Shown: positions 1 to 64,000 of the stretch, piece by piece | Numbering within the stretch: the first letter of the stretch is position 1 | Layout: each line of letters opens with the position of its first letter | Assembly (NCBI GenBank): GCA_028284865.1 | Contig: JANQQV010000017.1 | Coordinates: forward strand, 261,545 to 325,544 | DNA from: Rhodothermales bacterium | Lineage (GTDB): Bacteria; Bacteroidota; Rhodothermia; Rhodothermales; UBA10348 | Direction: 5' to 3' | DNA length: 64,000 nucleotides | Position numbers and translations under genes: made by a program | Notes under the pieces: model-generated | Told to the model about the DNA's origin: nothing | What the model saw: the letters and a program-made list of their open reading frames with translations, nothing else | Database searches by the model: none

Positions 1-282
1 AAAAAGGAATGTCGAAGCCAGGAGCCCGGCAATTCCAATGGCGCCAAATGCCATCACGCGACGGTCCTTGTGCCGACGGCAGCCGATTCCGAAGGCGATC
101 AATGCCATGGGTATGACGACCCACAAAATGGCGCGGTGGAAGGCTTCATCCTCCAACATGACGGCGGGGATGACGCTTCCTGCAACCAGCAGGCTCGGAG
201 CAGCGACACAGTGGACAGCGCAGACGAGGGAGCTGAACGCTCCGATGGCATCTGCGAATGATTCGACTTTCAAGGACTTCAT
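1..282 (-). CDS. MerC-domain membrane protein, N-terminal part (gene continues past the left edge)
   Basis: Absent from the ORF track because there is no stop in the window. My own reverse-complement translation from the ATG at 282-280 gives MKSLKVESFADAIGAFSSLVCAVHCVAAPSLLVAGSVIPAVMLEDEAFHRAILWVVIPMALIAFGIGCRRHKDRRVMAFGAIGIAGLLASTFLF. It has hydrophobic helices, a CxxHC motif in helix 1 and E..H..L followed by G...H, as I remember for Bacteroidota MerC-domain proteins. Plus-strand ORFs 38..364 and 70..261 are its shadows. Confidence 0.6.
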   Translation of the reverse strand, partial: MKSLKVESFADAIGAFSSLVCAVHCVAAPSLLVAGSVIPAVMLEDEAFHRAILWVVIPMALIAFGIGCRRHKDRRVMAFGAIGIAGLLASTFLF

Positions 283-316
283 TTCAACAAGCAGTGAGTA
301 TGGCGGGTGGATACTC

Positions 317-346
317 AAAACGGTCCCCGCCAGGGAGGACCGTTTT
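317..346 (-). terminator. putative intrinsic terminator hairpin after the DUF3299 gene
   Basis: AAAACGGTCC, a 10-nt loop, then GGACCGTTTT form a perfect 10-bp inverted repeat. On the minus strand the stem is followed by TTTT. It lies 43 nt downstream of the stop at 389-391 and upstream of the MerC-like start at 282. Confidence 0.45.
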
Positions 347-388
347 GATGGCCTTCAATTCTAAGTATTTCAGCGGTGCTGTGTTGCC

Positions 389-820
389 TCAGTTCTTGAC
401 GGGCTTGGCTTCCACAACACGGTAGAGCAACCCGTAAGGGTCGTCTTTCAGGACTACAAACTTGCCTTCCACTTCAACCGTGTCGTACGTGAACTCCACG
501 CCTTCTTCGGCCTGAATTTCAGCGATGGAATTCGGTCCGCCCGGCATATGGAAGTAGCATCCGTCGCCAGGGAAGGCACTGATAAGAAAATTGGTCTGCA
601 TCTCGGAAAAATCGAGCGGGATCATGAACCCGGACAGCTTCACGGTCTGACCGTTCAAGGCTTCAACGTCCTCGGTGAACTGGGGCGTGTAGGTCGTGAA
701 ACCATCTACAACCGTTTCCTCCCAATCAACCTCGGCAAGTGTGTCCCAGCGGACATTTTCCTGCGCGGCGGCAGAAGAGGTGAATGCGAGCAAGAGAAAC
801 AGAGAAAGCAGTCTAGTCAT
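389..820 (-). CDS. secreted DUF3299-family protein (143 aa)
   Basis: The ORF track gives 389..1027, but the upstream part overlaps the permease gene. I moved the start to the ATG at 820-818, which gives MTRLLSLFLLLAFTSSAAAQ, a signal peptide. The mature part carries GFMIPLD and FLISAFPGDGCYFHMPGGPNS, as remembered for DUF3299 proteins that accompany FtsX/MacB-type ABC pairs. It begins 13 nt after the permease stop. Confidence 0.7.
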   Translation of the reverse strand: MTRLLSLFLLLAFTSSAAAQENVRWDTLAEVDWEETVVDGFTTYTPQFTEDVEALNGQTVKLSGFMIPLDFSEMQTNFLISAFPGDGCYFHMPGGPNSIAEIQAEEGVEFTYDTVEVEGKFVVLKDDPYGLLYRVVEAKPVKN

Positions 821-833
821 GGTTCTGATACGT

Positions 834-2111
834 TTAACCCTCAGCGAGGACCGAGGAGATATCGGTTCTGTAGGCCTGGTAGGCTGGAATGAGCGATGCA
901 ATAAGACCGGCACCGAGCGCGAGGACCACAATCCATCCCTCTCCGGGGACGATCGCAAACCCGTCAAGCGCCATTCCTCGGCTTTCTTGAACGGCTGAAG
1001 CAAGGATTGCCGCAGCCGTATGTCCAAGAATTAGTCCAAGAATTGTTCCCATACCGGAGAGGATCAGCCCCTCCAGCAGGACATGGGACATGAGCTTGAT
1101 GCGGGACGCGCCAAGGGTCCGCATCATGGCAAGATCGTAGCGACGCTCTTTGAGCGCGTTGATCAACGCTACAAATACGGCAAGCAAGGCGGCCAAAATG
1201 AGGACAAGACCGAACACGCGAAGCGCGTCAAATCCTACACCCAGCATGTTGAACAGTCTGGCTGTCTCGTAAGCAGGTGCCGCTGCCTGAAGATCAGTCT
1301 CGTTGTTGACCCAGCGAGGGAAAACCGCCGCCGCCATCGGAGACGAATACGAAATCAGGATAGCCGTGTACTCGGCTTCTGCCGCTTCCGCCTGTCGACC
1401 GGGCGTCGGACGCGAGTCCCTGACGGGAGCCGCTTGCTCGGCTTCTTCTTCATGGGCGTGGTCATCTTCACTGTGTTCGGTATCATCGTGCTGAATGCCG
1501 TGAACCAGCCAGACCGTCTCGATACTGGTCAGGATCAGCTGATCCATCACCGTGCCCGTTTCGGCCAGGATACCGACCACTTCGACCGGGTTGTCAGCGT
1601 GTTCTTCGCCGTCATCGGCACTGTATCCGTGCGAGCTCGCGAAGGTGTCACCGATCCCAAGACCAGTCTCTTTGGCTACACGAGCGCCAATGGTGGCCTC
1701 GCGGTTTCCTTCCCACAAACGGCCTTGATCCGGAGCGGCTTCGTAGTGAGCGGGATAATCCACTGTCGTTCCGACGACGCGGAAACCCTGATACGAATCG
1801 CCCAGGGCCATCGGAATGGCTTTGCCGACCGCGCGGTCATTCATTACGCGCTCAGCTTCGTCCAACGCAATGTTGCCACTGGGAGCGTCGATGTGATAGA
1901 CCGCAGACAGAATCAGCTGCATGGGGCTGCCCTTCGCACCGACAACAAGGTCGATTCCGCGGGAATTGTTAGACAGGTTGTCGCGAACCTGTGTGCTCAA
2001 AATCAGCAGCACAACGATAGTCGCGATTCCCAACGCCAGAACGAGCACGTTCAGGACGGTGCTCAGCTTACGCTGTTTGATGTAGGAAGCACTGAGACGG
2101 AACAGATTCAT
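834..2111 (-). CDS. ABC transporter permease, FtsX/MacB-type (425 aa) with a His/Asp/Glu-rich periplasmic insertion
   Basis: It has an N-terminal TM (LSTVLNVLVLALGIATIVVLLIL), a large extracytoplasmic domain and a C-terminal FtsX-like TM bundle (ALRVFGLVLILAALLAVFVALINALKERRYDLAMMRTLGASR). It overlaps the upstream ATPase gene by 4 nt. The insert is HGIQHDDTEHSEDDHAHEEEAEQA. Confidence 0.85.
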   Translation of the reverse strand: MNLFRLSASYIKQRKLSTVLNVLVLALGIATIVVLLILSTQVRDNLSNNSRGIDLVVGAKGSPMQLILSAVYHIDAPSGNIALDEAERVMNDRAVGKAIPMALGDSYQGFRVVGTTVDYPAHYEAAPDQGRLWEGNREATIGARVAKETGLGIGDTFASSHGYSADDGEEHADNPVEVVGILAETGTVMDQLILTSIETVWLVHGIQHDDTEHSEDDHAHEEEAEQAAPVRDSRPTPGRQAEAAEAEYTAILISYSSPMAAAVFPRWVNNETDLQAAAPAYETARLFNMLGVGFDALRVFGLVLILAALLAVFVALINALKERRYDLAMMRTLGASRIKLMSHVLLEGLILSGMGTILGLILGHTAAAILASAVQESRGMALDGFAIVPGEGWIVVLALGAGLIASLIPAYQAYRTDISSVLAEG

Positions 2112-2758
2112 GCTGACACCTCCACACCGGATTCGATGACGAGCGTGTTCTCAAAGGAATCGACGATTCTGCGATCGTGCGTAGCGACTGCAAGCGTCGA
2201 TCCGTTCGCGTTTGCTTGAGAAATGAGTAGCTCCAGAACTTTTTCGGCGCGAATGTCATCCAGGCTGGCCGTCGGCTCATCAGCCAGCAGCACCTTGGGC
2301 TTGTTCATTACCGCCCTGGCGATAGCGACTCGCTGACGCTGCCCTTGGGACAACTCATGCGGATAGGCGCGCACTTTGTGGTCCATATCCAAAGTTGCCA
2401 GGACCTCGCGGATGCGATCTTTCGCTTGAGGCAGGTCAGCTAGGTATGGCGCCATCAAAAGGTTGTCTTCGACCGTCAACGTCGCCAGCAGGTGCATCCG
2501 TTGAAACACGATTCCAATATTCCGACCTCGGAATCGATCCAGTGCATTCCCACCCAAACTGACGAGGTCAGCTCCAGCCACGGATACTGAGCCTTCTGTG
2601 GGTTTTCGCAGACCCGCAAGGATGTGAAGCAATGTGGTCTTTCCGCTACCCGAATCTCCCAGGATCAGTTGATGGGACCCTTGTTCTGCATGGAAGTGGG
2701 GGAGGTCCAGAACGGTCTCAGCGCCGTAGCGATGTTTGACGTTGGACAGGGTGAACAT
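2108..2758 (-). CDS. ABC transporter ATP-binding protein (LolD/MacB-type ATPase, 216 aa)
   Basis: Walker A is GDSGSGKTT, the signature is LSQGQRQRVAIARA and Walker B is VLLADEPTASLD. Confidence 0.92.
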   Translation of the reverse strand: MFTLSNVKHRYGAETVLDLPHFHAEQGSHQLILGDSGSGKTTLLHILAGLRKPTEGSVSVAGADLVSLGGNALDRFRGRNIGIVFQRMHLLATLTVEDNLLMAPYLADLPQAKDRIREVLATLDMDHKVRAYPHELSQGQRQRVAIARAVMNKPKVLLADEPTASLDDIRAEKVLELLISQANANGSTLAVATHDRRIVDSFENTLVIESGVEVSA

Positions 2759-2939
2759 GGTGGTAGAAGGTTGGGCTGACGGGGTCGGGTCGAAAACAAA
2801 CCCCTGGGGCCGTTTCGGTTCCGCCTTTCTGTGTCAGCTTTTAGTGGTTTCGTTTCAGTCGAGTTGTTCGATTCTGCTGTATTCGAGTCGGCAACGATGA
2901 GTCCAAGAAGACCAGCCCCGGGAGGTAGATCAGGGCCGG

Positions 2940-5198
2940 TCACCAGATGAACGTATGCGAGTACTTGATCAGGATGGCACGGCGTGACGACCGGGGAAGG
3001 GGGATCTGGTTTCTATGATCAATGTCCGTATTGATGCCTTCGTCATAGACGATCCACAAATCATTCCCTTCACGCGGGTTGTAGCGGATTCGCGCATTGA
3101 TGTTGAAGGTCTCCTGAAGCGTGTTGTACTGCAGGAAAGCGGTCGCGGAGAGCTTCGAATTGGCTGCCGCCTGAATGCGGAGCCTTGCAAGGTGGGTCGT
3201 CAGTTCCTGATCCCGGTCTCCAAAACGAATGACATTCAGCTCATAACCGGGGCCCAACTCGAGATGCTTGGACAGATTCCAGTCAGAAGACGCCTGGATG
3301 AGGGTTCTCCATCCGTCATAGAAGGTACCGGACTTGAACGTGATCGAAGGCCGGAAATACCAAGCATCCGGAGAGCTTGCAGCAAGCCAGGCGTTGTGGA
3401 AGGTATAGTCGTCGGCAGGGACTTCTACGTCGGATGAAAGCGAGAATGCAGCATCCACGCTTTCGTACCAATGATCGGAGGAGATCAGCAGCGTCGCGCC
3501 GGTTTTGGTCTCCGCGAACCAGAACGGGTGAACCCAAGTCGTTTCAACTTTATTGCTGCTGTTCTGCCAGTAAACGTAAGTCCAGTTTCCCCACCATACG
3601 CGCCGGAATCGGGAGTCTTCGCCTTTGAAGGACTGGTACTCGATATCGGGACTGAAGTACGTATATCCATTTCGCCGAATAAAACCGACCTCTGGATTGT
3701 AGTCCTCTCCCGAGCGGATGAACTCGAAGTCGTAGCTCCACCCGCTGATGTTGCGCCGCTGCCAATTGACGAGAAAGTGGGAGGACTCGAGCAAGTCAAA
3801 CTCAGTCTCAGCGTGATTATCGTCGTGATCGTGATCTTCCGGGCCATGATCATTGTGATCGTCCGGCTCGTGATCCACCGTCTGCGCAAGCTTGATGGTC
3901 AGGAATTCTTCGCTCGTGACGTTGAGGATGGTGTCGAAGCCGTACGCCAGATTGCGCTTTCCGTCCTGATCAATGCGGGATGTGAATATGCCGCCGACTG
4001 TGGAAAGGGGGTTCAGGACATTTCGACGCGCGCGAGCCACACCAAAATTCTCGGAGGGAGTGGCTCCCTGTTCGGCTGTTTGGAGATTCACCAGGCCCAG
4101 ATCCCACTTGCCGACTCGGCCCACCAGGCGACCGCCTCCCAACATGGGGACAGGTCGGCCGTTGGCCAACCCAATGCGCCGACTGTGGAACAGACGCGTA
4201 CCGCCAGCGCCGGTGCCGAACTCGAAAATCCCGCTTCGTTCCTGGAAGAAGCGTCGTTTTTCCGGGAAGAAGAGCGAAAATCGTGTCAGATTGATCTGCT
4301 GGTCGTCGGCTTCAACCTGGGCAAAATCCGTGTTGTAGGTGGCATCCAGGGTGAGGTTACTGGTGAGGCTGTATTTGACATCCAGCCCGAATTCGCCCGT
4401 TCGAGAGATGTCACCCTCATAGTCCATCCCGGACTCATCCAGCATGGGAATGCGTTCCGCTCCTCCCAATCCGTATGGCGTGACATAGATGGGATTGCGA
4501 CGCTCGATGTCACTTAGAACCACGTCCTGAGACAAGGATGGCTTGGTGAAGCCCCGCTCCCAGTTTGGCGGAATATCAGGGTAGATATACCGGTGATTGT
4601 TGGTCATCCAACGATAGGTTGTGAGCCCCATCTCGACCCGTTCGCCATCTGATTGGAAGCCGAGACTGGTGAACGGAATTCGCATCTCAGCGAACCAACC
4701 TTCTTCTGTGATCGAGCAGGCCGCGTCCCAAAACGTGTTCCAGTCCTCGTTCTGTGAACGACGGCCCAGGGCAGCATCGTCAGAGATGGAGAGGTCGGCG
4801 CGCGTGCATAGCGGCATGACGTAAAACCAAAGCGCATTCTCGTTGTCGTTAAAGGTGTCCAGGAGAATGGCAAAGGTCTCATCTCCGCTCCATCGATCGC
4901 GGTAAAGGGAATTGGCGCGGAGATTGGAAATGTCTGAGTGGTAGAGGCGCCCCGAGACATAAACCGCCTCATTGTCGTAGCCGACCCTGATTTCTGTGCG
5001 CTCGGTGATGGTGCCTTTGTAGGTGGGGCCGTACATGACGAGCGGGAAGGGATCAATAGCCTCCCAAGCAGCCTCGTTCACAACGCCATCGAGTTCAATG
5101 GGTCCAGACAGTCGTGGCAGCTCAACGGCTTCCCGTGCGGTCTGAGCCAAGGCCGAATGGATTGGAATGAGAATCAGAAATAGGGTGACTATGATCAT
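2940..5198 (-). CDS. CBM9-like / DUF5916-family predicted outer-membrane protein (752 aa)
   Basis: The ORF track gives 2940..5300. I moved the start to the ATG at 5198, which gives MIIVTLFLILIPIHSALAQ, a signal peptide. The N-terminal region ELDGVVNEAAWEAIDPF looks like family-9 carbohydrate-binding modules. The long beta-rich C-terminal part ends in the aromatic sequence HTFIW, typical of OM barrels. It has an internal His/Asp-rich loop, DHEPDDHNDHGPEDHDHDDNHAETE. Confidence 0.75.
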   Translation of the reverse strand: MIIVTLFLILIPIHSALAQTAREAVELPRLSGPIELDGVVNEAAWEAIDPFPLVMYGPTYKGTITERTEIRVGYDNEAVYVSGRLYHSDISNLRANSLYRDRWSGDETFAILLDTFNDNENALWFYVMPLCTRADLSISDDAALGRRSQNEDWNTFWDAACSITEEGWFAEMRIPFTSLGFQSDGERVEMGLTTYRWMTNNHRYIYPDIPPNWERGFTKPSLSQDVVLSDIERRNPIYVTPYGLGGAERIPMLDESGMDYEGDISRTGEFGLDVKYSLTSNLTLDATYNTDFAQVEADDQQINLTRFSLFFPEKRRFFQERSGIFEFGTGAGGTRLFHSRRIGLANGRPVPMLGGGRLVGRVGKWDLGLVNLQTAEQGATPSENFGVARARRNVLNPLSTVGGIFTSRIDQDGKRNLAYGFDTILNVTSEEFLTIKLAQTVDHEPDDHNDHGPEDHDHDDNHAETEFDLLESSHFLVNWQRRNISGWSYDFEFIRSGEDYNPEVGFIRRNGYTYFSPDIEYQSFKGEDSRFRRVWWGNWTYVYWQNSSNKVETTWVHPFWFAETKTGATLLISSDHWYESVDAAFSLSSDVEVPADDYTFHNAWLAASSPDAWYFRPSITFKSGTFYDGWRTLIQASSDWNLSKHLELGPGYELNVIRFGDRDQELTTHLARLRIQAAANSKLSATAFLQYNTLQETFNINARIRYNPREGNDLWIVYDEGINTDIDHRNQIPLPRSSRRAILIKYSHTFIW

Positions 5199-5531
5199 CC
5201 CCGCCCGACTGCCGTCGTAGAAGCGGACGAATGAGGCACTTGAGTCTATTGAAACCGGGAAAAAGCGATTACGCGTACGACCAGACGGACGTGTGAACAT
5301 TGTGGTGCGGGGTGGCGCTCACAAATCGAGGTCTAAGCGTCGATCGCGAGCAGTTGGCAGAGGCGAGATTCGCGCAGCCCATGCAGGGGGGAGAGAGAAT
5401 CAGGCGATACAGGATCGATAGGAAGGGTTGATCCAATACCAGATGTGCTGTGCCATGCACCCACAAGACGGCACTCCTGCGTCAGGGGTGCCGTTGTCCG
5501 AGTAAGAATGAGTCGGACAGGCCGGTCAACC

Positions 5532-5876
5532 CTAAGTTGACGGCGGGCCTCGCGCACCAGTCGCAAAAACATCCCAAAAAGTCGGGACGTCGAGACCTTC
5601 AAGGAGAACTGACTCGCTTGGAAGGACAGAAGAGAGAGATGCTGTGTGTCCCACCAGACCTTGCGCAGCAGCGGTCAGCTCGCATGTTGGGCAAACGAGG
5701 TGCTCTGCGTCGACGACAGGCTGTTCACCGATCGGGACGGACACGTCTTCCACGCCATGGTCTTCATGCGAAAGGACGACCAAATGCGCCAGCTGATGCG
5801 AAGACGCCGAAAGGAGCCCAACTGCAAATAGAAGCGCGCCGAGGCGAAACAGGATATGTCGTTGGACCTTGATCAT
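5532..5876 (-). CDS. small exported protein, DUF2946-like (114 aa)
   Basis: The start is chosen at the ATG at 5876, giving MIKVQRHILFRLGALLFAVGLLSASSHQLAHL, an N-terminal hydrophobic segment followed by HxxxH. There is an internal CPTC pair and the C-terminus is ARGPPST. This pattern (N-terminal TM, His residues, CxxC, terminal R-x-P-P) is what I remember for DUF2946 proteins of metal-uptake operons. The call is by memory only. Confidence 0.4.
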   Translation of the reverse strand: MIKVQRHILFRLGALLFAVGLLSASSHQLAHLVVLSHEDHGVEDVSVPIGEQPVVDAEHLVCPTCELTAAAQGLVGHTASLSSVLPSESVLLEGLDVPTFWDVFATGARGPPST

Positions 5877-6052
5877 GGTGTTCCATCCCGGCTCATCCAG
5901 CGATTTGGCAGGATATAGAGCGGGAGCCGCGGCGGAAAGCACAGCGGGTGATCGAAACTACGAAAAACCTCCAACGAGGATGCAGAGCAAGCCGGTTGCC
6001 GCTTTTGGTTCAGGAGCTAGGATCAAGCATTCCGAAAAGCGGTTCGGCCGAG

Positions 6053-6961
6053 ATGCGCGTTTCCTACACCACAGATTACTTCGTTCCGCTTCCTGAGAAG
6101 CACCCATTCCCGATGGGCAAATTTCCGGCGCTCCATCGCACGCTGCTGAACGAAGGGCTGATCACGGAGTCGGACGTAGTTGCTCCGCGCGAGGTCGATT
6201 GGGCAGATCTGCTGCTGGTTCATGACCGTGCCTATCTGGACGCCTTGGCGCACGGCACGCTGACCAAGAAAGAAGAGCGAAAGATGGGCCTTCCATGGAG
6301 TCAGGCGTTGGTCAAACGCTCCCGTCACGCCGTTCAGGGTACGATGAATGCGGCGTACATGGCGCTGGAGGACGGCATTGCAGCGAACTTGGCAGGTGGG
6401 ACCCATCACGCCTTTCCCGGCCACGGCGAAGGGTTCTGCGTGCTGAATGACGTAGCGGTGGCCATTAGGGCACTGCGCCGGGCGCGCTGGATTCGCCGGG
6501 CAATGGTCATCGATCTGGATGTTCACCAGGGAAACGGGACGGCAGCCATCTTTGAGTCAGATGATGACGTGTTCACCATGTCGATTCACGGCGAAAAGAA
6601 CTATCCGTTCAAGAAGGTGAACTCAACGGTCGACATCGGTTTGCCTGATGGCACCGGGGATGATGCCTACATGGCGACGCTCGAGCCAGCCGTTGTCGGC
6701 GCGTTGAATCAGTTCGAGTGCGACCTCGTGATCTATCTCGGAGGGGTCGATGTGTTGGAAGGAGATCGCTTTGGTCGATTGTCGCTGACGCGCGAAGGTC
6801 TTCACCGGCGAGACCGGTTTATCCTGGAAGAAGTTGTGGGTCGGGAGATTCCTTTGCTGTGTCTGCTTTCCGGCGGCTATGCGGAGTCCCCCGAACGGAC
6901 GGCGGACCTGCATGCGACTACACACCGGGAAGCGGCGAAGTTGTCGCTTTCTCCGGCCTAG
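6053..6961 (+). CDS. histone deacetylase-family (class II-like) deacetylase (302 aa)
   Basis: Motifs are GGTHHAFPGHGEGFCVLNDVAVA, DLDVHQGNGT and LGGVDVLEGD. The start is moved to the ATG at 6053 (MRVSYTTDYF). Confidence 0.85.
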   Translation: MRVSYTTDYFVPLPEKHPFPMGKFPALHRTLLNEGLITESDVVAPREVDWADLLLVHDRAYLDALAHGTLTKKEERKMGLPWSQALVKRSRHAVQGTMNAAYMALEDGIAANLAGGTHHAFPGHGEGFCVLNDVAVAIRALRRARWIRRAMVIDLDVHQGNGTAAIFESDDDVFTMSIHGEKNYPFKKVNSTVDIGLPDGTGDDAYMATLEPAVVGALNQFECDLVIYLGGVDVLEGDRFGRLSLTREGLHRRDRFILEEVVGREIPLLCLLSGGYAESPERTADLHATTHREAAKLSLSPA

Positions 6962-6992
6962 AAACCGGCTTTTCTGCCGGGTGGGTCCCGGT

Positions 6993-7070
6993 CCATCAAG
7001 CGTTCGTTTCCACCCGGGTCGCTACCCAGGCCCATCAAGTGTTCGTGTCCACCCGAGTCGCCACCCAAGC
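6993..7070. repeat. 39-bp tandem duplication (2 copies, 34/39 identical) spanning the DoxX stop codon
   Basis: Copy A (6993-7031) is ccatcaagcgttcgtttccacccgggtcgctacccaggc. Copy B (7032-7070) is ccatcaagtgttcgtgtccacccgagtcgccacccaagc. Copy B encodes the last 11 codons plus the TGA of the minus-strand gene. Copy A would encode an almost identical ...WAWVATRVETNA-stop. Confidence 0.9.
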
Positions 7071-7412
7071 CCACCACATCAGGACGCCTTGCAGGGGCAG
7101 CCGGAAATAGAGAAACCAGACAGGCACTTCGGCGAAGTCAGCCGGATTCAGCGCCATATGCAGATTGGCAGGAAAGACGCCAATCATGATCAGAATCATG
7201 AAAAGGCCTGATGCTTTTCGAAATCGCACGACGAACACGCCCAGCCCCGCGACGACTTCCAACACTCCGGACAGGATTACCAGTTCGAAATGCCACGGCA
7301 GATAAGGCGGCATCATCTCCAGATAGAAGTCCGGATTGATGAAGTGATTGACGCCTGCGGCAATGAACAGCAGTCCGAGGCCGTAGAGTGAGACGCGTTG
7401 AAGGGTAGTCAT
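7035..7412 (-). CDS. DoxX-family membrane protein (125 aa)
   Basis: It is a four-helix small membrane protein: MTTLQRVSLYGLGLLFIAAGVNHFINPDFY...PANLHMA. The start is set at the ATG at 7412. Confidence 0.7.
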   Translation of the reverse strand: MTTLQRVSLYGLGLLFIAAGVNHFINPDFYLEMMPPYLPWHFELVILSGVLEVVAGLGVFVVRFRKASGLFMILIMIGVFPANLHMALNPADFAEVPVWFLYFRLPLQGVLMWWAWVATRVDTNT

Positions 7413-7484
7413 AAGGGTTGAGTCGTTCTGGCGATTCAGAACGAACATACGCCGCAACCCCATGGATCGCTGACGAACAAGGTC

Positions 7485-8837
7485 TCAGGCTGGCTCAGCC
7501 ATCCGATCTGCAATGAACTCACGCAGTACACTGGTCAGCGTGGGCTCACCGATCTCCTGCAGGTTGTAGCTGGCGCGGAGGGCGGGCTGATCGAACGAAA
7601 TCAGGTAGCGCAAGTCGATTGGCGTGGCGATGAGTACCACATCGACGGGAGCCGCGCGGACGGTGGCTTCCAATTCAGCCGTTTGCTCCTTGCCGTATCC
7701 CATGGCGGGTAAGACCGGTCCAGTCGTCGGGTATTTCTCGAAAGTCTCTTTGATGGATCCCACCGCAAATGGCCGCGGATCAACGATTTCCGCAGCGCCA
7801 TATCGACGAGCTGCGACCCAGCCAGCGCCATAGGCCATGCCACCGTGGGTAAGGGTTGGTCCATCTTCGATGACCAGGACGCGTTTTCCAGCCAGTTGCT
7901 CACCGTTTTCGACCAGGATGGGGCTTGCAGCCTCGATCATGGTGGCACCTGGATTGAGCATCGAGACCTGCTCCCGGGCGGTCTGAATGTCCTCAAAAGC
8001 GGCTGTATCGACTTTATTGATCACAACCACGTCGGCCATCCGGACATTGGTTTCGCCGGGATGGTAATGCATGGCGTGATCCGGGCGATGGGGGTCGACG
8101 ACGACAATATTCAGGTCGGGTCGATAGAAGCTGAAGTCATTGTTGCCGCCATCCCAGACGATGATGTCGGCTTCCTGCTCGGCTTGTCGCACGATGGCCT
8201 CATAATCCACACCTGCGTAGATGACGCGACCATTCCGGACATGCGGTTCGTATTCCTCGCGCTCTTCGATGGTCACATCGTGCAGGTCCAGGTCCTCGAA
8301 TGTGGCGAATCGCTGCACGGCTTGCTTGGCCAGGTCCCCGTAGGGCATCGGGTGGCGAATAGCGACGACGCGCAGGCCTTCCTCGGCCAGGATTTCAACG
8401 ACGCGACGGCTGGTCTGGCTTTTGCCAGCGCCCGTACGCGTTGCGCACAGGGAGACGATCGGGACGTTGGATTGGATCATGGTCCGATCGGGACCCTGAA
8501 GGACGAAGTCTGCGCCTGCAGCCGTAGCGCGCGCTCCGAGGTGCATGACCGTTTCGTGGGAGACATCACTGTATGCGAACACGACTTGATCGACTCGCAA
8601 ATCAGCAATCAGCTTTTCGAGATCCTCTTCGGGCTCGATTGGAATGCCGTCGGGATACAGCTCTCCGGCCAGCTCAGGAGGATATCGGCGATCGTCAATG
8701 TTCGGGATCTGCGTGGCCGTGAATGCGACCACTTCGAATCGGTCATCGCCCCGGAAAGCAACATTGAAGTTGTGGAAGTCGCGGCCAGCCGCGCCCATGA
8801 TCAGCACGCGGGTACGAGGATTCGGGTTGGTCGTCAT
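7485..8837 (-). CDS. COG2403-type P-loop protein (cyclic 2,3-diphosphoglycerate synthetase-like / predicted GTPase, 450 aa)
   Basis: The N-terminus RVLIMGAAGRDFHNFNVAFR and the P-loop CATRTGAGKSQTS match the pattern I remember for the cDPG-synthetase-like family. Confidence 0.6.
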   Translation of the reverse strand: MTTNPNPRTRVLIMGAAGRDFHNFNVAFRGDDRFEVVAFTATQIPNIDDRRYPPELAGELYPDGIPIEPEEDLEKLIADLRVDQVVFAYSDVSHETVMHLGARATAAGADFVLQGPDRTMIQSNVPIVSLCATRTGAGKSQTSRRVVEILAEEGLRVVAIRHPMPYGDLAKQAVQRFATFEDLDLHDVTIEEREEYEPHVRNGRVIYAGVDYEAIVRQAEQEADIIVWDGGNNDFSFYRPDLNIVVVDPHRPDHAMHYHPGETNVRMADVVVINKVDTAAFEDIQTAREQVSMLNPGATMIEAASPILVENGEQLAGKRVLVIEDGPTLTHGGMAYGAGWVAARRYGAAEIVDPRPFAVGSIKETFEKYPTTGPVLPAMGYGKEQTAELEATVRAAPVDVVLIATPIDLRYLISFDQPALRASYNLQEIGEPTLTSVLREFIADRMAEPA

Positions 8838-9078
8838 GTCAGTTCGCCGGATGATGAGCTCCCGGGACGATCCCTGGATACATCAGCAATTACTGACTTC
8901 GCACAAGCGTGACTGACAGGATGGTGCCCGGTCCGGGGTAGGGAAAATTCCGATAGCGCCACGCCATGTCCTGCCTACTTGGAAGCGGTCAACCCGAATG
9001 CCCATGACAAGTCGAACGCTAAAATGCGAATCGACCCCGTGACGAATCGAATACGCCTGTCACAACCTGCGGACGCAC

Positions 9079-9113
9079 AAAAAAAGCGCGCCTCGCGGAA
9101 TCGCGAGGCGCGC
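9079..9113 (-). terminator. rho-independent terminator downstream of tRNA-Lys
   Basis: The stem is GCGCGCCTCGCG, loop GAAT, CGCGAGGCGCGC (12-bp perfect). On the minus strand it is followed by seven T (the A-run at 9079-9085 on the plus strand). Confidence 0.8.
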
Positions 9114-9133
9114 TCTGAACGGTCATGGACCTG

Positions 9134-9206
9134 TGATCCCGCCAGGGCTCGAACCTGGGACCCTCTGATTAAAAGTCAGATGCTCTGCCAACTGAGCTAC
9201 GGGATC
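9134..9206 (-). tRNA. tRNA-Lys (anticodon UUU), 73 nt, CCA not encoded
   Basis: The reverse complement is GATCCCG TA GCTC AGTTGGCA GAGC A TCTGA CTTTTAA TCAGA GGGTC CCAGG TTCGAGC CCTGG CGGGATC A. All four stems pair perfectly, and the T-loop TTCGAGC and anticodon loop CT-TTT-AA are present. Confidence 0.95.
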
Positions 9207-9351
9207 GGCGGCTGAACTATACGTATCAGCGCAGACGAGAAAATTACAACATCTCCCGGGAGGGAGCCAAACCGGAGCAATTGAAGGTTCAGTGAGAATG
9301 GGCCTCGGCCCAACCCGTCCAGCCTGAGAGGCTGAACGCTTCTCCGAGCTG

Positions 9352-9783
9352 CTACGAGAGCGACTTCATGGGCGCCCGCATCACCAGCCGTCCCCGCATC
9401 AAATCCGGGGAGAAGTTGATGAAACCGTTGACCAGATAGATCTCTTTCGGTGAACAGTCGACAATCAATTTCGCTTCCAGGTCGCCCTTCCGCCGGTCCT
9501 CCGTAAAAATGGCCGCGACCAATCCATTGGAGGCCGTGCCCTTGAACACATCCATCTCGTCGCCATCGACCGTGTCCGTTCCGTTCACGAACCCGTAGTC
9601 GATCGGGTACACAATATCCGGATGGTTGGGGTGCTGCGAGCCTGCCGCTCGTTCGATGGTAATGCCCTTCAGTTGGATCAAAGCGTCCCACTGCTCCCAA
9701 TCCACGAATCCAGGTCGTCCGCCCGGATTGGCATCATCGGGGTCTCCGGAACTCAATCGCCCGAATTCGTCCGTGATTGCCAT
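9352..9783 (-). CDS. small inorganic-pyrophosphatase-like protein (143 aa)
   Basis: YPIDYGFVNGTDTVDGDEMDVF resembles the family I PPase metal-binding motif. Its ATG overlaps the aspS stop by 1 nt (TGATG on the minus strand). Confidence 0.5.
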   Translation of the reverse strand: MAITDEFGRLSSGDPDDANPGGRPGFVDWEQWDALIQLKGITIERAAGSQHPNHPDIVYPIDYGFVNGTDTVDGDEMDVFKGTASNGLVAAIFTEDRRKGDLEAKLIVDCSPKEIYLVNGFINFSPDLMRGRLVMRAPMKSLS

Positions 9784-11627
9784 CACGCGTCGTCGTCCGA
9801 ACGTTCAATGAGCTGGATGTGCAGATCCTGAAGCTGATGCTCGTCGACCACATCGGGAGACTGGACCATCGGCTCCTGTGCGCTCTGCGTCTTCGGGAAG
9901 ACAATGACATCCCGCAATGACGAAGCGCCGGTGAGGAGCATCACGATGCGGTCCAGACCGAAGGCGATGCCACCATGTGGAGGCGCACCAAACCGGAATG
10001 CATCGAGCAGGAAACCGAAACGGGCCTGTGCTTCTTCCTCATCGATTCCCAGCGCATCGAACATCTGCTGCTGCACGTCTGGGCGATGGATACGAATGGA
10101 ACCACCGCCAATCTCCGATCCGTTCAGAACGACATCGTAAGCCTGGGCACGGACTGAACCGGGGTCTTCGCCCAGTTTGCCCATATCCTCGGCGCGAGGC
10201 GAGGTGAATGGGTGGTGCATGGCGTGGAATCGTCCGGAGTCCTCGTCCCACTCGAGCAGCGGGAAGTCGGTGACCCAGAGGAACTTCCATGGCCCGTCCG
10301 GGCTGTCCGAGATGAGTCCCAGATCCCGACCAATGTGGAGGCGGAGGTCGCCCACCTGTTCGAACACTTTCGGCGCGGTGCCAGCAAGGATCAGCACGGC
10401 ATCGCCAGCTGATGCGCCAGTCTGGGCCACAGCGGCATTCACGAAATCGGTCGGAAGGACCTCCGACTTGACGCTCGAAACGGTTTCTGATCCGTCGGAG
10501 GGCAAGCGGAAGTGGATCAGTCCGCCGGCGCCAATCTTCTGACGGACGATGTTCTTGTCGAGCTTATCCATTTTGCCGCGACCCGCATCACCCATTCCGG
10601 GCACCACGATGCCGACGACGGCGCCGCCTTCGTCAATAACGGAGTCGAACAGTCGGAAGCCGCTGCCTTTGAAGGTGTCGCTCAAGTCGTGCAGCTCCAT
10701 GCCGAAGCGCAGGTCTGGCTTGTCAGAGCCATACGTCCGGATGGCCTGGTCGTAGGACATCCGCGGGAAGGGGAGTTCGAGGTCGACGCCTTTGACATCC
10801 TTCCAGATCTGGGCAAGCATGCCCTCAGCCGTCTCGTAGATCAGGTCTTCCGTCGCGAACGTCATTTCGACGTCGATCTGGGTAAACTCGGGCTGGCGGT
10901 CCGCACGAAGGTCCTCATCGCGGAAGCACTTCACGATCTGGAAGTAGCGGTCCATACCAGCTACCATCAGGATCTGCTTGTAGGTCTGAGGGCTCTGGGG
11001 GAGAGCGAAGAACTTGCCGGCGTGGACACGCGAAGGCACGAGGTAATCGCGCGCGCCTTCCGGGGTGGATTTCATCAGGACAGGCGTTTCGACTTCCACG
11101 AAGTCTTCCGCATCGTAGAAGCGGCGAACGGCCTGGTACACGCTGTGACGCAGTAGTACGTTGTTCTTCAACTCCTGACGCCGCAGATCGAGATAGCGAT
11201 ACTTCAGGCGAAGGTCTTCCGAAGCGTTGGTTTCACGACTCTCCTGAGCCGACACCATGAAGGGCAGCGGCTCGGACGTGTTGAGCACGATCAGGTCGTC
11301 AGCCATGACTTCAATGGCCGCGGTCGGCATGCCTGCGTGTTTGGCAGCGACTTCGCGTTCGCGTACCGACCCTTTCACCGAGATGACGAATTCGAACCGC
11401 AGGGATTCCGCCAGCTTGGCAGTTTCCGCGTTGTGTTCTGGGTTGAACACGATCTGCGTGATGCCATAGCGGTCACGCAAGTCGACGAAGATGAGACCTC
11501 CGAGGTCGCGTCGGGAATCCACCCAGCCCTTGAGGACTACGGACTGGCCTGCATGCTCGGCGCGAAGCTCGCCACTGTTGTGGGTGCGGCGACCGTGGGA
11601 ATCAACCTGGAACTGGGAAACGGACAT
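9783..11627 (-). CDS. aspS: aspartate--tRNA ligase (614 aa)
   Basis: Class IIb motifs are present: an N-terminal OB fold (VVLKGWVDSRRDLGGLIFVDLRDRYG), FRDEDLRADRQPEFTQID, and GGGSIRIH ... PPHGGIAFGLDR. Confidence 0.97.
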   Translation of the reverse strand: MSVSQFQVDSHGRRTHNSGELRAEHAGQSVVLKGWVDSRRDLGGLIFVDLRDRYGITQIVFNPEHNAETAKLAESLRFEFVISVKGSVREREVAAKHAGMPTAAIEVMADDLIVLNTSEPLPFMVSAQESRETNASEDLRLKYRYLDLRRQELKNNVLLRHSVYQAVRRFYDAEDFVEVETPVLMKSTPEGARDYLVPSRVHAGKFFALPQSPQTYKQILMVAGMDRYFQIVKCFRDEDLRADRQPEFTQIDVEMTFATEDLIYETAEGMLAQIWKDVKGVDLELPFPRMSYDQAIRTYGSDKPDLRFGMELHDLSDTFKGSGFRLFDSVIDEGGAVVGIVVPGMGDAGRGKMDKLDKNIVRQKIGAGGLIHFRLPSDGSETVSSVKSEVLPTDFVNAAVAQTGASAGDAVLILAGTAPKVFEQVGDLRLHIGRDLGLISDSPDGPWKFLWVTDFPLLEWDEDSGRFHAMHHPFTSPRAEDMGKLGEDPGSVRAQAYDVVLNGSEIGGGSIRIHRPDVQQQMFDALGIDEEEAQARFGFLLDAFRFGAPPHGGIAFGLDRIVMLLTGASSLRDVIVFPKTQSAQEPMVQSPDVVDEHQLQDLHIQLIERSDDDA

Positions 11628-11827
11628 GGAGCGATGGCTTGGATCGATAGTATGGATCGATTACGGGGCCCGCTGAGGGCCACGAGTCATAAAAACCCGC
11701 CGTAATCCTCAAAGATAGGGGCTTGTCGCGCGCGGGTGGCTGAAAAAATCGTTTAGACTGGCCGGGTCGGTTTCTATATCTTGAGCTGTTCTTTCCGTCA
11801 TCCCCGCCCATTATCCCGCACATTGAC

Positions 11828-13318
<1,491 letters not shown>

Positions 13319-13359
13319 CGGAGCAATCCACATTCCGCTGCGTATCTTGAAAATGACAC

Positions 13360-13391
13360 GGGCGGGGCGATCTTCGATCGCCCCGCCCTTT
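13360..13391. terminator. bidirectional terminator hairpin between convergent genes
   Basis: GGGCGGGGCGATC, loop TTC, GATCGCCCCGCCC form a 13-bp perfect stem. It is followed by TTT on the plus strand and lies between the stops at 13318 (+) and 13436 (-). Confidence 0.7.
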
Positions 13392-13435
13392 GCGTGTCAG
13401 GCCAACATGCGTTTCATGCTCTGCCGAAAAGTTGA

Positions 13436-15199
13436 CTAGAAGCTCGGGTTGAATCGGATCCAGACAGACGGCTTGTAATCCGTGCCCAGATCCTGAAGCG
13501 GCCACGCAACCTCGAGGCGGAGGTCATGGTCATCAAGCGCGACGCCGAAGCCGGCCGAGCTGAACATGTCCTCAGCCGAGAAGACGTCGCTTCCTGCCTG
13601 CAGGTTGGTCCAGCCGGCATCAAACGTTCCGAAGATGGTCAGGTCATCGAGGGCCCAGTCAACCAGATCAGCATCGAAGAGCGCCAGCTCGGCATTGGCG
13701 AGCACCATCCGCGTTCCGATGAATTGATTCTGGTTGTAGCCTCGCACTGAGCCGATGCCGCCCAGCGTGAAGGCCTTCTGCAGCGGCACCGTGCCTTCTG
13801 TGAATCCACCGCGGAAGCGCAGGCTCAAGCCGGTTTCCCGCGTCAGGCGGGCGTAGGTACGCACATCACCCAAATACCGTGAGTAGTCGAAATCACCGCC
13901 CATGTCCTGACCGAGCTCGGCCTCCAATCGGAACGCCATTCCGCTCGGCTGGCGATACCGATTGCTGATGCTACCCCCTTCGAAGGCAAGCACAATCGAG
14001 TTCATCAGACCCTCGTTGATTCTCGGGTTCGCCCTGAAATTACCTTCTCCAAAGATGGACCAATTGGTATTCCGACTGAGCGACTGATAGTCTTCGCTCC
14101 GGTAGGCCGCGCTCAGCTGCGCATACCGTGACAGGCGTGCCACGGCATAGCCTGTCCAGCCTTCTGTCTGGAAGTAGTCGAAAAAGTCGTGGCGGAAGAA
14201 GAAGGCGAACGCCGTGTTTTCTCCCCACGAGGCTTTCCAGAGATCATCCGTATCGGTGTTGCGCTGATACGATCCACCAACCTTCAGGTCCACGATTGGG
14301 GTGTGCTTACGACTTCCGAATCGAGTCTCTGCACCAATGCGATACTGCCACTGATCCAGTGCGAAGGCATAACCTCCTTGGCCATATATGCGCCCGCGAT
14401 CCCAGCTGGACCACTCCAGTGGTGCGCGCGAGACACCCAGGAAGAGACCCTCTACCCGGTTATATCGGATCGATGGGATATTGCGATACCAGGCCTGGTT
14501 CTGGTATGGCCATTTCCAATTCCATTCGCCAAAGGCATCCGAATCATCGAAGGAATCGAAGCTGCCACTTTTCCAGGTGTCACGCCACGTGTTTCGGATT
14601 TCTTCGCGGTCGCGCTTCCAGCGATGCTCTTCTCGACGCTCCCATCGGTCGTCTTCATCCCACCAGTCATCGTCGGTTGTCTTGATGGCAACGCGGTCGC
14701 GTCCATTGCGAATTTCATAGCGATTCGGGGCGTCCCGACGAATACGGACATCCTCATCGGCGGCCTCCTCGATCGCGTCCTCGAGGTCATCCAGCACGGA
14801 GGCCAGACGATAGGCGAGGTCATCCTCGCCGCGGTCATCGAGAGCTTCGACTATCTTCTCCAGGTCGCGCTCGATCTCGCGCAGCATCGCCAGTAGATCC
14901 TCCTCTGGCATGCCGCGGAAGCCACCAGTCACGGGGCCGCTCAATGTGAGGCGATCATTGATGGCCAGGATTTGATCATTGATGGGCTCAGTGGCGTGTC
15001 GCTGCGTGACATCACTGAGGAGGCCCATGACTTTCTGAACGGCCGAGACGACTGTTTCATATTCGGCAGGTACGCGGCTGTCGACCGTGCGCGTGTCCTG
15101 ACGTGCATGGGCGTGCTGAGGAATGGCCAATGCGGCTATCGTCAAGAGGACGCCAAGAGATTTGAAAAGGGAGGTATTGCGGTAGCGGAAGAAACGCAT
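13436..15199 (-). CDS. Omp85/BamA-family outer-membrane barrel protein with a non-POTRA acidic/Trp-rich N-terminal region (587 aa)
   Basis: The start is moved to the ATG at 15199, giving MRFFRYRNTSLFKSLGVLLTIAALAIPQHAHA, a signal peptide. The C-terminal surface-antigen barrel carries TLGGIGSVRGY and ends ...VWIRFNPSF. The N-terminal half is helical and acidic and includes DDDWWDEDDRWERREEHRWKRDREEIRNTWRDTW. Confidence 0.7.
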   Translation of the reverse strand: MRFFRYRNTSLFKSLGVLLTIAALAIPQHAHARQDTRTVDSRVPAEYETVVSAVQKVMGLLSDVTQRHATEPINDQILAINDRLTLSGPVTGGFRGMPEEDLLAMLREIERDLEKIVEALDDRGEDDLAYRLASVLDDLEDAIEEAADEDVRIRRDAPNRYEIRNGRDRVAIKTTDDDWWDEDDRWERREEHRWKRDREEIRNTWRDTWKSGSFDSFDDSDAFGEWNWKWPYQNQAWYRNIPSIRYNRVEGLFLGVSRAPLEWSSWDRGRIYGQGGYAFALDQWQYRIGAETRFGSRKHTPIVDLKVGGSYQRNTDTDDLWKASWGENTAFAFFFRHDFFDYFQTEGWTGYAVARLSRYAQLSAAYRSEDYQSLSRNTNWSIFGEGNFRANPRINEGLMNSIVLAFEGGSISNRYRQPSGMAFRLEAELGQDMGGDFDYSRYLGDVRTYARLTRETGLSLRFRGGFTEGTVPLQKAFTLGGIGSVRGYNQNQFIGTRMVLANAELALFDADLVDWALDDLTIFGTFDAGWTNLQAGSDVFSAEDMFSSAGFGVALDDHDLRLEVAWPLQDLGTDYKPSVWIRFNPSF

Positions 15200-15376
15200 G
15201 GGTTTCAGGGTATTGTCCTTTTGATTGGGCCGGTCGCTCGCTCGTTCGCTCTGTATGCGGCATTCAGATAGCCGCCGGTTTGGCTGTGCGGGCAACAGGC
15301 ACGATCCGTATTGTTTCCGCAGGTACGTCCCAGCTCCAGAAACGGTTACAAGGGGAGAGGAATACCCCTGAATCAC

Positions 15377-16636
15377 CTACGATATCGCTTCGGTGGCCCT
15401 TACGGGGCGCATCAGGGCCGGAGCGAACAGGATCAGGATCAGTACCTGTGTGGCGACGGTAGCCCAGGCCGCTCCCAGGGCAGACATCTGGGGGATGAGT
15501 ATCAAGTTCAAGCCGATGTTCACCACTGCCGCTGATGCAAGCACGATGGCCAAGCGATTCTGCTGGTGCGTAGCCGTCAAATGCGTGATGCCAATCTGGT
15601 TGATGGCATTGATTACAAACGAAATCAGCAGGATGCGCAGAAGACCGATAGCTGGAACGGCCTCCGGACTGGGGTCCAGGAAGGGGATGATCCAGGGCGA
15701 CAGGACCCAGATGATGAGCGCTGCCCCGCCTGCGGCGAAGGTCATTCCAACGATGCCCCGTCGGAACAGGGAGGTGAAGGATGCAGCGTCCTCGTCGCGG
15801 AGGGAAGAAAGCCGAGGCAGCAATACCGACGACACGATGAACGGCAACAAGACCATCGCTTCCGTGATGCGGAATGCGAGACCATATTGACCGGTGATCA
15901 GATCACCCTCCATGGTCTCCAGCATGATGCTGTCCGTGCGATAGTAGAGCAAGACAAAGACGGACGACAGCCCGAGCGGAATGGCATGAGGCATCGCCTT
16001 TCGGTAAAAAGACCAGGCAATGTCCGAGAATGCGAATCGAGCCATCTTGACATGCGTCCAGGCAAACGTCCCCGCAAACGCGAGCGCCATACCGACACTC
16101 ATCCCCAGCATGGCCGACGCTGCGTTCGGAGCCACGGTGAGCGCCCAACTTCCTGCGCCGATCACCAGGGCCTTTTCGGCGATGGTTGATCCGGCCTCAA
16201 TCTGGAACTGCTCGTGGGCACGGAAGACAGCGCGACAATACTCCAGCAAGTTGCGGAAGAAGACATAGGTGCCTGCGAAGAGGACCACATCAAGGGCACC
16301 CGTGCCCAATGCCAATCGAATCCCGAGGCCAACCCCGATAGCCACGAGGGACAAGACCAGTCTGGAGATGAGCAAATTGGAGAAAAAGAGTCCGGACCGG
16401 GAAGGGTCACGAGCCAATTCGCGAATGGTGTAGGGTGATGAACCCAAAGTCAGCGACCCGTCACAGATGCTCATCAGCGCCAGAGCGGCCGTCATCACGC
16501 CATACTCGGCCAGGCCCATGAAGCGGATGCATACCAGCGTGATGAACAGGAACCAGGCTGGCTTGACGATCAGGTTCGGTATCGTCATCCAACTCATGTT
16601 GCGGATCAACCCACTCATTCCCCGGGACGTGCTCAT
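15377..16636 (-). CDS. oligosaccharide flippase (Wzx/MOP family, 419 aa)
   Basis: It is a polytopic membrane protein of about 12 TM. It overlaps the upstream glycosyltransferase gene by 4 nt and sits in a polysaccharide operon. Confidence 0.75.
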   Translation of the reverse strand: MSTSRGMSGLIRNMSWMTIPNLIVKPAWFLFITLVCIRFMGLAEYGVMTAALALMSICDGSLTLGSSPYTIRELARDPSRSGLFFSNLLISRLVLSLVAIGVGLGIRLALGTGALDVVLFAGTYVFFRNLLEYCRAVFRAHEQFQIEAGSTIAEKALVIGAGSWALTVAPNAASAMLGMSVGMALAFAGTFAWTHVKMARFAFSDIAWSFYRKAMPHAIPLGLSSVFVLLYYRTDSIMLETMEGDLITGQYGLAFRITEAMVLLPFIVSSVLLPRLSSLRDEDAASFTSLFRRGIVGMTFAAGGAALIIWVLSPWIIPFLDPSPEAVPAIGLLRILLISFVINAINQIGITHLTATHQQNRLAIVLASAAVVNIGLNLILIPQMSALGAAWATVATQVLILILFAPALMRPVRATEAIS

Positions 16637-17775
16637 GCCATGTCACCCTCTTGCGTGACCTGACCAATCAGGTCGATCCACTGATGTGCAACGACTTGCG
16701 GGGCATAGTAGGACTCAAAGCGTGCTCTGGCCGAACGAGCTGCCCGCTCCCAGGTGACATCGTGGGAAAGCTTGGCAATGGCGGCCGAAATGGCCTCTGG
16801 ATCTCGGGCTGGTACCGTCAGGCCCGCAGCATCATCCGAATTCGCACCGACAAGCCCAGGCATGCCGCCATCGTCAGCGACAACACATGGGGTGCCCGCT
16901 GCCATGGCTTCCATGATGGAAAGAGGCTGGGCTTCCCGAAGCCAGGATGGCAGCACGAACAGGTCGGCCTCCAAATACTCGTGAGCGATCTGCGATCGAT
17001 CCATGAGCGGGCCGCGGTGGCGCACGTGGTCAGTCAGGTCCAGTTCGCGCACCTTCGATTCGAATCGTTCCTGTTCGCCTGTGTGTGGCCACCCGCCAGC
17101 AAAGACCCACTGACAAACAAACCCTTCGTCATTCAGCAAGGCCGCCGCTTCCAGTACATCCTCCCAGCCTTTCTCGCGGATCATGTTGCTTAGAAAGAGC
17201 ACGCGAAAGGGTTCATTTCGACCTTTGCCGATGCGATCAGCCACTGAAGCTGTATCGGGAATCAGGGCCGCATCGAGTGTGTTGGGGATGACCGCGCGGC
17301 GCCGCACAGGCAGCCACTCGGCACAGGCCTCGGAAAGCAGCGAAGCAGTAAACACTACCCGATTCAGTGTTGGCAACAGGCGCCGCGCGGTAGCCCGGGT
17401 CGCCTTGTTTTCGAATACGGTCGCAAACTTGCCCCAGTGCGCCACCGCAATCACCCTCCTTCCTTTCAGATGCGGAAAAACTGTAGCCACGTCTCGCAGA
17501 TGTCCAGCCGTTTCCGGGGAGATCGACGTCCAGATGACCAGGGCTTCAGGGTGCTGGTCCAGCAGGTTGCCGATTCTCTTACCGGCTTGACGATAGTGCC
17601 CCAATTTCTCGAGATGTGACGCCTCAGCCGGAATCATGGTGTTCACCCGGTGGATCGTCGTTTCCGCTTGAAGCTGTTCTGCAAGGCGCAGCGTGGCTAC
17701 TGACTGTCCGTCCGGGGGGGGAGGAAAGCGTCCAATAACGATGATATGGGCTGGAAGTCGGGACATCTCAGGCAC
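16633..17775 (-). CDS. glycosyltransferase, GT4-like (380 aa)
   Basis: The C-terminal GT-B motif is REAQPLSIMEAMAAGTPCVVADDGGMPGLV. It overlaps the upstream gene by 8 nt. Confidence 0.85.
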   Translation of the reverse strand: MPEMSRLPAHIIVIGRFPPPPDGQSVATLRLAEQLQAETTIHRVNTMIPAEASHLEKLGHYRQAGKRIGNLLDQHPEALVIWTSISPETAGHLRDVATVFPHLKGRRVIAVAHWGKFATVFENKATRATARRLLPTLNRVVFTASLLSEACAEWLPVRRRAVIPNTLDAALIPDTASVADRIGKGRNEPFRVLFLSNMIREKGWEDVLEAAALLNDEGFVCQWVFAGGWPHTGEQERFESKVRELDLTDHVRHRGPLMDRSQIAHEYLEADLFVLPSWLREAQPLSIMEAMAAGTPCVVADDGGMPGLVGANSDDAAGLTVPARDPEAISAAIAKLSHDVTWERAARSARARFESYYAPQVVAHQWIDLIGQVTQEGDMA

Positions 17776-19102
17776 CCTCGGAAGAGGAAAGGATGTTCAC
17801 CTCAGGCGAAACGTACGCAATCGCATCCAGCATCCCCTGGACCATGCGATCCATTCCCAATTCCGTTCGGGCGAAGGCGGCCGAGCGCTGCTGGTAGCCT
17901 TCCTTGTCTTCGAGAACGGTGCAAACGGCGTCTGCCAAGGTGCTTGCAAACGCATGAAGCTGGGCGTCTTCGAAAGCAATGTCCACTGCTTTCGGAAGTA
18001 GGCCTTTTGGCATGCGGCGGGGGGCGTCCGGGCTGAATGCTGATTCTGGGTCAGGAGCGACCTGTAGAGGCCTCTCACCGAACAGCCCATTGACGCCATC
18101 TTTCACGAAAACCCACTCGGGGCTGTGCCCAACGCCGTCCGGGCCGGGCTTGGGAGCCACGATCGGCACACCAAGCGACAGGGCGTGATTGACAGATAGA
18201 CCGAGATAGCCCGGATTCACAAGTACGTCGCAGGCTGCAATCCAGGGCGCCGACGCTTCCAATTCCCGGAGCGCCCCGGTGCAAGCAAGCTTGACGCCTC
18301 GTTCTGCAGCCAGAGCCTCCACACGCATTCGCTCCGGCCCATCCCCGACCATCACCACAGACACCGGTCCACCAATACGTGACGCCACACGCGACGCAGC
18401 CTCGATGACCAGGTGTGGTTTTTTCTCCGGAATCATCCGTCCCAGGAAAAGGAGGGTCGGCATGTCAGGCAGGCCAAGGCGCGCGCGAATTGCTGGCCTC
18501 CCTTCGCCTATCAATTGATCACCCAGCGGAAACAGCGTGCTGGTGTCCAGGGTGTTGCGGGCCGAGAAGATCGGCTTGTCCGGCATCAACGTCGTCAGTC
18601 GATCCCGCCATTCATCAGTGTACGTGAGAAGCGCGTCCGCCATGGATGCTGTTTCCAAACGACGACGATCCCGCCACTGTTCACGATCAAAGGGTCGGTG
18701 GATCGAGGAAAAGTGACCCCAAAGAACCGTTTTCAAGCCTTTTCGACGCGCTTTTCGAAGCAGAGATCGCAAAGAAATCGTTCTTGGCGACTCCTCAATC
18801 AGAAGAACGCGGGATGGTCCCAAGTTGGAAAATATCGCCCCCGAGGACTGCCAGTGAAGCGATTCGCCACGAAGCCACACATTGCGCAGTGTCATTCTGC
18901 GAAGACCCGACCCATCGTTCCTGTCTTTTTGGATCAGATCGGCCAGCGTTGAGCCCGAGGGAGGATCACCGGCTCCAACGATCAGACCTCCGCCAAGCCG
19001 GGAGGACAATGCGCGCATGACCGCCATACGATAGGCAGGAACGAACCGGGTCACATAGCCGACCTCCGACGTTGGGGAAGATGATGCTTCCCGCATGTTC
19101 AT
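17768..19102 (-). CDS. glycosyltransferase, GT-B fold (444 aa)
   Basis: The ORF track gives 17768..19144. The start is set at the ATG at 19102, which forms an ATGA overlap with the stop of the upstream Wzy-like gene. GT-B-like segments are LLFLGRMIPEKKPHLVIEA and GLSVNHALSLGVPIVAP. Confidence 0.7.
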   Translation of the reverse strand: MNMREASSSPTSEVGYVTRFVPAYRMAVMRALSSRLGGGLIVGAGDPPSGSTLADLIQKDRNDGSGLRRMTLRNVWLRGESLHWQSSGAIFSNLGPSRVLLIEESPRTISLRSLLRKARRKGLKTVLWGHFSSIHRPFDREQWRDRRRLETASMADALLTYTDEWRDRLTTLMPDKPIFSARNTLDTSTLFPLGDQLIGEGRPAIRARLGLPDMPTLLFLGRMIPEKKPHLVIEAASRVASRIGGPVSVVMVGDGPERMRVEALAAERGVKLACTGALRELEASAPWIAACDVLVNPGYLGLSVNHALSLGVPIVAPKPGPDGVGHSPEWVFVKDGVNGLFGERPLQVAPDPESAFSPDAPRRMPKGLLPKAVDIAFEDAQLHAFASTLADAVCTVLEDKEGYQQRSAAFARTELGMDRMVQGMLDAIAYVSPEVNILSSSEGA

Positions 19103-20562
19103 GAGCGATCGGGGATTGCGAGCTCCGAGTCGCTGTTCATCCAACGCTTACCTCCAGCCCGAATGCCACCCACGATCCCCCAGAGTACCGCATACATGAA
19201 CATGAGATCATTCTGATAAAAAGGATTGGCCGTAGTCGCGGTTACGGCAAGAGCCGTGATGGCACCCGTGATGGCGAGGGAGATGATGCGCGGTGTCGGG
19301 GCAGCCAATTTCTTCCACCAGTTTCCGAAGGACAGCATCCAGAATCGGAGCATCAGGAACAGCATCATTCCCGTTCCCCATATTCCGAATTTGAACCATA
19401 GCGCCACGTAACCATTGTGCACGAACGTCTTCGACTCGGAATAGAGGTAGGTGATGTTGAAGAAACGATACGGGACGCCCATACCATAGCCCAGAACTGG
19501 ATTGACCTTGATGTGCAACCAGACCCCTTTGGCTTCCAGGAATCGATTGATCAGGGAGATGTCCTTGGTCACAGCCGTTTCCAATGTCAGGAATCGATCA
19601 AACAATCCTGTCAATACCAGCAACAGATACTCGCCCAATACGATGTATGCGATGGCAAATACCCCGGCCGCAGAAAGCACGCCGACGGTCAGCATCCGGA
19701 GTTTGTCTTTACCAGGCACGAACAGGAAGGTGATACCTGCGCCCAGGAAATAGGCCACCCAGTAAGCGCGGCTCTGTGTCAGGATCAGACCGGCGAACAA
19801 GCCGAGGACGGCCCCAAGAAAAAATGCGCGGCCCCACCAGGAGCGCGTCCGCAAGAATAAAACGATACAGAACAGGCCTGGCACCATGAGGAGCGACTCA
19901 TTGGTGATGGCACGGCTGGTCGCAATCTGCCATACAGCCTCTGCGTTGGCAAGGTCACTCCGGTACTCGAGCAGGTTGCGGGCGAGCACGTACAGGCCGA
20001 CGAAGATCACGCTTCCCAGGACCACTTTCAGTCCCTTTGGGTGCTTTTCCACTGCTTCCTTTATGGGCCAATAAAACCCCAGCATCGTCAGGCTCAGCCA
20101 TTCGCCCATGACGAAGGAGGGGATGGCACCGAAAACAAACGAGATCGGGATGGTCGCTGTGGCCAGGATCAGGAACAGCAGCAGGACGCGCTCTTCGCGC
20201 CGCGGACATATGTCAGTCCCATTTAGGATGAGCCTGGTAAAGAACCAGTGCCCCAGGAATGCCAGATAGTACAACCCGTAGAGGGCTTCGCCGATGCCCA
20301 GGCCCGCACTGAACCCCACAATCAGGACGAATCCGCACATCACGGTGGCCAGATTCAACAGGGGGTACTGGAAGAGAACGATGGCTCCTGCTCCCGCCAG
20401 GAATATGAATGGCAGGAAAGGAAGGATGTCAGGGGCGGCCCATGTGATGAAGAGCAGGATCAGCAGAAGGAAGCCGAATCCGCTCCAGAGAATGAAGGAT
20501 CCCCAGTTTCCCAGCCAACGATCGCTGGGTCCGCGTTGCGCTATGTCCCGAGCTGCATGCAC
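19099..20562 (-). CDS. O-antigen ligase/polymerase-family membrane protein (Wzy-like, 487 aa)
   Basis: It has at least 10 predicted TM helices and a large loop (TQSRAYWVAYFLGAG) typical of the Wzy_C/O-antigen ligase family. It lies between the Wzz and glycosyltransferase genes. Confidence 0.7.
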   Translation of the reverse strand: MHAARDIAQRGPSDRWLGNWGSFILWSGFGFLLLILLFITWAAPDILPFLPFIFLAGAGAIVLFQYPLLNLATVMCGFVLIVGFSAGLGIGEALYGLYYLAFLGHWFFTRLILNGTDICPRREERVLLLFLILATATIPISFVFGAIPSFVMGEWLSLTMLGFYWPIKEAVEKHPKGLKVVLGSVIFVGLYVLARNLLEYRSDLANAEAVWQIATSRAITNESLLMVPGLFCIVLFLRTRSWWGRAFFLGAVLGLFAGLILTQSRAYWVAYFLGAGITFLFVPGKDKLRMLTVGVLSAAGVFAIAYIVLGEYLLLVLTGLFDRFLTLETAVTKDISLINRFLEAKGVWLHIKVNPVLGYGMGVPYRFFNITYLYSESKTFVHNGYVALWFKFGIWGTGMMLFLMLRFWMLSFGNWWKKLAAPTPRIISLAITGAITALAVTATTANPFYQNDLMFMYAVLWGIVGGIRAGGKRWMNSDSELAIPDRS

Positions 20563-20568
20563 GCCTTC

Positions 20569-21771
20569 TCACTCGGAGCCGGCTTCACGCAGTTTCTGGG
20601 CGAATACCGGGAAGCTGCGGCGCCACCAATCCATGGCCAGGGCGAACAGGACGGCCAGGATGAAGGCGGACAACGTAGCGGCAATACAGATGATGCTGCG
20701 CTTGGGTTTGAACTTTTCGACCGGGGCGACGGCTGGATCGACGACCTGCAACGCCTGCGCATTGCGTTCCTCCTCGAAGCGAGCCTGCTCGAGCATCGGG
20801 GCCACCAGTTCCAGGATGCGCTCCTGGATGGTCCGCTCCAGCGTCAGGTCGAGATACCGCTTCACCATTTCCGGGGCGGCCTCCTGGGAAACGGGAAGTA
20901 CGGCCTCCCGTCCGTTCAAAGCTTGATCGTACTGGGCGTTGGCGGCCATCACGAGGGCATCCAGATTCTGGACCTGACGGTTGTTTTCGCCAAACTGCGA
21001 CCGCAGGGAGGCCAGCTGGATTTCGAGTTGCACGGCATCCGCACGCATCTCGGCTATCTGGGTGTAGAAGGCCATGGTTTGTGCTTCGAGGTCAATCACT
21101 CCGTATTCGCGCTGGAACGCAGCCAGCGAGTCGAGCATGTCCTCACGAGCCTCTTCGGCCAGGCCATAACGCTCTTCCACATAGCGCCTGAAGTTGCCGG
21201 CGGTTTGTTTTGAGAGATCATTGTTGATCTCCTCCAGCTTGCGAACGAAATAGTTCGACATGTCAGCCGCTCGCTGTGGATCCTGGTCCATCACTTCGAC
21301 CGAGAAAAAGTCGTATTCCTGATCGACGACGAACTCCACATTGTCGGAGAGTGTGGCACGCGCCTCTTCAACCGGAAATTCCTCTTCCTCCAGCTCATAG
21401 ACCGTAATCAGGTCGAATTCTTGAACGACGTCATCCATGACGGCCCGACTATTTAGGATGGCCATGTAGCGGACGTAGTCACCTCCGCCTCCGCCCAGAA
21501 GCGATTGGGCAGCAGACGAGATATCGCCAAGAAGGGCACTGGCAATGCCTCCGGATCCTGTGGTCGGTAGCAGCAGACGGGAAGATGCCTTGAACCAGTT
21601 GGGCAACAACAGGCTGATGATGACAGACGCTACGGCGAATATGGACGTCACAATGATGATGAACCGGCGCCAGCGGTATAGGACACCCAGCATATTCCAC
21701 CAGGCTTGCGCGCCACCCGAGGTCATCGTTTCAATGTGCGTAGCACCTTCGTTCGATTCGGTTTGAGACAT
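20569..21771 (-). CDS. polysaccharide chain-length determinant (Wzz/GumC-type co-polymerase, no kinase domain, 400 aa)
   Basis: The N-terminal TM is followed by PNWFKASSRLLLP (Wzz motif region). There is a long coiled-coil periplasmic region and a C-terminal TM (SIICIAATLSAFILAVLFALAM). No Walker motifs are present. Confidence 0.8.
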   Translation of the reverse strand: MSQTESNEGATHIETMTSGGAQAWWNMLGVLYRWRRFIIIVTSIFAVASVIISLLLPNWFKASSRLLLPTTGSGGIASALLGDISSAAQSLLGGGGGDYVRYMAILNSRAVMDDVVQEFDLITVYELEEEEFPVEEARATLSDNVEFVVDQEYDFFSVEVMDQDPQRAADMSNYFVRKLEEINNDLSKQTAGNFRRYVEERYGLAEEAREDMLDSLAAFQREYGVIDLEAQTMAFYTQIAEMRADAVQLEIQLASLRSQFGENNRQVQNLDALVMAANAQYDQALNGREAVLPVSQEAAPEMVKRYLDLTLERTIQERILELVAPMLEQARFEEERNAQALQVVDPAVAPVEKFKPKRSIICIAATLSAFILAVLFALAMDWWRRSFPVFAQKLREAGSE

Positions 21772-21815
21772 GATCGACGTTGGAAAAAAGTCTGAAAGCG
21801 GAGGATCTGGCGGTG

Positions 21816-23597
21816 CTAGTTGCGCCGGATGGTGATGATCAGCGTGATCAGGGAGGCGAGCGTTCCGACTCCCTGGAAAATGGCCTGCATGGTTCCGATT
21901 CGCGCATTGGCTTTCGCCCGTTCGCGCTCGAGTAGCAGTCGTTCCAATTCAGGGTCGTCGGAGACCGTGGCATCATTGTCCACGAACACAATGTCACCCG
22001 AGCGAAGTGATCGGTTCAGATCCTCATGGAAGGAGCCTGTTGCCAGATCAATTATCAGGACGCGACCCGCTACGTCCGATCGGCCACCTGCCATTTCCAG
22101 GTAGGCGGCAACAGACTGTCCCTCAATCACGGGCAGATATCCCGGCTGGAGCACCTGTCCAAAGACATACACGGACGACTCATCACGCGGGACGAACAAG
22201 CGATCCCCCGAACGAAGCGGTACCGGGCTTCCTTGACCTCCGAGTACGGCTTCCATGTTGAGGCTGACCCGATTCTGGAAGGAGAGCTCCTTGATGAAAT
22301 ACGTGCGGCTGATCAAGTCCAGATCAGTCAGGCGTAGGCGCTGGAAAATGGCCGTTGTGTCAGCCCTCAATGCCTGTCGCATCGCCAGTTCTGGATGCGT
22401 ATTTCGATCCGGGATGACACTTTGTGTTGGGTCGGGCAAGGAACGGCGCTCAAGGAAAGCACCGCGCGCGAGCGCATCATCACGCAGGCCTCCCGCAGCT
22501 TCCATGACTTCCTGGAGCGTCGTAACGCCGTCGATGATCGGATAGGTACCAGGTCGTGTCACGCGTCCTTCAATTCTGACCAGGCCTCGCTCTTCCTCAC
22601 GCTCCACGACGGAGACAACGTCGAGGGCTGCGATTGGGTAGGATGCCCCATCCGTGCCAAGTGCTTCACTGACGGTGAAGGAGCGTGACTCGATTCCTTC
22701 CGTCGTTGTCCGTGTGACCGTCACAGACTCGATACCATTGCCATCGGCGACACCGCCTGCGATGTTCAGCAGATCCTTCAAGCTGTCGCCGGATTTGAAT
22801 TCGTACGTGCCCGGGTATGGGACGTGGCCGCCGACAGAAACGGATGTGTACTCTGGATTGTAGGTCGGGATGTGGACAACATCACCATCCTGCAGATACG
22901 GGTTTGCAGACGTATCACCAGAACTGAGGTAACCGACCAGGTCGACATATTCGGACGATCCATCTGTGCGTCGCACTTCGATGTTGCGCAGGGATGGCTG
23001 AAAGTCAGGATTGGTGACAGGGAGCGAAGTCGTGTCGGCGAAGGCCAGCTCAATGACGTTTGAAACGCGAGAAACCGGCAGCGCGAGATAGCGCCCGGGA
23101 ATAGGTACGGCGCCAGACACATGGACATAGAATTGACGCGACTGGACGAGCGAGATGTCCGTCTCGGCGTCCTCATAGTATGCTGCCAGGGCATCGGACA
23201 TGGCACGGCGCGCCGCTTGCAGCGTCATGCCTCCAACATCGACGAGTCCAGCATCGGGCAGCGCGACCTGTCCATCAGCGCCCACCGCAATCGGCGCGCC
23301 GCTGACATCCTGACCGTTGATGACAACGGAAAACGCATCGCCGGGTCCTACAACATATTCGTTGGCGTCAACCGCTCCTTCCAGTGGTATTCCGGACGCA
23401 GCAAGGGCGGACTGGCCTAGACGCTGGCGAAGCAGCAGCAGGGGATTGGTCTGGGCCGCTTCCAACAGCTCCGAGGCGGAATCGCCTGAAATCTGGGCCT
23501 GTGCGGTCTGGGGCGTGAATCCAATCAGCGCAACCAAAACGAACAGCGCCACCCTCGAAAAGGTGGTTTTCACGTGGTTCATGGGTAAAGGAGACAA
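21816..23597 (-). CDS. polysaccharide export protein (Wza-like: Poly_export plus multiple SLBB repeats, 593 aa)
   Basis: It has a signal peptide, the Poly_export motif YVVGPGDAFSVVING and repeated SLBB-like units (VSGAVPIPGRYLAL, VGGHVPYPGTYEFK, IEGRVTRPGTYPI, VFGQVLQPGYLPV). There is a C-terminal TM. An alternative start exists at the ATG at 23582. Confidence 0.85.
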   Translation of the reverse strand: MSPLPMNHVKTTFSRVALFVLVALIGFTPQTAQAQISGDSASELLEAAQTNPLLLLRQRLGQSALAASGIPLEGAVDANEYVVGPGDAFSVVINGQDVSGAPIAVGADGQVALPDAGLVDVGGMTLQAARRAMSDALAAYYEDAETDISLVQSRQFYVHVSGAVPIPGRYLALPVSRVSNVIELAFADTTSLPVTNPDFQPSLRNIEVRRTDGSSEYVDLVGYLSSGDTSANPYLQDGDVVHIPTYNPEYTSVSVGGHVPYPGTYEFKSGDSLKDLLNIAGGVADGNGIESVTVTRTTTEGIESRSFTVSEALGTDGASYPIAALDVVSVVEREEERGLVRIEGRVTRPGTYPIIDGVTTLQEVMEAAGGLRDDALARGAFLERRSLPDPTQSVIPDRNTHPELAMRQALRADTTAIFQRLRLTDLDLISRTYFIKELSFQNRVSLNMEAVLGGQGSPVPLRSGDRLFVPRDESSVYVFGQVLQPGYLPVIEGQSVAAYLEMAGGRSDVAGRVLIIDLATGSFHEDLNRSLRSGDIVFVDNDATVSDDPELERLLLERERAKANARIGTMQAIFQGVGTLASLITLIITIRRN

Positions 23598-23863
23598 CTC
23601 GTTAGATCGCCGAATGGGTCGGCTGTTCAGCTACGTGGGATAGGCAGTTCAGTAGCGAAAGAAAATAGGCAGTGGCCGTCTGGATCTAACGGGAAAAAGC
23701 GTTGATTTTGCCCTAAACTACGTTTTATCAGCCCACATCGCAACGATTCGCCGAGTGGTTTCGGGGCTTTGTCGATTCTCCTTTTCCCACCGCCGAAGGC
23801 AGTATTGGGTCAGTATTTTCGGACTCTAAGTGCCTCATTGATCGCTCCATTTACACCTAGATT

Positions 23864-24736
23864 GTGACTCTCGAAGCGCCAGCAAAGATCAATCTTGGAT
23901 TGCATGTCCTGCGAAAGCGGGACGATGGCTTCCATGACCTGGAATCCGTCTTCCTGCGTATTGGCTGGGCCGATCGACTTTCCTTTGCCTACGCCGAAGG
24001 GCTGTCCATGACATGTTCTGACCCGTCCTTGCCAACGGACGGGTCCAATCTGTGCATGCGTGCCGCCCAGGCCGTCTTGAATGCGGCGGACTCATGGGTC
24101 CCTGATGCCCAAGATGTCCCAATCGGGTTGGCGATCCACCTCGAGAAGCGGGTGCCGCATGGCGGAGGGCTGGGCGGAGGAAGCAGCGATGCAGCCACGT
24201 GTCTCGAAGCGACGAACGAGCAGATCGGATCACCTTTATCCCTCTCTCTACTCCACGACCTTGCAGCCGCTATCGGTTCGGATGTGCCGTTTTTTCTGAT
24301 GAAGGAGGGGGTAGCATTGGGCACGGGCCGCGGAGAGATTCTGAGTCCCATGGCATTCCCAAGAGCTCTCCGTGATACGTGGCTGGTCGTTGTTGCGCCT
24401 GACGTGGGGATCTCGACGGCAGAGGCCTACGGCGGTATTTCGCCGCGTGATGGAGATCGGCCGGATTTGAGCCGACTCGTTCGGGATGGTACTCTGGACG
24501 AGTGGCGGGCCGAGTTGGTCAACGATTTCGAGACCTCTCTTTTTCCTTCGTATCCCCAAGTGGCGGAATTGAAAGATCAGTTGTACGCCGCCGGAGCCGG
24601 CTACGCTTCGATGAGCGGATCCGGGTCAGCCGTGTTCGGGGTGTTCACGACCGAAGCTGCCGCACAAGCCGCTATGGCGCAATTGGGTGAGGACAAGCGA
24701 AGTTGGGTGGGCCCAAGCAACGCGGCCGTCCGCTGA
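23864..24736 (+). CDS. ispE: 4-(cytidine 5'-diphospho)-2-C-methyl-D-erythritol kinase (290 aa)
   Basis: The N-terminus APAKINLGLHVLRKRDDGFH and the GHMP kinase motif PHGGGLGGGSSDAA are present. The start codon is GTG. Confidence 0.9.
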   Translation: MTLEAPAKINLGLHVLRKRDDGFHDLESVFLRIGWADRLSFAYAEGLSMTCSDPSLPTDGSNLCMRAAQAVLNAADSWVPDAQDVPIGLAIHLEKRVPHGGGLGGGSSDAATCLEATNEQIGSPLSLSLLHDLAAAIGSDVPFFLMKEGVALGTGRGEILSPMAFPRALRDTWLVVVAPDVGISTAEAYGGISPRDGDRPDLSRLVRDGTLDEWRAELVNDFETSLFPSYPQVAELKDQLYAAGAGYASMSGSGSAVFGVFTTEAAAQAAMAQLGEDKRSWVGPSNAAVR

Positions 24737-24758
24737 TGTGGGCGCAAGCGTGACTGGA

Positions 24759-27125
24759 CTACCAGTCCAGTCGTCCGTCTCCACGTTCGTTATCGAGCCC
24801 GTCAATCTCGGTTGAGTCGTTCAATGCCGGATCGATCTCCGGGCCGAACCGACCCGGATTGGGGAATCGGGCATCGCGCGAGATGAACGTTTCGCCATCT
24901 GCAGTGATGCGCTGCATGAATGACCCCACGATGTGAAGCGCAGTGTGCGCTCCCTGACCCCACCAGTCTGTTCGGAATCGATAAGATGGGTTGTTGAAGC
25001 CTATCCAGGATCCCATCACAAGATCAGGATGCATCATCATGAACCATGTGTCCTGGCTGTTCTGGGTCGTACCCGTTTTCCCAGCAAGGTCATAGGCCCC
25101 CATTCGATACTGGCCATTCATTCGTCGTCCCGTTCCTTGATTGATGACAGCGCGCAGCATATCCGTCATCGTGTAGGCCGTGGCTTCCGAGAGGGCTTCT
25201 CGTGGTGCCGGATCCGCTTCATACAGGACATTCCCGGCCTGATCCTCAATGCGCCATATCAATGTGGGCTCATACAGAAGACCCCCATTGGCGAAGGTTG
25301 CGTACGCCGAGGTCAGCTCCAGAAGGTTGACATCACTGACGCCCAGGGCCAATGCGGGCACTTCGGCCAAGGGAGACGTGATTCCCATTCGCCGCGCGTA
25401 AAACGCCACGTTCGGCGCACCCACCTCCAGGATCAGGCGTGCAGAGATGGTATTCTTGGATTGAGCCAGCCCATCGCGCAATGTCATCATCTCCTTTGAC
25501 ATAGCTGCGCCCGAGTTGCCAGGGCTCCACACGTTGCCAGCCACATCGACATAGGTCAGAGAGTCGTCCAACAGCGTGTAGTAAGGCGAATACCCGTTGT
25601 CGATGGCCGCTGTATACAGGAAAGGTTTGAACGTTGAGCCTGGTTGCCGTTCAGCAATGGACACCTTGTCGTACCACTCCCTCTTGAGTTCGCGTCCACC
25701 AATCCAGGCCTTTACGAATCCGGTTTGTGGATCAAGTGCGACGAATCCCACTTCAGGGCGCGTGACAACCGACTTGAGGGAATCCAGGAATGATGCATTC
25801 GCTTTCAGCGCAGCTACGGCCTCATTGCGCGCCAATCCAGCCCGTCGGTGACTGCGGTAATGCTCGGTCTGAGTGATGCTCCCTTCGAGGACCTGCGGAT
25901 ACTCCCGCCAGAAAGTCTGCCAGGGACTGAGATCGAGTTCTTCCTGAAGGGGGAGGTAAGAACAGGGTTCAGTATCCCACAATCGAATATCACTGCCCTC
26001 TTCACTCCACTCGAAGTCGGCGACCGCCTCAAAGCACGGCATGAGCGAGTCGACAGCAGCCTGCGCCATCGCCTGCATCCGCGAGTCGAGCGTCGTGTAG
26101 GCGATCAGGCCATCGTCATAGATATCGTATCCGTTCTCCTGTGCCCATCGATCCAGCTGCTTCCGGACCTCTTCAGCGTAATGTGGTGCGACCGACTGAG
26201 TGATGGCTGCGGACCGATATGCCGCGCCGACGGAGTCTGCCCGATGGATCTCCAGAAATTCCGGATCGAGGACATCCCGCTTCACCATCTGGGCCAGAAC
26301 GATATTGCGACGCTGTCGGGCACGCTCCGGGTTTCGAATCGGATTGTAACGAGTGATACCCTTCAGCATGCCCACAAGCGTAGCGCTTTCGAGTTCATTC
26401 AGATCGCGTGGATCCTTGCCGTAAAACGTGCGCGCGGCCGCCTCGATTCCGTACGCGTTGTACGGAAACTCGACAGTATTCAGGTACATCTCGATGATTT
26501 CGTTCTTCGTGTACCTGCGTTCAAGCTGAACGGCCGTCACCCACTCCTTCATCTTTCGCCCGATCGTCTGCTCGCGACCGATTCGGGTGTTGTAGAGGTT
26601 TCGGGCCAGCTGCTGCGAAATCGTCGAGCCACCCTGCACGTCAAAACCAGGGACCTGCAGCTTCGCCAGAACACTTTTCCCAACAGAGACGACGGTCCGG
26701 AATACGTCAATGCCCCAGTGATCGTAGAACCGATGATCCTCCGTCGCCCATAGTGCATTGATCACGTGGGGGGAGATGTCGTCGTAATAGACCCAAGAAC
26801 GGTTCTGGCGAGCGTAGCGAGCCAGCTCTTCACCATCAGCGGTATAGGCAATCGTTGCAAGCTGGAAGTCGGGATTCTCGATTTCGGTCAGTGGCGGCAA
26901 TTCGTCAATCAGCGAGACGAAATACAGGCCGAGTGACAGGGTACTGACCGCCAGAATGACAACGATCCAGGAGATGAGCGCGGCAGCCTGTGCCTTCTTC
27001 AGATTCTTGAGTCGCTTCTCCCAGAATGCGACCACGTGTGCGTGCGGTCCCTTCTTCGTCTTGCGGGATCCGGAATCATTGAAGTAATTCTTGAGCTCCT
27101 CGTCGGAGTACGACCAATCAGACAT
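24759..27125 (-). CDS. mrcA: class A penicillin-binding protein 1A (glycosyltransferase + transpeptidase, 788 aa)
   Basis: GT51 motifs are ATEDHRFYDHWGID, GGSTISQQLARN and RKMKEW. Transpeptidase motifs are STFKPF, SPGN (SxN) and KTGTT. Confidence 0.93.
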   Translation of the reverse strand: MSDWSYSDEELKNYFNDSGSRKTKKGPHAHVVAFWEKRLKNLKKAQAAALISWIVVILAVSTLSLGLYFVSLIDELPPLTEIENPDFQLATIAYTADGEELARYARQNRSWVYYDDISPHVINALWATEDHRFYDHWGIDVFRTVVSVGKSVLAKLQVPGFDVQGGSTISQQLARNLYNTRIGREQTIGRKMKEWVTAVQLERRYTKNEIIEMYLNTVEFPYNAYGIEAAARTFYGKDPRDLNELESATLVGMLKGITRYNPIRNPERARQRRNIVLAQMVKRDVLDPEFLEIHRADSVGAAYRSAAITQSVAPHYAEEVRKQLDRWAQENGYDIYDDGLIAYTTLDSRMQAMAQAAVDSLMPCFEAVADFEWSEEGSDIRLWDTEPCSYLPLQEELDLSPWQTFWREYPQVLEGSITQTEHYRSHRRAGLARNEAVAALKANASFLDSLKSVVTRPEVGFVALDPQTGFVKAWIGGRELKREWYDKVSIAERQPGSTFKPFLYTAAIDNGYSPYYTLLDDSLTYVDVAGNVWSPGNSGAAMSKEMMTLRDGLAQSKNTISARLILEVGAPNVAFYARRMGITSPLAEVPALALGVSDVNLLELTSAYATFANGGLLYEPTLIWRIEDQAGNVLYEADPAPREALSEATAYTMTDMLRAVINQGTGRRMNGQYRMGAYDLAGKTGTTQNSQDTWFMMMHPDLVMGSWIGFNNPSYRFRTDWWGQGAHTALHIVGSFMQRITADGETFISRDARFPNPGRFGPEIDPALNDSTEIDGLDNERGDGRLDW

Positions 27126-27256
27126 GATGGGTTGGCTCAGTCAGCGATGCGCAAACGTCCGGGAGACCCAATTTCGAGCGAAACCGCTCTAAAAAGCCGT
27201 CTCCCAGCTTAAAGACAATCGTGCAACGTCAGAAGTTGCGGTTTTGTTGTCGCTGG

Positions 27257-28024
27257 CTAGCCCACTTCGAGTGTTTCGATATCCTGGATGCGGCCTTCGG
27301 TCCACCGACACAGTCGAATCATGGCTCGGACCTCGTCCAGCAAAAGGAATGAGCGACGTTGGTACCAGTCACCACTGTTCGCGTACCACGGCGTCGGAGA
27401 GCCCAGGTCAGCGAAGGTGTGCAGCCCAGGGTGGTGGCAGTGACCCATCACCACGCCGCTCCATTCCCCGGACGAACAAAGCGTTCTGGCATGCGAGGTC
27501 AACTCGGATATTGCAACAGGATTGGCTTCGAAAGATGCGTAGCGCTTCGATACGGCCGCTGCGAGGGCTTGTGCAGCCCCAAACGGCAAGAAAGTTGTAT
27601 ACAGACGATGCGCCCAGGCCTGATCGGATACCCGCCGCGCTAATGACGTCATGCCAACGTGGTCTTGCGCTTTGTCCCCGTGCTCGAGGCGGACCTTCAT
27701 CCCGGCCCAATCGAGAGCGATGAAATCTCGCACGGGAGCACTTCCAATGACAGACTTGACATATCGCCGATGCCATCGGTCGTGGTTGCCCATGATGTAT
27801 CGGATGGTGATCCTATTCGCCTGGATGCTGTCCGCCATGGCCGCCCAATCACGAACCACTGTGGGAATGTGTCGGTCGCTTTCAATGAAGGCATCAAACA
27901 CATCGCCCAGGAAGACGACGTGAGACGCTCCGGAAGCGCGAATGCACTGCGCGAGCGATTCAAGGCTCTTCGCATCCCGGTCCGGTTCCTTGCCCAAATG
28001 GAGGTCGGATACGATCAGAATCAC
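27257..28024 (-). CDS. lpxH: UDP-2,3-diacylglucosamine diphosphatase-like metallophosphoesterase (255 aa)
   Basis: Calcineurin-like motifs are VSDLHLG, FLGDVFD and GNHDRW. The size and order fit LpxH. It overlaps the upstream PBP gene by 4 nt. Confidence 0.6.
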   Translation of the reverse strand: MILIVSDLHLGKEPDRDAKSLESLAQCIRASGASHVVFLGDVFDAFIESDRHIPTVVRDWAAMADSIQANRITIRYIMGNHDRWHRRYVKSVIGSAPVRDFIALDWAGMKVRLEHGDKAQDHVGMTSLARRVSDQAWAHRLYTTFLPFGAAQALAAAVSKRYASFEANPVAISELTSHARTLCSSGEWSGVVMGHCHHPGLHTFADLGSPTPWYANSGDWYQRRSFLLLDEVRAMIRLCRWTEGRIQDIETLEVG

Positions 28025-30891
28025 GATCCCGGTCGAGCTGATGTGCTTGAGGTGTTCCGAGTCGACGTGTTCGGCAGATTCCGGATTCTGGGCCGAGTCG
28101 AACGAGAGGGAAGGGAATCGAGGGAGCGGATGGGTGCCTCAAACCTTTCGTCCGTGGAGGGCTCGAATACCTCGCCACCGGCCGCATTCACGTTGAGGTC
28201 GGATGGCGGAGATGTGTAGATGGGTCGGCGAGGGGCCTTGTATCCAGCCGGACGCTTGAAGCGGCTGTTGGGGATAAGTGCACCCGGGCCTCGCATGCCT
28301 TGCCGGAAGAAATCACCCACTAGCAACAATGCATTGTGTCCTCCCTGGCCCCAGTAGTCGGACTCGAACGTGATACGCTGGTCGTTGAACCCGACCCAGG
28401 CTCCAACAACCACGTCCGGGTGCATGGCCACGAACCAGCCATCAGCGCTGTTCTGGGTGGTACCAGTCTTACCTGCGATATCGCCTCGTACCCCGAACCG
28501 TGATCGCATCCACGTGCCGGTACCCTGGTCGACAGCTTTTCGAAGCATGGTGATCAACGTGTAGGCAGTCTGCTCGCTTAACACCCGGTCCGGCTCCGAT
28601 GGGAACGTGGCGACGATGTTGCCTTCCTTGTCAGAAATGGAAGTGATGGCCGTGATATTCCGCTTTACGCCGCCATCCGCCAGGGTTGCATAGGCATTCA
28701 CCATTTCCAGAAGCGACGTCTCGCTCGTTCCCAGGGCAATGGAGGGGACCGGCATCATGGGAGAGGTGATTCCCATTTCCCGAGCCAACTCGATGACATC
28801 CTGAGGACCGATTTCATCAATCAGGTGTGCAGAGACTGTGTTTTTCGACCAGGCCAACCCTTGTTCAAGGGTGACGAGACGCCCGCTTGCTCCGCCTCCG
28901 GAGTTCGTCGGAGTCCATCGTTCGCCGCGCGTGTTGGTGATGAAGGTCTTGATCTCGTCTTCCACCAGGTAGTACGGCGAGTATCCATCCTCAAGTGCCT
29001 GTGCATACAGGATCGGTTTGAAAATCGATCCCGGCTGGCGCTTAGCCGCAGCGACTTTGTCAAACTGGTCACTTCGGTAGTCATGGCCGCCAACCCATGC
29101 CAGAACCTGACCGGATCCAGGCTCCATCACCACGAGGCCCGCTTGCAGCCGCGTAGCTTCTTGACGGAGGTCGCGCATCAGTTCGGCATCACCGCGGACA
29201 GCGAGCACGGCATCATGATCGGTCTTGCCGGATTCCACAAGTGCTCGATGCACGTCCGTCCTCCTGGCCAAGTCCTCTTCCACGTTGCGCTTGATTCGCC
29301 AGTACCGCTCATTTCGCACCGATCCTGGAGCACCGAATTCGCGGATCAGGACATTCTGCAGAACTTGGGTTTGCTGCTCAACGGCTTTTTCAGCCAGTGT
29401 TTGGAGCTCAAGATTCAGCGACGTGTGGATGATCAAACCATCGCTTCTGAGATCGAAACCGGCCCGCATGGCCCACGCTTCAGCTTCCTGGCGAACATAG
29501 TCCAGGAAATACGGAGCGGGCGAATCAGCAGGGTCGTAATAGCTCAATTCCAGCCCAATGGGCATGGCGAGGGCTTCCTGGGACTGGGTGGCCGTGATGG
29601 CTCCCAATTCCTGCATGCGCTGGATGACCGTGTTTCTCCTGAGGCGCGATGATTCCGGATTGCGGACGGGGTTGTAGCGAGTGGGACCTTTCAGGATACC
29701 GACCAGCAAAGCGGCCTGGTTCAGCTCCAATCCTGATGATGACGTGGAAAAGAATCGCTGTGCAGCGGCTTCAATACCAAAGCTGTTGTGTCCGAAAGGG
29801 ACCGTATTGATGTACCATTCCAGCGTCGCGTTCTTGGTCATGGTCGACGAGATGCGACGAGCCAGCAGGATTTCGCTGATCTTCCGATCCATCAGCGATC
29901 GACGCTTGAGCTCGGGATAGTAGTTGCGTGCGAGCTGCATCGGAATGGTCGATGCTCCTTCAGGATCGCCCTTCACCGTGCTCCAGAAGGCGCCCGCCAT
30001 GCGGACCCAATCCACGCCTTCGTGCTCGAAGAAACGATGGTCCTCTGCAGCAATCAGTGCTTCAATAACCAGCGGCGATATGTCATCAAGACCGGCCCAG
30101 ATGCGTCGCTCGCCGAATAACGTCCCCAACTCAGATCCGTCGGAAGCCAGGATGAGAGAGGCTTCAGGAAGAGTAGCCGCCGGATTTGCGGGTAAAGCGG
30201 GCAGATTGCGATGAAGGTCGGCAACGTGGAGCGTGAACCATCCGGCCGCCACGATCACGGCGAGGCATGTCACCACGAACCCGGTTCGGATCACCCGCCA
30301 AACAATGTGGCGCTTCTTCTTTGGTTGGTCCTTGGATGCAACAGCACCCGAGCTAGACGCCGGCATCTGCTCCCGTGAGGTCGCTCCAGTTGCGTAGGGT
30401 CGGCTTCGTCGAGGCCGACCCGATTGACCGTTCAGCGTTTCGCCGAGATAGACATTGAGCGGAAGATAACGGGGCGCCGCTACGCTGGGAGGAGGTATTG
30501 CGGGTGCTCCGTCACCCGATGTGTGACCGTGATTCGGGGGAGCAGGTGAAGCCGCCGGGGAGAGAACATGGCGTGGTCGCCTGGCATCATTCAGCCGCTG
30601 AGCCTCGTGAAAAGACCGCGACCCTGCACCGTCTCCGCCCTCGGAAGGAAGAGGCGTCGATTGAGGATTCTGATATGAAGACCGGGAGGTCGACACGTAC
30701 CGTACCGTCGGTGGCGAGAAGCTTCTGGAAGACCCATCACCTGATGCCGACTGACGAGAAGAAAAGGGCGTACACCCCCAACTGCGCGCCGGGTCTGTCC
30801 AGCGCGTCACTTCCGACCAGGCCGGCCAAGCCTGGGAATCCCTGCCGGAAAAGGACCTCTTTTCCGTGCTCTCAGGTACGGTTTGATTCAC
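28021..30891 (-). CDS. second class A penicillin-binding protein 1A paralog (956 aa as drawn; start uncertain)
   Basis: GT51 motifs are AAEDHRFFEHEGVD, GASTIPMQLARN and RKISE. Transpeptidase motifs are SIFKPI, PTNSGG and KTGTT. The TM is at IRTGFVVTCLAVIVAAGWF. The first 175 codons are Ser/Pro/Arg/Gly-rich and low complexity. An alternative ATG at 30366 would give 781 aa, close to the size of the paralog. Confidence 0.85.
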   Translation of the reverse strand: MNQTVPESTEKRSFSGRDSQAWPAWSEVTRWTDPARSWGCTPFSSRQSASGDGSSRSFSPPTVRYVSTSRSSYQNPQSTPLPSEGGDGAGSRSFHEAQRLNDARRPRHVLSPAASPAPPNHGHTSGDGAPAIPPPSVAAPRYLPLNVYLGETLNGQSGRPRRSRPYATGATSREQMPASSSGAVASKDQPKKKRHIVWRVIRTGFVVTCLAVIVAAGWFTLHVADLHRNLPALPANPAATLPEASLILASDGSELGTLFGERRIWAGLDDISPLVIEALIAAEDHRFFEHEGVDWVRMAGAFWSTVKGDPEGASTIPMQLARNYYPELKRRSLMDRKISEILLARRISSTMTKNATLEWYINTVPFGHNSFGIEAAAQRFFSTSSSGLELNQAALLVGILKGPTRYNPVRNPESSRLRRNTVIQRMQELGAITATQSQEALAMPIGLELSYYDPADSPAPYFLDYVRQEAEAWAMRAGFDLRSDGLIIHTSLNLELQTLAEKAVEQQTQVLQNVLIREFGAPGSVRNERYWRIKRNVEEDLARRTDVHRALVESGKTDHDAVLAVRGDAELMRDLRQEATRLQAGLVVMEPGSGQVLAWVGGHDYRSDQFDKVAAAKRQPGSIFKPILYAQALEDGYSPYYLVEDEIKTFITNTRGERWTPTNSGGGASGRLVTLEQGLAWSKNTVSAHLIDEIGPQDVIELAREMGITSPMMPVPSIALGTSETSLLEMVNAYATLADGGVKRNITAITSISDKEGNIVATFPSEPDRVLSEQTAYTLITMLRKAVDQGTGTWMRSRFGVRGDIAGKTGTTQNSADGWFVAMHPDVVVGAWVGFNDQRITFESDYWGQGGHNALLLVGDFFRQGMRGPGALIPNSRFKRPAGYKAPRRPIYTSPPSDLNVNAAGGEVFEPSTDERFEAPIRSLDSLPSRSTRPRIRNLPNTSTRNTSSTSARPGS

Positions 30892-31247
30892 GAATTTTGC
30901 GGTTGTCCAAGGTCAATCTAGCGATTCTGAGGGAGTCTTGAAGGAATCCTCACCGGACAAGACCGCGTCTGCGGCAGAGTGCGGTTCAGGCTCTCCGCGG
31001 ATTGCACGTTCGCTACGGGATCCAACGCAACTTGAGCGTTAGTGGAGCGCTATACGTGATCTCCCCGGCAGGGTGATGGGGGCGTGTGATACAGAAGCCA
31101 GGCCAAGAAGTCATCCGAACCATTGCCCCCTTTGCGGGTACTTGCTGCGCTGCCGCGATGACGCTCCAAGCGGTCGGGTCCGACTCACCGGTCTGTGTGT
31201 GCATCGGAAGCGGCAGCAAGACCATCGACATTCCGTAAATCACCCAT

Positions 31248-31931
31248 ATGTATCAGGGCACGTATCAGCCACCAACTCGGTTTTCGGTCTTTCCGCCGGT
31301 GATCAAGAATCTCCTGATTCTGAATGGATTGGTATTTCTGGCGCAGATCGTACCTGAGACGAATCGGCTACTGATCAACTGGTTCGGTCTCTGGCCATTG
31401 GGTGATTCGCCCATATTCGGCCTCGGAGAGTTCTGGCCGTGGCAGATGTTGACTTACGGTTTCCTGCACGGAAGCCCCAGCCACATCCTGTTCAATATGT
31501 TCGCCTTGTGGATGTTTGGGGTGCAGATTGAGAATACGTGGGGGTCTCAGCGATTCATCGTTTTCTACTTCGCTTGCGTGATTGGTGCTGCCCTCATCCA
31601 GTTGCCGATCATCACCTGGGATTTCATGTCGTCAGGCGGCGATCCTCGCTGGTGGGTCCCGACCATCGGTGCCTCGGGTGGTGTATTCGGGATTTTGTTG
31701 GCGTTCGGGATGATGTTTCCCAATCAGCCCATCTACCTGTATTTCCTTTTCCCGATCAAGGCTAAGTGGTTTGTCATCGGATACGGGCTGATTGAGCTCG
31801 TTGCCGGCGTGAGCGGCTCTAGCGCCGTAGCTCACTTTGCCCACCTGGGAGGCATGTTGTTTGGTTTCCTCTTGATACAGTTCTGGCGAGGAAAGCTGCC
31901 CTGGAAACCGCAACAGCGGATGTATTGGTGA
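31248..31931 (+). CDS. rhomboid-family intramembrane serine protease (227 aa)
   Basis: Motifs are HLLFNM-type (HILFNMFALW), the catalytic GASGGVFG and HFAHLGG. Confidence 0.9.
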   Translation: MYQGTYQPPTRFSVFPPVIKNLLILNGLVFLAQIVPETNRLLINWFGLWPLGDSPIFGLGEFWPWQMLTYGFLHGSPSHILFNMFALWMFGVQIENTWGSQRFIVFYFACVIGAALIQLPIITWDFMSSGGDPRWWVPTIGASGGVFGILLAFGMMFPNQPIYLYFLFPIKAKWFVIGYGLIELVAGVSGSSAVAHFAHLGGMLFGFLLIQFWRGKLPWKPQQRMYW

Positions 31932-32010
31932 TGGTTTTCGCATGGCCCCAGGGTCGCCCTGACGCCAAGTCTACCATCTGAAACTGTTTCAACTGCTCAC
32001 GATTGTTGTC

Positions 32011-32997
32011 ATGCAGCCGAGAAACTTCAAGTTCTGGTACGCCAGTCAGCCTCGCGCTCTACGCCTTTTGCTGACGATCAATGTCGTCGTCTACCTGCTT
32101 TGGAATCTGGCCCTCGTGTACATCGAGCCGGCCCGCGGATTCATTATCAATCACGTTGCACTGAATCCGGGGTGGCCGGGTATTCTGCTTGAGCCCTGGC
32201 AGTTGCTCACGTACGCATTCTTGCATCTGAGTCCGGGTTTTGGCGGCCTGCTGCACATCCTGTTCAATATGCTGTGGATGATGTGGATCGGACGAGACTA
32301 TGAGGAGCTATACGGACCGGGCCGCATCATGGGAGTCTATATCCTCGGTGCGGTGGGTGGTGCGCTGCTGACCGTCGCGCTGCATGCTGTATTTCCATCT
32401 GTTGGTCCCTTTGGCGGGACCGTTCACGGAGCCTCGGGCGCAGTTCTCGCGCTGATGACCATGGTGGCCATCCACCAGCCCGACAAACGCATTGGTCTGA
32501 TGTTCATCGGCGTTGTGCGTTTGATTCATGTCGTAATCGGCTTCATCGCATTGGATATCCTCTTTTTGTCCGCAGGCGGCACATCGGTCTCCGCGCACTT
32601 GGGCGGGGTAGCAACAGGATTCCTGCTGGGAAGGATCGCGCGATCGGGCTCTCATCCGACACCGTGGGCCGATGTCTTCTTCAATAGAAATAGTGGGCGA
32701 TCGGGAAGGGGCAGCATCAGTGAACGCGGCGGTGGTGTTCTTCAGTCTTTGGAAGAATGGCTGGCCAGCCGATCAGGAAATAGTGGCGATAATGGCGATA
32801 GTGGCGATGTCCGTCGGCAACGGTCAGCCGGCCCTGCCAAGATCTATCCAATGGATCGAGGGAAATCGCCTGAAAAGAGTGATGCGACCAGTACATCAGA
32901 GGTGGATCGCATCCTGGACAAGATCAGTGCAACTGGGTACGATTCATTGACGGATGCCGAGAAGCGGACGCTCGTCGAGTCGAGTGGAGAGGACTAA
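32011..32997 (+). CDS. rhomboid-family intramembrane serine protease with a 110-aa Gly/Ser-rich C-terminal tail (328 aa)
   Basis: Motifs are HILFNMLWMMW, GASGAVLAL and SAHLGGVATG. The tail ends VDRILDKISATGYDSLTDAEKRTLVESS. Confidence 0.88.
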   Translation: MQPRNFKFWYASQPRALRLLLTINVVVYLLWNLALVYIEPARGFIINHVALNPGWPGILLEPWQLLTYAFLHLSPGFGGLLHILFNMLWMMWIGRDYEELYGPGRIMGVYILGAVGGALLTVALHAVFPSVGPFGGTVHGASGAVLALMTMVAIHQPDKRIGLMFIGVVRLIHVVIGFIALDILFLSAGGTSVSAHLGGVATGFLLGRIARSGSHPTPWADVFFNRNSGRSGRGSISERGGGVLQSLEEWLASRSGNSGDNGDSGDVRRQRSAGPAKIYPMDRGKSPEKSDATSTSEVDRILDKISATGYDSLTDAEKRTLVESSGED

Positions 32998-33288
32998 GCG
33001 AGGGGTGGCGGTGCGGTCGGGCTTTGCTTGAATTGCCCGTTTTCGACGCAAGGTGCTGGCTACAATTACCCCATTCCGTGTCCTCGTGAGGTTTGGCCTG
33101 CGGTTGTGGTAGCTGAGTGGATTGAATGGAATCTTCGGTAACGCCCCGGATCATCTTCCCACAGATGGATTAGACTGTAGACTTCCGCACGTCCCGTTCT
33201 CGCATTGACGTTTGCAACCTCAGCCGTTGCTGCCAAGGGCCGACTCCGGGATAAATCGAGCTGATGCTCACTCACTTTGCATAGAGAT

Positions 33289-34350
33289 ATGGAACGCCCC
33301 AGACGACATTCACGACAGGTTGCCGTTGGCGATGTGCTGATCGGTGGAGGTGCACCGATTTCCGTCCAGTCGATGACCACATCGAAGACGCATGACGTTG
33401 AAGCGTCGGTCGCCGAAATCAATCGTCTTGCCAAAGCTGGAGCGGACGTGGTACGTGTGGCCGTTCCGCGGCCAGAGGATGTCGACGCACTTCCTGAGGT
33501 TGTCGCAGGCGCGAATGTGCCGGTGTGTGCCGATATCCATTTCAATCACAAGTACGCGCTGAGTGCGATTGAGGCTGGTGTTGCGAAAGTCCGAATCAAC
33601 CCGGGTAACATCGGCAAGTTGGAGTGGGAAGCGGAAGTGTTACACGCTGCCAAAGATGCAGGCATTCCGATCCGGATCGGTGTCAACTCAGGGTCACTAG
33701 AGCGCGATATTCTGGACAAGTACGGATATCCGCAGCCCGAGGCGTTGTACGAAAGCGCGATGCGTCACGTGGAGATCTGTACGAAGTGCGACTTCGAAGA
33801 CATTGTGATCTCGGTCAAGCACTCGGACGTGTACTTCATGATCCAGTCCTACAAGCTGCTTGCTGAGCGGACGGATTTTCCGCTGCATCTTGGGGTGACC
33901 GAGTCCGGTTCGAAGGATACCGGAACGATCAAAAGCTCGATTGGAATCGGCGCATTGCTGGCTGAAGGCATCGGCGACACGATTCGCGTCTCGCTGGCCG
34001 CCGACTCTGTTCATGAAGTAGAAGTTGGCCACCAGATTCTCAAGTCGCTCAGACTTGGACGTCCTGGTGTGAACATCATTGCATGCCCAACCTGCGGTCG
34101 ATTGACTGGCGATCTGTTCTCAGTCGTTGATGACGTTGAGAAGGCCGTTAAAGAAATGAAGTTTGAGAAGGACCTAAATGTCGCACTTATGGGCTGCGCC
34201 GTGAATGGTCCTGGTGAAGCAGCTGGCGCTGATCTTGGCGTTTCCCTTGGCCGCGGCCGCGCGCACCTGTTCAAGAAAGGCAAGATCCTGAAAACGATCC
34301 CCGAAGAGGACATCGTCTCCGAGGTCCTCAAAGCAATCGAAGAGTTCTAG
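33289..34350 (+). CDS. ispG: 4-hydroxy-3-methylbut-2-en-1-yl diphosphate synthase (353 aa)
   Basis: Motifs are PISVQSMT, RINPGNIG and the Fe-S ligands ACPTCGR ... MGCAVNGPGE. The start is set at the ATG at 33289. Confidence 0.93.
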   Translation: MERPRRHSRQVAVGDVLIGGGAPISVQSMTTSKTHDVEASVAEINRLAKAGADVVRVAVPRPEDVDALPEVVAGANVPVCADIHFNHKYALSAIEAGVAKVRINPGNIGKLEWEAEVLHAAKDAGIPIRIGVNSGSLERDILDKYGYPQPEALYESAMRHVEICTKCDFEDIVISVKHSDVYFMIQSYKLLAERTDFPLHLGVTESGSKDTGTIKSSIGIGALLAEGIGDTIRVSLAADSVHEVEVGHQILKSLRLGRPGVNIIACPTCGRLTGDLFSVVDDVEKAVKEMKFEKDLNVALMGCAVNGPGEAAGADLGVSLGRGRAHLFKKGKILKTIPEEDIVSEVLKAIEEF

Positions 34351-34411
34351 AACCACGATCCGCGGCCTCTCGATCGGAGAAGCAGACTTGGCTTGCTAAA
34401 AGTGCGAAACG

Positions 34412-34449
34412 AAAGAGGCCCGGTTGACTAGTGTCAACCGGGCCTCTTT
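34412..34449. terminator. bidirectional terminator between ispG and the repeat-lipoprotein gene
   Basis: AAAGAGGCCCGGTTGAC, loop TAGT, GTCAACCGGGCCTCTTT form a 17-bp perfect stem. The A/T-rich ends give a U-tract on either strand. Confidence 0.8.
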
Positions 34450-34472
34450 TCGTTCTGAAAATGTCAGAAGGG

Positions 34473-34700
34473 CTAGTTGTGGCCTGAGCCACCGTCGGCA
34501 TTGTGGCCTGAGCCGCCGTCGGCATTGTGGCCTGAGCCACCGTCGGCATTGTGGCCTGAGCCACCGTCGGCTTTGTGGCCTGAGCCACCGTCGACGAAGA
34601 CCGCGGTCTCGCCTGACTGAGATCCAACAAGAGAGTCTGGGTTGCAACCAGTCAAAGCGAAAGCCGCGCAGACGAATGCAAAAAGAAAAGTCTTTTTCAT
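34473..34700 (-). CDS. small lipoprotein with five tandem DGGSGH(N/K)A repeats (75 aa)
   Basis: MKKTFLFAFVCAAFALTGC is a signal peptide with the lipobox LTGC. The mature part ends in (DGGSGHKA)(DGGSGHNA)x3 DGGSGHN-stop. Confidence 0.65.
   Translation of the reverse strand: MKKTFLFAFVCAAFALTGCNPDSLVGSQSGETAVFVDGGSGHKADGGSGHNADGGSGHNADGGSGHNADGGSGHN
34479..34598. repeat. 24-bp in-frame tandem repeat, 5 copies
   Basis: The unit is gtggcctgagccaccgtcggcatt, at 34479, 34503, 34527, 34551 and 34575. There are 0-3 substitutions per copy and no spacers between copies. Confidence 0.95.
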
Positions 34701-34870
34701 GGTGTCGATTGCTGTGATTGCGGTTTGTCGCTAGAAACCCAATAAATGGGGACGTCACCCAGAGAAACGAAAAAGCAATCCAGTTCGCGACACACGTTTG
34801 AAAGAATCCTAAAGCAGATCCTTTTGAAGCCGATACTCTCGAGGGTATCCTCAGGTATCAAACCAGGACA

Positions 34871-37800
34871 GTGCTTTTTCGCGGTCTACAAATCATTCTT
34901 TTCGTTTTCGTGCTCCACTCGGGTGCTGCGCAAGCAACACCTGACCTTAAGCATCATGGATCAGTCGGGGCCGACATCTTTGCTGTCGTGGGAGCAGACA
35001 CCTTAGGGATCAGGATCAATCACCTAAGTCCGTCCGAAACGAACATAAACAACCAGATCTGGTCGATCGCAGAGTCCAAATTAGGGTGGACATTTTTTGC
35101 CGAGGAAGAGGGGATCCTAGCAATTCGAGGTAATGATTGGAACCTCATTAAGACTCCAAACGCATCTACTGTTAGATCCTTGGCAGTTCAATCAACCGAG
35201 CACGGTGAACGGCTGTTCTTTGGCGAACAAGACGACTTCGGCTATGTGGAAATAGATAGCACAGGTAGAAGCATTGCTCGGTCAATGAGGGACCTTGTCT
35301 CTGATAGTCTGTCATTCGGCAATGTGTGGAATGTACACGTTCTCGAAAGCCAGGTGATCTTCCAATCAAGGAATCATTTATTCGTTTACGAAGATGGCGA
35401 CGTTTCTGTGCTTCCATCCGACAATGGTTACCACAATTCGTTCGTAATCAATGGACAATACCTCGTTCGGGAATTCGGAATCGGATTAAGCCGATATCTA
35501 GATGGGGAATTGGTTAGGATCACCAACGATACTCTGCTTGCGGAAGACTTGATTGCAGGAATCACCGAGGGGCGGTCGTCCGAGGGGATCATCTGGACCC
35601 AGAATCATGGGATTCTGCGACTAAGCCAATCGTCAGATTCCATTGAATCACAAGTAGAATACCCGCAAGAACTTAAGCAGATAGCTTCAAAAACCAGACT
35701 CTATACCGTTAAGCAATTAGATTCAAATAGGTATGTAATTGCTACTCTCGGAGCCGGATTGCTGATTGTCGACAGGGAAGGGCAAATCTTGAAGAAATTG
35801 TCTCGGGCGAATGGATTTCCGGATGATTCCCAAAACTTCATACACCCTTCGCTCAATGGGGGACTGTGGATTGGATTAGACAATGAGGGGGCAACATATC
35901 TCGACAGCGACTTGGTTAGACTAACCTATGGTTCAAAGAGCGGCCTTACCGGCTATATCAACGATCTGGAGATATCAGATGGGCGCCTGATCGTGGCGAC
36001 CGGCGCAGGAATTTTCACGTCTACCGAAGCCTCTGGAGTATTTTCCGGCCCAGATTTCTTCTATTCAGCTGGCTCACCCGACCCAAATTTTCGTCAAATA
36101 GATAATAGTCCAATTGTTTGGAATACGCATTTTTTTCGTGGGCATATGTTCACTGCTTCCGAAGCCGGAGTAAGAAGAGTCACTTTTGACCGCGACAAGG
36201 CGGAAATAGAAGTCTGTCCGATTCAAAACACGGACGGTTCGCAGTTGCCTACGCAGGCGTTTATGCTATTTGAGGATTCAGCCAATCAACAGCTATATGC
36301 CGGACTTGGCGACGGTCTTGGAGTGGTACGTGTGCTCCCCAATCACTGTTACGTAGATAGGGTCCCATTGGGAGTGGAGGATGTTGAAGTTAGATCGATT
36401 GCAATTCACGAGGATCTCCTTTGGATAGGAACGGCTTTTCATGGCTTGTTTGCGGTCTCAGCACCAAATGGAGTGATAGAAAAGGACCCCCTAGTTTTTC
36501 GAAGTGAGAAGATGCCAGGGCGAAACGACGTCGTGGTTTGGGGAGGGCGTATCTTTGGGTTCAATTCCCAGAGTATTTACGATGTGCTTATTGAGGAAGA
36601 CAAAATACAAACCAGTATCGTCAACGGGCCAGTTGGGGAAATTGGTAATGTCTCAGTGTTTAAGTCTACCGCTGACTCACAGGGTTGGTTGGTAACTGAC
36701 GAAAGTGTCTTCGAAGTCAGACTTCGACATGGCCAGCTTCAGGTTGTCAGCGAACCATCTGCTTTGAGATTTCAAAAGAGTAGTACATCATCGCTGATTG
36801 TGGACAATTCCGGAGTATTGTGGTTCAACAACGGCAGTGAACTAATCAGATATGACTCTCGATACGACGCCCCTAATACTTATAAACTTGCTGCGCAGAT
36901 TTCAGAAGTAAGAAACGCAACTACCGGAACGACACTATTCCACGGGTTTTTTAGGTCGCCTAATGGTGGTATTGCTTTATCCCAGCCAGACTGGGCAATT
37001 CCCACGTTGGACTTCGAGGCGCGGAATTTGACGTTCCAGTTTTCGGCGACCGAGTATATCAGCCCGGAAACGGTTCAATACCGCTACCGCATTGATGGAA
37101 AAGAAGAGGGGCCTTGGTCTGAGTGGTCTGAGGAAGCAGAGGCGATAACCCCTTCTATCGACGAGGGAAGCTATACGATCGTCGTTCAAGCGAAAGACGA
37201 CATTGGACGGCTCAGCGAGACGGCTTCATATTCCTTTGTAATTCTGCCGCCATGGTATCGTACGGCATGGGCCTACATGGCTTACCTGGTACTGTTCTTT
37301 GGCGTGACGTTCTCCGGTCACCGATACATCCACATGCGCCGGGCTCATAAGCTCGCTGCCGAGCAGGCAAAGGAGCTCGAGCGGGAGCGAGAGGTGGTTA
37401 AACGACTTTCGGAAGCCAACGACCGTCTAATGCAGGCGAATAAACTCAAAGACGAATTTCTCGCTACCACATCTCATGAATTGAGAACACCGCTCACAGC
37501 GATCCTCGGGTTTACCAGCGTACTGAAAGACGAGATTCCTGAAGAAGCCGAGTACCGTGAATTCCTGGATATCATCGAGGACAGCGGCGGACGGTTGATG
37601 GATACGCTGAATTCGCTTCTGGATCTGGCGAAACTGCGCGCAGGAATTATGGAGATCAATCTTGAGCCGGTTGACGTGTATCAGTTGTGCTTCCAAGACG
37701 CCGTTCAACTTCAGAACGCTGCGCAGAAGAAAGGCCTCAAGCTCCGGGTGCGCCGACCTGAATCGCCGCTCTATGCCACGGCTGACGTGCACGGTTTGAA

Positions 37801-38173
37801 TCGCATCATGCACAATCTTGTCGGGAATGCGGTCAAGTTCACCGACTCGGGATCTGTAGAGGTATGGTTTGAGGATCGGGGCGAGAGCGTTGACATCCAC
37901 GTCACAGACACGGGAATCGGCATCGATGAGGAGTTCTTGCCCGAGTTGTTCAATGCGTTCTTCCAGGAATCTGATGGCCTGGCGCGATCCTACGAGGGCA
38001 CGGGTTTGGGGCTTGCCATCACTTCAGGAATTGTCCAGCTGATGAACGCCTCGATCCGCGTCCGTAGTGAAAAAGGTCAGGGGTCGGACTTCGTCGTCAC
38101 TCTGCCGAAGGCTGAAGCTCCTCGCTCACGACCACGTCGGGTCATGGGCATGGGTAATACCGCTTCCGCCTAG
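34871..38173 (+). CDS. sensor histidine kinase with periplasmic beta-propeller (Reg_prop-like) and Y_Y_Y domains (1100 aa)
   Basis: The signal/TM is MLFRGLQIILFVFVLHSGAAQA (GTG start). A long propeller-like region leads to the Y_Y_Y-type segment VQYRYRIDGKEEGPWSEW ... SYSFVILPPWYRT, then a TM (AWAYMAYLVLFFGVTF). The HisKA motif is SHELRTPLTAILGF. HATPase motifs are HNLVGNAVKFT, DTGIGI and GTGLGLAI. There is no receiver or DNA-binding domain and no adjacent response regulator. Confidence 0.88.
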   Translation: MLFRGLQIILFVFVLHSGAAQATPDLKHHGSVGADIFAVVGADTLGIRINHLSPSETNINNQIWSIAESKLGWTFFAEEEGILAIRGNDWNLIKTPNASTVRSLAVQSTEHGERLFFGEQDDFGYVEIDSTGRSIARSMRDLVSDSLSFGNVWNVHVLESQVIFQSRNHLFVYEDGDVSVLPSDNGYHNSFVINGQYLVREFGIGLSRYLDGELVRITNDTLLAEDLIAGITEGRSSEGIIWTQNHGILRLSQSSDSIESQVEYPQELKQIASKTRLYTVKQLDSNRYVIATLGAGLLIVDREGQILKKLSRANGFPDDSQNFIHPSLNGGLWIGLDNEGATYLDSDLVRLTYGSKSGLTGYINDLEISDGRLIVATGAGIFTSTEASGVFSGPDFFYSAGSPDPNFRQIDNSPIVWNTHFFRGHMFTASEAGVRRVTFDRDKAEIEVCPIQNTDGSQLPTQAFMLFEDSANQQLYAGLGDGLGVVRVLPNHCYVDRVPLGVEDVEVRSIAIHEDLLWIGTAFHGLFAVSAPNGVIEKDPLVFRSEKMPGRNDVVVWGGRIFGFNSQSIYDVLIEEDKIQTSIVNGPVGEIGNVSVFKSTADSQGWLVTDESVFEVRLRHGQLQVVSEPSALRFQKSSTSSLIVDNSGVLWFNNGSELIRYDSRYDAPNTYKLAAQISEVRNATTGTTLFHGFFRSPNGGIALSQPDWAIPTLDFEARNLTFQFSATEYISPETVQYRYRIDGKEEGPWSEWSEEAEAITPSIDEGSYTIVVQAKDDIGRLSETASYSFVILPPWYRTAWAYMAYLVLFFGVTFSGHRYIHMRRAHKLAAEQAKELEREREVVKRLSEANDRLMQANKLKDEFLATTSHELRTPLTAILGFTSVLKDEIPEEAEYREFLDIIEDSGGRLMDTLNSLLDLAKLRAGIMEINLEPVDVYQLCFQDAVQLQNAAQKKGLKLRVRRPESPLYATADVHGLNRIMHNLVGNAVKFTDSGSVEVWFEDRGESVDIHVTDTGIGIDEEFLPELFNAFFQESDGLARSYEGTGLGLAITSGIVQLMNASIRVRSEKGQGSDFVVTLPKAEAPRSRPRRVMGMGNTASA

Positions 38174-38245
38174 GCCCTTCCATCAAGTGTGAGCGCGATT
38201 GTCGATATTCCGCGCTGACAATCAAGGTATTCTTCTTTTCACGCG

Positions 38246-39076
38246 ATGATGCGGGTCTTCAGGGCCATCCGGTTTTTTCTCGTGATGGTCGGTTATAGCG
38301 TCCACATGCTGGTGACAGGGCGCGCGCTGGAAGCGCGCGCCCGTGCCAGGCATTCCGCCGAGCGACAACGGGCCGGAAGTACCGCGTTGGTGCGCGGTTT
38401 GCGATTCACGAGCGAGGTCCACGGTCGTATTCCCGAAAACCTGCCCTCACTTATCGTTACGAATCACATCGGGACCCTGGATCCCTGGATCCTGGCGGCG
38501 AAGTTCGATGTCGCGTTCGTAGCTAAGGCTGAAATGGCTTCCTGGCCAGTCATAGGAATGGTGTGTCGGGCCGTCGGCATCATTTTCGCTCATCGCAAGA
38601 ATGTGATGAAGACATCAGGCACGGTCAACGAAATCCAGGACCGCATGCGCAGCGGGGTGTCTGTACTCATTTTTCCAGAGGGCACTACTTCTAATGGACA
38701 GCAGCTCCTGCCCTTCAAGACTGGGGGATTTCAGGCCGTAGCGGGAATGGATGACGGCTATATCATTCCCATGTATTTCCACGTGCGCACGATCAACGGG
38801 CGACAAGTGACTCGAGAATCGCGCGAAACCATCACCTGGTCCGCTCCGCAAGGAATGTTTGCCAATATCTGGCACGTTCTCGGGCAGGGTCCATTGCACT
38901 ACGTGATTCGCATCGGCGAGCCCATTTCTGCGTCTGGACGGAATCGGAAGGAGTTGGCACAGGAGTCGCAAGTAGCCGTCCAGCGACTTATGGACGAAGA
39001 GCTGGCCGCTATCAGCGGAATTGAAAGAATCGCCCCAGAGGTGCAGATCCAGGAGACGGCCACCATCTCTGGGTAA
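38246..39076 (+). CDS. lysophospholipid (1-acyl-sn-glycerol-3-phosphate) acyltransferase family protein (276 aa)
   Basis: The HX4D motif is NHIGTLDP and the FPEGTTS motif is present. There is an N-terminal TM. Confidence 0.8.
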   Translation: MMRVFRAIRFFLVMVGYSVHMLVTGRALEARARARHSAERQRAGSTALVRGLRFTSEVHGRIPENLPSLIVTNHIGTLDPWILAAKFDVAFVAKAEMASWPVIGMVCRAVGIIFAHRKNVMKTSGTVNEIQDRMRSGVSVLIFPEGTTSNGQQLLPFKTGGFQAVAGMDDGYIIPMYFHVRTINGRQVTRESRETITWSAPQGMFANIWHVLGQGPLHYVIRIGEPISASGRNRKELAQESQVAVQRLMDEELAAISGIERIAPEVQIQETATISG

Positions 39077-39246
39077 AGACATTGAGCCGAACGGCTGCTG
39101 CTCGTTGTTGAGCGGCATAGTGATGGCATTCGATGACGAAACGATCCGGTGCACCTACGTACAAAGGTGAGAATGAGGACGACTCCTCCAATCTGCGTAC
39201 CTTGCTTCATCGACGCGAGTCGCCAAGCTGAGTCCCTATCGAGTCC

Positions 39247-40875
39247 ATGAATGAGCAGAACGAACAACGGCCATCTTCGAACCTCGCAGCAGAATCAGCC
39301 GCAGGACAAACAGAAGTGGCCAAAGGAGATGCTGGGAGCGGGCGCGACGGCGGAGTGGCTGCGACCATGAAACGCAATCGCGGCTTCGGCTTGATCATCA
39401 TCGGCCTTCTGGGTGGCATCCTGATCACCTTATGGTTCGGTGGTGTGTTGCCAGGCAACCAGCGCCCCGTCGAGGTCAGTCGAACCGTACAGCTCGGATC
39501 CGACGCCAACGCTGGTCTTGTAGAATCGCCTTCAAACGACGTGCCGACTCAGTACCTCGATGTGATGTCCATGAACGAGGTATTCAAAGCCGTGTCCAGC
39601 AGTGTCACCCCTACGGTCGTTTTCATCGAAGTGGAGAGCTTGCCCGGTAGCAACGTTTTTTCTCCATTCAGCCAACGCGGATCATCGCAGAGCTTGGGCA
39701 GCGGCGTGATCATCAGCGACCAGGGCTATATCGTGACGAACAATCACGTCATCGACGGTGCTACGCGCATCCGGGTGACCCTGAACGACAAGCGCCAATA
39801 CGGAGCCGAGGTCGTGGGGACGGATCCAACGACGGACCTGGCTGTGATCAAGATCGATTCCCAGGATGCCATCCCTGTTGTTGCACTGGGTGATGCGAAC
39901 CAGGTCGAGGTGGGAGAGTGGGTTCTGGCCGTCGGCAATCCATTCCGATTGACGTCCACTGTGACAGCGGGCATCGTCAGCGCGATCGGTCGCCAAGTGA
40001 ATGTGATTGAAGACCGCCTGGGCATCGAGAGCTTCATACAGACCGACGCCGCCATCAATCCTGGCAACTCAGGCGGAGCGGTAGTCAACTTGAGAGGCGA
40101 ACTTGTCGGCATCGCAACGGCCATTGCCACTGAATCGGGTTCGTATGAAGGCTATGGCTTTGCGGTACCGGTGGACTTGATGGAGCGGGTCGTTCGCGAT
40201 TTGATCAGATATGGCGAGGTGCGACGCGGATACCTTGGTGTCTCCATTCAGGCCATGACCGCTCGCGCGGCACGAATAGCAGGGTTGGAGTCCGTTAGAG
40301 GGGTATACCTGAGCTCGGTGCAGCCAGGTTTGGCGGGTTATGAGGCCGGTCTGCGCGACGGCGACATCCTGCTCACTATAAACGGCCGCGACATGACGGA
40401 GCCCAACGAGCTTCAAAGCGCCATCGCATTGTTCTCACCGGGCGATCAGGTCCCTGTGGAAATCTGGCGTGATGGACGAACGCTTGACTTCACCGTGATT
40501 CTCAAAGGCCGCGATGATCCAGGATATGCTTCCTGGTTGACCGAGTTGAATCAGGATCAGCAGCAGTTCTTCACTCCGCAGTTCGAGGACGATCAAGTCG
40601 TAGAGTTCGACGATTGGGGCGTAGGAGTGGCCAACCTCGATAATCGCGCCCGACGCCAATTCCAGGTGGCACATGGTGTGTATCTCGCCTTTGTGACCGC
40701 GGATGGACCGTTTGATGTCGCTGGCGTTGCGAGAGGAGTAGTGATTACGGCCATCAATGACCTCCCCGTGTTCAACGTCGACACCTTGCAAGACGCCGTT
40801 CGCGCGTCCGATGAGTTGCTGGTCCGCGTTGTGAGTGCGGACGGCACGACGGCGTTCTTCGAGGTGAACAAGTAG
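39247..40875 (+). CDS. Do/HtrA-family periplasmic serine endopeptidase with two PDZ-like regions (542 aa)
   Basis: The catalytic triad context is TNNHVI, DLAVIKI and GNSGGA. There is an N-terminal TM anchor, and the C-terminal part contains PDZ-like regions (GVYLSSVQPGLAGYEAGLRDGDILLTINGR). Confidence 0.9.
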   Translation: MNEQNEQRPSSNLAAESAAGQTEVAKGDAGSGRDGGVAATMKRNRGFGLIIIGLLGGILITLWFGGVLPGNQRPVEVSRTVQLGSDANAGLVESPSNDVPTQYLDVMSMNEVFKAVSSSVTPTVVFIEVESLPGSNVFSPFSQRGSSQSLGSGVIISDQGYIVTNNHVIDGATRIRVTLNDKRQYGAEVVGTDPTTDLAVIKIDSQDAIPVVALGDANQVEVGEWVLAVGNPFRLTSTVTAGIVSAIGRQVNVIEDRLGIESFIQTDAAINPGNSGGAVVNLRGELVGIATAIATESGSYEGYGFAVPVDLMERVVRDLIRYGEVRRGYLGVSIQAMTARAARIAGLESVRGVYLSSVQPGLAGYEAGLRDGDILLTINGRDMTEPNELQSAIALFSPGDQVPVEIWRDGRTLDFTVILKGRDDPGYASWLTELNQDQQQFFTPQFEDDQVVEFDDWGVGVANLDNRARRQFQVAHGVYLAFVTADGPFDVAGVARGVVITAINDLPVFNVDTLQDAVRASDELLVRVVSADGTTAFFEVNK

Positions 40876-41001
40876 CGGAGTAACACGAGGAGTAAGTGGT
40901 GGCCGGGTATTGTTGTGGCGATGGCGTAGTTTTGGCTCCCCCAAATAAGCGGTCGAAAGACTGCCTGCAGCTGCCAACCATCCCTTCCAAGCCCAGGGCT
41001 C

Positions 41002-42180
41002 ATGCTTCGCTATCTCACATCCGGTGAATCCCACGGGGAAGCCCTGATTGGAATCGTGGAAGGAATGCCTGCGGGCGTACCGGTGACTCGGCCGATGATC
41101 GATGAGCAGCTGGCTCGTCGCTGGCTGGGATTTGGCCGTGGAGGACGGGCCAAATTCGAAACGGATCAAGTTCACATTTACTCTGGCATCCGCTTCTCCA
41201 AGACCATGGGCGGACCAATAGCGATGCGACTGGACAACGCTGCCTATCGGAAAGACAAGTCTGGGTGGCCGGATGTCATGGCGATTGACGGCGATGGCGA
41301 CGGAGTGGAGAAGATTACGCTACCACGGCCGGGTCATGCGGATCTGACGGGCGCGCAGAAGTATGGACTGGACGACATCCGTCCAGTGATAGATCGATCG
41401 AGTGCCCGTGAAACGGCGATGCGTGTGGCATGCTGCTCTCTGGCCCGGGTATTCCTCAGAGAATTGGGCATCCAGGTGGGCAGCCACGTGACGCGGATTG
41501 GCGAGGTGGGTTATGACTCTCCAACGGAATACGCTCATCACCTGAAAGGCATTGAGTCCGCTGGCGCAGAATCAATCAACCCTGATGCAGACGCCAGCGA
41601 AGTCCGGATGCTGGATGGCGACTTGACGCGGGAGTGTATTGAGCACATCAAAGCCGTAAAGAAAGGAGGCGACAGCCTTGGCGGTGTGTACGAGGTGATC
41701 GTTACTGGCGTCCCGGTAGGGCTCGGTTCGTTTGTCCAATGGGATCGCAAACTGGACGCCCGTTTGGGACGAGCGATTCTTTCGATTCAGGCCCAGAAGG
41801 GCGTTGAGATTGGCGATGGGATCGCCGCTGCGTCGGAACGTGGTTCGCGTGTACACGACCCGATCTCTGCTGGAGATCGTCGCGAATTTCCACGCACCAG
41901 GAATCGCGCCGGCGGGATTGAAGGCGGGATGTCAAACGGCATGCCCATCATCGTTCGGGGATTCATGAAGCCTATTCCCACTCTGATCAAGCCGTTGGGG
42001 ACGGCTGATATGGCCACAGGCGAGCAGCAGCCGACGCGCTACGAGCGCAGCGACGTGACCAGCGTTCCAGCAGCGTCGACGGTGGCAGAAGCAGTGGTCG
42101 CGATGGAAATCGCGAACGCTGTTCTTGAGAAGTTCGGTGGCGACAGCCTGGACGAAATACGGGCACGGATAGGCCGTTGA
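41002..42180 (+). CDS. aroC: chorismate synthase (392 aa)
   Basis: Motifs are MLRYLTSGESHG, GRGGRAKFETD, RPGHAD, SARETA and GGIEGGMSNG. Confidence 0.95.
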   Translation: MLRYLTSGESHGEALIGIVEGMPAGVPVTRPMIDEQLARRWLGFGRGGRAKFETDQVHIYSGIRFSKTMGGPIAMRLDNAAYRKDKSGWPDVMAIDGDGDGVEKITLPRPGHADLTGAQKYGLDDIRPVIDRSSARETAMRVACCSLARVFLRELGIQVGSHVTRIGEVGYDSPTEYAHHLKGIESAGAESINPDADASEVRMLDGDLTRECIEHIKAVKKGGDSLGGVYEVIVTGVPVGLGSFVQWDRKLDARLGRAILSIQAQKGVEIGDGIAAASERGSRVHDPISAGDRREFPRTRNRAGGIEGGMSNGMPIIVRGFMKPIPTLIKPLGTADMATGEQQPTRYERSDVTSVPAASTVAEAVVAMEIANAVLEKFGGDSLDEIRARIGR

Positions 42181-42515
42181 ATACAGCCGGTTGTTGGCTC
42201 AATCGAACGTCCAGAACTCGACCCGAAATTGGGGATAGTTTTTCGACGAACGTGCTGGCAGATGGAGGACGGATCGCCTATTCTGCACAGCGCGTGGTGA
42301 GAACCGCAATGCATTGTGCAGGGGACAGTGATCTTGCAGGGACGCGTTGTGGACAACTTCCTTTAAAGTGGATCAACTTTTTCTGAAGGCTCACCGCGAA
42401 AAACCAGAAAAGTCTCGTTGTTGAAGTGGTAAGCCCGCTTGTGGTACGGGAATATGCGCGTCATCGCCATTTCCTGTTCGCAACGAAACGTCCACCCGTT
42501 GCCAGAAACTCTCTG

Positions 42516-43091
42516 ATGTTTGATCGCCCTTCCTTTGACCCGCGATACTCGCATGGGCAGCAGGCAGGAGGATCATCGGTTCGACCTCAGTCGTCCGGTA
42601 TCCCCGCCATGTTCCTTCCCAATTATGCGGGTGACGGTCACGGCAAGGCGCAGTTGGCACACGCAGGGCAGCAATCGGACGGGTTTTCAGAGGAATTGCC
42701 GATGTGGTCAGGAGATGGTCGCCGCCAGGTTGCCAACCCCATGATGCCAGTCTTTCAAGCGAACGGTCATCGCCCCCACCACCGCAGCCACCATCACTCG
42801 CATCCTGCCGGAAGCACTCAGCCCCCTCAAGTGCTTCCCGCATCAGGCGACGGTCGCGGATCAGTTGACCTTTCCGGTGAGCTATCCATGACGGTCAATC
42901 CAGTGACCAAGCCAGCGAAGAAGGCCAAGAAGCGTCGCGCGAAAAAGAATAAGCCGACTATGGGTAAGACCGAACGGACGGATGGTTCGGAAACCTGGAA
43001 GCTCGTTGCGTTGGTCGTCATTTTCATGATCTGGATCTCTGGTGCCAGCACGCTGCTTTTCCTGTATATGGATCGTTACCTCTTCCCCTAG
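42516..43091 (+). CDS. hypothetical disordered His/Gly/Pro-rich protein with a single C-terminal TM (191 aa)
   Basis: The start is chosen at the ATG at 42516 (the ORF track begins at 42426). It contains HRPHHRSHHHSHP, a lysine patch KPAKKAKKRRAKKNKP and a terminal TM WKLVALVVIFMIWISGASTLLFLYM. A terminator hairpin follows, which supports expression. Confidence 0.4.
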   Translation: MFDRPSFDPRYSHGQQAGGSSVRPQSSGIPAMFLPNYAGDGHGKAQLAHAGQQSDGFSEELPMWSGDGRRQVANPMMPVFQANGHRPHHRSHHHSHPAGSTQPPQVLPASGDGRGSVDLSGELSMTVNPVTKPAKKAKKRRAKKNKPTMGKTERTDGSETWKLVALVVIFMIWISGASTLLFLYMDRYLFP

Positions 43092-43134
43092 CAGGTCGAT
43101 CGCGAAGAGGATCGAATGCGAACGAGACGGTTGT

Positions 43135-43166
43135 GGTCGACTCAAATAGAGTCGGCCATTTTTTAT
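43135..43166 (+). terminator. rho-independent terminator
   Basis: GGTCGACTC, loop AAATA, GAGTCGGCC form a 9-bp stem with one G-T pair. It is followed by ATTTTTTATT, 44 nt after the stop at 43091. Confidence 0.7.
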
Positions 43167-43212
43167 TGGTGGCACTCCGGGGAGTAGTGTTCGCATGGGG
43201 CGAGCTTGCCGC

Positions 43213-45369
43213 TCATCGAAATGCCACGACCGATTTGGTAGCTTGCCCTTTATTGCTGGACACGCGGACGAAGTAGGTGCCAGGAGTCTGAAAGGAATCC
43301 GCAGGAATGAACTGAGGGATTTCGCTGTCCGACCAGAGTCGTCGTCCGACAGCGTCAAACAATTCGATGTGCGTGATCTCGGCGATGGGAAGATCCAGAT
43401 GAAGTCGGGAGCCAAGAGGAAGCGGATTGGGGTAGACTGCGAAAGATCCCCAATTGGGGAGGGGCAGAGTAGGTAGGTCGTCCGATACTTCGAGGTAGAG
43501 CGGAATTTTGGATCCGTAAGCGTCGACAGCCATTCCTGAAACCAGTGAAAGCGGTTGACCGAGGGAGAAAGGAACGGCCGAGTCTGTCTGCTCGAGAACA
43601 GCAACCAGTTGATATCCGGAGGCAAACTCTGAATCCGCTCCCGCCAGGCTAATCAGTCGATGTGTTCCGGTTACCGGGTCGCTCCACGATCCAGAAGAAG
43701 CGCCTTTGGCGGCGATGATCGTTAAAGATTCAGCCTTCAGTTCAATCTGAACGCCTCTCAAGGCGACCGGAGAGGCGATCCAAAGGCTGTCACCTGCCAC
43801 GACCAACGGGATCGACGCACCTTTTCCTGCAGAGCCGGCAGGAGGGACGGGAAGCTCGGATCCGTCGGGCCATTGATTTCTAAGAATCGCCTGGATGGCG
43901 ACGGTGATATCGCGGATGTCCAGCTGACCGTTTCCATCGGGAAAGGGGTGGAGATCATGACGAGGTAGCTCGGCCGCAGAAATGGAAGCCGGGTCCACGG
44001 TGCCGTCGAGCGATTCAATGACGTCTGCGACATCAAAGGCACCATCACCATCCGCATCTCCTCGTCCGCCAATTACGAGTGCCACCCAGGACAGGTCAGT
44101 CGCACTCGAGGCTGTGTTATGCAAAATGGTGATGGTGCCGGATTGCTGACCGCCGTCGATCATTTGAGGTCGCAGCCAGAGGTCAAGGGCCGCTGACTCG
44201 CCAAAAGGAATGCTCGAGGGAAGCGTTGGGACTGGATTGAGAGGGCCGGATGGAGGGGCCGTCCAGGCAAGCTCAAGCGGTGCGCTTCCGGTTGGATTGG
44301 AAACGTCGATCTGGACTAACACGCTGTCACCCGCAGCTACCGAGCCAAAGTCCACCCACTCTGAGGAAAAGGCTAGGGAAGCGAAGCTCGGCTGCAGGAT
44401 GAGCGAGAAAGATCGCACCCCATCCGGCAGACTGAGCTCCGCCGCATCAGCAGCATTGGTGGTCGCGAGCAGCCCACTGATGGTCAATGGAGTTTGAACC
44501 TCAGTAGCGGGGAGTGGGGCAGTCGCAGAAAGGTGCAGGTGCAGAAGCCCTGGATAGGGTGCTGGAGCAAGACCTGCCGAATTGATGCGAACAGCTGCGA
44601 TGCTGCCGTTTCCTGAATCGAGGTATGAGGAAACCAGCCAGTCATTACCATAACCAGCGGATGGACCAAGCGAAACAGAGTCTACAGACACCACGGCTGC
44701 GTCCCAGTTCAGACTGAATTGAAATCCTTGCATCGAATCCGGCCCTGGCCATTCCAAGTCAATTGGGATCGCGAATTGGCTGGAAGACAATTCCCAGGTG
44801 TCGGTGCTCGATTGGAATCCGAATGACGTCTCCATCGCCGAGGGGTCGGCCGTACCCTCAATCAGCACATCATCTATTCGCATGTTGGAGCCGCTGGAGG
44901 ATCCACCTCGGCCCTCAAACAGCAGATAAACCGATTCTTCGCCTATCAGATTTCCAGGTACGGTAACATTGATTTGCTCCCATGAAGAGGAGGCTGCAGG
45001 AAGCCCGCCTCCAAACAGCAACGTGCCGAAAGTCGACCCGTCCGTGCCGGCTCGCACGAAAAGCGAATCTGCCGAATAGGAGGATGTACGCCGCGCCCAA
45101 TAGGAAAAGGTGCTGCTCAGGGCGGCAGACAGGTCAATGGGACCAATAACCAAATCACCGTGTCCTGCTCCTGTGTGAACGGCGTTGTTGCCACCAGACT
45201 CGGGTGAGGGCGACGAGTCGCTCGTCTTCCAGCTGGCATCGGTAGAAATCACCGTGGAAGGCAGGTCAGGCTCAACCACCGAGTCAAAAGTCTCCGAGAA
45301 AAAAGTGGTTTGGGCGCCAGCGGGTGTCACCCAAAACAACAGAACAGTCAATAGCACAAATCGCATCAC
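43213..45369 (-). CDS. secreted multidomain protein with cohesin-like and dockerin-like segments and a T9SS C-terminal sorting domain (718 aa)
   Basis: The signal is MMRFVLLTVLLFWVTPAGAQ. The N-terminal domain begins FFSETFDS. The cohesin-like segment is GFQFSLNWDAAVVSVDSV. Two dockerin/EF-hand-like repeats are DADGDGAFDVADVIESL and DGNGQLDIRDITVAIQAIL. The C-terminus is VYPNPLPLGSRLHLDL...GTYFVRVSSNKGQATKSVVAFR, typical of type A T9SS CTDs. Confidence 0.75.
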   Translation of the reverse strand: MMRFVLLTVLLFWVTPAGAQTTFFSETFDSVVEPDLPSTVISTDASWKTSDSSPSPESGGNNAVHTGAGHGDLVIGPIDLSAALSSTFSYWARRTSSYSADSLFVRAGTDGSTFGTLLFGGGLPAASSSWEQINVTVPGNLIGEESVYLLFEGRGGSSSGSNMRIDDVLIEGTADPSAMETSFGFQSSTDTWELSSSQFAIPIDLEWPGPDSMQGFQFSLNWDAAVVSVDSVSLGPSAGYGNDWLVSSYLDSGNGSIAAVRINSAGLAPAPYPGLLHLHLSATAPLPATEVQTPLTISGLLATTNAADAAELSLPDGVRSFSLILQPSFASLAFSSEWVDFGSVAAGDSVLVQIDVSNPTGSAPLELAWTAPPSGPLNPVPTLPSSIPFGESAALDLWLRPQMIDGGQQSGTITILHNTASSATDLSWVALVIGGRGDADGDGAFDVADVIESLDGTVDPASISAAELPRHDLHPFPDGNGQLDIRDITVAIQAILRNQWPDGSELPVPPAGSAGKGASIPLVVAGDSLWIASPVALRGVQIELKAESLTIIAAKGASSGSWSDPVTGTHRLISLAGADSEFASGYQLVAVLEQTDSAVPFSLGQPLSLVSGMAVDAYGSKIPLYLEVSDDLPTLPLPNWGSFAVYPNPLPLGSRLHLDLPIAEITHIELFDAVGRRLWSDSEIPQFIPADSFQTPGTYFVRVSSNKGQATKSVVAFR

Positions 45370-45522
45370 TCCCTCCAGAATCGTTCGTCGTCATTGCGGT
45401 CAGTGCATCGACCCGAAATTCAGAAAGGTGCAACTTCTATCGTGAAAGCCATTTTCCGAGTCTTCTGACCATGCGGGATCAGTACTTTGTCGGGCCAGAA
45501 TTCAGAGAAGTGGTCAAGTACG

Positions 45523-46818
45523 ATGAGAGATATCAGTCCAACCGTGATCCGGATCAGGGAGCAGCTCGACCGGATTCCTGACGAGGTGTTCGATCACAGA
45601 GAGACATTGGAATTGTTGGACCTCTCGAACAACCGGCTCTCTGATCTTCCTGCCGAGCTCTCCGAGTGTTCCCGGCTACGAATCCTGTTTCTTTCCAATA
45701 ATCAGTTCTCGTACATCCCGGAGGTGTTGGCTGCGTGTCCGTCACTGGACACGATTGCGTTCAAATCGAATCAGATCAGTGAGCTTGAACCTCACCATCT
45801 TCCCGAACGGCTTCGATGGTTGATGGTGACCAACAATCGGATCTCAACGCTTCATGCTTCTTTCGGGCGCTTCTCCAAGCTCAGAAAGCTTGCGTTTGCC
45901 GGAAACGCACTGGAGTCGATCCCGGAGGAAATTGGCGGATGCCAAAGCTTGGAGTTGGTCCGGTTTTCGTCCAATCGGCTGAAGCGACCGCCCGTTGAGC
46001 TGTTCGATCTGCCCAATCTGGCGTGGATGTCCTTTTCGGGAAACGCCTATCCGGGCGGGTCACCTGATCGTGCCATTGACCGGTTACCGCTCATTGGAGC
46101 CGCCAGCGTGACTCGGGTGAAGCAGATCAGTGCAGGAGCGAGCGGTACACTGTCACTGGCTCGGCTTCAAGGTGGTCAATCGACGCGTGATGTTGCGTTG
46201 AAGGAGTTCTCCGGCGATATAACAAGCGACGGAAATGCGCTGGACGAAGTTGAGCTTCATGCCCGGTGTCTCGGCCATTCCAACATCATCGAACTGCTGG
46301 GACGAACCCGGTCAACGCGAGGCGATCAAGGGTTGTTGATGGAGCTTGTGCCGCCGAGCTATGAGCCGCTGGGACTGCCCCCGTCGCTTGAAACGTGCAC
46401 CCGGGATACATTCTTGGAGGCATCAAAGTTCAGTAGTGCACAGATTGCATCGGTTGGCATTCAGGTCGCCGGTGCCCTTGAGCATTTACTGTCCAACCAC
46501 GTATCCCACGGTGACCTGTATGCGCACAATATCCTGGCATCAGCGACGGGACACCTTTATGTATGTGACTTTGGTGCTGCCTCCGATCTTTCGGTGCTGA
46601 GTAGCGAGGAAAGAGTCCGGGTAGAACACATTGAAACATGTGCTTTCGGCCGTCTCCTTGAAGACATGATTCGCCAGTCTTCCAGAACGGGCGTCGATAC
46701 GGATTCTCGAATTGGCGAACTGGCTGCTGTTTGCACTCACTCGGATGTGGCGGCCCGTCCGCGACTGTCACAAGTCAAGGCAGAAATCGAAAAGCTGATG
46801 GGCGAATTCACTGCGTGA
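45523..46818 (+). CDS. leucine-rich-repeat protein fused to a Ser/Thr-type protein kinase domain (431 aa), cytoplasmic
   Basis: About 8 LRRs are present (LELLDLSNNRLSDLPAEL, LRILFLSNNQFSYIPEVL, LDTIAFKSNQISEL, LRWLMVTNNRISTL, LRKLAFAGNALESIPEEI, LELVRFSSNRLKRPP). Kinase motifs are SAGASGT (G-loop-like), VALKEF (VAIK), HGDLYAHNIL (catalytic loop) and VCDFGAA (DFG). No signal peptide or TM is present. The start is set at the ATG at 45523. Confidence 0.8.
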   Translation: MRDISPTVIRIREQLDRIPDEVFDHRETLELLDLSNNRLSDLPAELSECSRLRILFLSNNQFSYIPEVLAACPSLDTIAFKSNQISELEPHHLPERLRWLMVTNNRISTLHASFGRFSKLRKLAFAGNALESIPEEIGGCQSLELVRFSSNRLKRPPVELFDLPNLAWMSFSGNAYPGGSPDRAIDRLPLIGAASVTRVKQISAGASGTLSLARLQGGQSTRDVALKEFSGDITSDGNALDEVELHARCLGHSNIIELLGRTRSTRGDQGLLMELVPPSYEPLGLPPSLETCTRDTFLEASKFSSAQIASVGIQVAGALEHLLSNHVSHGDLYAHNILASATGHLYVCDFGAASDLSVLSSEERVRVEHIETCAFGRLLEDMIRQSSRTGVDTDSRIGELAAVCTHSDVAARPRLSQVKAEIEKLMGEFTA

Positions 46819-46911
46819 ATCATCAGCGTGTGATCCCACGAGGCGTGAATTCGAAGACCAGCATTTCACAGACCTGATATGTGAAGTGATACGAGTCGCG
46901 CCTTTAAAATC

Positions 46912-46945
46912 ATGCGGCGGGCCGGCATTCGCCGGCCCGCCGCAT
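46912..46945. terminator. GC-rich hairpin between convergent genes (putative bidirectional terminator)
   Basis: ATGCGGCGGGCCGGC, loop ATTC, GCCGGCCCGCCGCAT form a 15-bp perfect stem. The flanking U-tract is weak. Confidence 0.55.
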
Positions 46946-47034
46946 CACTCCCCACCATGCAGACGATTCAGGGAGTTGTGACTGTCACTTCCACATTCGA
47001 CCCGCCATCGTAAGTGGACGTGCTGACAGTCAGT

Positions 47035-48105
47035 TTATCCGTTGACGACTCCGTTCTGTCCGCCGAATCCTGGGCCACCGAATCCACCCGGACGATTCTG
47101 GCCATTTCCGCCCTGACCACCCTTGCCTTTGCGATTCTTCATACGCTGGGACAGGACCTGATGGATCATGGTAATTTCTAACTGAGTGTCATCGAGTATG
47201 CTGGCCATGGCCTCCTGATGAGCAGCACGCTGGGCTTCCACCTCAGCCTGTACCGCGTCTCGGTCAGCACCTGATTCGATCAGTTCGCGAATGGCTTCAC
47301 GCTGTGCTTCCGCTGACTCGCGCAGTTCTTCAAGAGCATTGACCTGGTCGTCGGTGAGACCAAGAACCTCAATCATGACGAGCTTGGCTTCTTCGCGGGC
47401 GACTTCCCGGGCTGCTTCCCGTTCCGCCTGGCGAAGCTCGGCTTCAGCCTTCCATTCTTCGAGTTGCGCCTTCTGTTCGTCCGTCAGTACGCCTTCGATG
47501 CGGGTCTTCACTTCTTCCCGGATGGCATCAAGCTGTTCCTTGATTTCTTCCCGCGTCAGGGTGTCGCGCTGCTCCAGAATGGCTTCAATCTGAGGTTTGA
47601 ATTCTTCCCGGATGGCGGCAATGGCTTCCTGCTGATCATCCGTCAGTTCAAGGCGCTGCAGGGCATTACCCCGCCGACCTTCATTTCCGTTCATGCCGGG
47701 GCCACCCTGTCCTGGGCGTCGTCCCTGGATGCCACCATTTGCTCCGCCACCTCGGCGCCGATTCCCTGCATCTTCAAGGCGTTCGAAGAGGCGTGCTTTC
47801 TGTTCATCTGTAAGCGTGGCCTGCAGCTCAGCTGCAACCCGCCAGAGGAATCCGGGCTCTCGGTCACTGTCTCCATCGAGGTCGCCAAACTTGGCAAACG
47901 AGGCTGAAAGTGCCGCAGATTCCTGAGCATTCAAGCCGAGGTCGGCGGCTAGCAGGGAAACGGTCTCCCCGAGAGAATCTTCAGTGCCGTCAAGTCCACC
48001 CACGGCGCTGGACGAGTCACACGCGGCAAGCGTTGTGAGCATGAGCATCGCCACCACGATTCGGCCCATGAATTGTTTGAGATTGAAGAGGTTGCTGGTA
48101 TTCAT
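47035..48105 (-). CDS. lipoprotein with multiple LTXXQ (Spy/CpxP-like) motifs and Gly-rich segments (356 aa)
   Basis: The start is set at the ATG at 48105, giving MNTSNLFNLKQFMGRIVVAMLMLTTLAAC with the lipobox LAAC. Motifs include LTDEQKARLFERL, LTDDQQEAIAAIRE, LTREEIKEQL, LTDEQKAQLEEW, LTDDQVNALEELRE and LDDTQLEITM. The Gly-rich tail is KGKGGQGGNGQNRPGGFGGPGFGGQNG. Confidence 0.65.
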   Translation of the reverse strand: MNTSNLFNLKQFMGRIVVAMLMLTTLAACDSSSAVGGLDGTEDSLGETVSLLAADLGLNAQESAALSASFAKFGDLDGDSDREPGFLWRVAAELQATLTDEQKARLFERLEDAGNRRRGGGANGGIQGRRPGQGGPGMNGNEGRRGNALQRLELTDDQQEAIAAIREEFKPQIEAILEQRDTLTREEIKEQLDAIREEVKTRIEGVLTDEQKAQLEEWKAEAELRQAEREAAREVAREEAKLVMIEVLGLTDDQVNALEELRESAEAQREAIRELIESGADRDAVQAEVEAQRAAHQEAMASILDDTQLEITMIHQVLSQRMKNRKGKGGQGGNGQNRPGGFGGPGFGGQNGVVNG

Positions 48106-48428
48106 GACGTCAACTCCGTCGTCTAAAATGGTATGTCGGTGAACGTGGGTGTTCATGCTGGACGAAGGCCGTCGTGATGCCAAACGCTTGACACGTTCGG
48201 CTGGGTTCGTCCCGCCGCTGTCTCCACATAAACAACGGAGGATCAGGAGGGCAGTTGTCACAGAAGTGTGGCGACCCTGTGGACAAGTGATGCCGTCAGG
48301 ACTGCGGAGAGAAAAAGCCTTGGTTGGCTCGTCCGCCCTGAGGAGGGGGGCTGCAGAGAGGTATTGCGATCAGGCCAAGAATCCTGCGGTTCCATTCTGG
48401 CAAGAATCGGCGAGGCAATCCGGTGTCC

Positions 48429-49757
48429 TCAGACTGGGCGACCAATGGAAACGTAGTCGAATCCCATCTCTTTCATGCGCTCGGGCTTGTAGAGATTTCT
48501 CCCGTCAAAAATCGCTGGAGTTTTCAGGAGCGAACGTACCTGTTCAAAATCCGGTCTTCTGAACTCGTGCCACTCCGTTGCCACAGCCAGGGCATCTGCC
48601 CCCTCAAGGACTTCGTAAGGCTCCTTTCCGTATTCGATGTCATCACCAAAGACGGCTCGAGTCGTATCCATGGCTTCGGGGTCGAATGCCTGGACCCTCG
48701 CTCCGGCATTGAGGAGGTCCCGGATGATATAGTGCGCAGGTGATTCTCTCACATCGTCAGTTCTCGCCTTGAACGCCAAGCCCCAAACGGCGATGGTCCT
48801 GTTTTCCAGCGACCCACCAAAGTGCTCGATGATGGCTCTTGAAAGCCGATGACGTTGGGAATCGTTCACCTTCAGAACGGCATCGAGAATCCTGAACTCG
48901 TAGTCATTCTGAACAGCAGTTCGATACAAAGCATTAACGTCCTTCGGGAAGCAACTCCCACCAAAGCCCACTCCAGGGTAGAGGAACAGCTTACCGATAC
49001 GAGAATCAGTACCAATGCCGCGCCGCACATGATCGACGTTGGCTCCGACTCGCTCACACAGATTGGCGATCTCGTTGATGAAAGAGATTTTCGTCGCCAA
49101 GAATGAGTTCGCGGCATACTTGGTCATTTCAGAGGATCTTTCGTCCATCACAAGGATCGGGTTGCCTTGTCGAACGAAAGGCTCGTAGATCGACCGCATC
49201 ACCGCTTCGGCTTCGCCGGACGAAGTTCCGATAACAATGCGTTCCGGCTTCATGAAATCGGCGATGGCCACGCCCTCACGGAGGAATTCCGGATTGGACA
49301 CGACATCAAACAACGTCCCGGATTCATGACCCGATTCTTCAATGATGTTCCGAACCCGATCTGCTGTGCCTACAGGAACCGTCGATTTGTTAACGACCAC
49401 ACAATAACTTGATCGTTCGTTTTCAGACCAGATGGTCGCCAGGTCACGGGCGGCTTGCTCGACAAAGGAAAGGTCTGCTTCACCATCGCCTCCAGGAGGA
49501 GTCGGGAGTGCAAAAAAGAGCACTTTGCAGCTCATTGCTGCTTCTTCCAATGCAGTCGTGAAGTGAAGGCGCCCTTCCCTCAAATTCCGCTTCAGAAGCA
49601 TCTCCAGCCCTGTCTCGAAGATAGTTGGAACTCCTTGCGACAACATTTCGACTTTGCGAGGATCGATGTCCACACAGGTCACATCATATCCCATCTCGGC
49701 GAAACACGTACCAGTGACGAGTCCGACATATCCGGTTCCAACGATTCCGATTTTCAT
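48429..49757 (-). CDS. ugd: UDP-glucose 6-dehydrogenase (442 aa)
   Basis: The Rossmann segment is [32 protein letters not shown]. The catalytic Cys context is [10 protein letters not shown]. It overlaps gmd by 4 nt. Confidence 0.9.
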
Positions 49758-50791
49758 CCTTTCAGCTGTTTGATGTCTGATTCCACCATTTCGAGAATCA
49801 TCTGGTCGAGACTGTATTCAGGAGTCCATCCAAGCTCTTCCCTGGCTTTGCGTGGGTCCCCGATCAAGAGATCCACTTCGGTGGGTCGGAAGTAACGAGG
49901 GTCCACAACGACTCGTTCTGCTCCTGTAGCCTTATCCACTCCAACTTCATTCACGCCACTTCCAGACCAGGACAGTTCGATTCCCGCAGCCGAAAACGCA
50001 CTCGAACAAAAGTCTCTTACGGTGTGCGTCTCACCCGTAGCCAGCACATAGTCCGACGGCGTCTCCTGTTGCACCATCATCCACATGCCACGAACGTAGT
50101 CTTTGGCGTGCCCCCAGTCACGTTTTGCGTCAAGATTTCCGAGATACAACGTGTCTTGCAGTCCGCGGCTGATGTGCGCAGCAGCCCTCGTGATTTTCCT
50201 CGTCACGAATGTCTCTCCGCGAATCGGACTTTCGTGATTGAACAGGATTCCATTGCTGGCATGAATCCCATAACCCTCCCGGTAATTCACGGTTATCCAG
50301 TATCCGTACAGCTTCGCCACGCCATACGGGCTTCGAGGATAGAACGGTGTTGATTCGGTCTGAGGGATTTCCTGGACCAGTCCAAACAACTCCGAAGTGG
50401 ATGCTTGGTAGAATCGAGTCTTTTTCTCGAGTCCGAGAATCCGTATCGCTTCAAGAATCCGCAGAACTCCAATGGCGTCAGAATTGGCGGTGTACTCGGG
50501 CGTGTCAAAACTTACTTGAACGTGACTCTGAGCGCCCAGATTGTAGATTTCGTCCGGCTGAACCTCTTGGACAATCCGGATGAGATTGGTCGAATCCGTT
50601 AGATCTCCGTAGTGGAGAAAGAAGTTCTGATTCTCTTCGTGGGGGTCCTGGTACAAATGATCGATACGACCCGTATTGAAAGAGCTGGATCTTCTTTTGA
50701 TGCCATGAACCTTGTAGTTCTTACTCAACAGGAATTCGGCAAGGTATGCGCCGTCTTGTCCTGTAATCCCTGTTATAAGAGCGACTTTCAT
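49754..50791 (-). CDS. gmd: GDP-mannose 4,6-dehydratase (345 aa)
   Basis: Motifs are [55 protein letters not shown] and [19 protein letters not shown]. Confidence 0.95.
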
Positions 50792-51053
50792 GCGGCTGTC
50801 CTTTGTGGTGCTTTGCTTGGCTGTATACTGCGCGTTTCGGCTTTCTCGACGCTTTGTTAAGCATTTCTGTGGCTAATATTCAACACAACCGGAATATCAA
50901 CCAATTTGATATCTGCCGCGTCTGACGGAACTCCCGTTGGAAGGGGCAATTGTTTGTTGGGCAACGTGTCATCGGCGAAGACCGCATACAGAGATTTCAC
51001 GCTCTGACGGCTTCATGGTCATGATCGCTGGATCATAAAGCGTATATTTCAGG

Positions 51054-53426
51054 ATGATAAATCAAGAGCAGCAACACGCGTCCGGAACAGCCCTTTCCCG
51101 GGAAAACGATGAGATCTCACTGGGTGATCTCCTCGGCAAGTTGATTGTACACAAATGGTTTCTGCTTGCAGGCTATGTCATCGTACTCAGTGCGATGGCC
51201 TTCTTCACCCACTCGACAGCTCCCAAGTATGAGGCGTCCAGCCTCCTTCTGATCAGTGACCAGAACTCGACTCCTCAGTTGGGTGAGTTGATGGGTCTTC
51301 AATTGGGGAATCGAAACGTAGCAAACGAGATCGAGATCATCAAAAGCCGGACGATCGCGCTGCGGGTTGCGGATTACATTCTCAACACACAGATCATTCC
51401 CGGCACGGATGAACAGTTCACCATGCTGAGAATGGAGGGTCTGGGGCCGCCTCCGACCCAGGCGGACGTTGCTGCCGATCTGATCAGCAGGTACGTTTCG
51501 GTCAGTGCCGTGTCCCGAGAAACCGATTTGATCACGGTCAAGGTCTCGAGCACCGTCCCCCTGGAAGCTGCGTTCATCGCCGACATGTACGCCGATGAAT
51601 ACGTGAACTACAATCTCACCCAGAGTCGTCGTCGGATTTCTGCTAGCCGTGAGTTCTTGGAAGACCAGGCAAATGCGGCAGACAGCGTGGTAGCGAGTGC
51701 GGAAACGAATATCCTGACATATTCGAGGGAACAGGGTGTAGTCGACCCGCAACTCGAGGCCAACACACTATTCGCCCAGATGATGGAGTTGGAGTCGGAG
51801 CTGTATCGGACCGACTTCCAACTGAGGGCAAGCCAATCAGAATTGCGGACGTTGGAAGCCGAGTTGAATCAGATTACCCCGGGGCTTGCCAGGGCACTGA
51901 ACTCCAACGATGACGAAGCCATCCGGGCCATTCGGGAAACTATCACGACACTGCAGATTGAGAACGCGGTCAAGGTCTCGGTCAATCCTGACCTTGTTCA
52001 GGATCCATCGGTTGATCCGACGTACGCAAAGAATCTCCAGACCATCAGGGACCTGACTCAGGACTTGAATTTCCGAACGTCCAATCTGGTCGAGGAAATG
52101 TTCTCGGATGGATCCATCATGCTGGGGCAGAATTCGGAAGCGGCGATGAAGCAGATTTCCGACTTGCAGCTCAGGCTGATTGACAAACGGCTTGAGATAA
52201 GCGGTGCCCAGGCCAAAAAGGACGTGCTTGACCAGCAGAAGCTGCTCTACCAGTCCCAGATTGATGCCATACCCAACAAGGCGGTTCTGTTGGCCCGTTT
52301 TGAGCGAGCCATGAATACGTCAGCTCAGCTGTACACCACCATTTTTGAGAGCCTTCAGGAAGTGCGGATTGCTGAACGATCAGAATTGGGATATGTGGAC
52401 ATCATTGATCGATCGTCTGTGCCCCAGGATCCAGTAAGTCCGAGAATTCCCTTCAATCTGCTGTTCGGAGCCATCCTTGGTACGGTTGTAGGAGTCGGAG
52501 CCGCATTTGGTCGCGCAGGAATGAACAATCGGGTGCTGCGCCCCGAGGACCTGCGAGCCCGTGGATTTGCGGTGCTGGGCATTATCCCGAACATGCGGAG
52601 TTCGGTTGAGAATGACTTTGGCGGCAAGAGTTTTGTTGAGTTCGGTGGCAACCGCACCAGCACATCACTCATTTCGTATTTGAATCCGCTATCGCCGGGC
52701 TCGGAATCCTACCGGAGATTGAGAACGAACGTCGATTTTTCTGCGCCAGACTCAGAAAAGAAGATCGTGCTGATTTCAAGTCCGGAACCAGGGGAAGGCA
52801 AAACGTCCATTTCCCTGAATCTGGGGATTGCGAACGCTCAGCTTGGCCGGAAGACGTTGTATATCGATTCCGATTTGCGTCGTCCACAGGGTCACAAGAT
52901 GTTGGGAGTATCCCGCCAGCCAGGTTTGATCGACTGGATGTTTGATGATTCTCTCCGGGACGTGGAAACCCTCAGGACCTACATCGACGATTTCTACTTG
53001 CTCCCTGTTGGCAAGGCGGCACCCAACCCGTCTGAGTTGCTGGGGTCAAGGCGTATGAAACTGTTGATGGAACGGCTTTCCCGGCAGTTCGATACCATCA
53101 TTCTGGATTCCCCGCCGATCCTGACCGTTTCGGATGCCTTGCAATTGGCTCCGTTCACCGACATGATGATTGTCGTGGCTTCGGCCGGTGAGACGCATTG
53201 GAGCGCGATCGAACGAACCCGTGAGGTATTGAAGGACGCTGGAGTAACGTCGAATGGAGTTGTCCTGAACCGTTTTGACGTCAAGGAAGCCTACGGTGGA
53301 TACGGATACGGATATGGTGGAGGCTACGGCTATGGTTATGGCTATGGCTATGGCTACGGAACAGGATCTGACGGGATATATGCCGATCAGGAGATGCAGC
53401 AAATCCTTATAGACAGAAAACCATGA
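51054..53426 (+). CDS. polysaccharide co-polymerase / tyrosine autokinase (Wzc/GumC-type, 790 aa) with a Gly-Tyr repeat tail
   Basis: It has an N-terminal Wzz-type domain with two TMs and a coiled-coil region. The C-terminal BY-kinase has Walker A SSPEPGEGKTSISLNLG, Walker A' YIDSDLRRP and Walker B IILDSPPIL. The Tyr cluster is GGYGYGYGGGYGYGYGYGYGYG. Confidence 0.88.
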   Translation: MINQEQQHASGTALSRENDEISLGDLLGKLIVHKWFLLAGYVIVLSAMAFFTHSTAPKYEASSLLLISDQNSTPQLGELMGLQLGNRNVANEIEIIKSRTIALRVADYILNTQIIPGTDEQFTMLRMEGLGPPPTQADVAADLISRYVSVSAVSRETDLITVKVSSTVPLEAAFIADMYADEYVNYNLTQSRRRISASREFLEDQANAADSVVASAETNILTYSREQGVVDPQLEANTLFAQMMELESELYRTDFQLRASQSELRTLEAELNQITPGLARALNSNDDEAIRAIRETITTLQIENAVKVSVNPDLVQDPSVDPTYAKNLQTIRDLTQDLNFRTSNLVEEMFSDGSIMLGQNSEAAMKQISDLQLRLIDKRLEISGAQAKKDVLDQQKLLYQSQIDAIPNKAVLLARFERAMNTSAQLYTTIFESLQEVRIAERSELGYVDIIDRSSVPQDPVSPRIPFNLLFGAILGTVVGVGAAFGRAGMNNRVLRPEDLRARGFAVLGIIPNMRSSVENDFGGKSFVEFGGNRTSTSLISYLNPLSPGSESYRRLRTNVDFSAPDSEKKIVLISSPEPGEGKTSISLNLGIANAQLGRKTLYIDSDLRRPQGHKMLGVSRQPGLIDWMFDDSLRDVETLRTYIDDFYLLPVGKAAPNPSELLGSRRMKLLMERLSRQFDTIILDSPPILTVSDALQLAPFTDMMIVVASAGETHWSAIERTREVLKDAGVTSNGVVLNRFDVKEAYGGYGYGYGGGYGYGYGYGYGYGTGSDGIYADQEMQQILIDRKP

Positions 53427-53962
53427 CCGACATGTTTTCACTTTCGAGAACCAGGTTCTCCCAGCTTGCCATGTTGGGTCTCCTGTCCGTTTTGATGGGA
53501 GTTCAGTCCAGCAGTGCACAGATCAGTGAACTGGATCGGTCTCGGCTCAATCAGGCAGCTTTTTACAACTACACTGAACAGGGTGATGTAACCATCAGGG
53601 TTCATGTTTGGGGAGCTGTCCGTTTTCCGGGTCTGTACGAGATTCCAAGAAGTTCTTTATTGAGCGACCTGATTTCTCTGGCCGGAGGGCCTCAGGCTTC
53701 TGAACGGGCTCAGCGGTCCACAAGGCTGGTTCAACTCAAGCTGCACAGACAGGAAGGATCCGGTACGGAAAAGACGGTGGTATTCTCTTCGGCCATGGAA
53801 AATGAAATCATCGTTGCCAACGAGGATCCGATCCTCGCAGACGGAGATGTGCTGACATTTGAGGCCACCATCCGTCAAGGATTCAGATGGCGTGACCTGT
53901 TTCCAATCGTCTCGATGGTGGGAACGATAGTCCTGATTCTAGACAACATCGCCTCCAGTTAG
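53423..53962 (+). CDS. small SLBB-domain polysaccharide-export-like protein with a C-terminal TM (179 aa)
   Basis: It has an ATGA overlap with the Wzc stop and a signal peptide ending SSSAQ. There is one SLBB-like unit (VHVWGAVRFPGLYEIPRSSLLSDLISLAGG ... LADGDVLTF). The terminal TM is LFPIVSMVGTIVLIL. Confidence 0.6.
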   Translation: MTDMFSLSRTRFSQLAMLGLLSVLMGVQSSSAQISELDRSRLNQAAFYNYTEQGDVTIRVHVWGAVRFPGLYEIPRSSLLSDLISLAGGPQASERAQRSTRLVQLKLHRQEGSGTEKTVVFSSAMENEIIVANEDPILADGDVLTFEATIRQGFRWRDLFPIVSMVGTIVLILDNIASS

Positions 53963-53984
53963 GAGCAATCACCTTCAGTCCTGA

Positions 53985-54197
53985 ATGGCTGTGCCGAACG
54001 ATTCCAAATTCAGATCATTGACCAAAGCCATCTCATGGCGGGTGTTGGCCACTATGACAACGGCCATCATCGTTTACGTTGCAACGGGCGAATGGACGAC
54101 GGCTCTTGCAGTTGGGGGAGTAGAGGTGGTTGCGAAATTCCTGCTCTATTACCTGCACGAGCGCCTTTGGAACCACGTTTCATTCGGTGTCAATTAG
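53985..54197 (+). CDS. DUF2061-family small membrane protein (70 aa)
   Basis: [27 protein letters not shown] ... [16 protein letters not shown] matches the remembered DUF2061 pattern. That family is commonly next to cysD/cysN. Confidence 0.6.
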
Positions 54198-54204
54198 ACC
54201 CATC

Positions 54205-55122
54205 ATGAAGACATCGCTTGAGATCGACAGGACTCATCTACAAAGGATCGAGTCAGAGGCCATTCACATCATCCGGGAAGTTGCTGCCAGCTTCAAGAAT
54301 CCCGTCATGATGTATTCAATCGGGAAGGATTCTTCCGTGATGCTGCACCTGGCACGGAAAGCGTTTTACCCAGCTCCCATTCCGTTTCCCCTGCTGCATG
54401 TCGATACCACCTGGAAGTTCAGGGAGATGGTGGAATTCCGTGATCGGGTTGCGAAAGAGTACGGTCTGGACCTGATCGTACACATCAACGAGGATGGTGT
54501 AAGGGATAACATCAATCCATTCGATCATGGCTCTGCGCACCACACCGATATCATGAAAACGGTGGCGTTGAAACAGGCTCTGGACAAGTATCGCTTCGAT
54601 GCAGCCTTTGGAGGCGCCAGGCGCGACGAAGAGAAATCCCGCGCAAAGGAGAGGATTTTCAGCTTCCGGACGGCGGAACACCAGTGGGACCCTAAAAATC
54701 AACGTCCCGAGCTGTGGAATCTGTACAACACCCGCGTGAATGAAGGCGAGAGTATCCGTGTTTTCCCTTTGTCGAACTGGACGGAGCTGGATATTTGGCA
54801 GTACCTCCAGCAAGAAGAAATCGAAATCGTACCGCTCTATTTCGCCGCGGAGCGACCGGTTGTACGGCGCTTCGGGCAGTGGATCATGGTGGACGATGAC
54901 CGGATCCCGCTCGAAGAAGGAGAAGTGCCCGAAATGAAGACCGTTCGTTTCAGGACGCTGGGCTGCTATCCTCTGACTGCAGCTGTGGAGTCGACGGCAA
55001 CCACGCTGCAGGAAATTGTAGACGAGATGTTCAGCGCACGGACTTCCGAGCGGGAGGGTCGAATCATTGACTTCGACCAGCCTGGATCCATGGAAGCAAA
55101 GAAACGTGAGGGGTACTTCTAG
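54205..55122 (+). CDS. cysD: sulfate adenylyltransferase subunit 2 (305 aa)
   Basis: It has the PAPS-reductase-fold PP-loop [12 protein letters not shown], plus DTTWKFREM and [20 protein letters not shown]. The start is set at the ATG at 54205. Confidence 0.93.
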
Positions 55123-57027
55123 ATGACCCTTGACACGAATCCAACAGTTTCCCTGGAAGCCCAATATGGTCGTGAAGGCCTATTGCGGTTCATTACTTGC
55201 GGCAGTGTTGACGACGGAAAATCAACGCTGATCGGTCGGCTCCTCTGGGACTCTAAATTGGTTTACGACGACCAGAAAGCGGCTCTTGAGGCGGACTCGA
55301 AGCGGGTTGGCACCCAGTCAGGCGACATCGATTATGCGTTGCTGCTGGACGGTCTTGAAGCCGAGCGCGAACAGGGGATCACCATCGACGTCGCATACCG
55401 TTACTTCGCAACGGTCAAGCGGAAGTTCATTGTTGCTGATACCCCCGGGCACGAGCAATACACCCGCAACATGATTACGGGGGCATCGACTGCCCAGGCT
55501 GCCATCATCCTGGTGGATGCAGAGTCGGTGCAGCGCAATGGCGGACTGCTCACACAGACCAAGCGGCACAGTTATCTCGTGTCATTGGTGGGTATCCAAC
55601 ACGTCGTGCTGGCCATCAACAAGATGGATCTCGTCGACTATGATCAGGAGGTCTTCGACCAGATAGCCGAAGAGTATCGCCAGTTCGCCCAGGGATTGGG
55701 TTTCCCGGATATCCAGGCCATCCCGGTTTCGGCTCTTCGCGGGGACAATGTGATGGTTCGCGGAGACCACACGCCATGGTATACCGGACAGACACTCATC
55801 GAGTACCTGGAGTCCGTCAATGTTGAGGATGGGCGATCGGGACTTCCGTTGCGTCTTCCCGTCCAGATAGTTCTTCGTCCTGACCGCCAGTTCCGGGGAT
55901 TCTGTGGAACGATCGCCAGCGGTGTATTGCGACCGGGGATGGAGGTGATGGTAGCTGCATCGGGAGAAACTGCCCGCGTCGAGCGGCTCGCCGCGATGGG
56001 AGGTGACCTTGACGTGGGGATTGCCGGCGATTCAGTTGCTCTGACGTTGGACCGCGAGATTGATGTGAGTCGTGGCGACGTATTGGTGGACCCGGACGAC
56101 GGTCCTTTGGTTGCCGATCAGTTCAAGGCTCATTTGGTCTGGCTACACGCCAAGCCGCTACTGCCGGGAAGGGGGTATCTGATCAAGGTCGGCACGTCAA
56201 CGGCTCCAGCGTATGTATCGGACCTGAAGGAAAAGATCGACGTGAACTCGCTCAGTCATGAGCCAGCGAAGACTTTGGAAATGAACGAGGTCGGTGTAGT
56301 GAACGTGGCCCTGGGTCGTGATATCGCGTTCGATCCATTCGAGCGCAACGCGGCCATGGGGAATTTCATCCTGATCGATCGCGAAACGAATGCAACGGTG
56401 GGTGCAGGAATGATCATGCACGCATTGCGACGTTCGTCCAATGTTCAATGGCAATCAGTTTCCGTAGACAAGTCGGCTCGTGAGGATCTTCTGATGCAAC
56501 GCCCCCGCTGTGTGTGGTTTACGGGGCTTTCCGGGTCGGGAAAATCAACCATTGCCAACATTGTCGAGCGCAAATTGCACGCGATGGGCAAAAAGACCTA
56601 TTTGCTTGACGGAGATAACATCCGACACGGTCTGAATCGGGATCTTGGATTCACAGACGCAGACAGGGTTGAGAATATCCGGCGTATCGGAGAAGTGGCC
56701 GCATTGATGGTGGATGCTGGTCTGATCGTATTGTGCTCGTTCATTTCTCCGTTCCGAGCCGAACGGGCCCAGGTGCGACAACTTCTTGAAAATGGTGAGT
56801 TCGCTGAAGTATTTGTCGACACGCCTCTCGCCATTTGCGAGGAAAGGGATGTGAAGGGATTGTACCAACGCGCCCGGAACGGGGAGTTACCGAATTTTAC
56901 CGGTATCGATTCGCCCTATGAGTCACCAGAATCACCCGAGATCCACCTGAAGACACAGGAAAGCTCCGCGGAAGAAGCGGCGGATAAGGTGATCGAATTC
57001 CTCCTTGGCGGGGCCAGCATGCGTTGA
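55123..57027 (+). CDS. cysN: bifunctional sulfate adenylyltransferase subunit 1 / adenylyl-sulfate kinase (CysN-CysC fusion, 634 aa)
   Basis: GTPase motifs are [23 protein letters not shown] and NKMD. The C-terminal APS kinase P-loop is [14 protein letters not shown]. The start codon directly abuts the cysD stop. Confidence 0.93.
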
Positions 57028-57125
57028 TCGATCAGGCCAATATGAATACTGGATGCGATCTGGTTCGAACCGGTTCGGTTCCGAGGGACGCACAAACTTT
57101 GCACTAGCAAGAATCAGCTAACAAC

Positions 57126-58448
57126 ATGGAAATGGGAAATTCCCGCTTGGACAATCTGGTAGCCAGAATCGATGCCAGGGACGTGACTATCGGCATTGTT
57201 GGGATGGGATATGTCGGACAGCCTCTCGCGCTGCGCTTCTCCGAGGTCGGCTTTCGGGTTCTGGGATTCGATATTGATCCGGTCAAAGTGAACCTGCTCA
57301 ACAGCGGCCGCTCGGAAATCGAACACATCAAGGATGAGGAAATTGAGAAGGCCGTTCAGAATGGATTTGAAGCGACTTCTGACATGGCCCGAGCGTCAGA
57401 AGCCGATACACTCATTATTTGCGTTCCGACTCCTCTCAACAAATACAGGGAGCCGGATCTCAGTTATGTGATCAGTTCGCTTGAAGCTCTTCTGCCATTC
57501 ATGCGGGCCGGACAGATTGTTTCGCTGGAAAGCACCACTTATCCCGGTACCACTGAAGAGGAAATCGTCACTCGGGTCGAGGCCAATGGGTTCGTTGTGG
57601 GTGAAGATATTTTCGTGGTCTACTCACCGGAACGCGAGGATCCGGGAAACAAGGATTTCACTACCCGGACCATTCCGAAAGTGGTAGGTGGACACACCGA
57701 AGCCTGCCTTGAAGTAGGAAACGCGCTGTATGGATCCGTGATTGATTCGGTGACGCCGGTCAGTTCTACCAAGGCGGCTGAAATGACAAAGCTTCTTGAA
57801 AACATCCACCGGGCGGTCAATATCGGTTTGATCAACGAAATGAAGATCGTCGCGGACCGGATGGGGATCGACATTTTCGAGGTCGTGGACGCCGCAGCAA
57901 CCAAGCCCTTTGGTTTCACACCATATTATCCAGGCCCCGGACTGGGAGGTCATTGTATTCCGATCGACCCCTTCTACCTGACCTGGAAAGCTCGCGAATA
58001 CGGTCTGCACACACGATTCATCGAGTTGTCCGGCGAGATCAACAGGGCCATGCCTGAATACGTGATTGGCAAGCTGGTCAAAGCGCTGAATGAGCGCCGG
58101 AAGGCGCTGAAAGGAAGCCGAGTACTGGTTCTCGGAATCGCGTACAAGAAAAATGTCGACGACATGCGGGAGAGTCCGTCGGTTGAAATCATGGAATTGC
58201 TTCGGGATGCTGGTGCCGAGGTGTCTTATTCAGATCCGCACGTTCCTGTATTCCCCCGGATGAGAGAGCATCAATTTGAATTGTCCAGTGTTGCGCTCAC
58301 CCAGGATGCGCTTGCGGGATTTGATGCGGTCATCATGGCTACGGATCATGAGCGATTCGATCTTGATCTTATCCTCTCCCATTCCCAATTGATCATTGAC
58401 AGTCGCGGTGTTTACCGGGAGCCGTCAGAAAACGTCGTAAAAGCCTGA
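57126..58448 (+). CDS. UDP-N-acetyl-D-hexosamine 6-dehydrogenase (WbpA/TviB-like nucleotide-sugar dehydrogenase, 440 aa)
   Basis: It has [30 protein letters not shown] and the catalytic Cys context [12 protein letters not shown] WbpB-like gene follows. Confidence 0.8.
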
Positions 58449-59396
<948 letters not shown>

Positions 59397-59517
59397 TTGT
59401 TGAACTCCCACGGAATCCAGGATGTGATTCGGCATTCATTTTCGAGTTCGTGGAGCGCACGGCAGGATCGAGGCTGTCCCAACTCGATGGTTCTAGGCGC
59501 AGGGAGGTGAGTGCACC

Positions 59518-61407
59518 ATGTGTGGTATAACCGGAGGATGGTGGCCGTCAGGGTCCCAGCATGTTGCAGAAAGGCTTGAGCGTTCATTGGACGCCATGAA
59601 GCACCGGGGTCCGGACGATCGTGGGAAACTCCTGTACCAGCTGGATGGCGCAACGACGGCGTTGGGCCACATGCGGCTTTCCATTATTGATGTCTCATCC
59701 GCGGGGCATCAACCCATGAGTTCTACGGACGATCGATTGACAGTCGTCTTCAACGGGGAGATCTATAATTACCGCGAGCTGAAAAAGGAGCTCGAAGGCC
59801 TGGGGCATAAGTTTTCATCTGGTTCCGACACCGAGGTTCTGCTGGCCGCCTGGAAGCAATGGGGTACAGCCTGTTTGCCGCGGCTCACCGGCATGTTCGC
59901 CTTCGCCATGTTAGATCGACAAGAGAAGACCCTTACGTGTGTTCGGGATGCTTTCGGGATCAAGCCTTTCTTCTATTCGAACTCTGACGACGGATTCCAC
60001 TTCGGATCCGAGACTGGGGCGGTCCTGGAGCTTCAGGCCTCGAAACCAGCTGTCAATTGGCAACGCGCGTATGACTACCTGGTGCATGGGGATTATGACA
60101 GCAACTCCGAATCGTTTTTCGAAGGCATTCACCACCTCATGCCCGGTCACTTCCTGACTCTGGATCTGACCGATGGGAAGGTAACTCCACCCGAGTCCTG
60201 GTGGCGTCCCGACATCCGGGAGCGACGTGACCTGGGTTTTTCGGGAGCCGTCGAGAAGATCCGCCAACAGTTCCTTGATAATGTCCGGCTTCACCTCAGA
60301 AGTGATGTGCCGTTGGGCTCTGCGTTGTCGGGAGGAGTGGATTCGTCGTCCATTGTGTGTGCGATGCGGCATCTCGAGCCGGATCTTCCCATTCACACGT
60401 TCAGCTTCATCGCTGCCGGGAGTGATGTAAGCGAAGAGCACTGGGTGGATCAGATAAACGACCGTGTTAAAGCCATATCCCATAAAGTGGTGGTAACCCC
60501 ACAGGATCTGGCTAAGGACCTCGATGACATGATTCGAGTCCAGGGTGAGCCGTTCGGCAGTACCAGCATCTATGCTCAATACTGTGTGTATCGGCTGGCA
60601 AAGGAAAGCGGAATTACGGTCACCCTGGATGGGCAGGGAGCTGATGAAATGCTTGCAGGCTACAGTGGGTATCCCGGCCCGCGACTGCATAGCCTGATCC
60701 AGACCGGTCAATGGAAGCGTGCCTGGAGATTCCTCAACGATTGGTCGACATGGCCAGGACGCAGCAAGGCTGCCGGAGCAAAGGCGTGGGCGAGCCATGT
60801 CGCTGGAGATGAACTGCATCGCCTGTTCCGTTCCGTCAATGGCGGGTCCCTCAAGCCAGCGTGGCTGAAGGCCAACGAATTGAAGGAAACGGGAGTTGAA
60901 TTCCAGTTCTCGCGTCGGATTGCGGTGTCAGAACTGAAGGGGCGACAATTGATGGCAGAATTGGCAGCTTCCCTTACTGAAAGAGGCATTGTGTCCCTCC
61001 TGAGGAACGGTGATCGCAATTCCATGCGGTTTTCCATCGAGAGCCGTGTTCCCTTCCTGACGACAGACCTGGTTGAAACGCTGATGTCTGTCCCCGAGGA
61101 GTACCTGATTTCGGATCAAGGAGAGACCAAACATATTTTCAGGGCAGCCATGCGAGGCATCGTTCCTGACGCGGTATTGGATAGGAGGGATAAAATTGGA
61201 TTCGCCACTCCCGAGAAAGCGTGGCTGTTCGCTCTTTCTGATACGGTTCGAGGCTGGTTGGGCGAAGACATCGAGATTCCTTTCATCAACCGGCAGGAGA
61301 TGTTGTCCGAATTTGATCAGATCATTTCTGGGAAGCGTCCCTTCACCTGGCAGGTTTGGCGCTGGATCAATTTCTGCCGTTGGTATGGGCACTATGTTGT
61401 CCGTTGA
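59518..61407 (+). CDS. asparagine synthase (glutamine-hydrolysing)-family amidotransferase (629 aa)
   Basis: The N-terminal nucleophile is MCGI and the PP-loop is SGGVDSS. Its position inside a polysaccharide locus suggests a WbpS-like sugar-amidating role rather than Asn biosynthesis. Confidence 0.85.
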   Translation: MCGITGGWWPSGSQHVAERLERSLDAMKHRGPDDRGKLLYQLDGATTALGHMRLSIIDVSSAGHQPMSSTDDRLTVVFNGEIYNYRELKKELEGLGHKFSSGSDTEVLLAAWKQWGTACLPRLTGMFAFAMLDRQEKTLTCVRDAFGIKPFFYSNSDDGFHFGSETGAVLELQASKPAVNWQRAYDYLVHGDYDSNSESFFEGIHHLMPGHFLTLDLTDGKVTPPESWWRPDIRERRDLGFSGAVEKIRQQFLDNVRLHLRSDVPLGSALSGGVDSSSIVCAMRHLEPDLPIHTFSFIAAGSDVSEEHWVDQINDRVKAISHKVVVTPQDLAKDLDDMIRVQGEPFGSTSIYAQYCVYRLAKESGITVTLDGQGADEMLAGYSGYPGPRLHSLIQTGQWKRAWRFLNDWSTWPGRSKAAGAKAWASHVAGDELHRLFRSVNGGSLKPAWLKANELKETGVEFQFSRRIAVSELKGRQLMAELAASLTERGIVSLLRNGDRNSMRFSIESRVPFLTTDLVETLMSVPEEYLISDQGETKHIFRAAMRGIVPDAVLDRRDKIGFATPEKAWLFALSDTVRGWLGEDIEIPFINRQEMLSEFDQIISGKRPFTWQVWRWINFCRWYGHYVVR

Positions 61408-61511
61408 GGACCATGAGCGCATCCGGTCCGCCATTTCTTTCACGAATCAGACAGGTGATTCTGCAGGATCCGTGACGGCGCCATCCAAAATTTAATTCCT
61501 CTAGCAGGTTC

Positions 61512-62825
61512 ATGAGCACGATAATCCATCAGTGGATCGATCGGGTCAAAGATCTCTTTGCCAAAGGGTCCTTCGTCCGTCACGCCGGAATTCTGGCGGG
61601 CGGAACGGTGGTAGCGCAGGGCGTCACGATGGCTGCTCTACCTGTATTGACAAGGTTGTATTCTCCGGAGGATTTCAACCTTCTTGCGTCATTTGCAGGG
61701 GTTGTCAGCATCCTGACCGTTGTGTCGAGCCTGCGGTACAATATGGCGATTCCGCTTCCGCAAGCCGATGAGGAAGGGTTTTCGCTGACGGTGGTTGCTC
61801 TGGGTTGCACAGCGATCATCAGTAGTATGATCGCTCTCTTGTTCTTGATTGCGCCCGAAGCAATCGGATCTGCGATCAGGCAACCTGAATTGGTGTCCTT
61901 CCTTTGGCTGGTTCCGATCGGTGTGTTCGTCGCGTCAACGTACAATGCGCTCCAGTTCTGGGTCTCGCGCAAAAAACAATTCGGCCTGGTCGCCCGAACC
62001 CGCATGACCCGCTCCGTTGGGGGAGCCGGTACCCAGATCGGATACGGACTGTATGCTCCTTCACCGTTCGGCCTGGTTCTGGGGCAGATTGCTTCTGAGG
62101 GGCTCGGGATTGTTGGATTGGCGAGGAATATCCTGCGAGAAGACAGGCAACTGATCCGCTCTGTTTCACTCGGATCGTTGCGTGACCGCGCCCGCGATTA
62201 TCGGAGATTTCCGCTCTATTCCGGGCCAGAAGCCTTGTTTGATACGGCAGCTGCCCAGATTCCGATTATCCTGATTGCCGCAGCCGCCCTCGGTCCGGAA
62301 GCCGGTTTCCTGTTGGTTGCCATGCGCGTAATGGGCATTCCAACCCGACTCATCGGATCATCCGTAGCTCAGGTATTCGTAGTCGAAGCACCGGAGAAAC
62401 TCCGAAAGGGAGAGCTCCACTCGTTTACCCTGAAGACGTTGAATGCACTCCTGAAAGTGGGTTCCCTACCCATGTTGTTGGTGGGAGCCGTTGCTCCCTG
62501 GGTTTTTGGCTGGGTGTTCGGACCGGAGTGGACGCGTGCCGGTTGGCTGGTTGCGTGGTTGACGCCCATGTTCATCCTTCAGTTTGCCGCCTCGCCCATG
62601 TCCCTTGTTCTTCACGTCATCGGCCGGTTGAAACTAGCCATGTGGATGCAGGTATTCGGTCTGGTTTTTCGAGTAGGATCGATTGCCGCAGTGGCGGCAT
62701 ATTATGCAGGATATCTCTCCGAGGCGTTCGCCATAGCTGGGGCGATATACAATGCCGTTTTCATAATGGTCATCCTTCACGCGGTCAAACGATCCACGAT
62801 CTCACCAGAGCAGGCGCCCCTGTAA
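61512..62825 (+). CDS. oligosaccharide flippase (Wzx/MOP family, 437 aa)
   Basis: It is a polytopic membrane protein of about 12 TM lying between the sugar-modification genes and the Wzy-like gene. Confidence 0.75.
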   Translation: MSTIIHQWIDRVKDLFAKGSFVRHAGILAGGTVVAQGVTMAALPVLTRLYSPEDFNLLASFAGVVSILTVVSSLRYNMAIPLPQADEEGFSLTVVALGCTAIISSMIALLFLIAPEAIGSAIRQPELVSFLWLVPIGVFVASTYNALQFWVSRKKQFGLVARTRMTRSVGGAGTQIGYGLYAPSPFGLVLGQIASEGLGIVGLARNILREDRQLIRSVSLGSLRDRARDYRRFPLYSGPEALFDTAAAQIPIILIAAAALGPEAGFLLVAMRVMGIPTRLIGSSVAQVFVVEAPEKLRKGELHSFTLKTLNALLKVGSLPMLLVGAVAPWVFGWVFGPEWTRAGWLVAWLTPMFILQFAASPMSLVLHVIGRLKLAMWMQVFGLVFRVGSIAAVAAYYAGYLSEAFAIAGAIYNAVFIMVILHAVKRSTISPEQAPL

Positions 62826-62827
62826 GA

Positions 62828-64000
62828 TGCTGACCCCCGCTTTTGTCATCTGCTACGTTTCATTCCTTGCTTGGGGGAGTGTTTTCGTCTACAAGCGCCG
62901 ACAGCGGATCGGACGCTCGTTGATCGGGGCGTATGTGTTTTCGTTTGCCGTGGCCAACTACATCGGGATTGCCATTCTATATCTCGGGCTGGACTCCTAC
63001 AGGGTCGACGTTGGAATCAGCGATCCTGACCTGATATTCAGGATGTTGGTCTATTCAATCGTTGCGTTCCTGGTGGTGTTCGGGACCTTCTCATTGGTCA
63101 GTTCAAACTCGACCGAGAGGACAACTGCCAAGGTGGCAATAACGAAGTGGGAATCCCTGATCACAGCAGGGTTCATCATCATCTCCGCCCTGGTCATTTT
63201 CCAGTATCTCAGATCCGTCAACTCGATTGCCCTATTGCTGGCGCTCCAAGGCAGCATGAATGATGTGCTTCTGGCCAGAAGCGAAATGGGAAATGACTTC
63301 GGTGGGCTTCATTGGTTCAGGATTGCGCTGGTCCAATTGCCCGTGATCATCTTTCATGTGATTTACATGTCCCTTTCCCGGGATAGATGGGTCAACAGAG
63401 CATTTACTATCGTCTTGTTTGGCGCAATTCTCATCTTGTTGACCCTCTCAACGGAGAAGTTTGCCGTTGTGCAATTCCTTGCCGGGCTCCTGTTTGTGAG
63501 AAGCAAGTATGTCAAAAAGGCATCACTCGCCCAGTTGGTCAGATGGGGAATCGCCTCGGTGATTTTCGTGGTCTTCCTGTACGTGACGTTTACGACAGTT
63601 CAGGACTATGAAACAGCCATGGAAGTCGCGTTCTCCAGAGTCTTCACGGGAAGTATCGGCACCTCGCATTTCTATCTCGAGTATTTTCCCGAGATCGAGC
63701 CGTTCCTGTACGGTCGTAGTCTACCCAACCCGATGGGGATAATGCCTTGGGAGCCCTACAGTGTATCCATTGAGATCATGAACTGGAAGTTTCCCCACTT
63801 CTTCGAAAGGGGAATCATCGGGAGCTCGCCTTCTGTGTTCTGGGCTGAAGGGTATGCGAATTTCGGACATCTGGGAGTCGTCCTGTCCTCCTTGTATATC
63901 GGCGCGTTCATCGGTGTCTTCCAACGCGTATTCGATCGATACAATGGATACGTTTTCATTCGAGCTGTGGAAGGGTGGTTTTATTCGTATTTGTTGACCG
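62828..64000 (+). CDS. polytopic membrane protein, probable oligosaccharide repeat-unit polymerase (Wzy-like), 5' part; runs off the right edge
   Basis: Absent from the ORF track because there is no stop in the window. My own translation from the ATG at 62828 gives MLTPAFVICYVSFLAWGSVFVYKRRQRIG ... FSRVFTGSIGTSHFYLEYFPEIEPFLYGRSLPNPMGIMPW ... WFYSYLLT. That is 391 codons with no stop and many TM segments. It starts 2 nt after the Wzx stop. Confidence 0.5.

Follow-up and report, generated by a model that had tools for sequence, protein, structure and literature searches.

A predicted sulfate-activation cassette is a lineage-conserved part of a Wzc/Wzx/Wzy surface-polysaccharide locus in a Rhodothermales bacterium

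The predicted sulfate-activation cassette described here, composed of a DUF2061 gene, cysD, and a cysN-cysC fusion, is an old, lineage-conserved part of the Wzc/Wzx/Wzy surface-polysaccharide locus of its clade. We analyzed a 64-kb stretch of a 347,646-bp contig (hereafter, the window), together with the 4.1 kb that follow it. We regard it as roughly an even prospect that the cassette is made together with the glycan for its sulfation, through a sulfotransferase that was not seen in the sequence read. The genes of the locus, with the profile scores that identify them, are as follows.

48429-49757, minus strand: ugd, UDP-glucose 6-dehydrogenase (3/3 UDPG_MGDP_dh domains; TIGR03026, 451 bits, cut-off 190)
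49754-50791, minus strand: gmd (PF16363, 530 bits; TIGR01472, 606 bits, cut-off 415)
51054-53426, plus strand: Wzc-type polysaccharide co-polymerase/tyrosine autokinase (Wzz, GNVR, and AAA_31 P-loop domains; TIGR01007, 147 bits, cut-off 108)
53423-53962, plus strand: SLBB protein, 179 aa (PF10531, 28 bits, cut-off 27)
53985-54197, plus strand: DUF2061 small membrane protein, first gene of the cassette (PF09834, 73 bits, cut-off 23)
54205-55122, plus strand: cysD, sulfate adenylyltransferase small subunit (NF009214 equivalog, 529 bits, cut-off 413)
55123-57027, plus strand: cysN-cysC fusion, ATP sulfurylase GTPase subunit and APS kinase (NF004035, 978 bits, cut-off 715)
57126-58448, plus strand: second nucleotide-sugar dehydrogenase, WbpA/TviB/WecC-like (TIGR03026, 434 bits, cut-off 190)
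58449-59396, plus strand: GFO/IDH/MocA oxidoreductase, candidate WbpB-like sugar 3-dehydrogenase (PF01408 and PF02894)
59518-61407, plus strand: AsnB-like glutamine-dependent amidotransferase (GATase_7 and Asn_synthase; TIGR01536, 428 bits, cut-off 267)
61512-62825, plus strand: MOP-family (Wzx) flippase (Polysacc_synt_3, 66 bits, cut-off 23; weak match to the MOP flippase model)
62827-64000, plus strand, continuing past the window: Wzy-like polytopic membrane protein (position and hydrophobic sequence)

The gene content and order given in the first-pass annotation were confirmed: Wzc, mini-SLBB, DUF2061, cysD, cysN-cysC, sugar-modification genes, flippase, and Wzy-like gene. The co-directional, tight packing that it described was also found. 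From wzc to the Wzy-like gene, all genes lie on the plus strand with gaps of −4, 22, 7, 0, 98, 0, 121, 104, and 1 nt, and the cysD stop directly abuts the cysN-cysC start, as had been stated. No intergenic terminator-like site in the locus exceeded chance. The ugd and gmd genes overlap by 4 nt and, as annotated, are divergent from the export operon, both on the minus strand and both above the profile cut-off. The annotation had further credited gmd with a 6-deoxyhexose precursor; this part did not stand, because gmd alone is insufficient and no fcl or rmd partner was found within the 64-kb window. The Wzc protein ends in the tail YGGYGYGYGGGYGYGYGYGYGYG (GYGYGY). The SLBB protein, whose gene overlaps wzc by 4 nt, has a signal-like segment at its N terminus and a hydrophobic one at its C terminus, and is a mini OPX-like export component. 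For the second nucleotide-sugar dehydrogenase, no specific equivalog model reached its cut-off. The window was said to end inside the Wzy-like gene, and the gene indeed extends to window-equivalent position 64092, giving a complete protein of 421 aa (read from L001, 11316-12581). It has no match in Pfam or NCBIfam and is a putative polymerase by its position and hydrophobic sequence.

The embedded PAPS-synthesis genes were likewise borne out, as CysD and CysN/C both score above the curated equivalog cut-offs and keep all catalytic motifs. In CysD, the PP-loop SIGKDS lies at residue 38. The ATG start at 54205 matches the Logan gene call; the NCBI call is shorter (260 aa). The CysN/C protein also passes TIGR02034 (607 bits, cut-off 336) and TIGR00455 (261 bits, cut-off 139), carries GTPase motifs G1, G3, G4, and G5 and the complete APS-kinase set, and matches PDB entry 1zun_B (E = 3e-145) and the APS kinases 3uie and 4bzp (E = 1e-61 to 6e-53). 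From these sequence features, DUF2061-cysD-cysN/C is predicted to be a complete and intact cassette for the conversion of sulfate to APS and then to PAPS. In other loci, DUF2061 is fused to an APS kinase, to an Inositol_P domain of the CysQ (PAP-phosphatase) type, or to a PHP domain. These fusions tie the cassette to PAPS/PAP turnover.

The conservation of the cassette became clear from comparison with related loci. In five related genomes (L163, L165/L169, L166-168, L173, and L176), the cassette lies at most two genes from wzc, SLBB, GFO, ugd, or gmd; at least three orders of these linked genes occur besides that of the window, and the ortholog identities are 52-86%. DUF2061 orthologs lie immediately 5' of cysD in L163 and L176, whereas L165 and L166 have a DUF2061 pseudogene. 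The identity of CysD to its sister orthologs is 84-86%. The orthologs of ugd adjoin the cassette in L163, L165, and L166 (80-82% identity), and those of gmd occur in the same loci and in L173 (77-82%). The wzc orthologs of L163, L165, L166, and L176 are 56-57% identical, and SLBB orthologs follow wzc or GFO in L163, L165, L173, and L176 (52-66%); the SLBB proteins of L166 and L168 are truncated, with 77 aa each. GFO/IDH/MocA orthologs flank the cassette in L165, L173, and L176 (54-59%), and the second nucleotide-sugar dehydrogenase has a 53% identical ortholog in L176, there located after SLBB. On the left flank, the window shares htrA, aroC, a 718-aa protein, and LTXXQ with L173, and the last two of these with L176.

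These data bear on the origin of the locus, for which horizontal acquisition had been claimed from a GC deficit of about 10 points. The two hand-counted samples behind that figure, 33/60 (51061-51120) and 31/60 (52081-52140), were reproduced by our recount. However, the GC content of the locus is 53.5%, compared with 57.6% for positions 1-34000 and 58.1% for locus 1, so the deficit is only 4-4.6 points; GC3 hardly differs. Recent import was therefore rejected, given this small gap and the synteny across the lineage, in which five genomes keep the cassette near wzc/SLBB/GFO/ugd/gmd and two share the left flank.

We searched for the sulfotransferase that a sulfated glycan would need. The annotation had seen none in the window, and this was upheld by each method applied to it: no member of any Pfam sulfotransferase family occurs among the large ORFs of the window and the 4.1 kb downstream, and neither a custom Sulfotransfer_2 HMM run against the six-frame ORFs of the window nor phmmer with a PAPS-motif scan returned one. 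No such gene is present in the 55 kb upstream and 11 kb downstream of cysNC. The prediction that it lies just past position 64000 failed in the 4.1 kb inspected, which contain two GT4 genes in addition to the remainder of the Wzy-like gene, and a GATase-WbuX amidotransferase gene broken at the contig end.

In three sister genomes (L163, L165/L169, and L166), by contrast with the window, a Sulfotransfer_2 gene lies 5' of the cassette on the same strand. These sisters are uncultured Bacteroidota, including the clade of 'Bacteroidetes bacterium CG12_big_fil_rev_8_21_14_0_65_60_17', and share orthologous DUF2061, cysD, cysNC, ugd, gmd, wzc, and SLBB genes with the window (53-86% identity). Their enzyme scores 52-70 bits (cut-off 22) and carries the motifs PKTGGTS and RNPWDRAVS; its gene is about 8-9 kb from cysD in the two sisters in which both genes were read in one locus. 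A NusG/UpxY-like gene comes before it and GT4 after it, with a flippase-like gene next in L163 and L166. This NusG/UpxY-like-Sulfotransfer_2-GT4 block is missing upstream in the window. The sister loci also differ in that their cassette is 5' of ugd and convergent with it, whereas that of the window is 3' of SLBB, and in the toxin-antitoxin and AAA_14 insertions between sulfotransferase and cassette. A profile of the sister enzyme returned no ortholog from the source contig, in a database that includes other proteins of that contig; sulfation here would thus need a different sulfotransferase, outside the sequence read. The closest relative of the enzyme outside the sisters (L170-L172, 49% identity) lies in a glycan locus beside a flippase. 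Furthermore, the rhamnose/ABC-transporter glycan locus L177 is an independent example of PAPS genes and a sulfotransferase in one glycan locus: it contains cysD, cysNC, cysQ, and DUF2061 fused to an APS kinase, and a sulfotransferase gene lies 6 kb downstream in divergent orientation.

Rhizobial NodP corresponds to CysD and NodQ to a CysN-CysC fusion, and they act with the sulfotransferase NodH. As in the window, the pair is encoded alongside biosynthetic genes; it is reserved for a glycoconjugate of the surface or the medium, a role that the pair of the window may share. In contrast, nodPQ are extra copies beside housekeeping cysDN, are located next to nodH on a symbiosis plasmid, and act in the synthesis of a lipo-chitooligosaccharide, whereas the window has a chromosomal, vertically conserved locus with no linked sulfotransferase. 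The association of PAPS genes with sulfated-capsule clusters is not a new idea, having been published for Vibrio and Cobetia as well as for nodPQ. The capsule clusters of Cobetia marina KMM 1449 (PMC11766843) and Vibrio sp. KMM 8419 (PMC11641403) contain cysD, cysN/cysC (fused in Cobetia), and sulfotransferases, with sulfate detected by NMR; for the authors, the hallmark of a locus that makes a sulfated polysaccharide is that it combines PAPS genes with sulfotransferases (PMC11766843, PMC11641403). In Vibrio, the cluster cys genes are explicitly second copies (PMC11641403). These are gammaproteobacterial ABC-transporter (kps) capsules, whereas the window has a predicted Wzc/Wzx/Wzy system of a Bacteroidota-like lineage and a DUF2061 gene at the head of the cassette. 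Neither cysQ nor a sulfate transporter lies beside the cassette here, unlike in Cobetia (cysQ and sulfate permease), L175, L177, and L178. The Synechocystis xss (synechan) cluster is also of the Wzx/Wzy type, with a co-polymerase, flippase, and polymerase, and makes a sulfated polymer (PMC8205485). Its full OPX gene is elsewhere, which may also hold for the window with its mini-SLBB only (PMC8205485). The xss cluster has two sulfotransferases, and PAPS, cysN, and cysC are not mentioned in the text of the paper (PMC8205485); the window is its mirror image, with PAPS genes and no sulfotransferase.

A less probable but serious alternative is that the cassette is the only sulfate-activation system of the organism, for cysteine and methionine, that it only happens to share a conserved chromosomal region with the conserved core of the polysaccharide locus, and that the glycan is unsulfated. 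The 68 kb read without a sulfotransferase, the lack of an ortholog of the sister enzyme on the contig, and the single CysN/C from that contig in the homolog list are consistent with this. Two of the three sisters have an SDR gene and cysH, and cysH is placed after the sulfotransferase block and before the cassette; it passes the NF002537 cut-off, and the resulting cysH-cysD-cysN arrangement looks assimilatory, which counts against dedication to the glycan and keeps an assimilatory or dual role in play. These CysH proteins carry CC...CxxC and ECGLH, which we take to mark the Fe-S class that acts on APS. On that premise, assimilation in these sisters could proceed without the APS-kinase domain, which has nevertheless been retained. 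Adjacency by itself is weak evidence, because in L052 (Pseudoalteromonas) and L054 (Pseudidiomarina), cysDN(C) adjoins a glycan locus and there is no sulfotransferase gene in between. Fusions of cysN and cysC are also present in bacteria for which no sulfated product is known, such as Pseudomonas aeruginosa. However, neutral synteny does not predict that the linkage to wzc/SLBB/GFO persists through several rearrangements, and the L163 array has the sulfotransferase without cysH. In no member are sulfite reductase, transporter, or cysK/cysE genes near the cassette, and the DUF2061 fusions indicate PAPS/PAP rather than APS metabolism. The in-frame stop in cysD of L173 and L174 (two assemblies) and the decayed DUF2061 of L165 and L166 suggest that in some members the role of the cassette is accessory and dispensable.

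It is unlikely that the PAPS is destined for a lipid, peptide, or small metabolite, with acceptor and sulfotransferase genes elsewhere. The intact APS-kinase domain, implying that PAPS is made, and the locus without a sulfotransferase would fit; mycobacterial cysDNC supplies sulfolipid synthesis via unlinked stf genes, and Bacteroides cysDNC adjoins a steroid sulfotransferase. Nevertheless, the cassette is flanked by export and sugar-modification genes rather than lipid or peptide genes, and both the sister enzyme, with its GT4 neighbor and, in two sisters, a flippase-like gene, and its L170-L172 relative are found among glycan genes. Still more improbable is a regulatory role, in which PAPS tunes polysaccharide output, as reported for brp expression in Vibrio vulnificus, instead of donating sulfate. 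Such a loop would be consistent with PAPS synthesis being expressed together with wzc, but the V. vulnificus cys genes form an unlinked housekeeping operon outside the EPS locus, the cassette here has neither a c-di-GMP gene nor a regulator gene beside it, and the sister arrays encode a real sulfotransferase.

The sulfated surface glycan predicted by the annotation therefore stands in part: the intact, co-oriented PAPS module, the sister sulfotransferases, and the like design of the published capsule clusters speak for it, and the absence of a sulfotransferase from the sequence read here against it, so that for this genome it is plausible but unproven. In the glycan-sulfation reading, the cassette, which has wzc and mini-SLBB for export on one side and the sugar-modification genes on the other, is most likely co-transcribed with them because the gaps are 0-22 nt on its upstream side and 98 nt on its downstream side. 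PAPS production would then coincide with glycan production, and PAPS would serve the glycan as sulfate donor; APS from the same cassette may additionally supply assimilation. In the sisters, the Sulfotransfer_2 enzyme would O-sulfate the repeat unit while it is still lipid-linked on the cytoplasmic face, ahead of flipping. The position of its gene upstream of the cassette, with GT4 and, in two sisters, a flippase-like gene, is evidence that the glycan of the lineage is sulfated.

All genes that the first-pass annotation had listed for the polysaccharide locus were recovered in the region 48429–64000, and their content and order are real. The genes are as follows.

Genes of the polysaccharide locus (window coordinates, strand, product)
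48429–49757, minus, ugd; 4-nt overlap with gmd, divergent from the plus-strand array
49754–50791, minus, gmd; divergent from the plus-strand array
51054–53426, plus, Wzc-type co-polymerase/tyrosine autokinase with a GYGYGY tail
53423–53962, plus, SLBB protein of 179 aa
53985–54197, plus, DUF2061, a small membrane protein
54205–55122, plus, cysD
55123–57027, plus, cysN-cysC fusion (cysNC)
57126–58448, plus, second nucleotide-sugar dehydrogenase
58449–59396, plus, GFO/IDH/MocA oxidoreductase
59518–61407, plus, AsnB-like amidotransferase
61512–62825, plus, MOP flippase
62827 to beyond the window end, plus, polytopic Wzy-like ORF

The plus-strand genes are spaced by −4, 22, 7, 0, 98, 0, 121, 104, and 1 nt, and the tight cysD-cysNC junction was confirmed, with cysNC starting at the base right after the cysD stop. 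A scan of the operon found no candidate terminator in the intergenic gaps of the array, and the counts were at the chance level. Similarly, when the operon and a 453-nt gap 5′ of a WbuX-type amidotransferase gene beyond the window end were scanned for terminators and promoters, all matches were at the chance level. The identified parts of a Wzx/Wzy pathway are Wzc and the flippase, with the polytopic ORF, which has no family match, as the candidate polymerase. In the portion of the locus read, no initiating phosphoglycosyl transferase was found, and the only OPX-like protein is the 179-aa SLBB protein. A second polysaccharide locus (13436–23597, minus strand) encodes an Omp85-like protein, a flippase, two GT4 glycosyltransferases, a Wzy_C polymerase, a Wzz-like protein, and a full-length Wza (593 aa, 21816–23597), and is without a sulfotransferase. 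This Wza may serve the cys-bearing locus, which itself has only the SLBB protein.

The DUF2061-cysD-cysNC unit (hereafter, the cassette) encodes apparently complete sulfate-activation enzymes. CysD scored above the equivalog cut-offs (NF009214, 529.2 bits against 413; TIGR02039, 524 bits against 397), carries the PP-loop (SxGKDS, here SIGKDS at residue 38), and is adjacent to its CysN partner. The CysN/C fusion exceeded the cut-offs as a whole (NF004035, 978 against 715 bits) and in both halves (TIGR02034, 607 against 336 bits; TIGR00455, 261 against 139 bits), and matched the structures of Pseudomonas syringae CysN (1zun_B, E = 3e-145) and of several APS kinases, among them the Mycobacterium tuberculosis CysC domain (4bzp_A, E = 6e-53). 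The CysN GTPase motifs G1, G3, G4, and G5 (residues 27, 106, 166, and 202) and six APS-kinase motifs (P-loop, LDGD, DRxENxRR, FISP, KGLY, and FTGxDxPYE; residues 468, 495, 514, 540, 578, and 592) are intact. Judging from these scores, motifs, and structure matches, the cassette should make APS and PAPS. The start of cysD differs by annotation: the longest ORF begins at TTG 54130 (330 aa), the NCBI product (P0124) has 260 aa, and the Logan call and the family alignment favor ATG 54205 (305 aa).

A CysN/C identical to that of the window (P0001) is recorded on a 347,646-bp NCBI contig, the source contig. Its closest homologs, with 72–76% identity, occur in GCA_029262775.1 (locus L163), GCA_029262835.1 (loci L165 and L169), and a third clade (loci L166–L168) that includes ‘Bacteroidetes bacterium CG12_big_fil_rev_8_21_14_0_65_60_17’. 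These three sisters carry variants of one co-directional array.

Composite order of the array in the three sisters
1, NusG/UpxY-like gene (99.6 bits, just under the cut-off of 100); seen in L163 and L169 but not read in L166
2–3, Sulfotransfer_2 gene, then a GT4 gene
4, gene for a flippase-like protein, with calls in L163 and L166 but none in L169
5, inserted toxin-antitoxin and AAA_14 genes
6, cysH and an SDR gene; two of the three sisters
7, DUF2061, cysD, cysNC (then GFO in L165)
After the cassette, convergent ugd and gmd, then wzc and SLBB

The sister proteins are 80–82% (Ugd), 79–82% (Gmd), 57% (Wzc), 53–56% (SLBB), 67–70% (DUF2061), 84–86% (CysD), and 59% (GFO) identical to those of the window. 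Two more distant loci, L173 and L176, whose CysN/C proteins are 65–66% identical to that of the window, both have genes in common with its left flank (L173: htrA, 75%; aroC, 83%; a gene for a 718-aa protein; and LTXXQ. L176: the 718-aa protein, 57%; and LTXXQ, 64%). The order in L176 is GFO, DUF2061, cysD, cysNC, wzc, SLBB, dehydrogenase, and onward, and that in L173 is epimerase, cysD, cysNC, two intervening genes, GFO, SLBB, gmd, and ugd. The shared flanks and the synteny of the locus among these relatives indicate that the locus, cassette included, has been passed down vertically at one position on the chromosome. Through several rearrangements, the cassette has kept its link to the genes for export and core sugars. 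This pattern speaks for functional coupling and against a recent horizontal acquisition.

The base composition is consistent with this history. The first-pass annotation had proposed horizontal acquisition from a GC dip of about 10 points, based on two 60-base samples. Although these counts were right (33/60 and 31/60), the GC content of the locus is 53.5%, against 57.6% for positions 1–34000 and 58.1% for 13436–23597, a difference of 4–4.6 points, and GC3 is similar or overlapping between the cys-bearing locus and the compared regions. Together with the synteny of the core and flanks across the lineage, the small dip (about 4 points) and the similar GC3 led us to reject horizontal acquisition. 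Within the window, composition deviates most at 34000–38200 (47–50% GC against about 58%), a far larger dip than that of the polysaccharide locus, and this stretch covers an 1100-aa histidine kinase with a Y_Y_Y domain (34871–38173).

Two further features of these regions were observed. Between the sulfotransferase gene and cysNC, the sister arrays contain toxin-antitoxin pairs (Xre/RES and PIN) and AAA_14/DUF4143 ATPase genes at similar positions with different content (L163, 3784–8602; L169, 12185–14463 and 16518–20804; L166, 4350–6627), and the array may be an insertion hot spot within the polysaccharide operon. In the window, a 443-aa protein with leucine-rich repeats and a Ser/Thr/Tyr protein-kinase domain (45487–46818) is flanked by a T9SS-tail protein and the LTXXQ gene; a TPR-kinase occupies the matching position in L176.

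The sulfotransferases of the sisters scored 52–70 bits against a Sulfotransfer_2 gathering score of 22, cover the whole model, and carry PKTGGTS and RNPWDRAVS motifs. For the source genome, the first-pass annotation had seen no sulfotransferase in the window and expected one just downstream. To read beyond the window, we used a Logan contig from run SRR20820731, which is identical to the window along 12,489 bases and adds 4.1 kb, to window-equivalent position 68,095. This extension contains the remainder of the Wzy-like gene, two GT4 genes, the 453-nt gap, and the WbuX-type amidotransferase gene, cut by the contig end. From window position 1 to window-equivalent 68095, no sulfotransferase was found by Pfam in any large ORF, including the antisense ORFs of the locus, by a Sulfotransfer_2 HMM built from 120 homologs in all six-frame ORFs, or by phmmer and a scan for paired PAPS-binding motifs. 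The window itself is thus confirmed to have none visible, the expected gene is absent from the 4.1 kb read beyond it, and a cryptic enzyme in antisense or unassigned ORFs of the locus was rejected. The locus clearly continues past the sequence read, because the initiating transferase has yet to appear. Additionally, in a profile search with the sisters’ sulfotransferase, none of the 227 matches lay on the source contig; the same search recovered the enzymes on sister contigs of 86,811 and 85,255 bp.

Divergent sulfotransferases in such loci can easily be missed by routine annotation, as shown by L177, a separate glycan locus with cys genes. Here, a 272-aa protein (18097–18915) that is blank in the precomputed annotation has weak matches to Sulfotransfer_1 (E = 1.6e-4) and Sulfotransfer_3 (E = 4.4e-4). 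The gene that ends the extension encodes an N-acetyl-sugar amidotransferase of the fused glutamine-amidotransferase/WbuX type, about 604 aa long (15309–16583 of L001, which overlaps the window and runs past its end; window-equivalent 66820–68094). It occurs with 63–76% identity in glycan loci (L002–L161) of very different phyla (Alpha-, Beta-, and Gammaproteobacteria, Bacteroidota, Actinomycetota, Spirochaetota, Cyanobacteria, and Firmicutes), and this distribution points to wide horizontal spread of the gene. Scans of genome and metagenome contigs with the partial protein gave only relatives of 64–76% identity, from unrelated phyla. Its C-terminal 180 aa are very conserved across phyla.

In the mechanism we propose, the glycan genes, wzc, and the cassette would be expressed together. 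GTP hydrolysis would power the formation of APS by CysD and CysN, and CysC would convert APS to PAPS. Before Wzx flips the lipid-linked repeat unit, a sulfotransferase would sulfate it on the cytoplasmic face, and Wzy and Wzc would polymerise and export the sulfated glycan. The predicted first two steps have a strong basis in the sequence. Only the sisters show a gene for the sulfotransfer step, which we infer for the source genome. The observations of the first-pass annotation were largely correct. Its sulfated-glycan reading is supported for the lineage by the sisters’ linked Sulfotransfer_2 genes, and is unproven for the source genome, with no sulfotransferase in the sequence read. The chances that the source genome makes a sulfated glycan seem to us evenly balanced.

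A less probable reading, which nevertheless deserves serious weight, is that the cassette is assimilatory or of dual use and that the glycan is not sulfated. The missing sulfotransferase ortholog on the source contig favors it, as does cysH in the arrays of two sisters. This cysH passes the phosphoadenylyl-sulfate reductase cut-off (205 bits against 154), and the neighborhood therefore resembles an assimilatory cysH-cysD-cysN cluster. Adjacency alone also carries little weight: cysD/N/C occurred within 10 kb in 6 of 160 unrelated glycan loci gathered via the amidotransferase, and in the two of these six that we examined, from Pseudoalteromonas (L052) and Pseudidiomarina (L054), no sulfotransferase lay between the cys genes and the glycan locus, so cys/glycan adjacency by itself predicts little. 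However, the array of L163 has the sulfotransferase and lacks cysH. Linked cysH was found in two sister genomes only and linked sulfite reductase in none; a profile search gave two close cysH matches, both in sister genomes, and no close homolog on the source or L163 contig. No assimilatory partner (cysH, sulfite reductase, sulfate transporter, or cysteine synthase) was detected in the 64-kb window or L001.

Decay and domain retention also argue against an assimilatory role. The same in-frame stop in cysD (HIN*DGV) is present in L173 (7108–7995) and L174, two assemblies of one population, with an intact cysNC downstream, and DUF2061 has decayed to a pseudogene in L165 (in-frame TAG) and L166 (deletion); these losses fit a dispensable accessory function. 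The sisters’ CysH carries CC...CxxC and ECGLH signatures, which we take to mark the iron-sulfur, APS-using class of reductase. If so, assimilation in the sisters needs no APS-kinase domain, yet this domain is retained and fused, and DUF2061 fusions likewise stand against the assimilatory reading. The remaining, smallest share of probability goes to PAPS made for another acceptor or acting as a regulator, as in Vibrio vulnificus (PMC6113621). In two sister arrays, the Fe-S-type cysH has an SDR gene of the epimerase/dehydratase family immediately after it or overlapping it (L166, 6697–8356; L169, 14460–16078). We considered whether this SDR is a UDP-sulfoquinovose synthase using sulfite and rejected the idea; it had no SQD1/Agl3-type match, only generic epimerases/dehydratases with E ≥ 1e-15.

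DUF2061, which heads cysD-cysNC cassettes, is a family of uncharacterised small membrane proteins with 3,192 representative relatives. Among 10 longer relatives scanned, three were fused to APS kinase, one to Inositol_P (CysQ-type), and one to PHP. The evidence set comprised the window gene (53985–54197), P0401, P0453, P0459, P0461, P0464, and L177 (8229–8960). The rhamnose/ABC-transporter glycan locus of L177 contains a fusion of DUF2061 to APS kinase together with cysD, cysNC, and cysQ, and the divergent sulfotransferase lies 6 kb downstream of these cys genes. The domain fusions suggest that the family belongs to PAPS/PAP metabolism; in the literature searched, no paper characterised DUF2061 or reported this link. 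A more far-reaching proposal, which we regard as unlikely in its entirety, is that DUF2061 is a membrane partner of the PAPS cycle, holding or regulating APS kinase or PAP phosphatase at the site of repeat-unit assembly on lipid carriers, the inner membrane, that the lineage has long kept sulfate activation wired to Wzc export, and that the glycan here is sulfated by a non-orthologous or unrecognised sulfotransferase.

The classical case of PAPS genes serving glycoconjugate sulfation is rhizobial nodPQ. The sulfated-capsule clusters of Vibrio sp. KMM 8419 and Cobetia marina KMM 1449, whose polymers were shown to be sulfated, contain cysD, cysN/C, and sulfotransferases; the cys genes are second copies in the former, and the latter has a fused cysN/C, cysQ, and a sulfate permease. 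The authors of these studies regard PAPS genes and sulfotransferases in one cluster as a hallmark of sulfated polysaccharide synthesis (PMC11641403, PMC11766843). Synechan is made by a Wzx/Wzy-type cluster that includes sulfotransferases, and the paper on it does not mention PAPS, cysN, or cysC (PMC8205485). The window shows the first half of the hallmark (PMC11641403), with cysD and cysNC between wzc/SLBB and the sugar-modification genes. It differs in four respects: its lineage, pathway type, DUF2061 gene, and missing sulfotransferase. We consider the locus a candidate sulfated-polysaccharide cluster, in which one of the two defining features, the sulfotransferase, is absent within the sequence read.

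The most reusable by-product of this analysis is the domain-fusion evidence for DUF2061. In genome mining, PAPS genes within a glycan locus should be read with caution: they hint at sulfation but, without a sulfotransferase, do not predict it. If the sulfated-glycan reading is true, the DUF2061-cysD-cysNC cassette and the sisters’ 236-aa Sulfotransfer_2 would form a compact set to try for the engineering of sulfated polymers. To our knowledge, the documented sulfated surface polysaccharides of bacteria so far come from cyanobacteria, rhizobia, and a few marine Gammaproteobacteria, and the same reading would extend them to an uncultured Bacteroidota-like lineage that uses the Wzc/Wzx/Wzy pathway.
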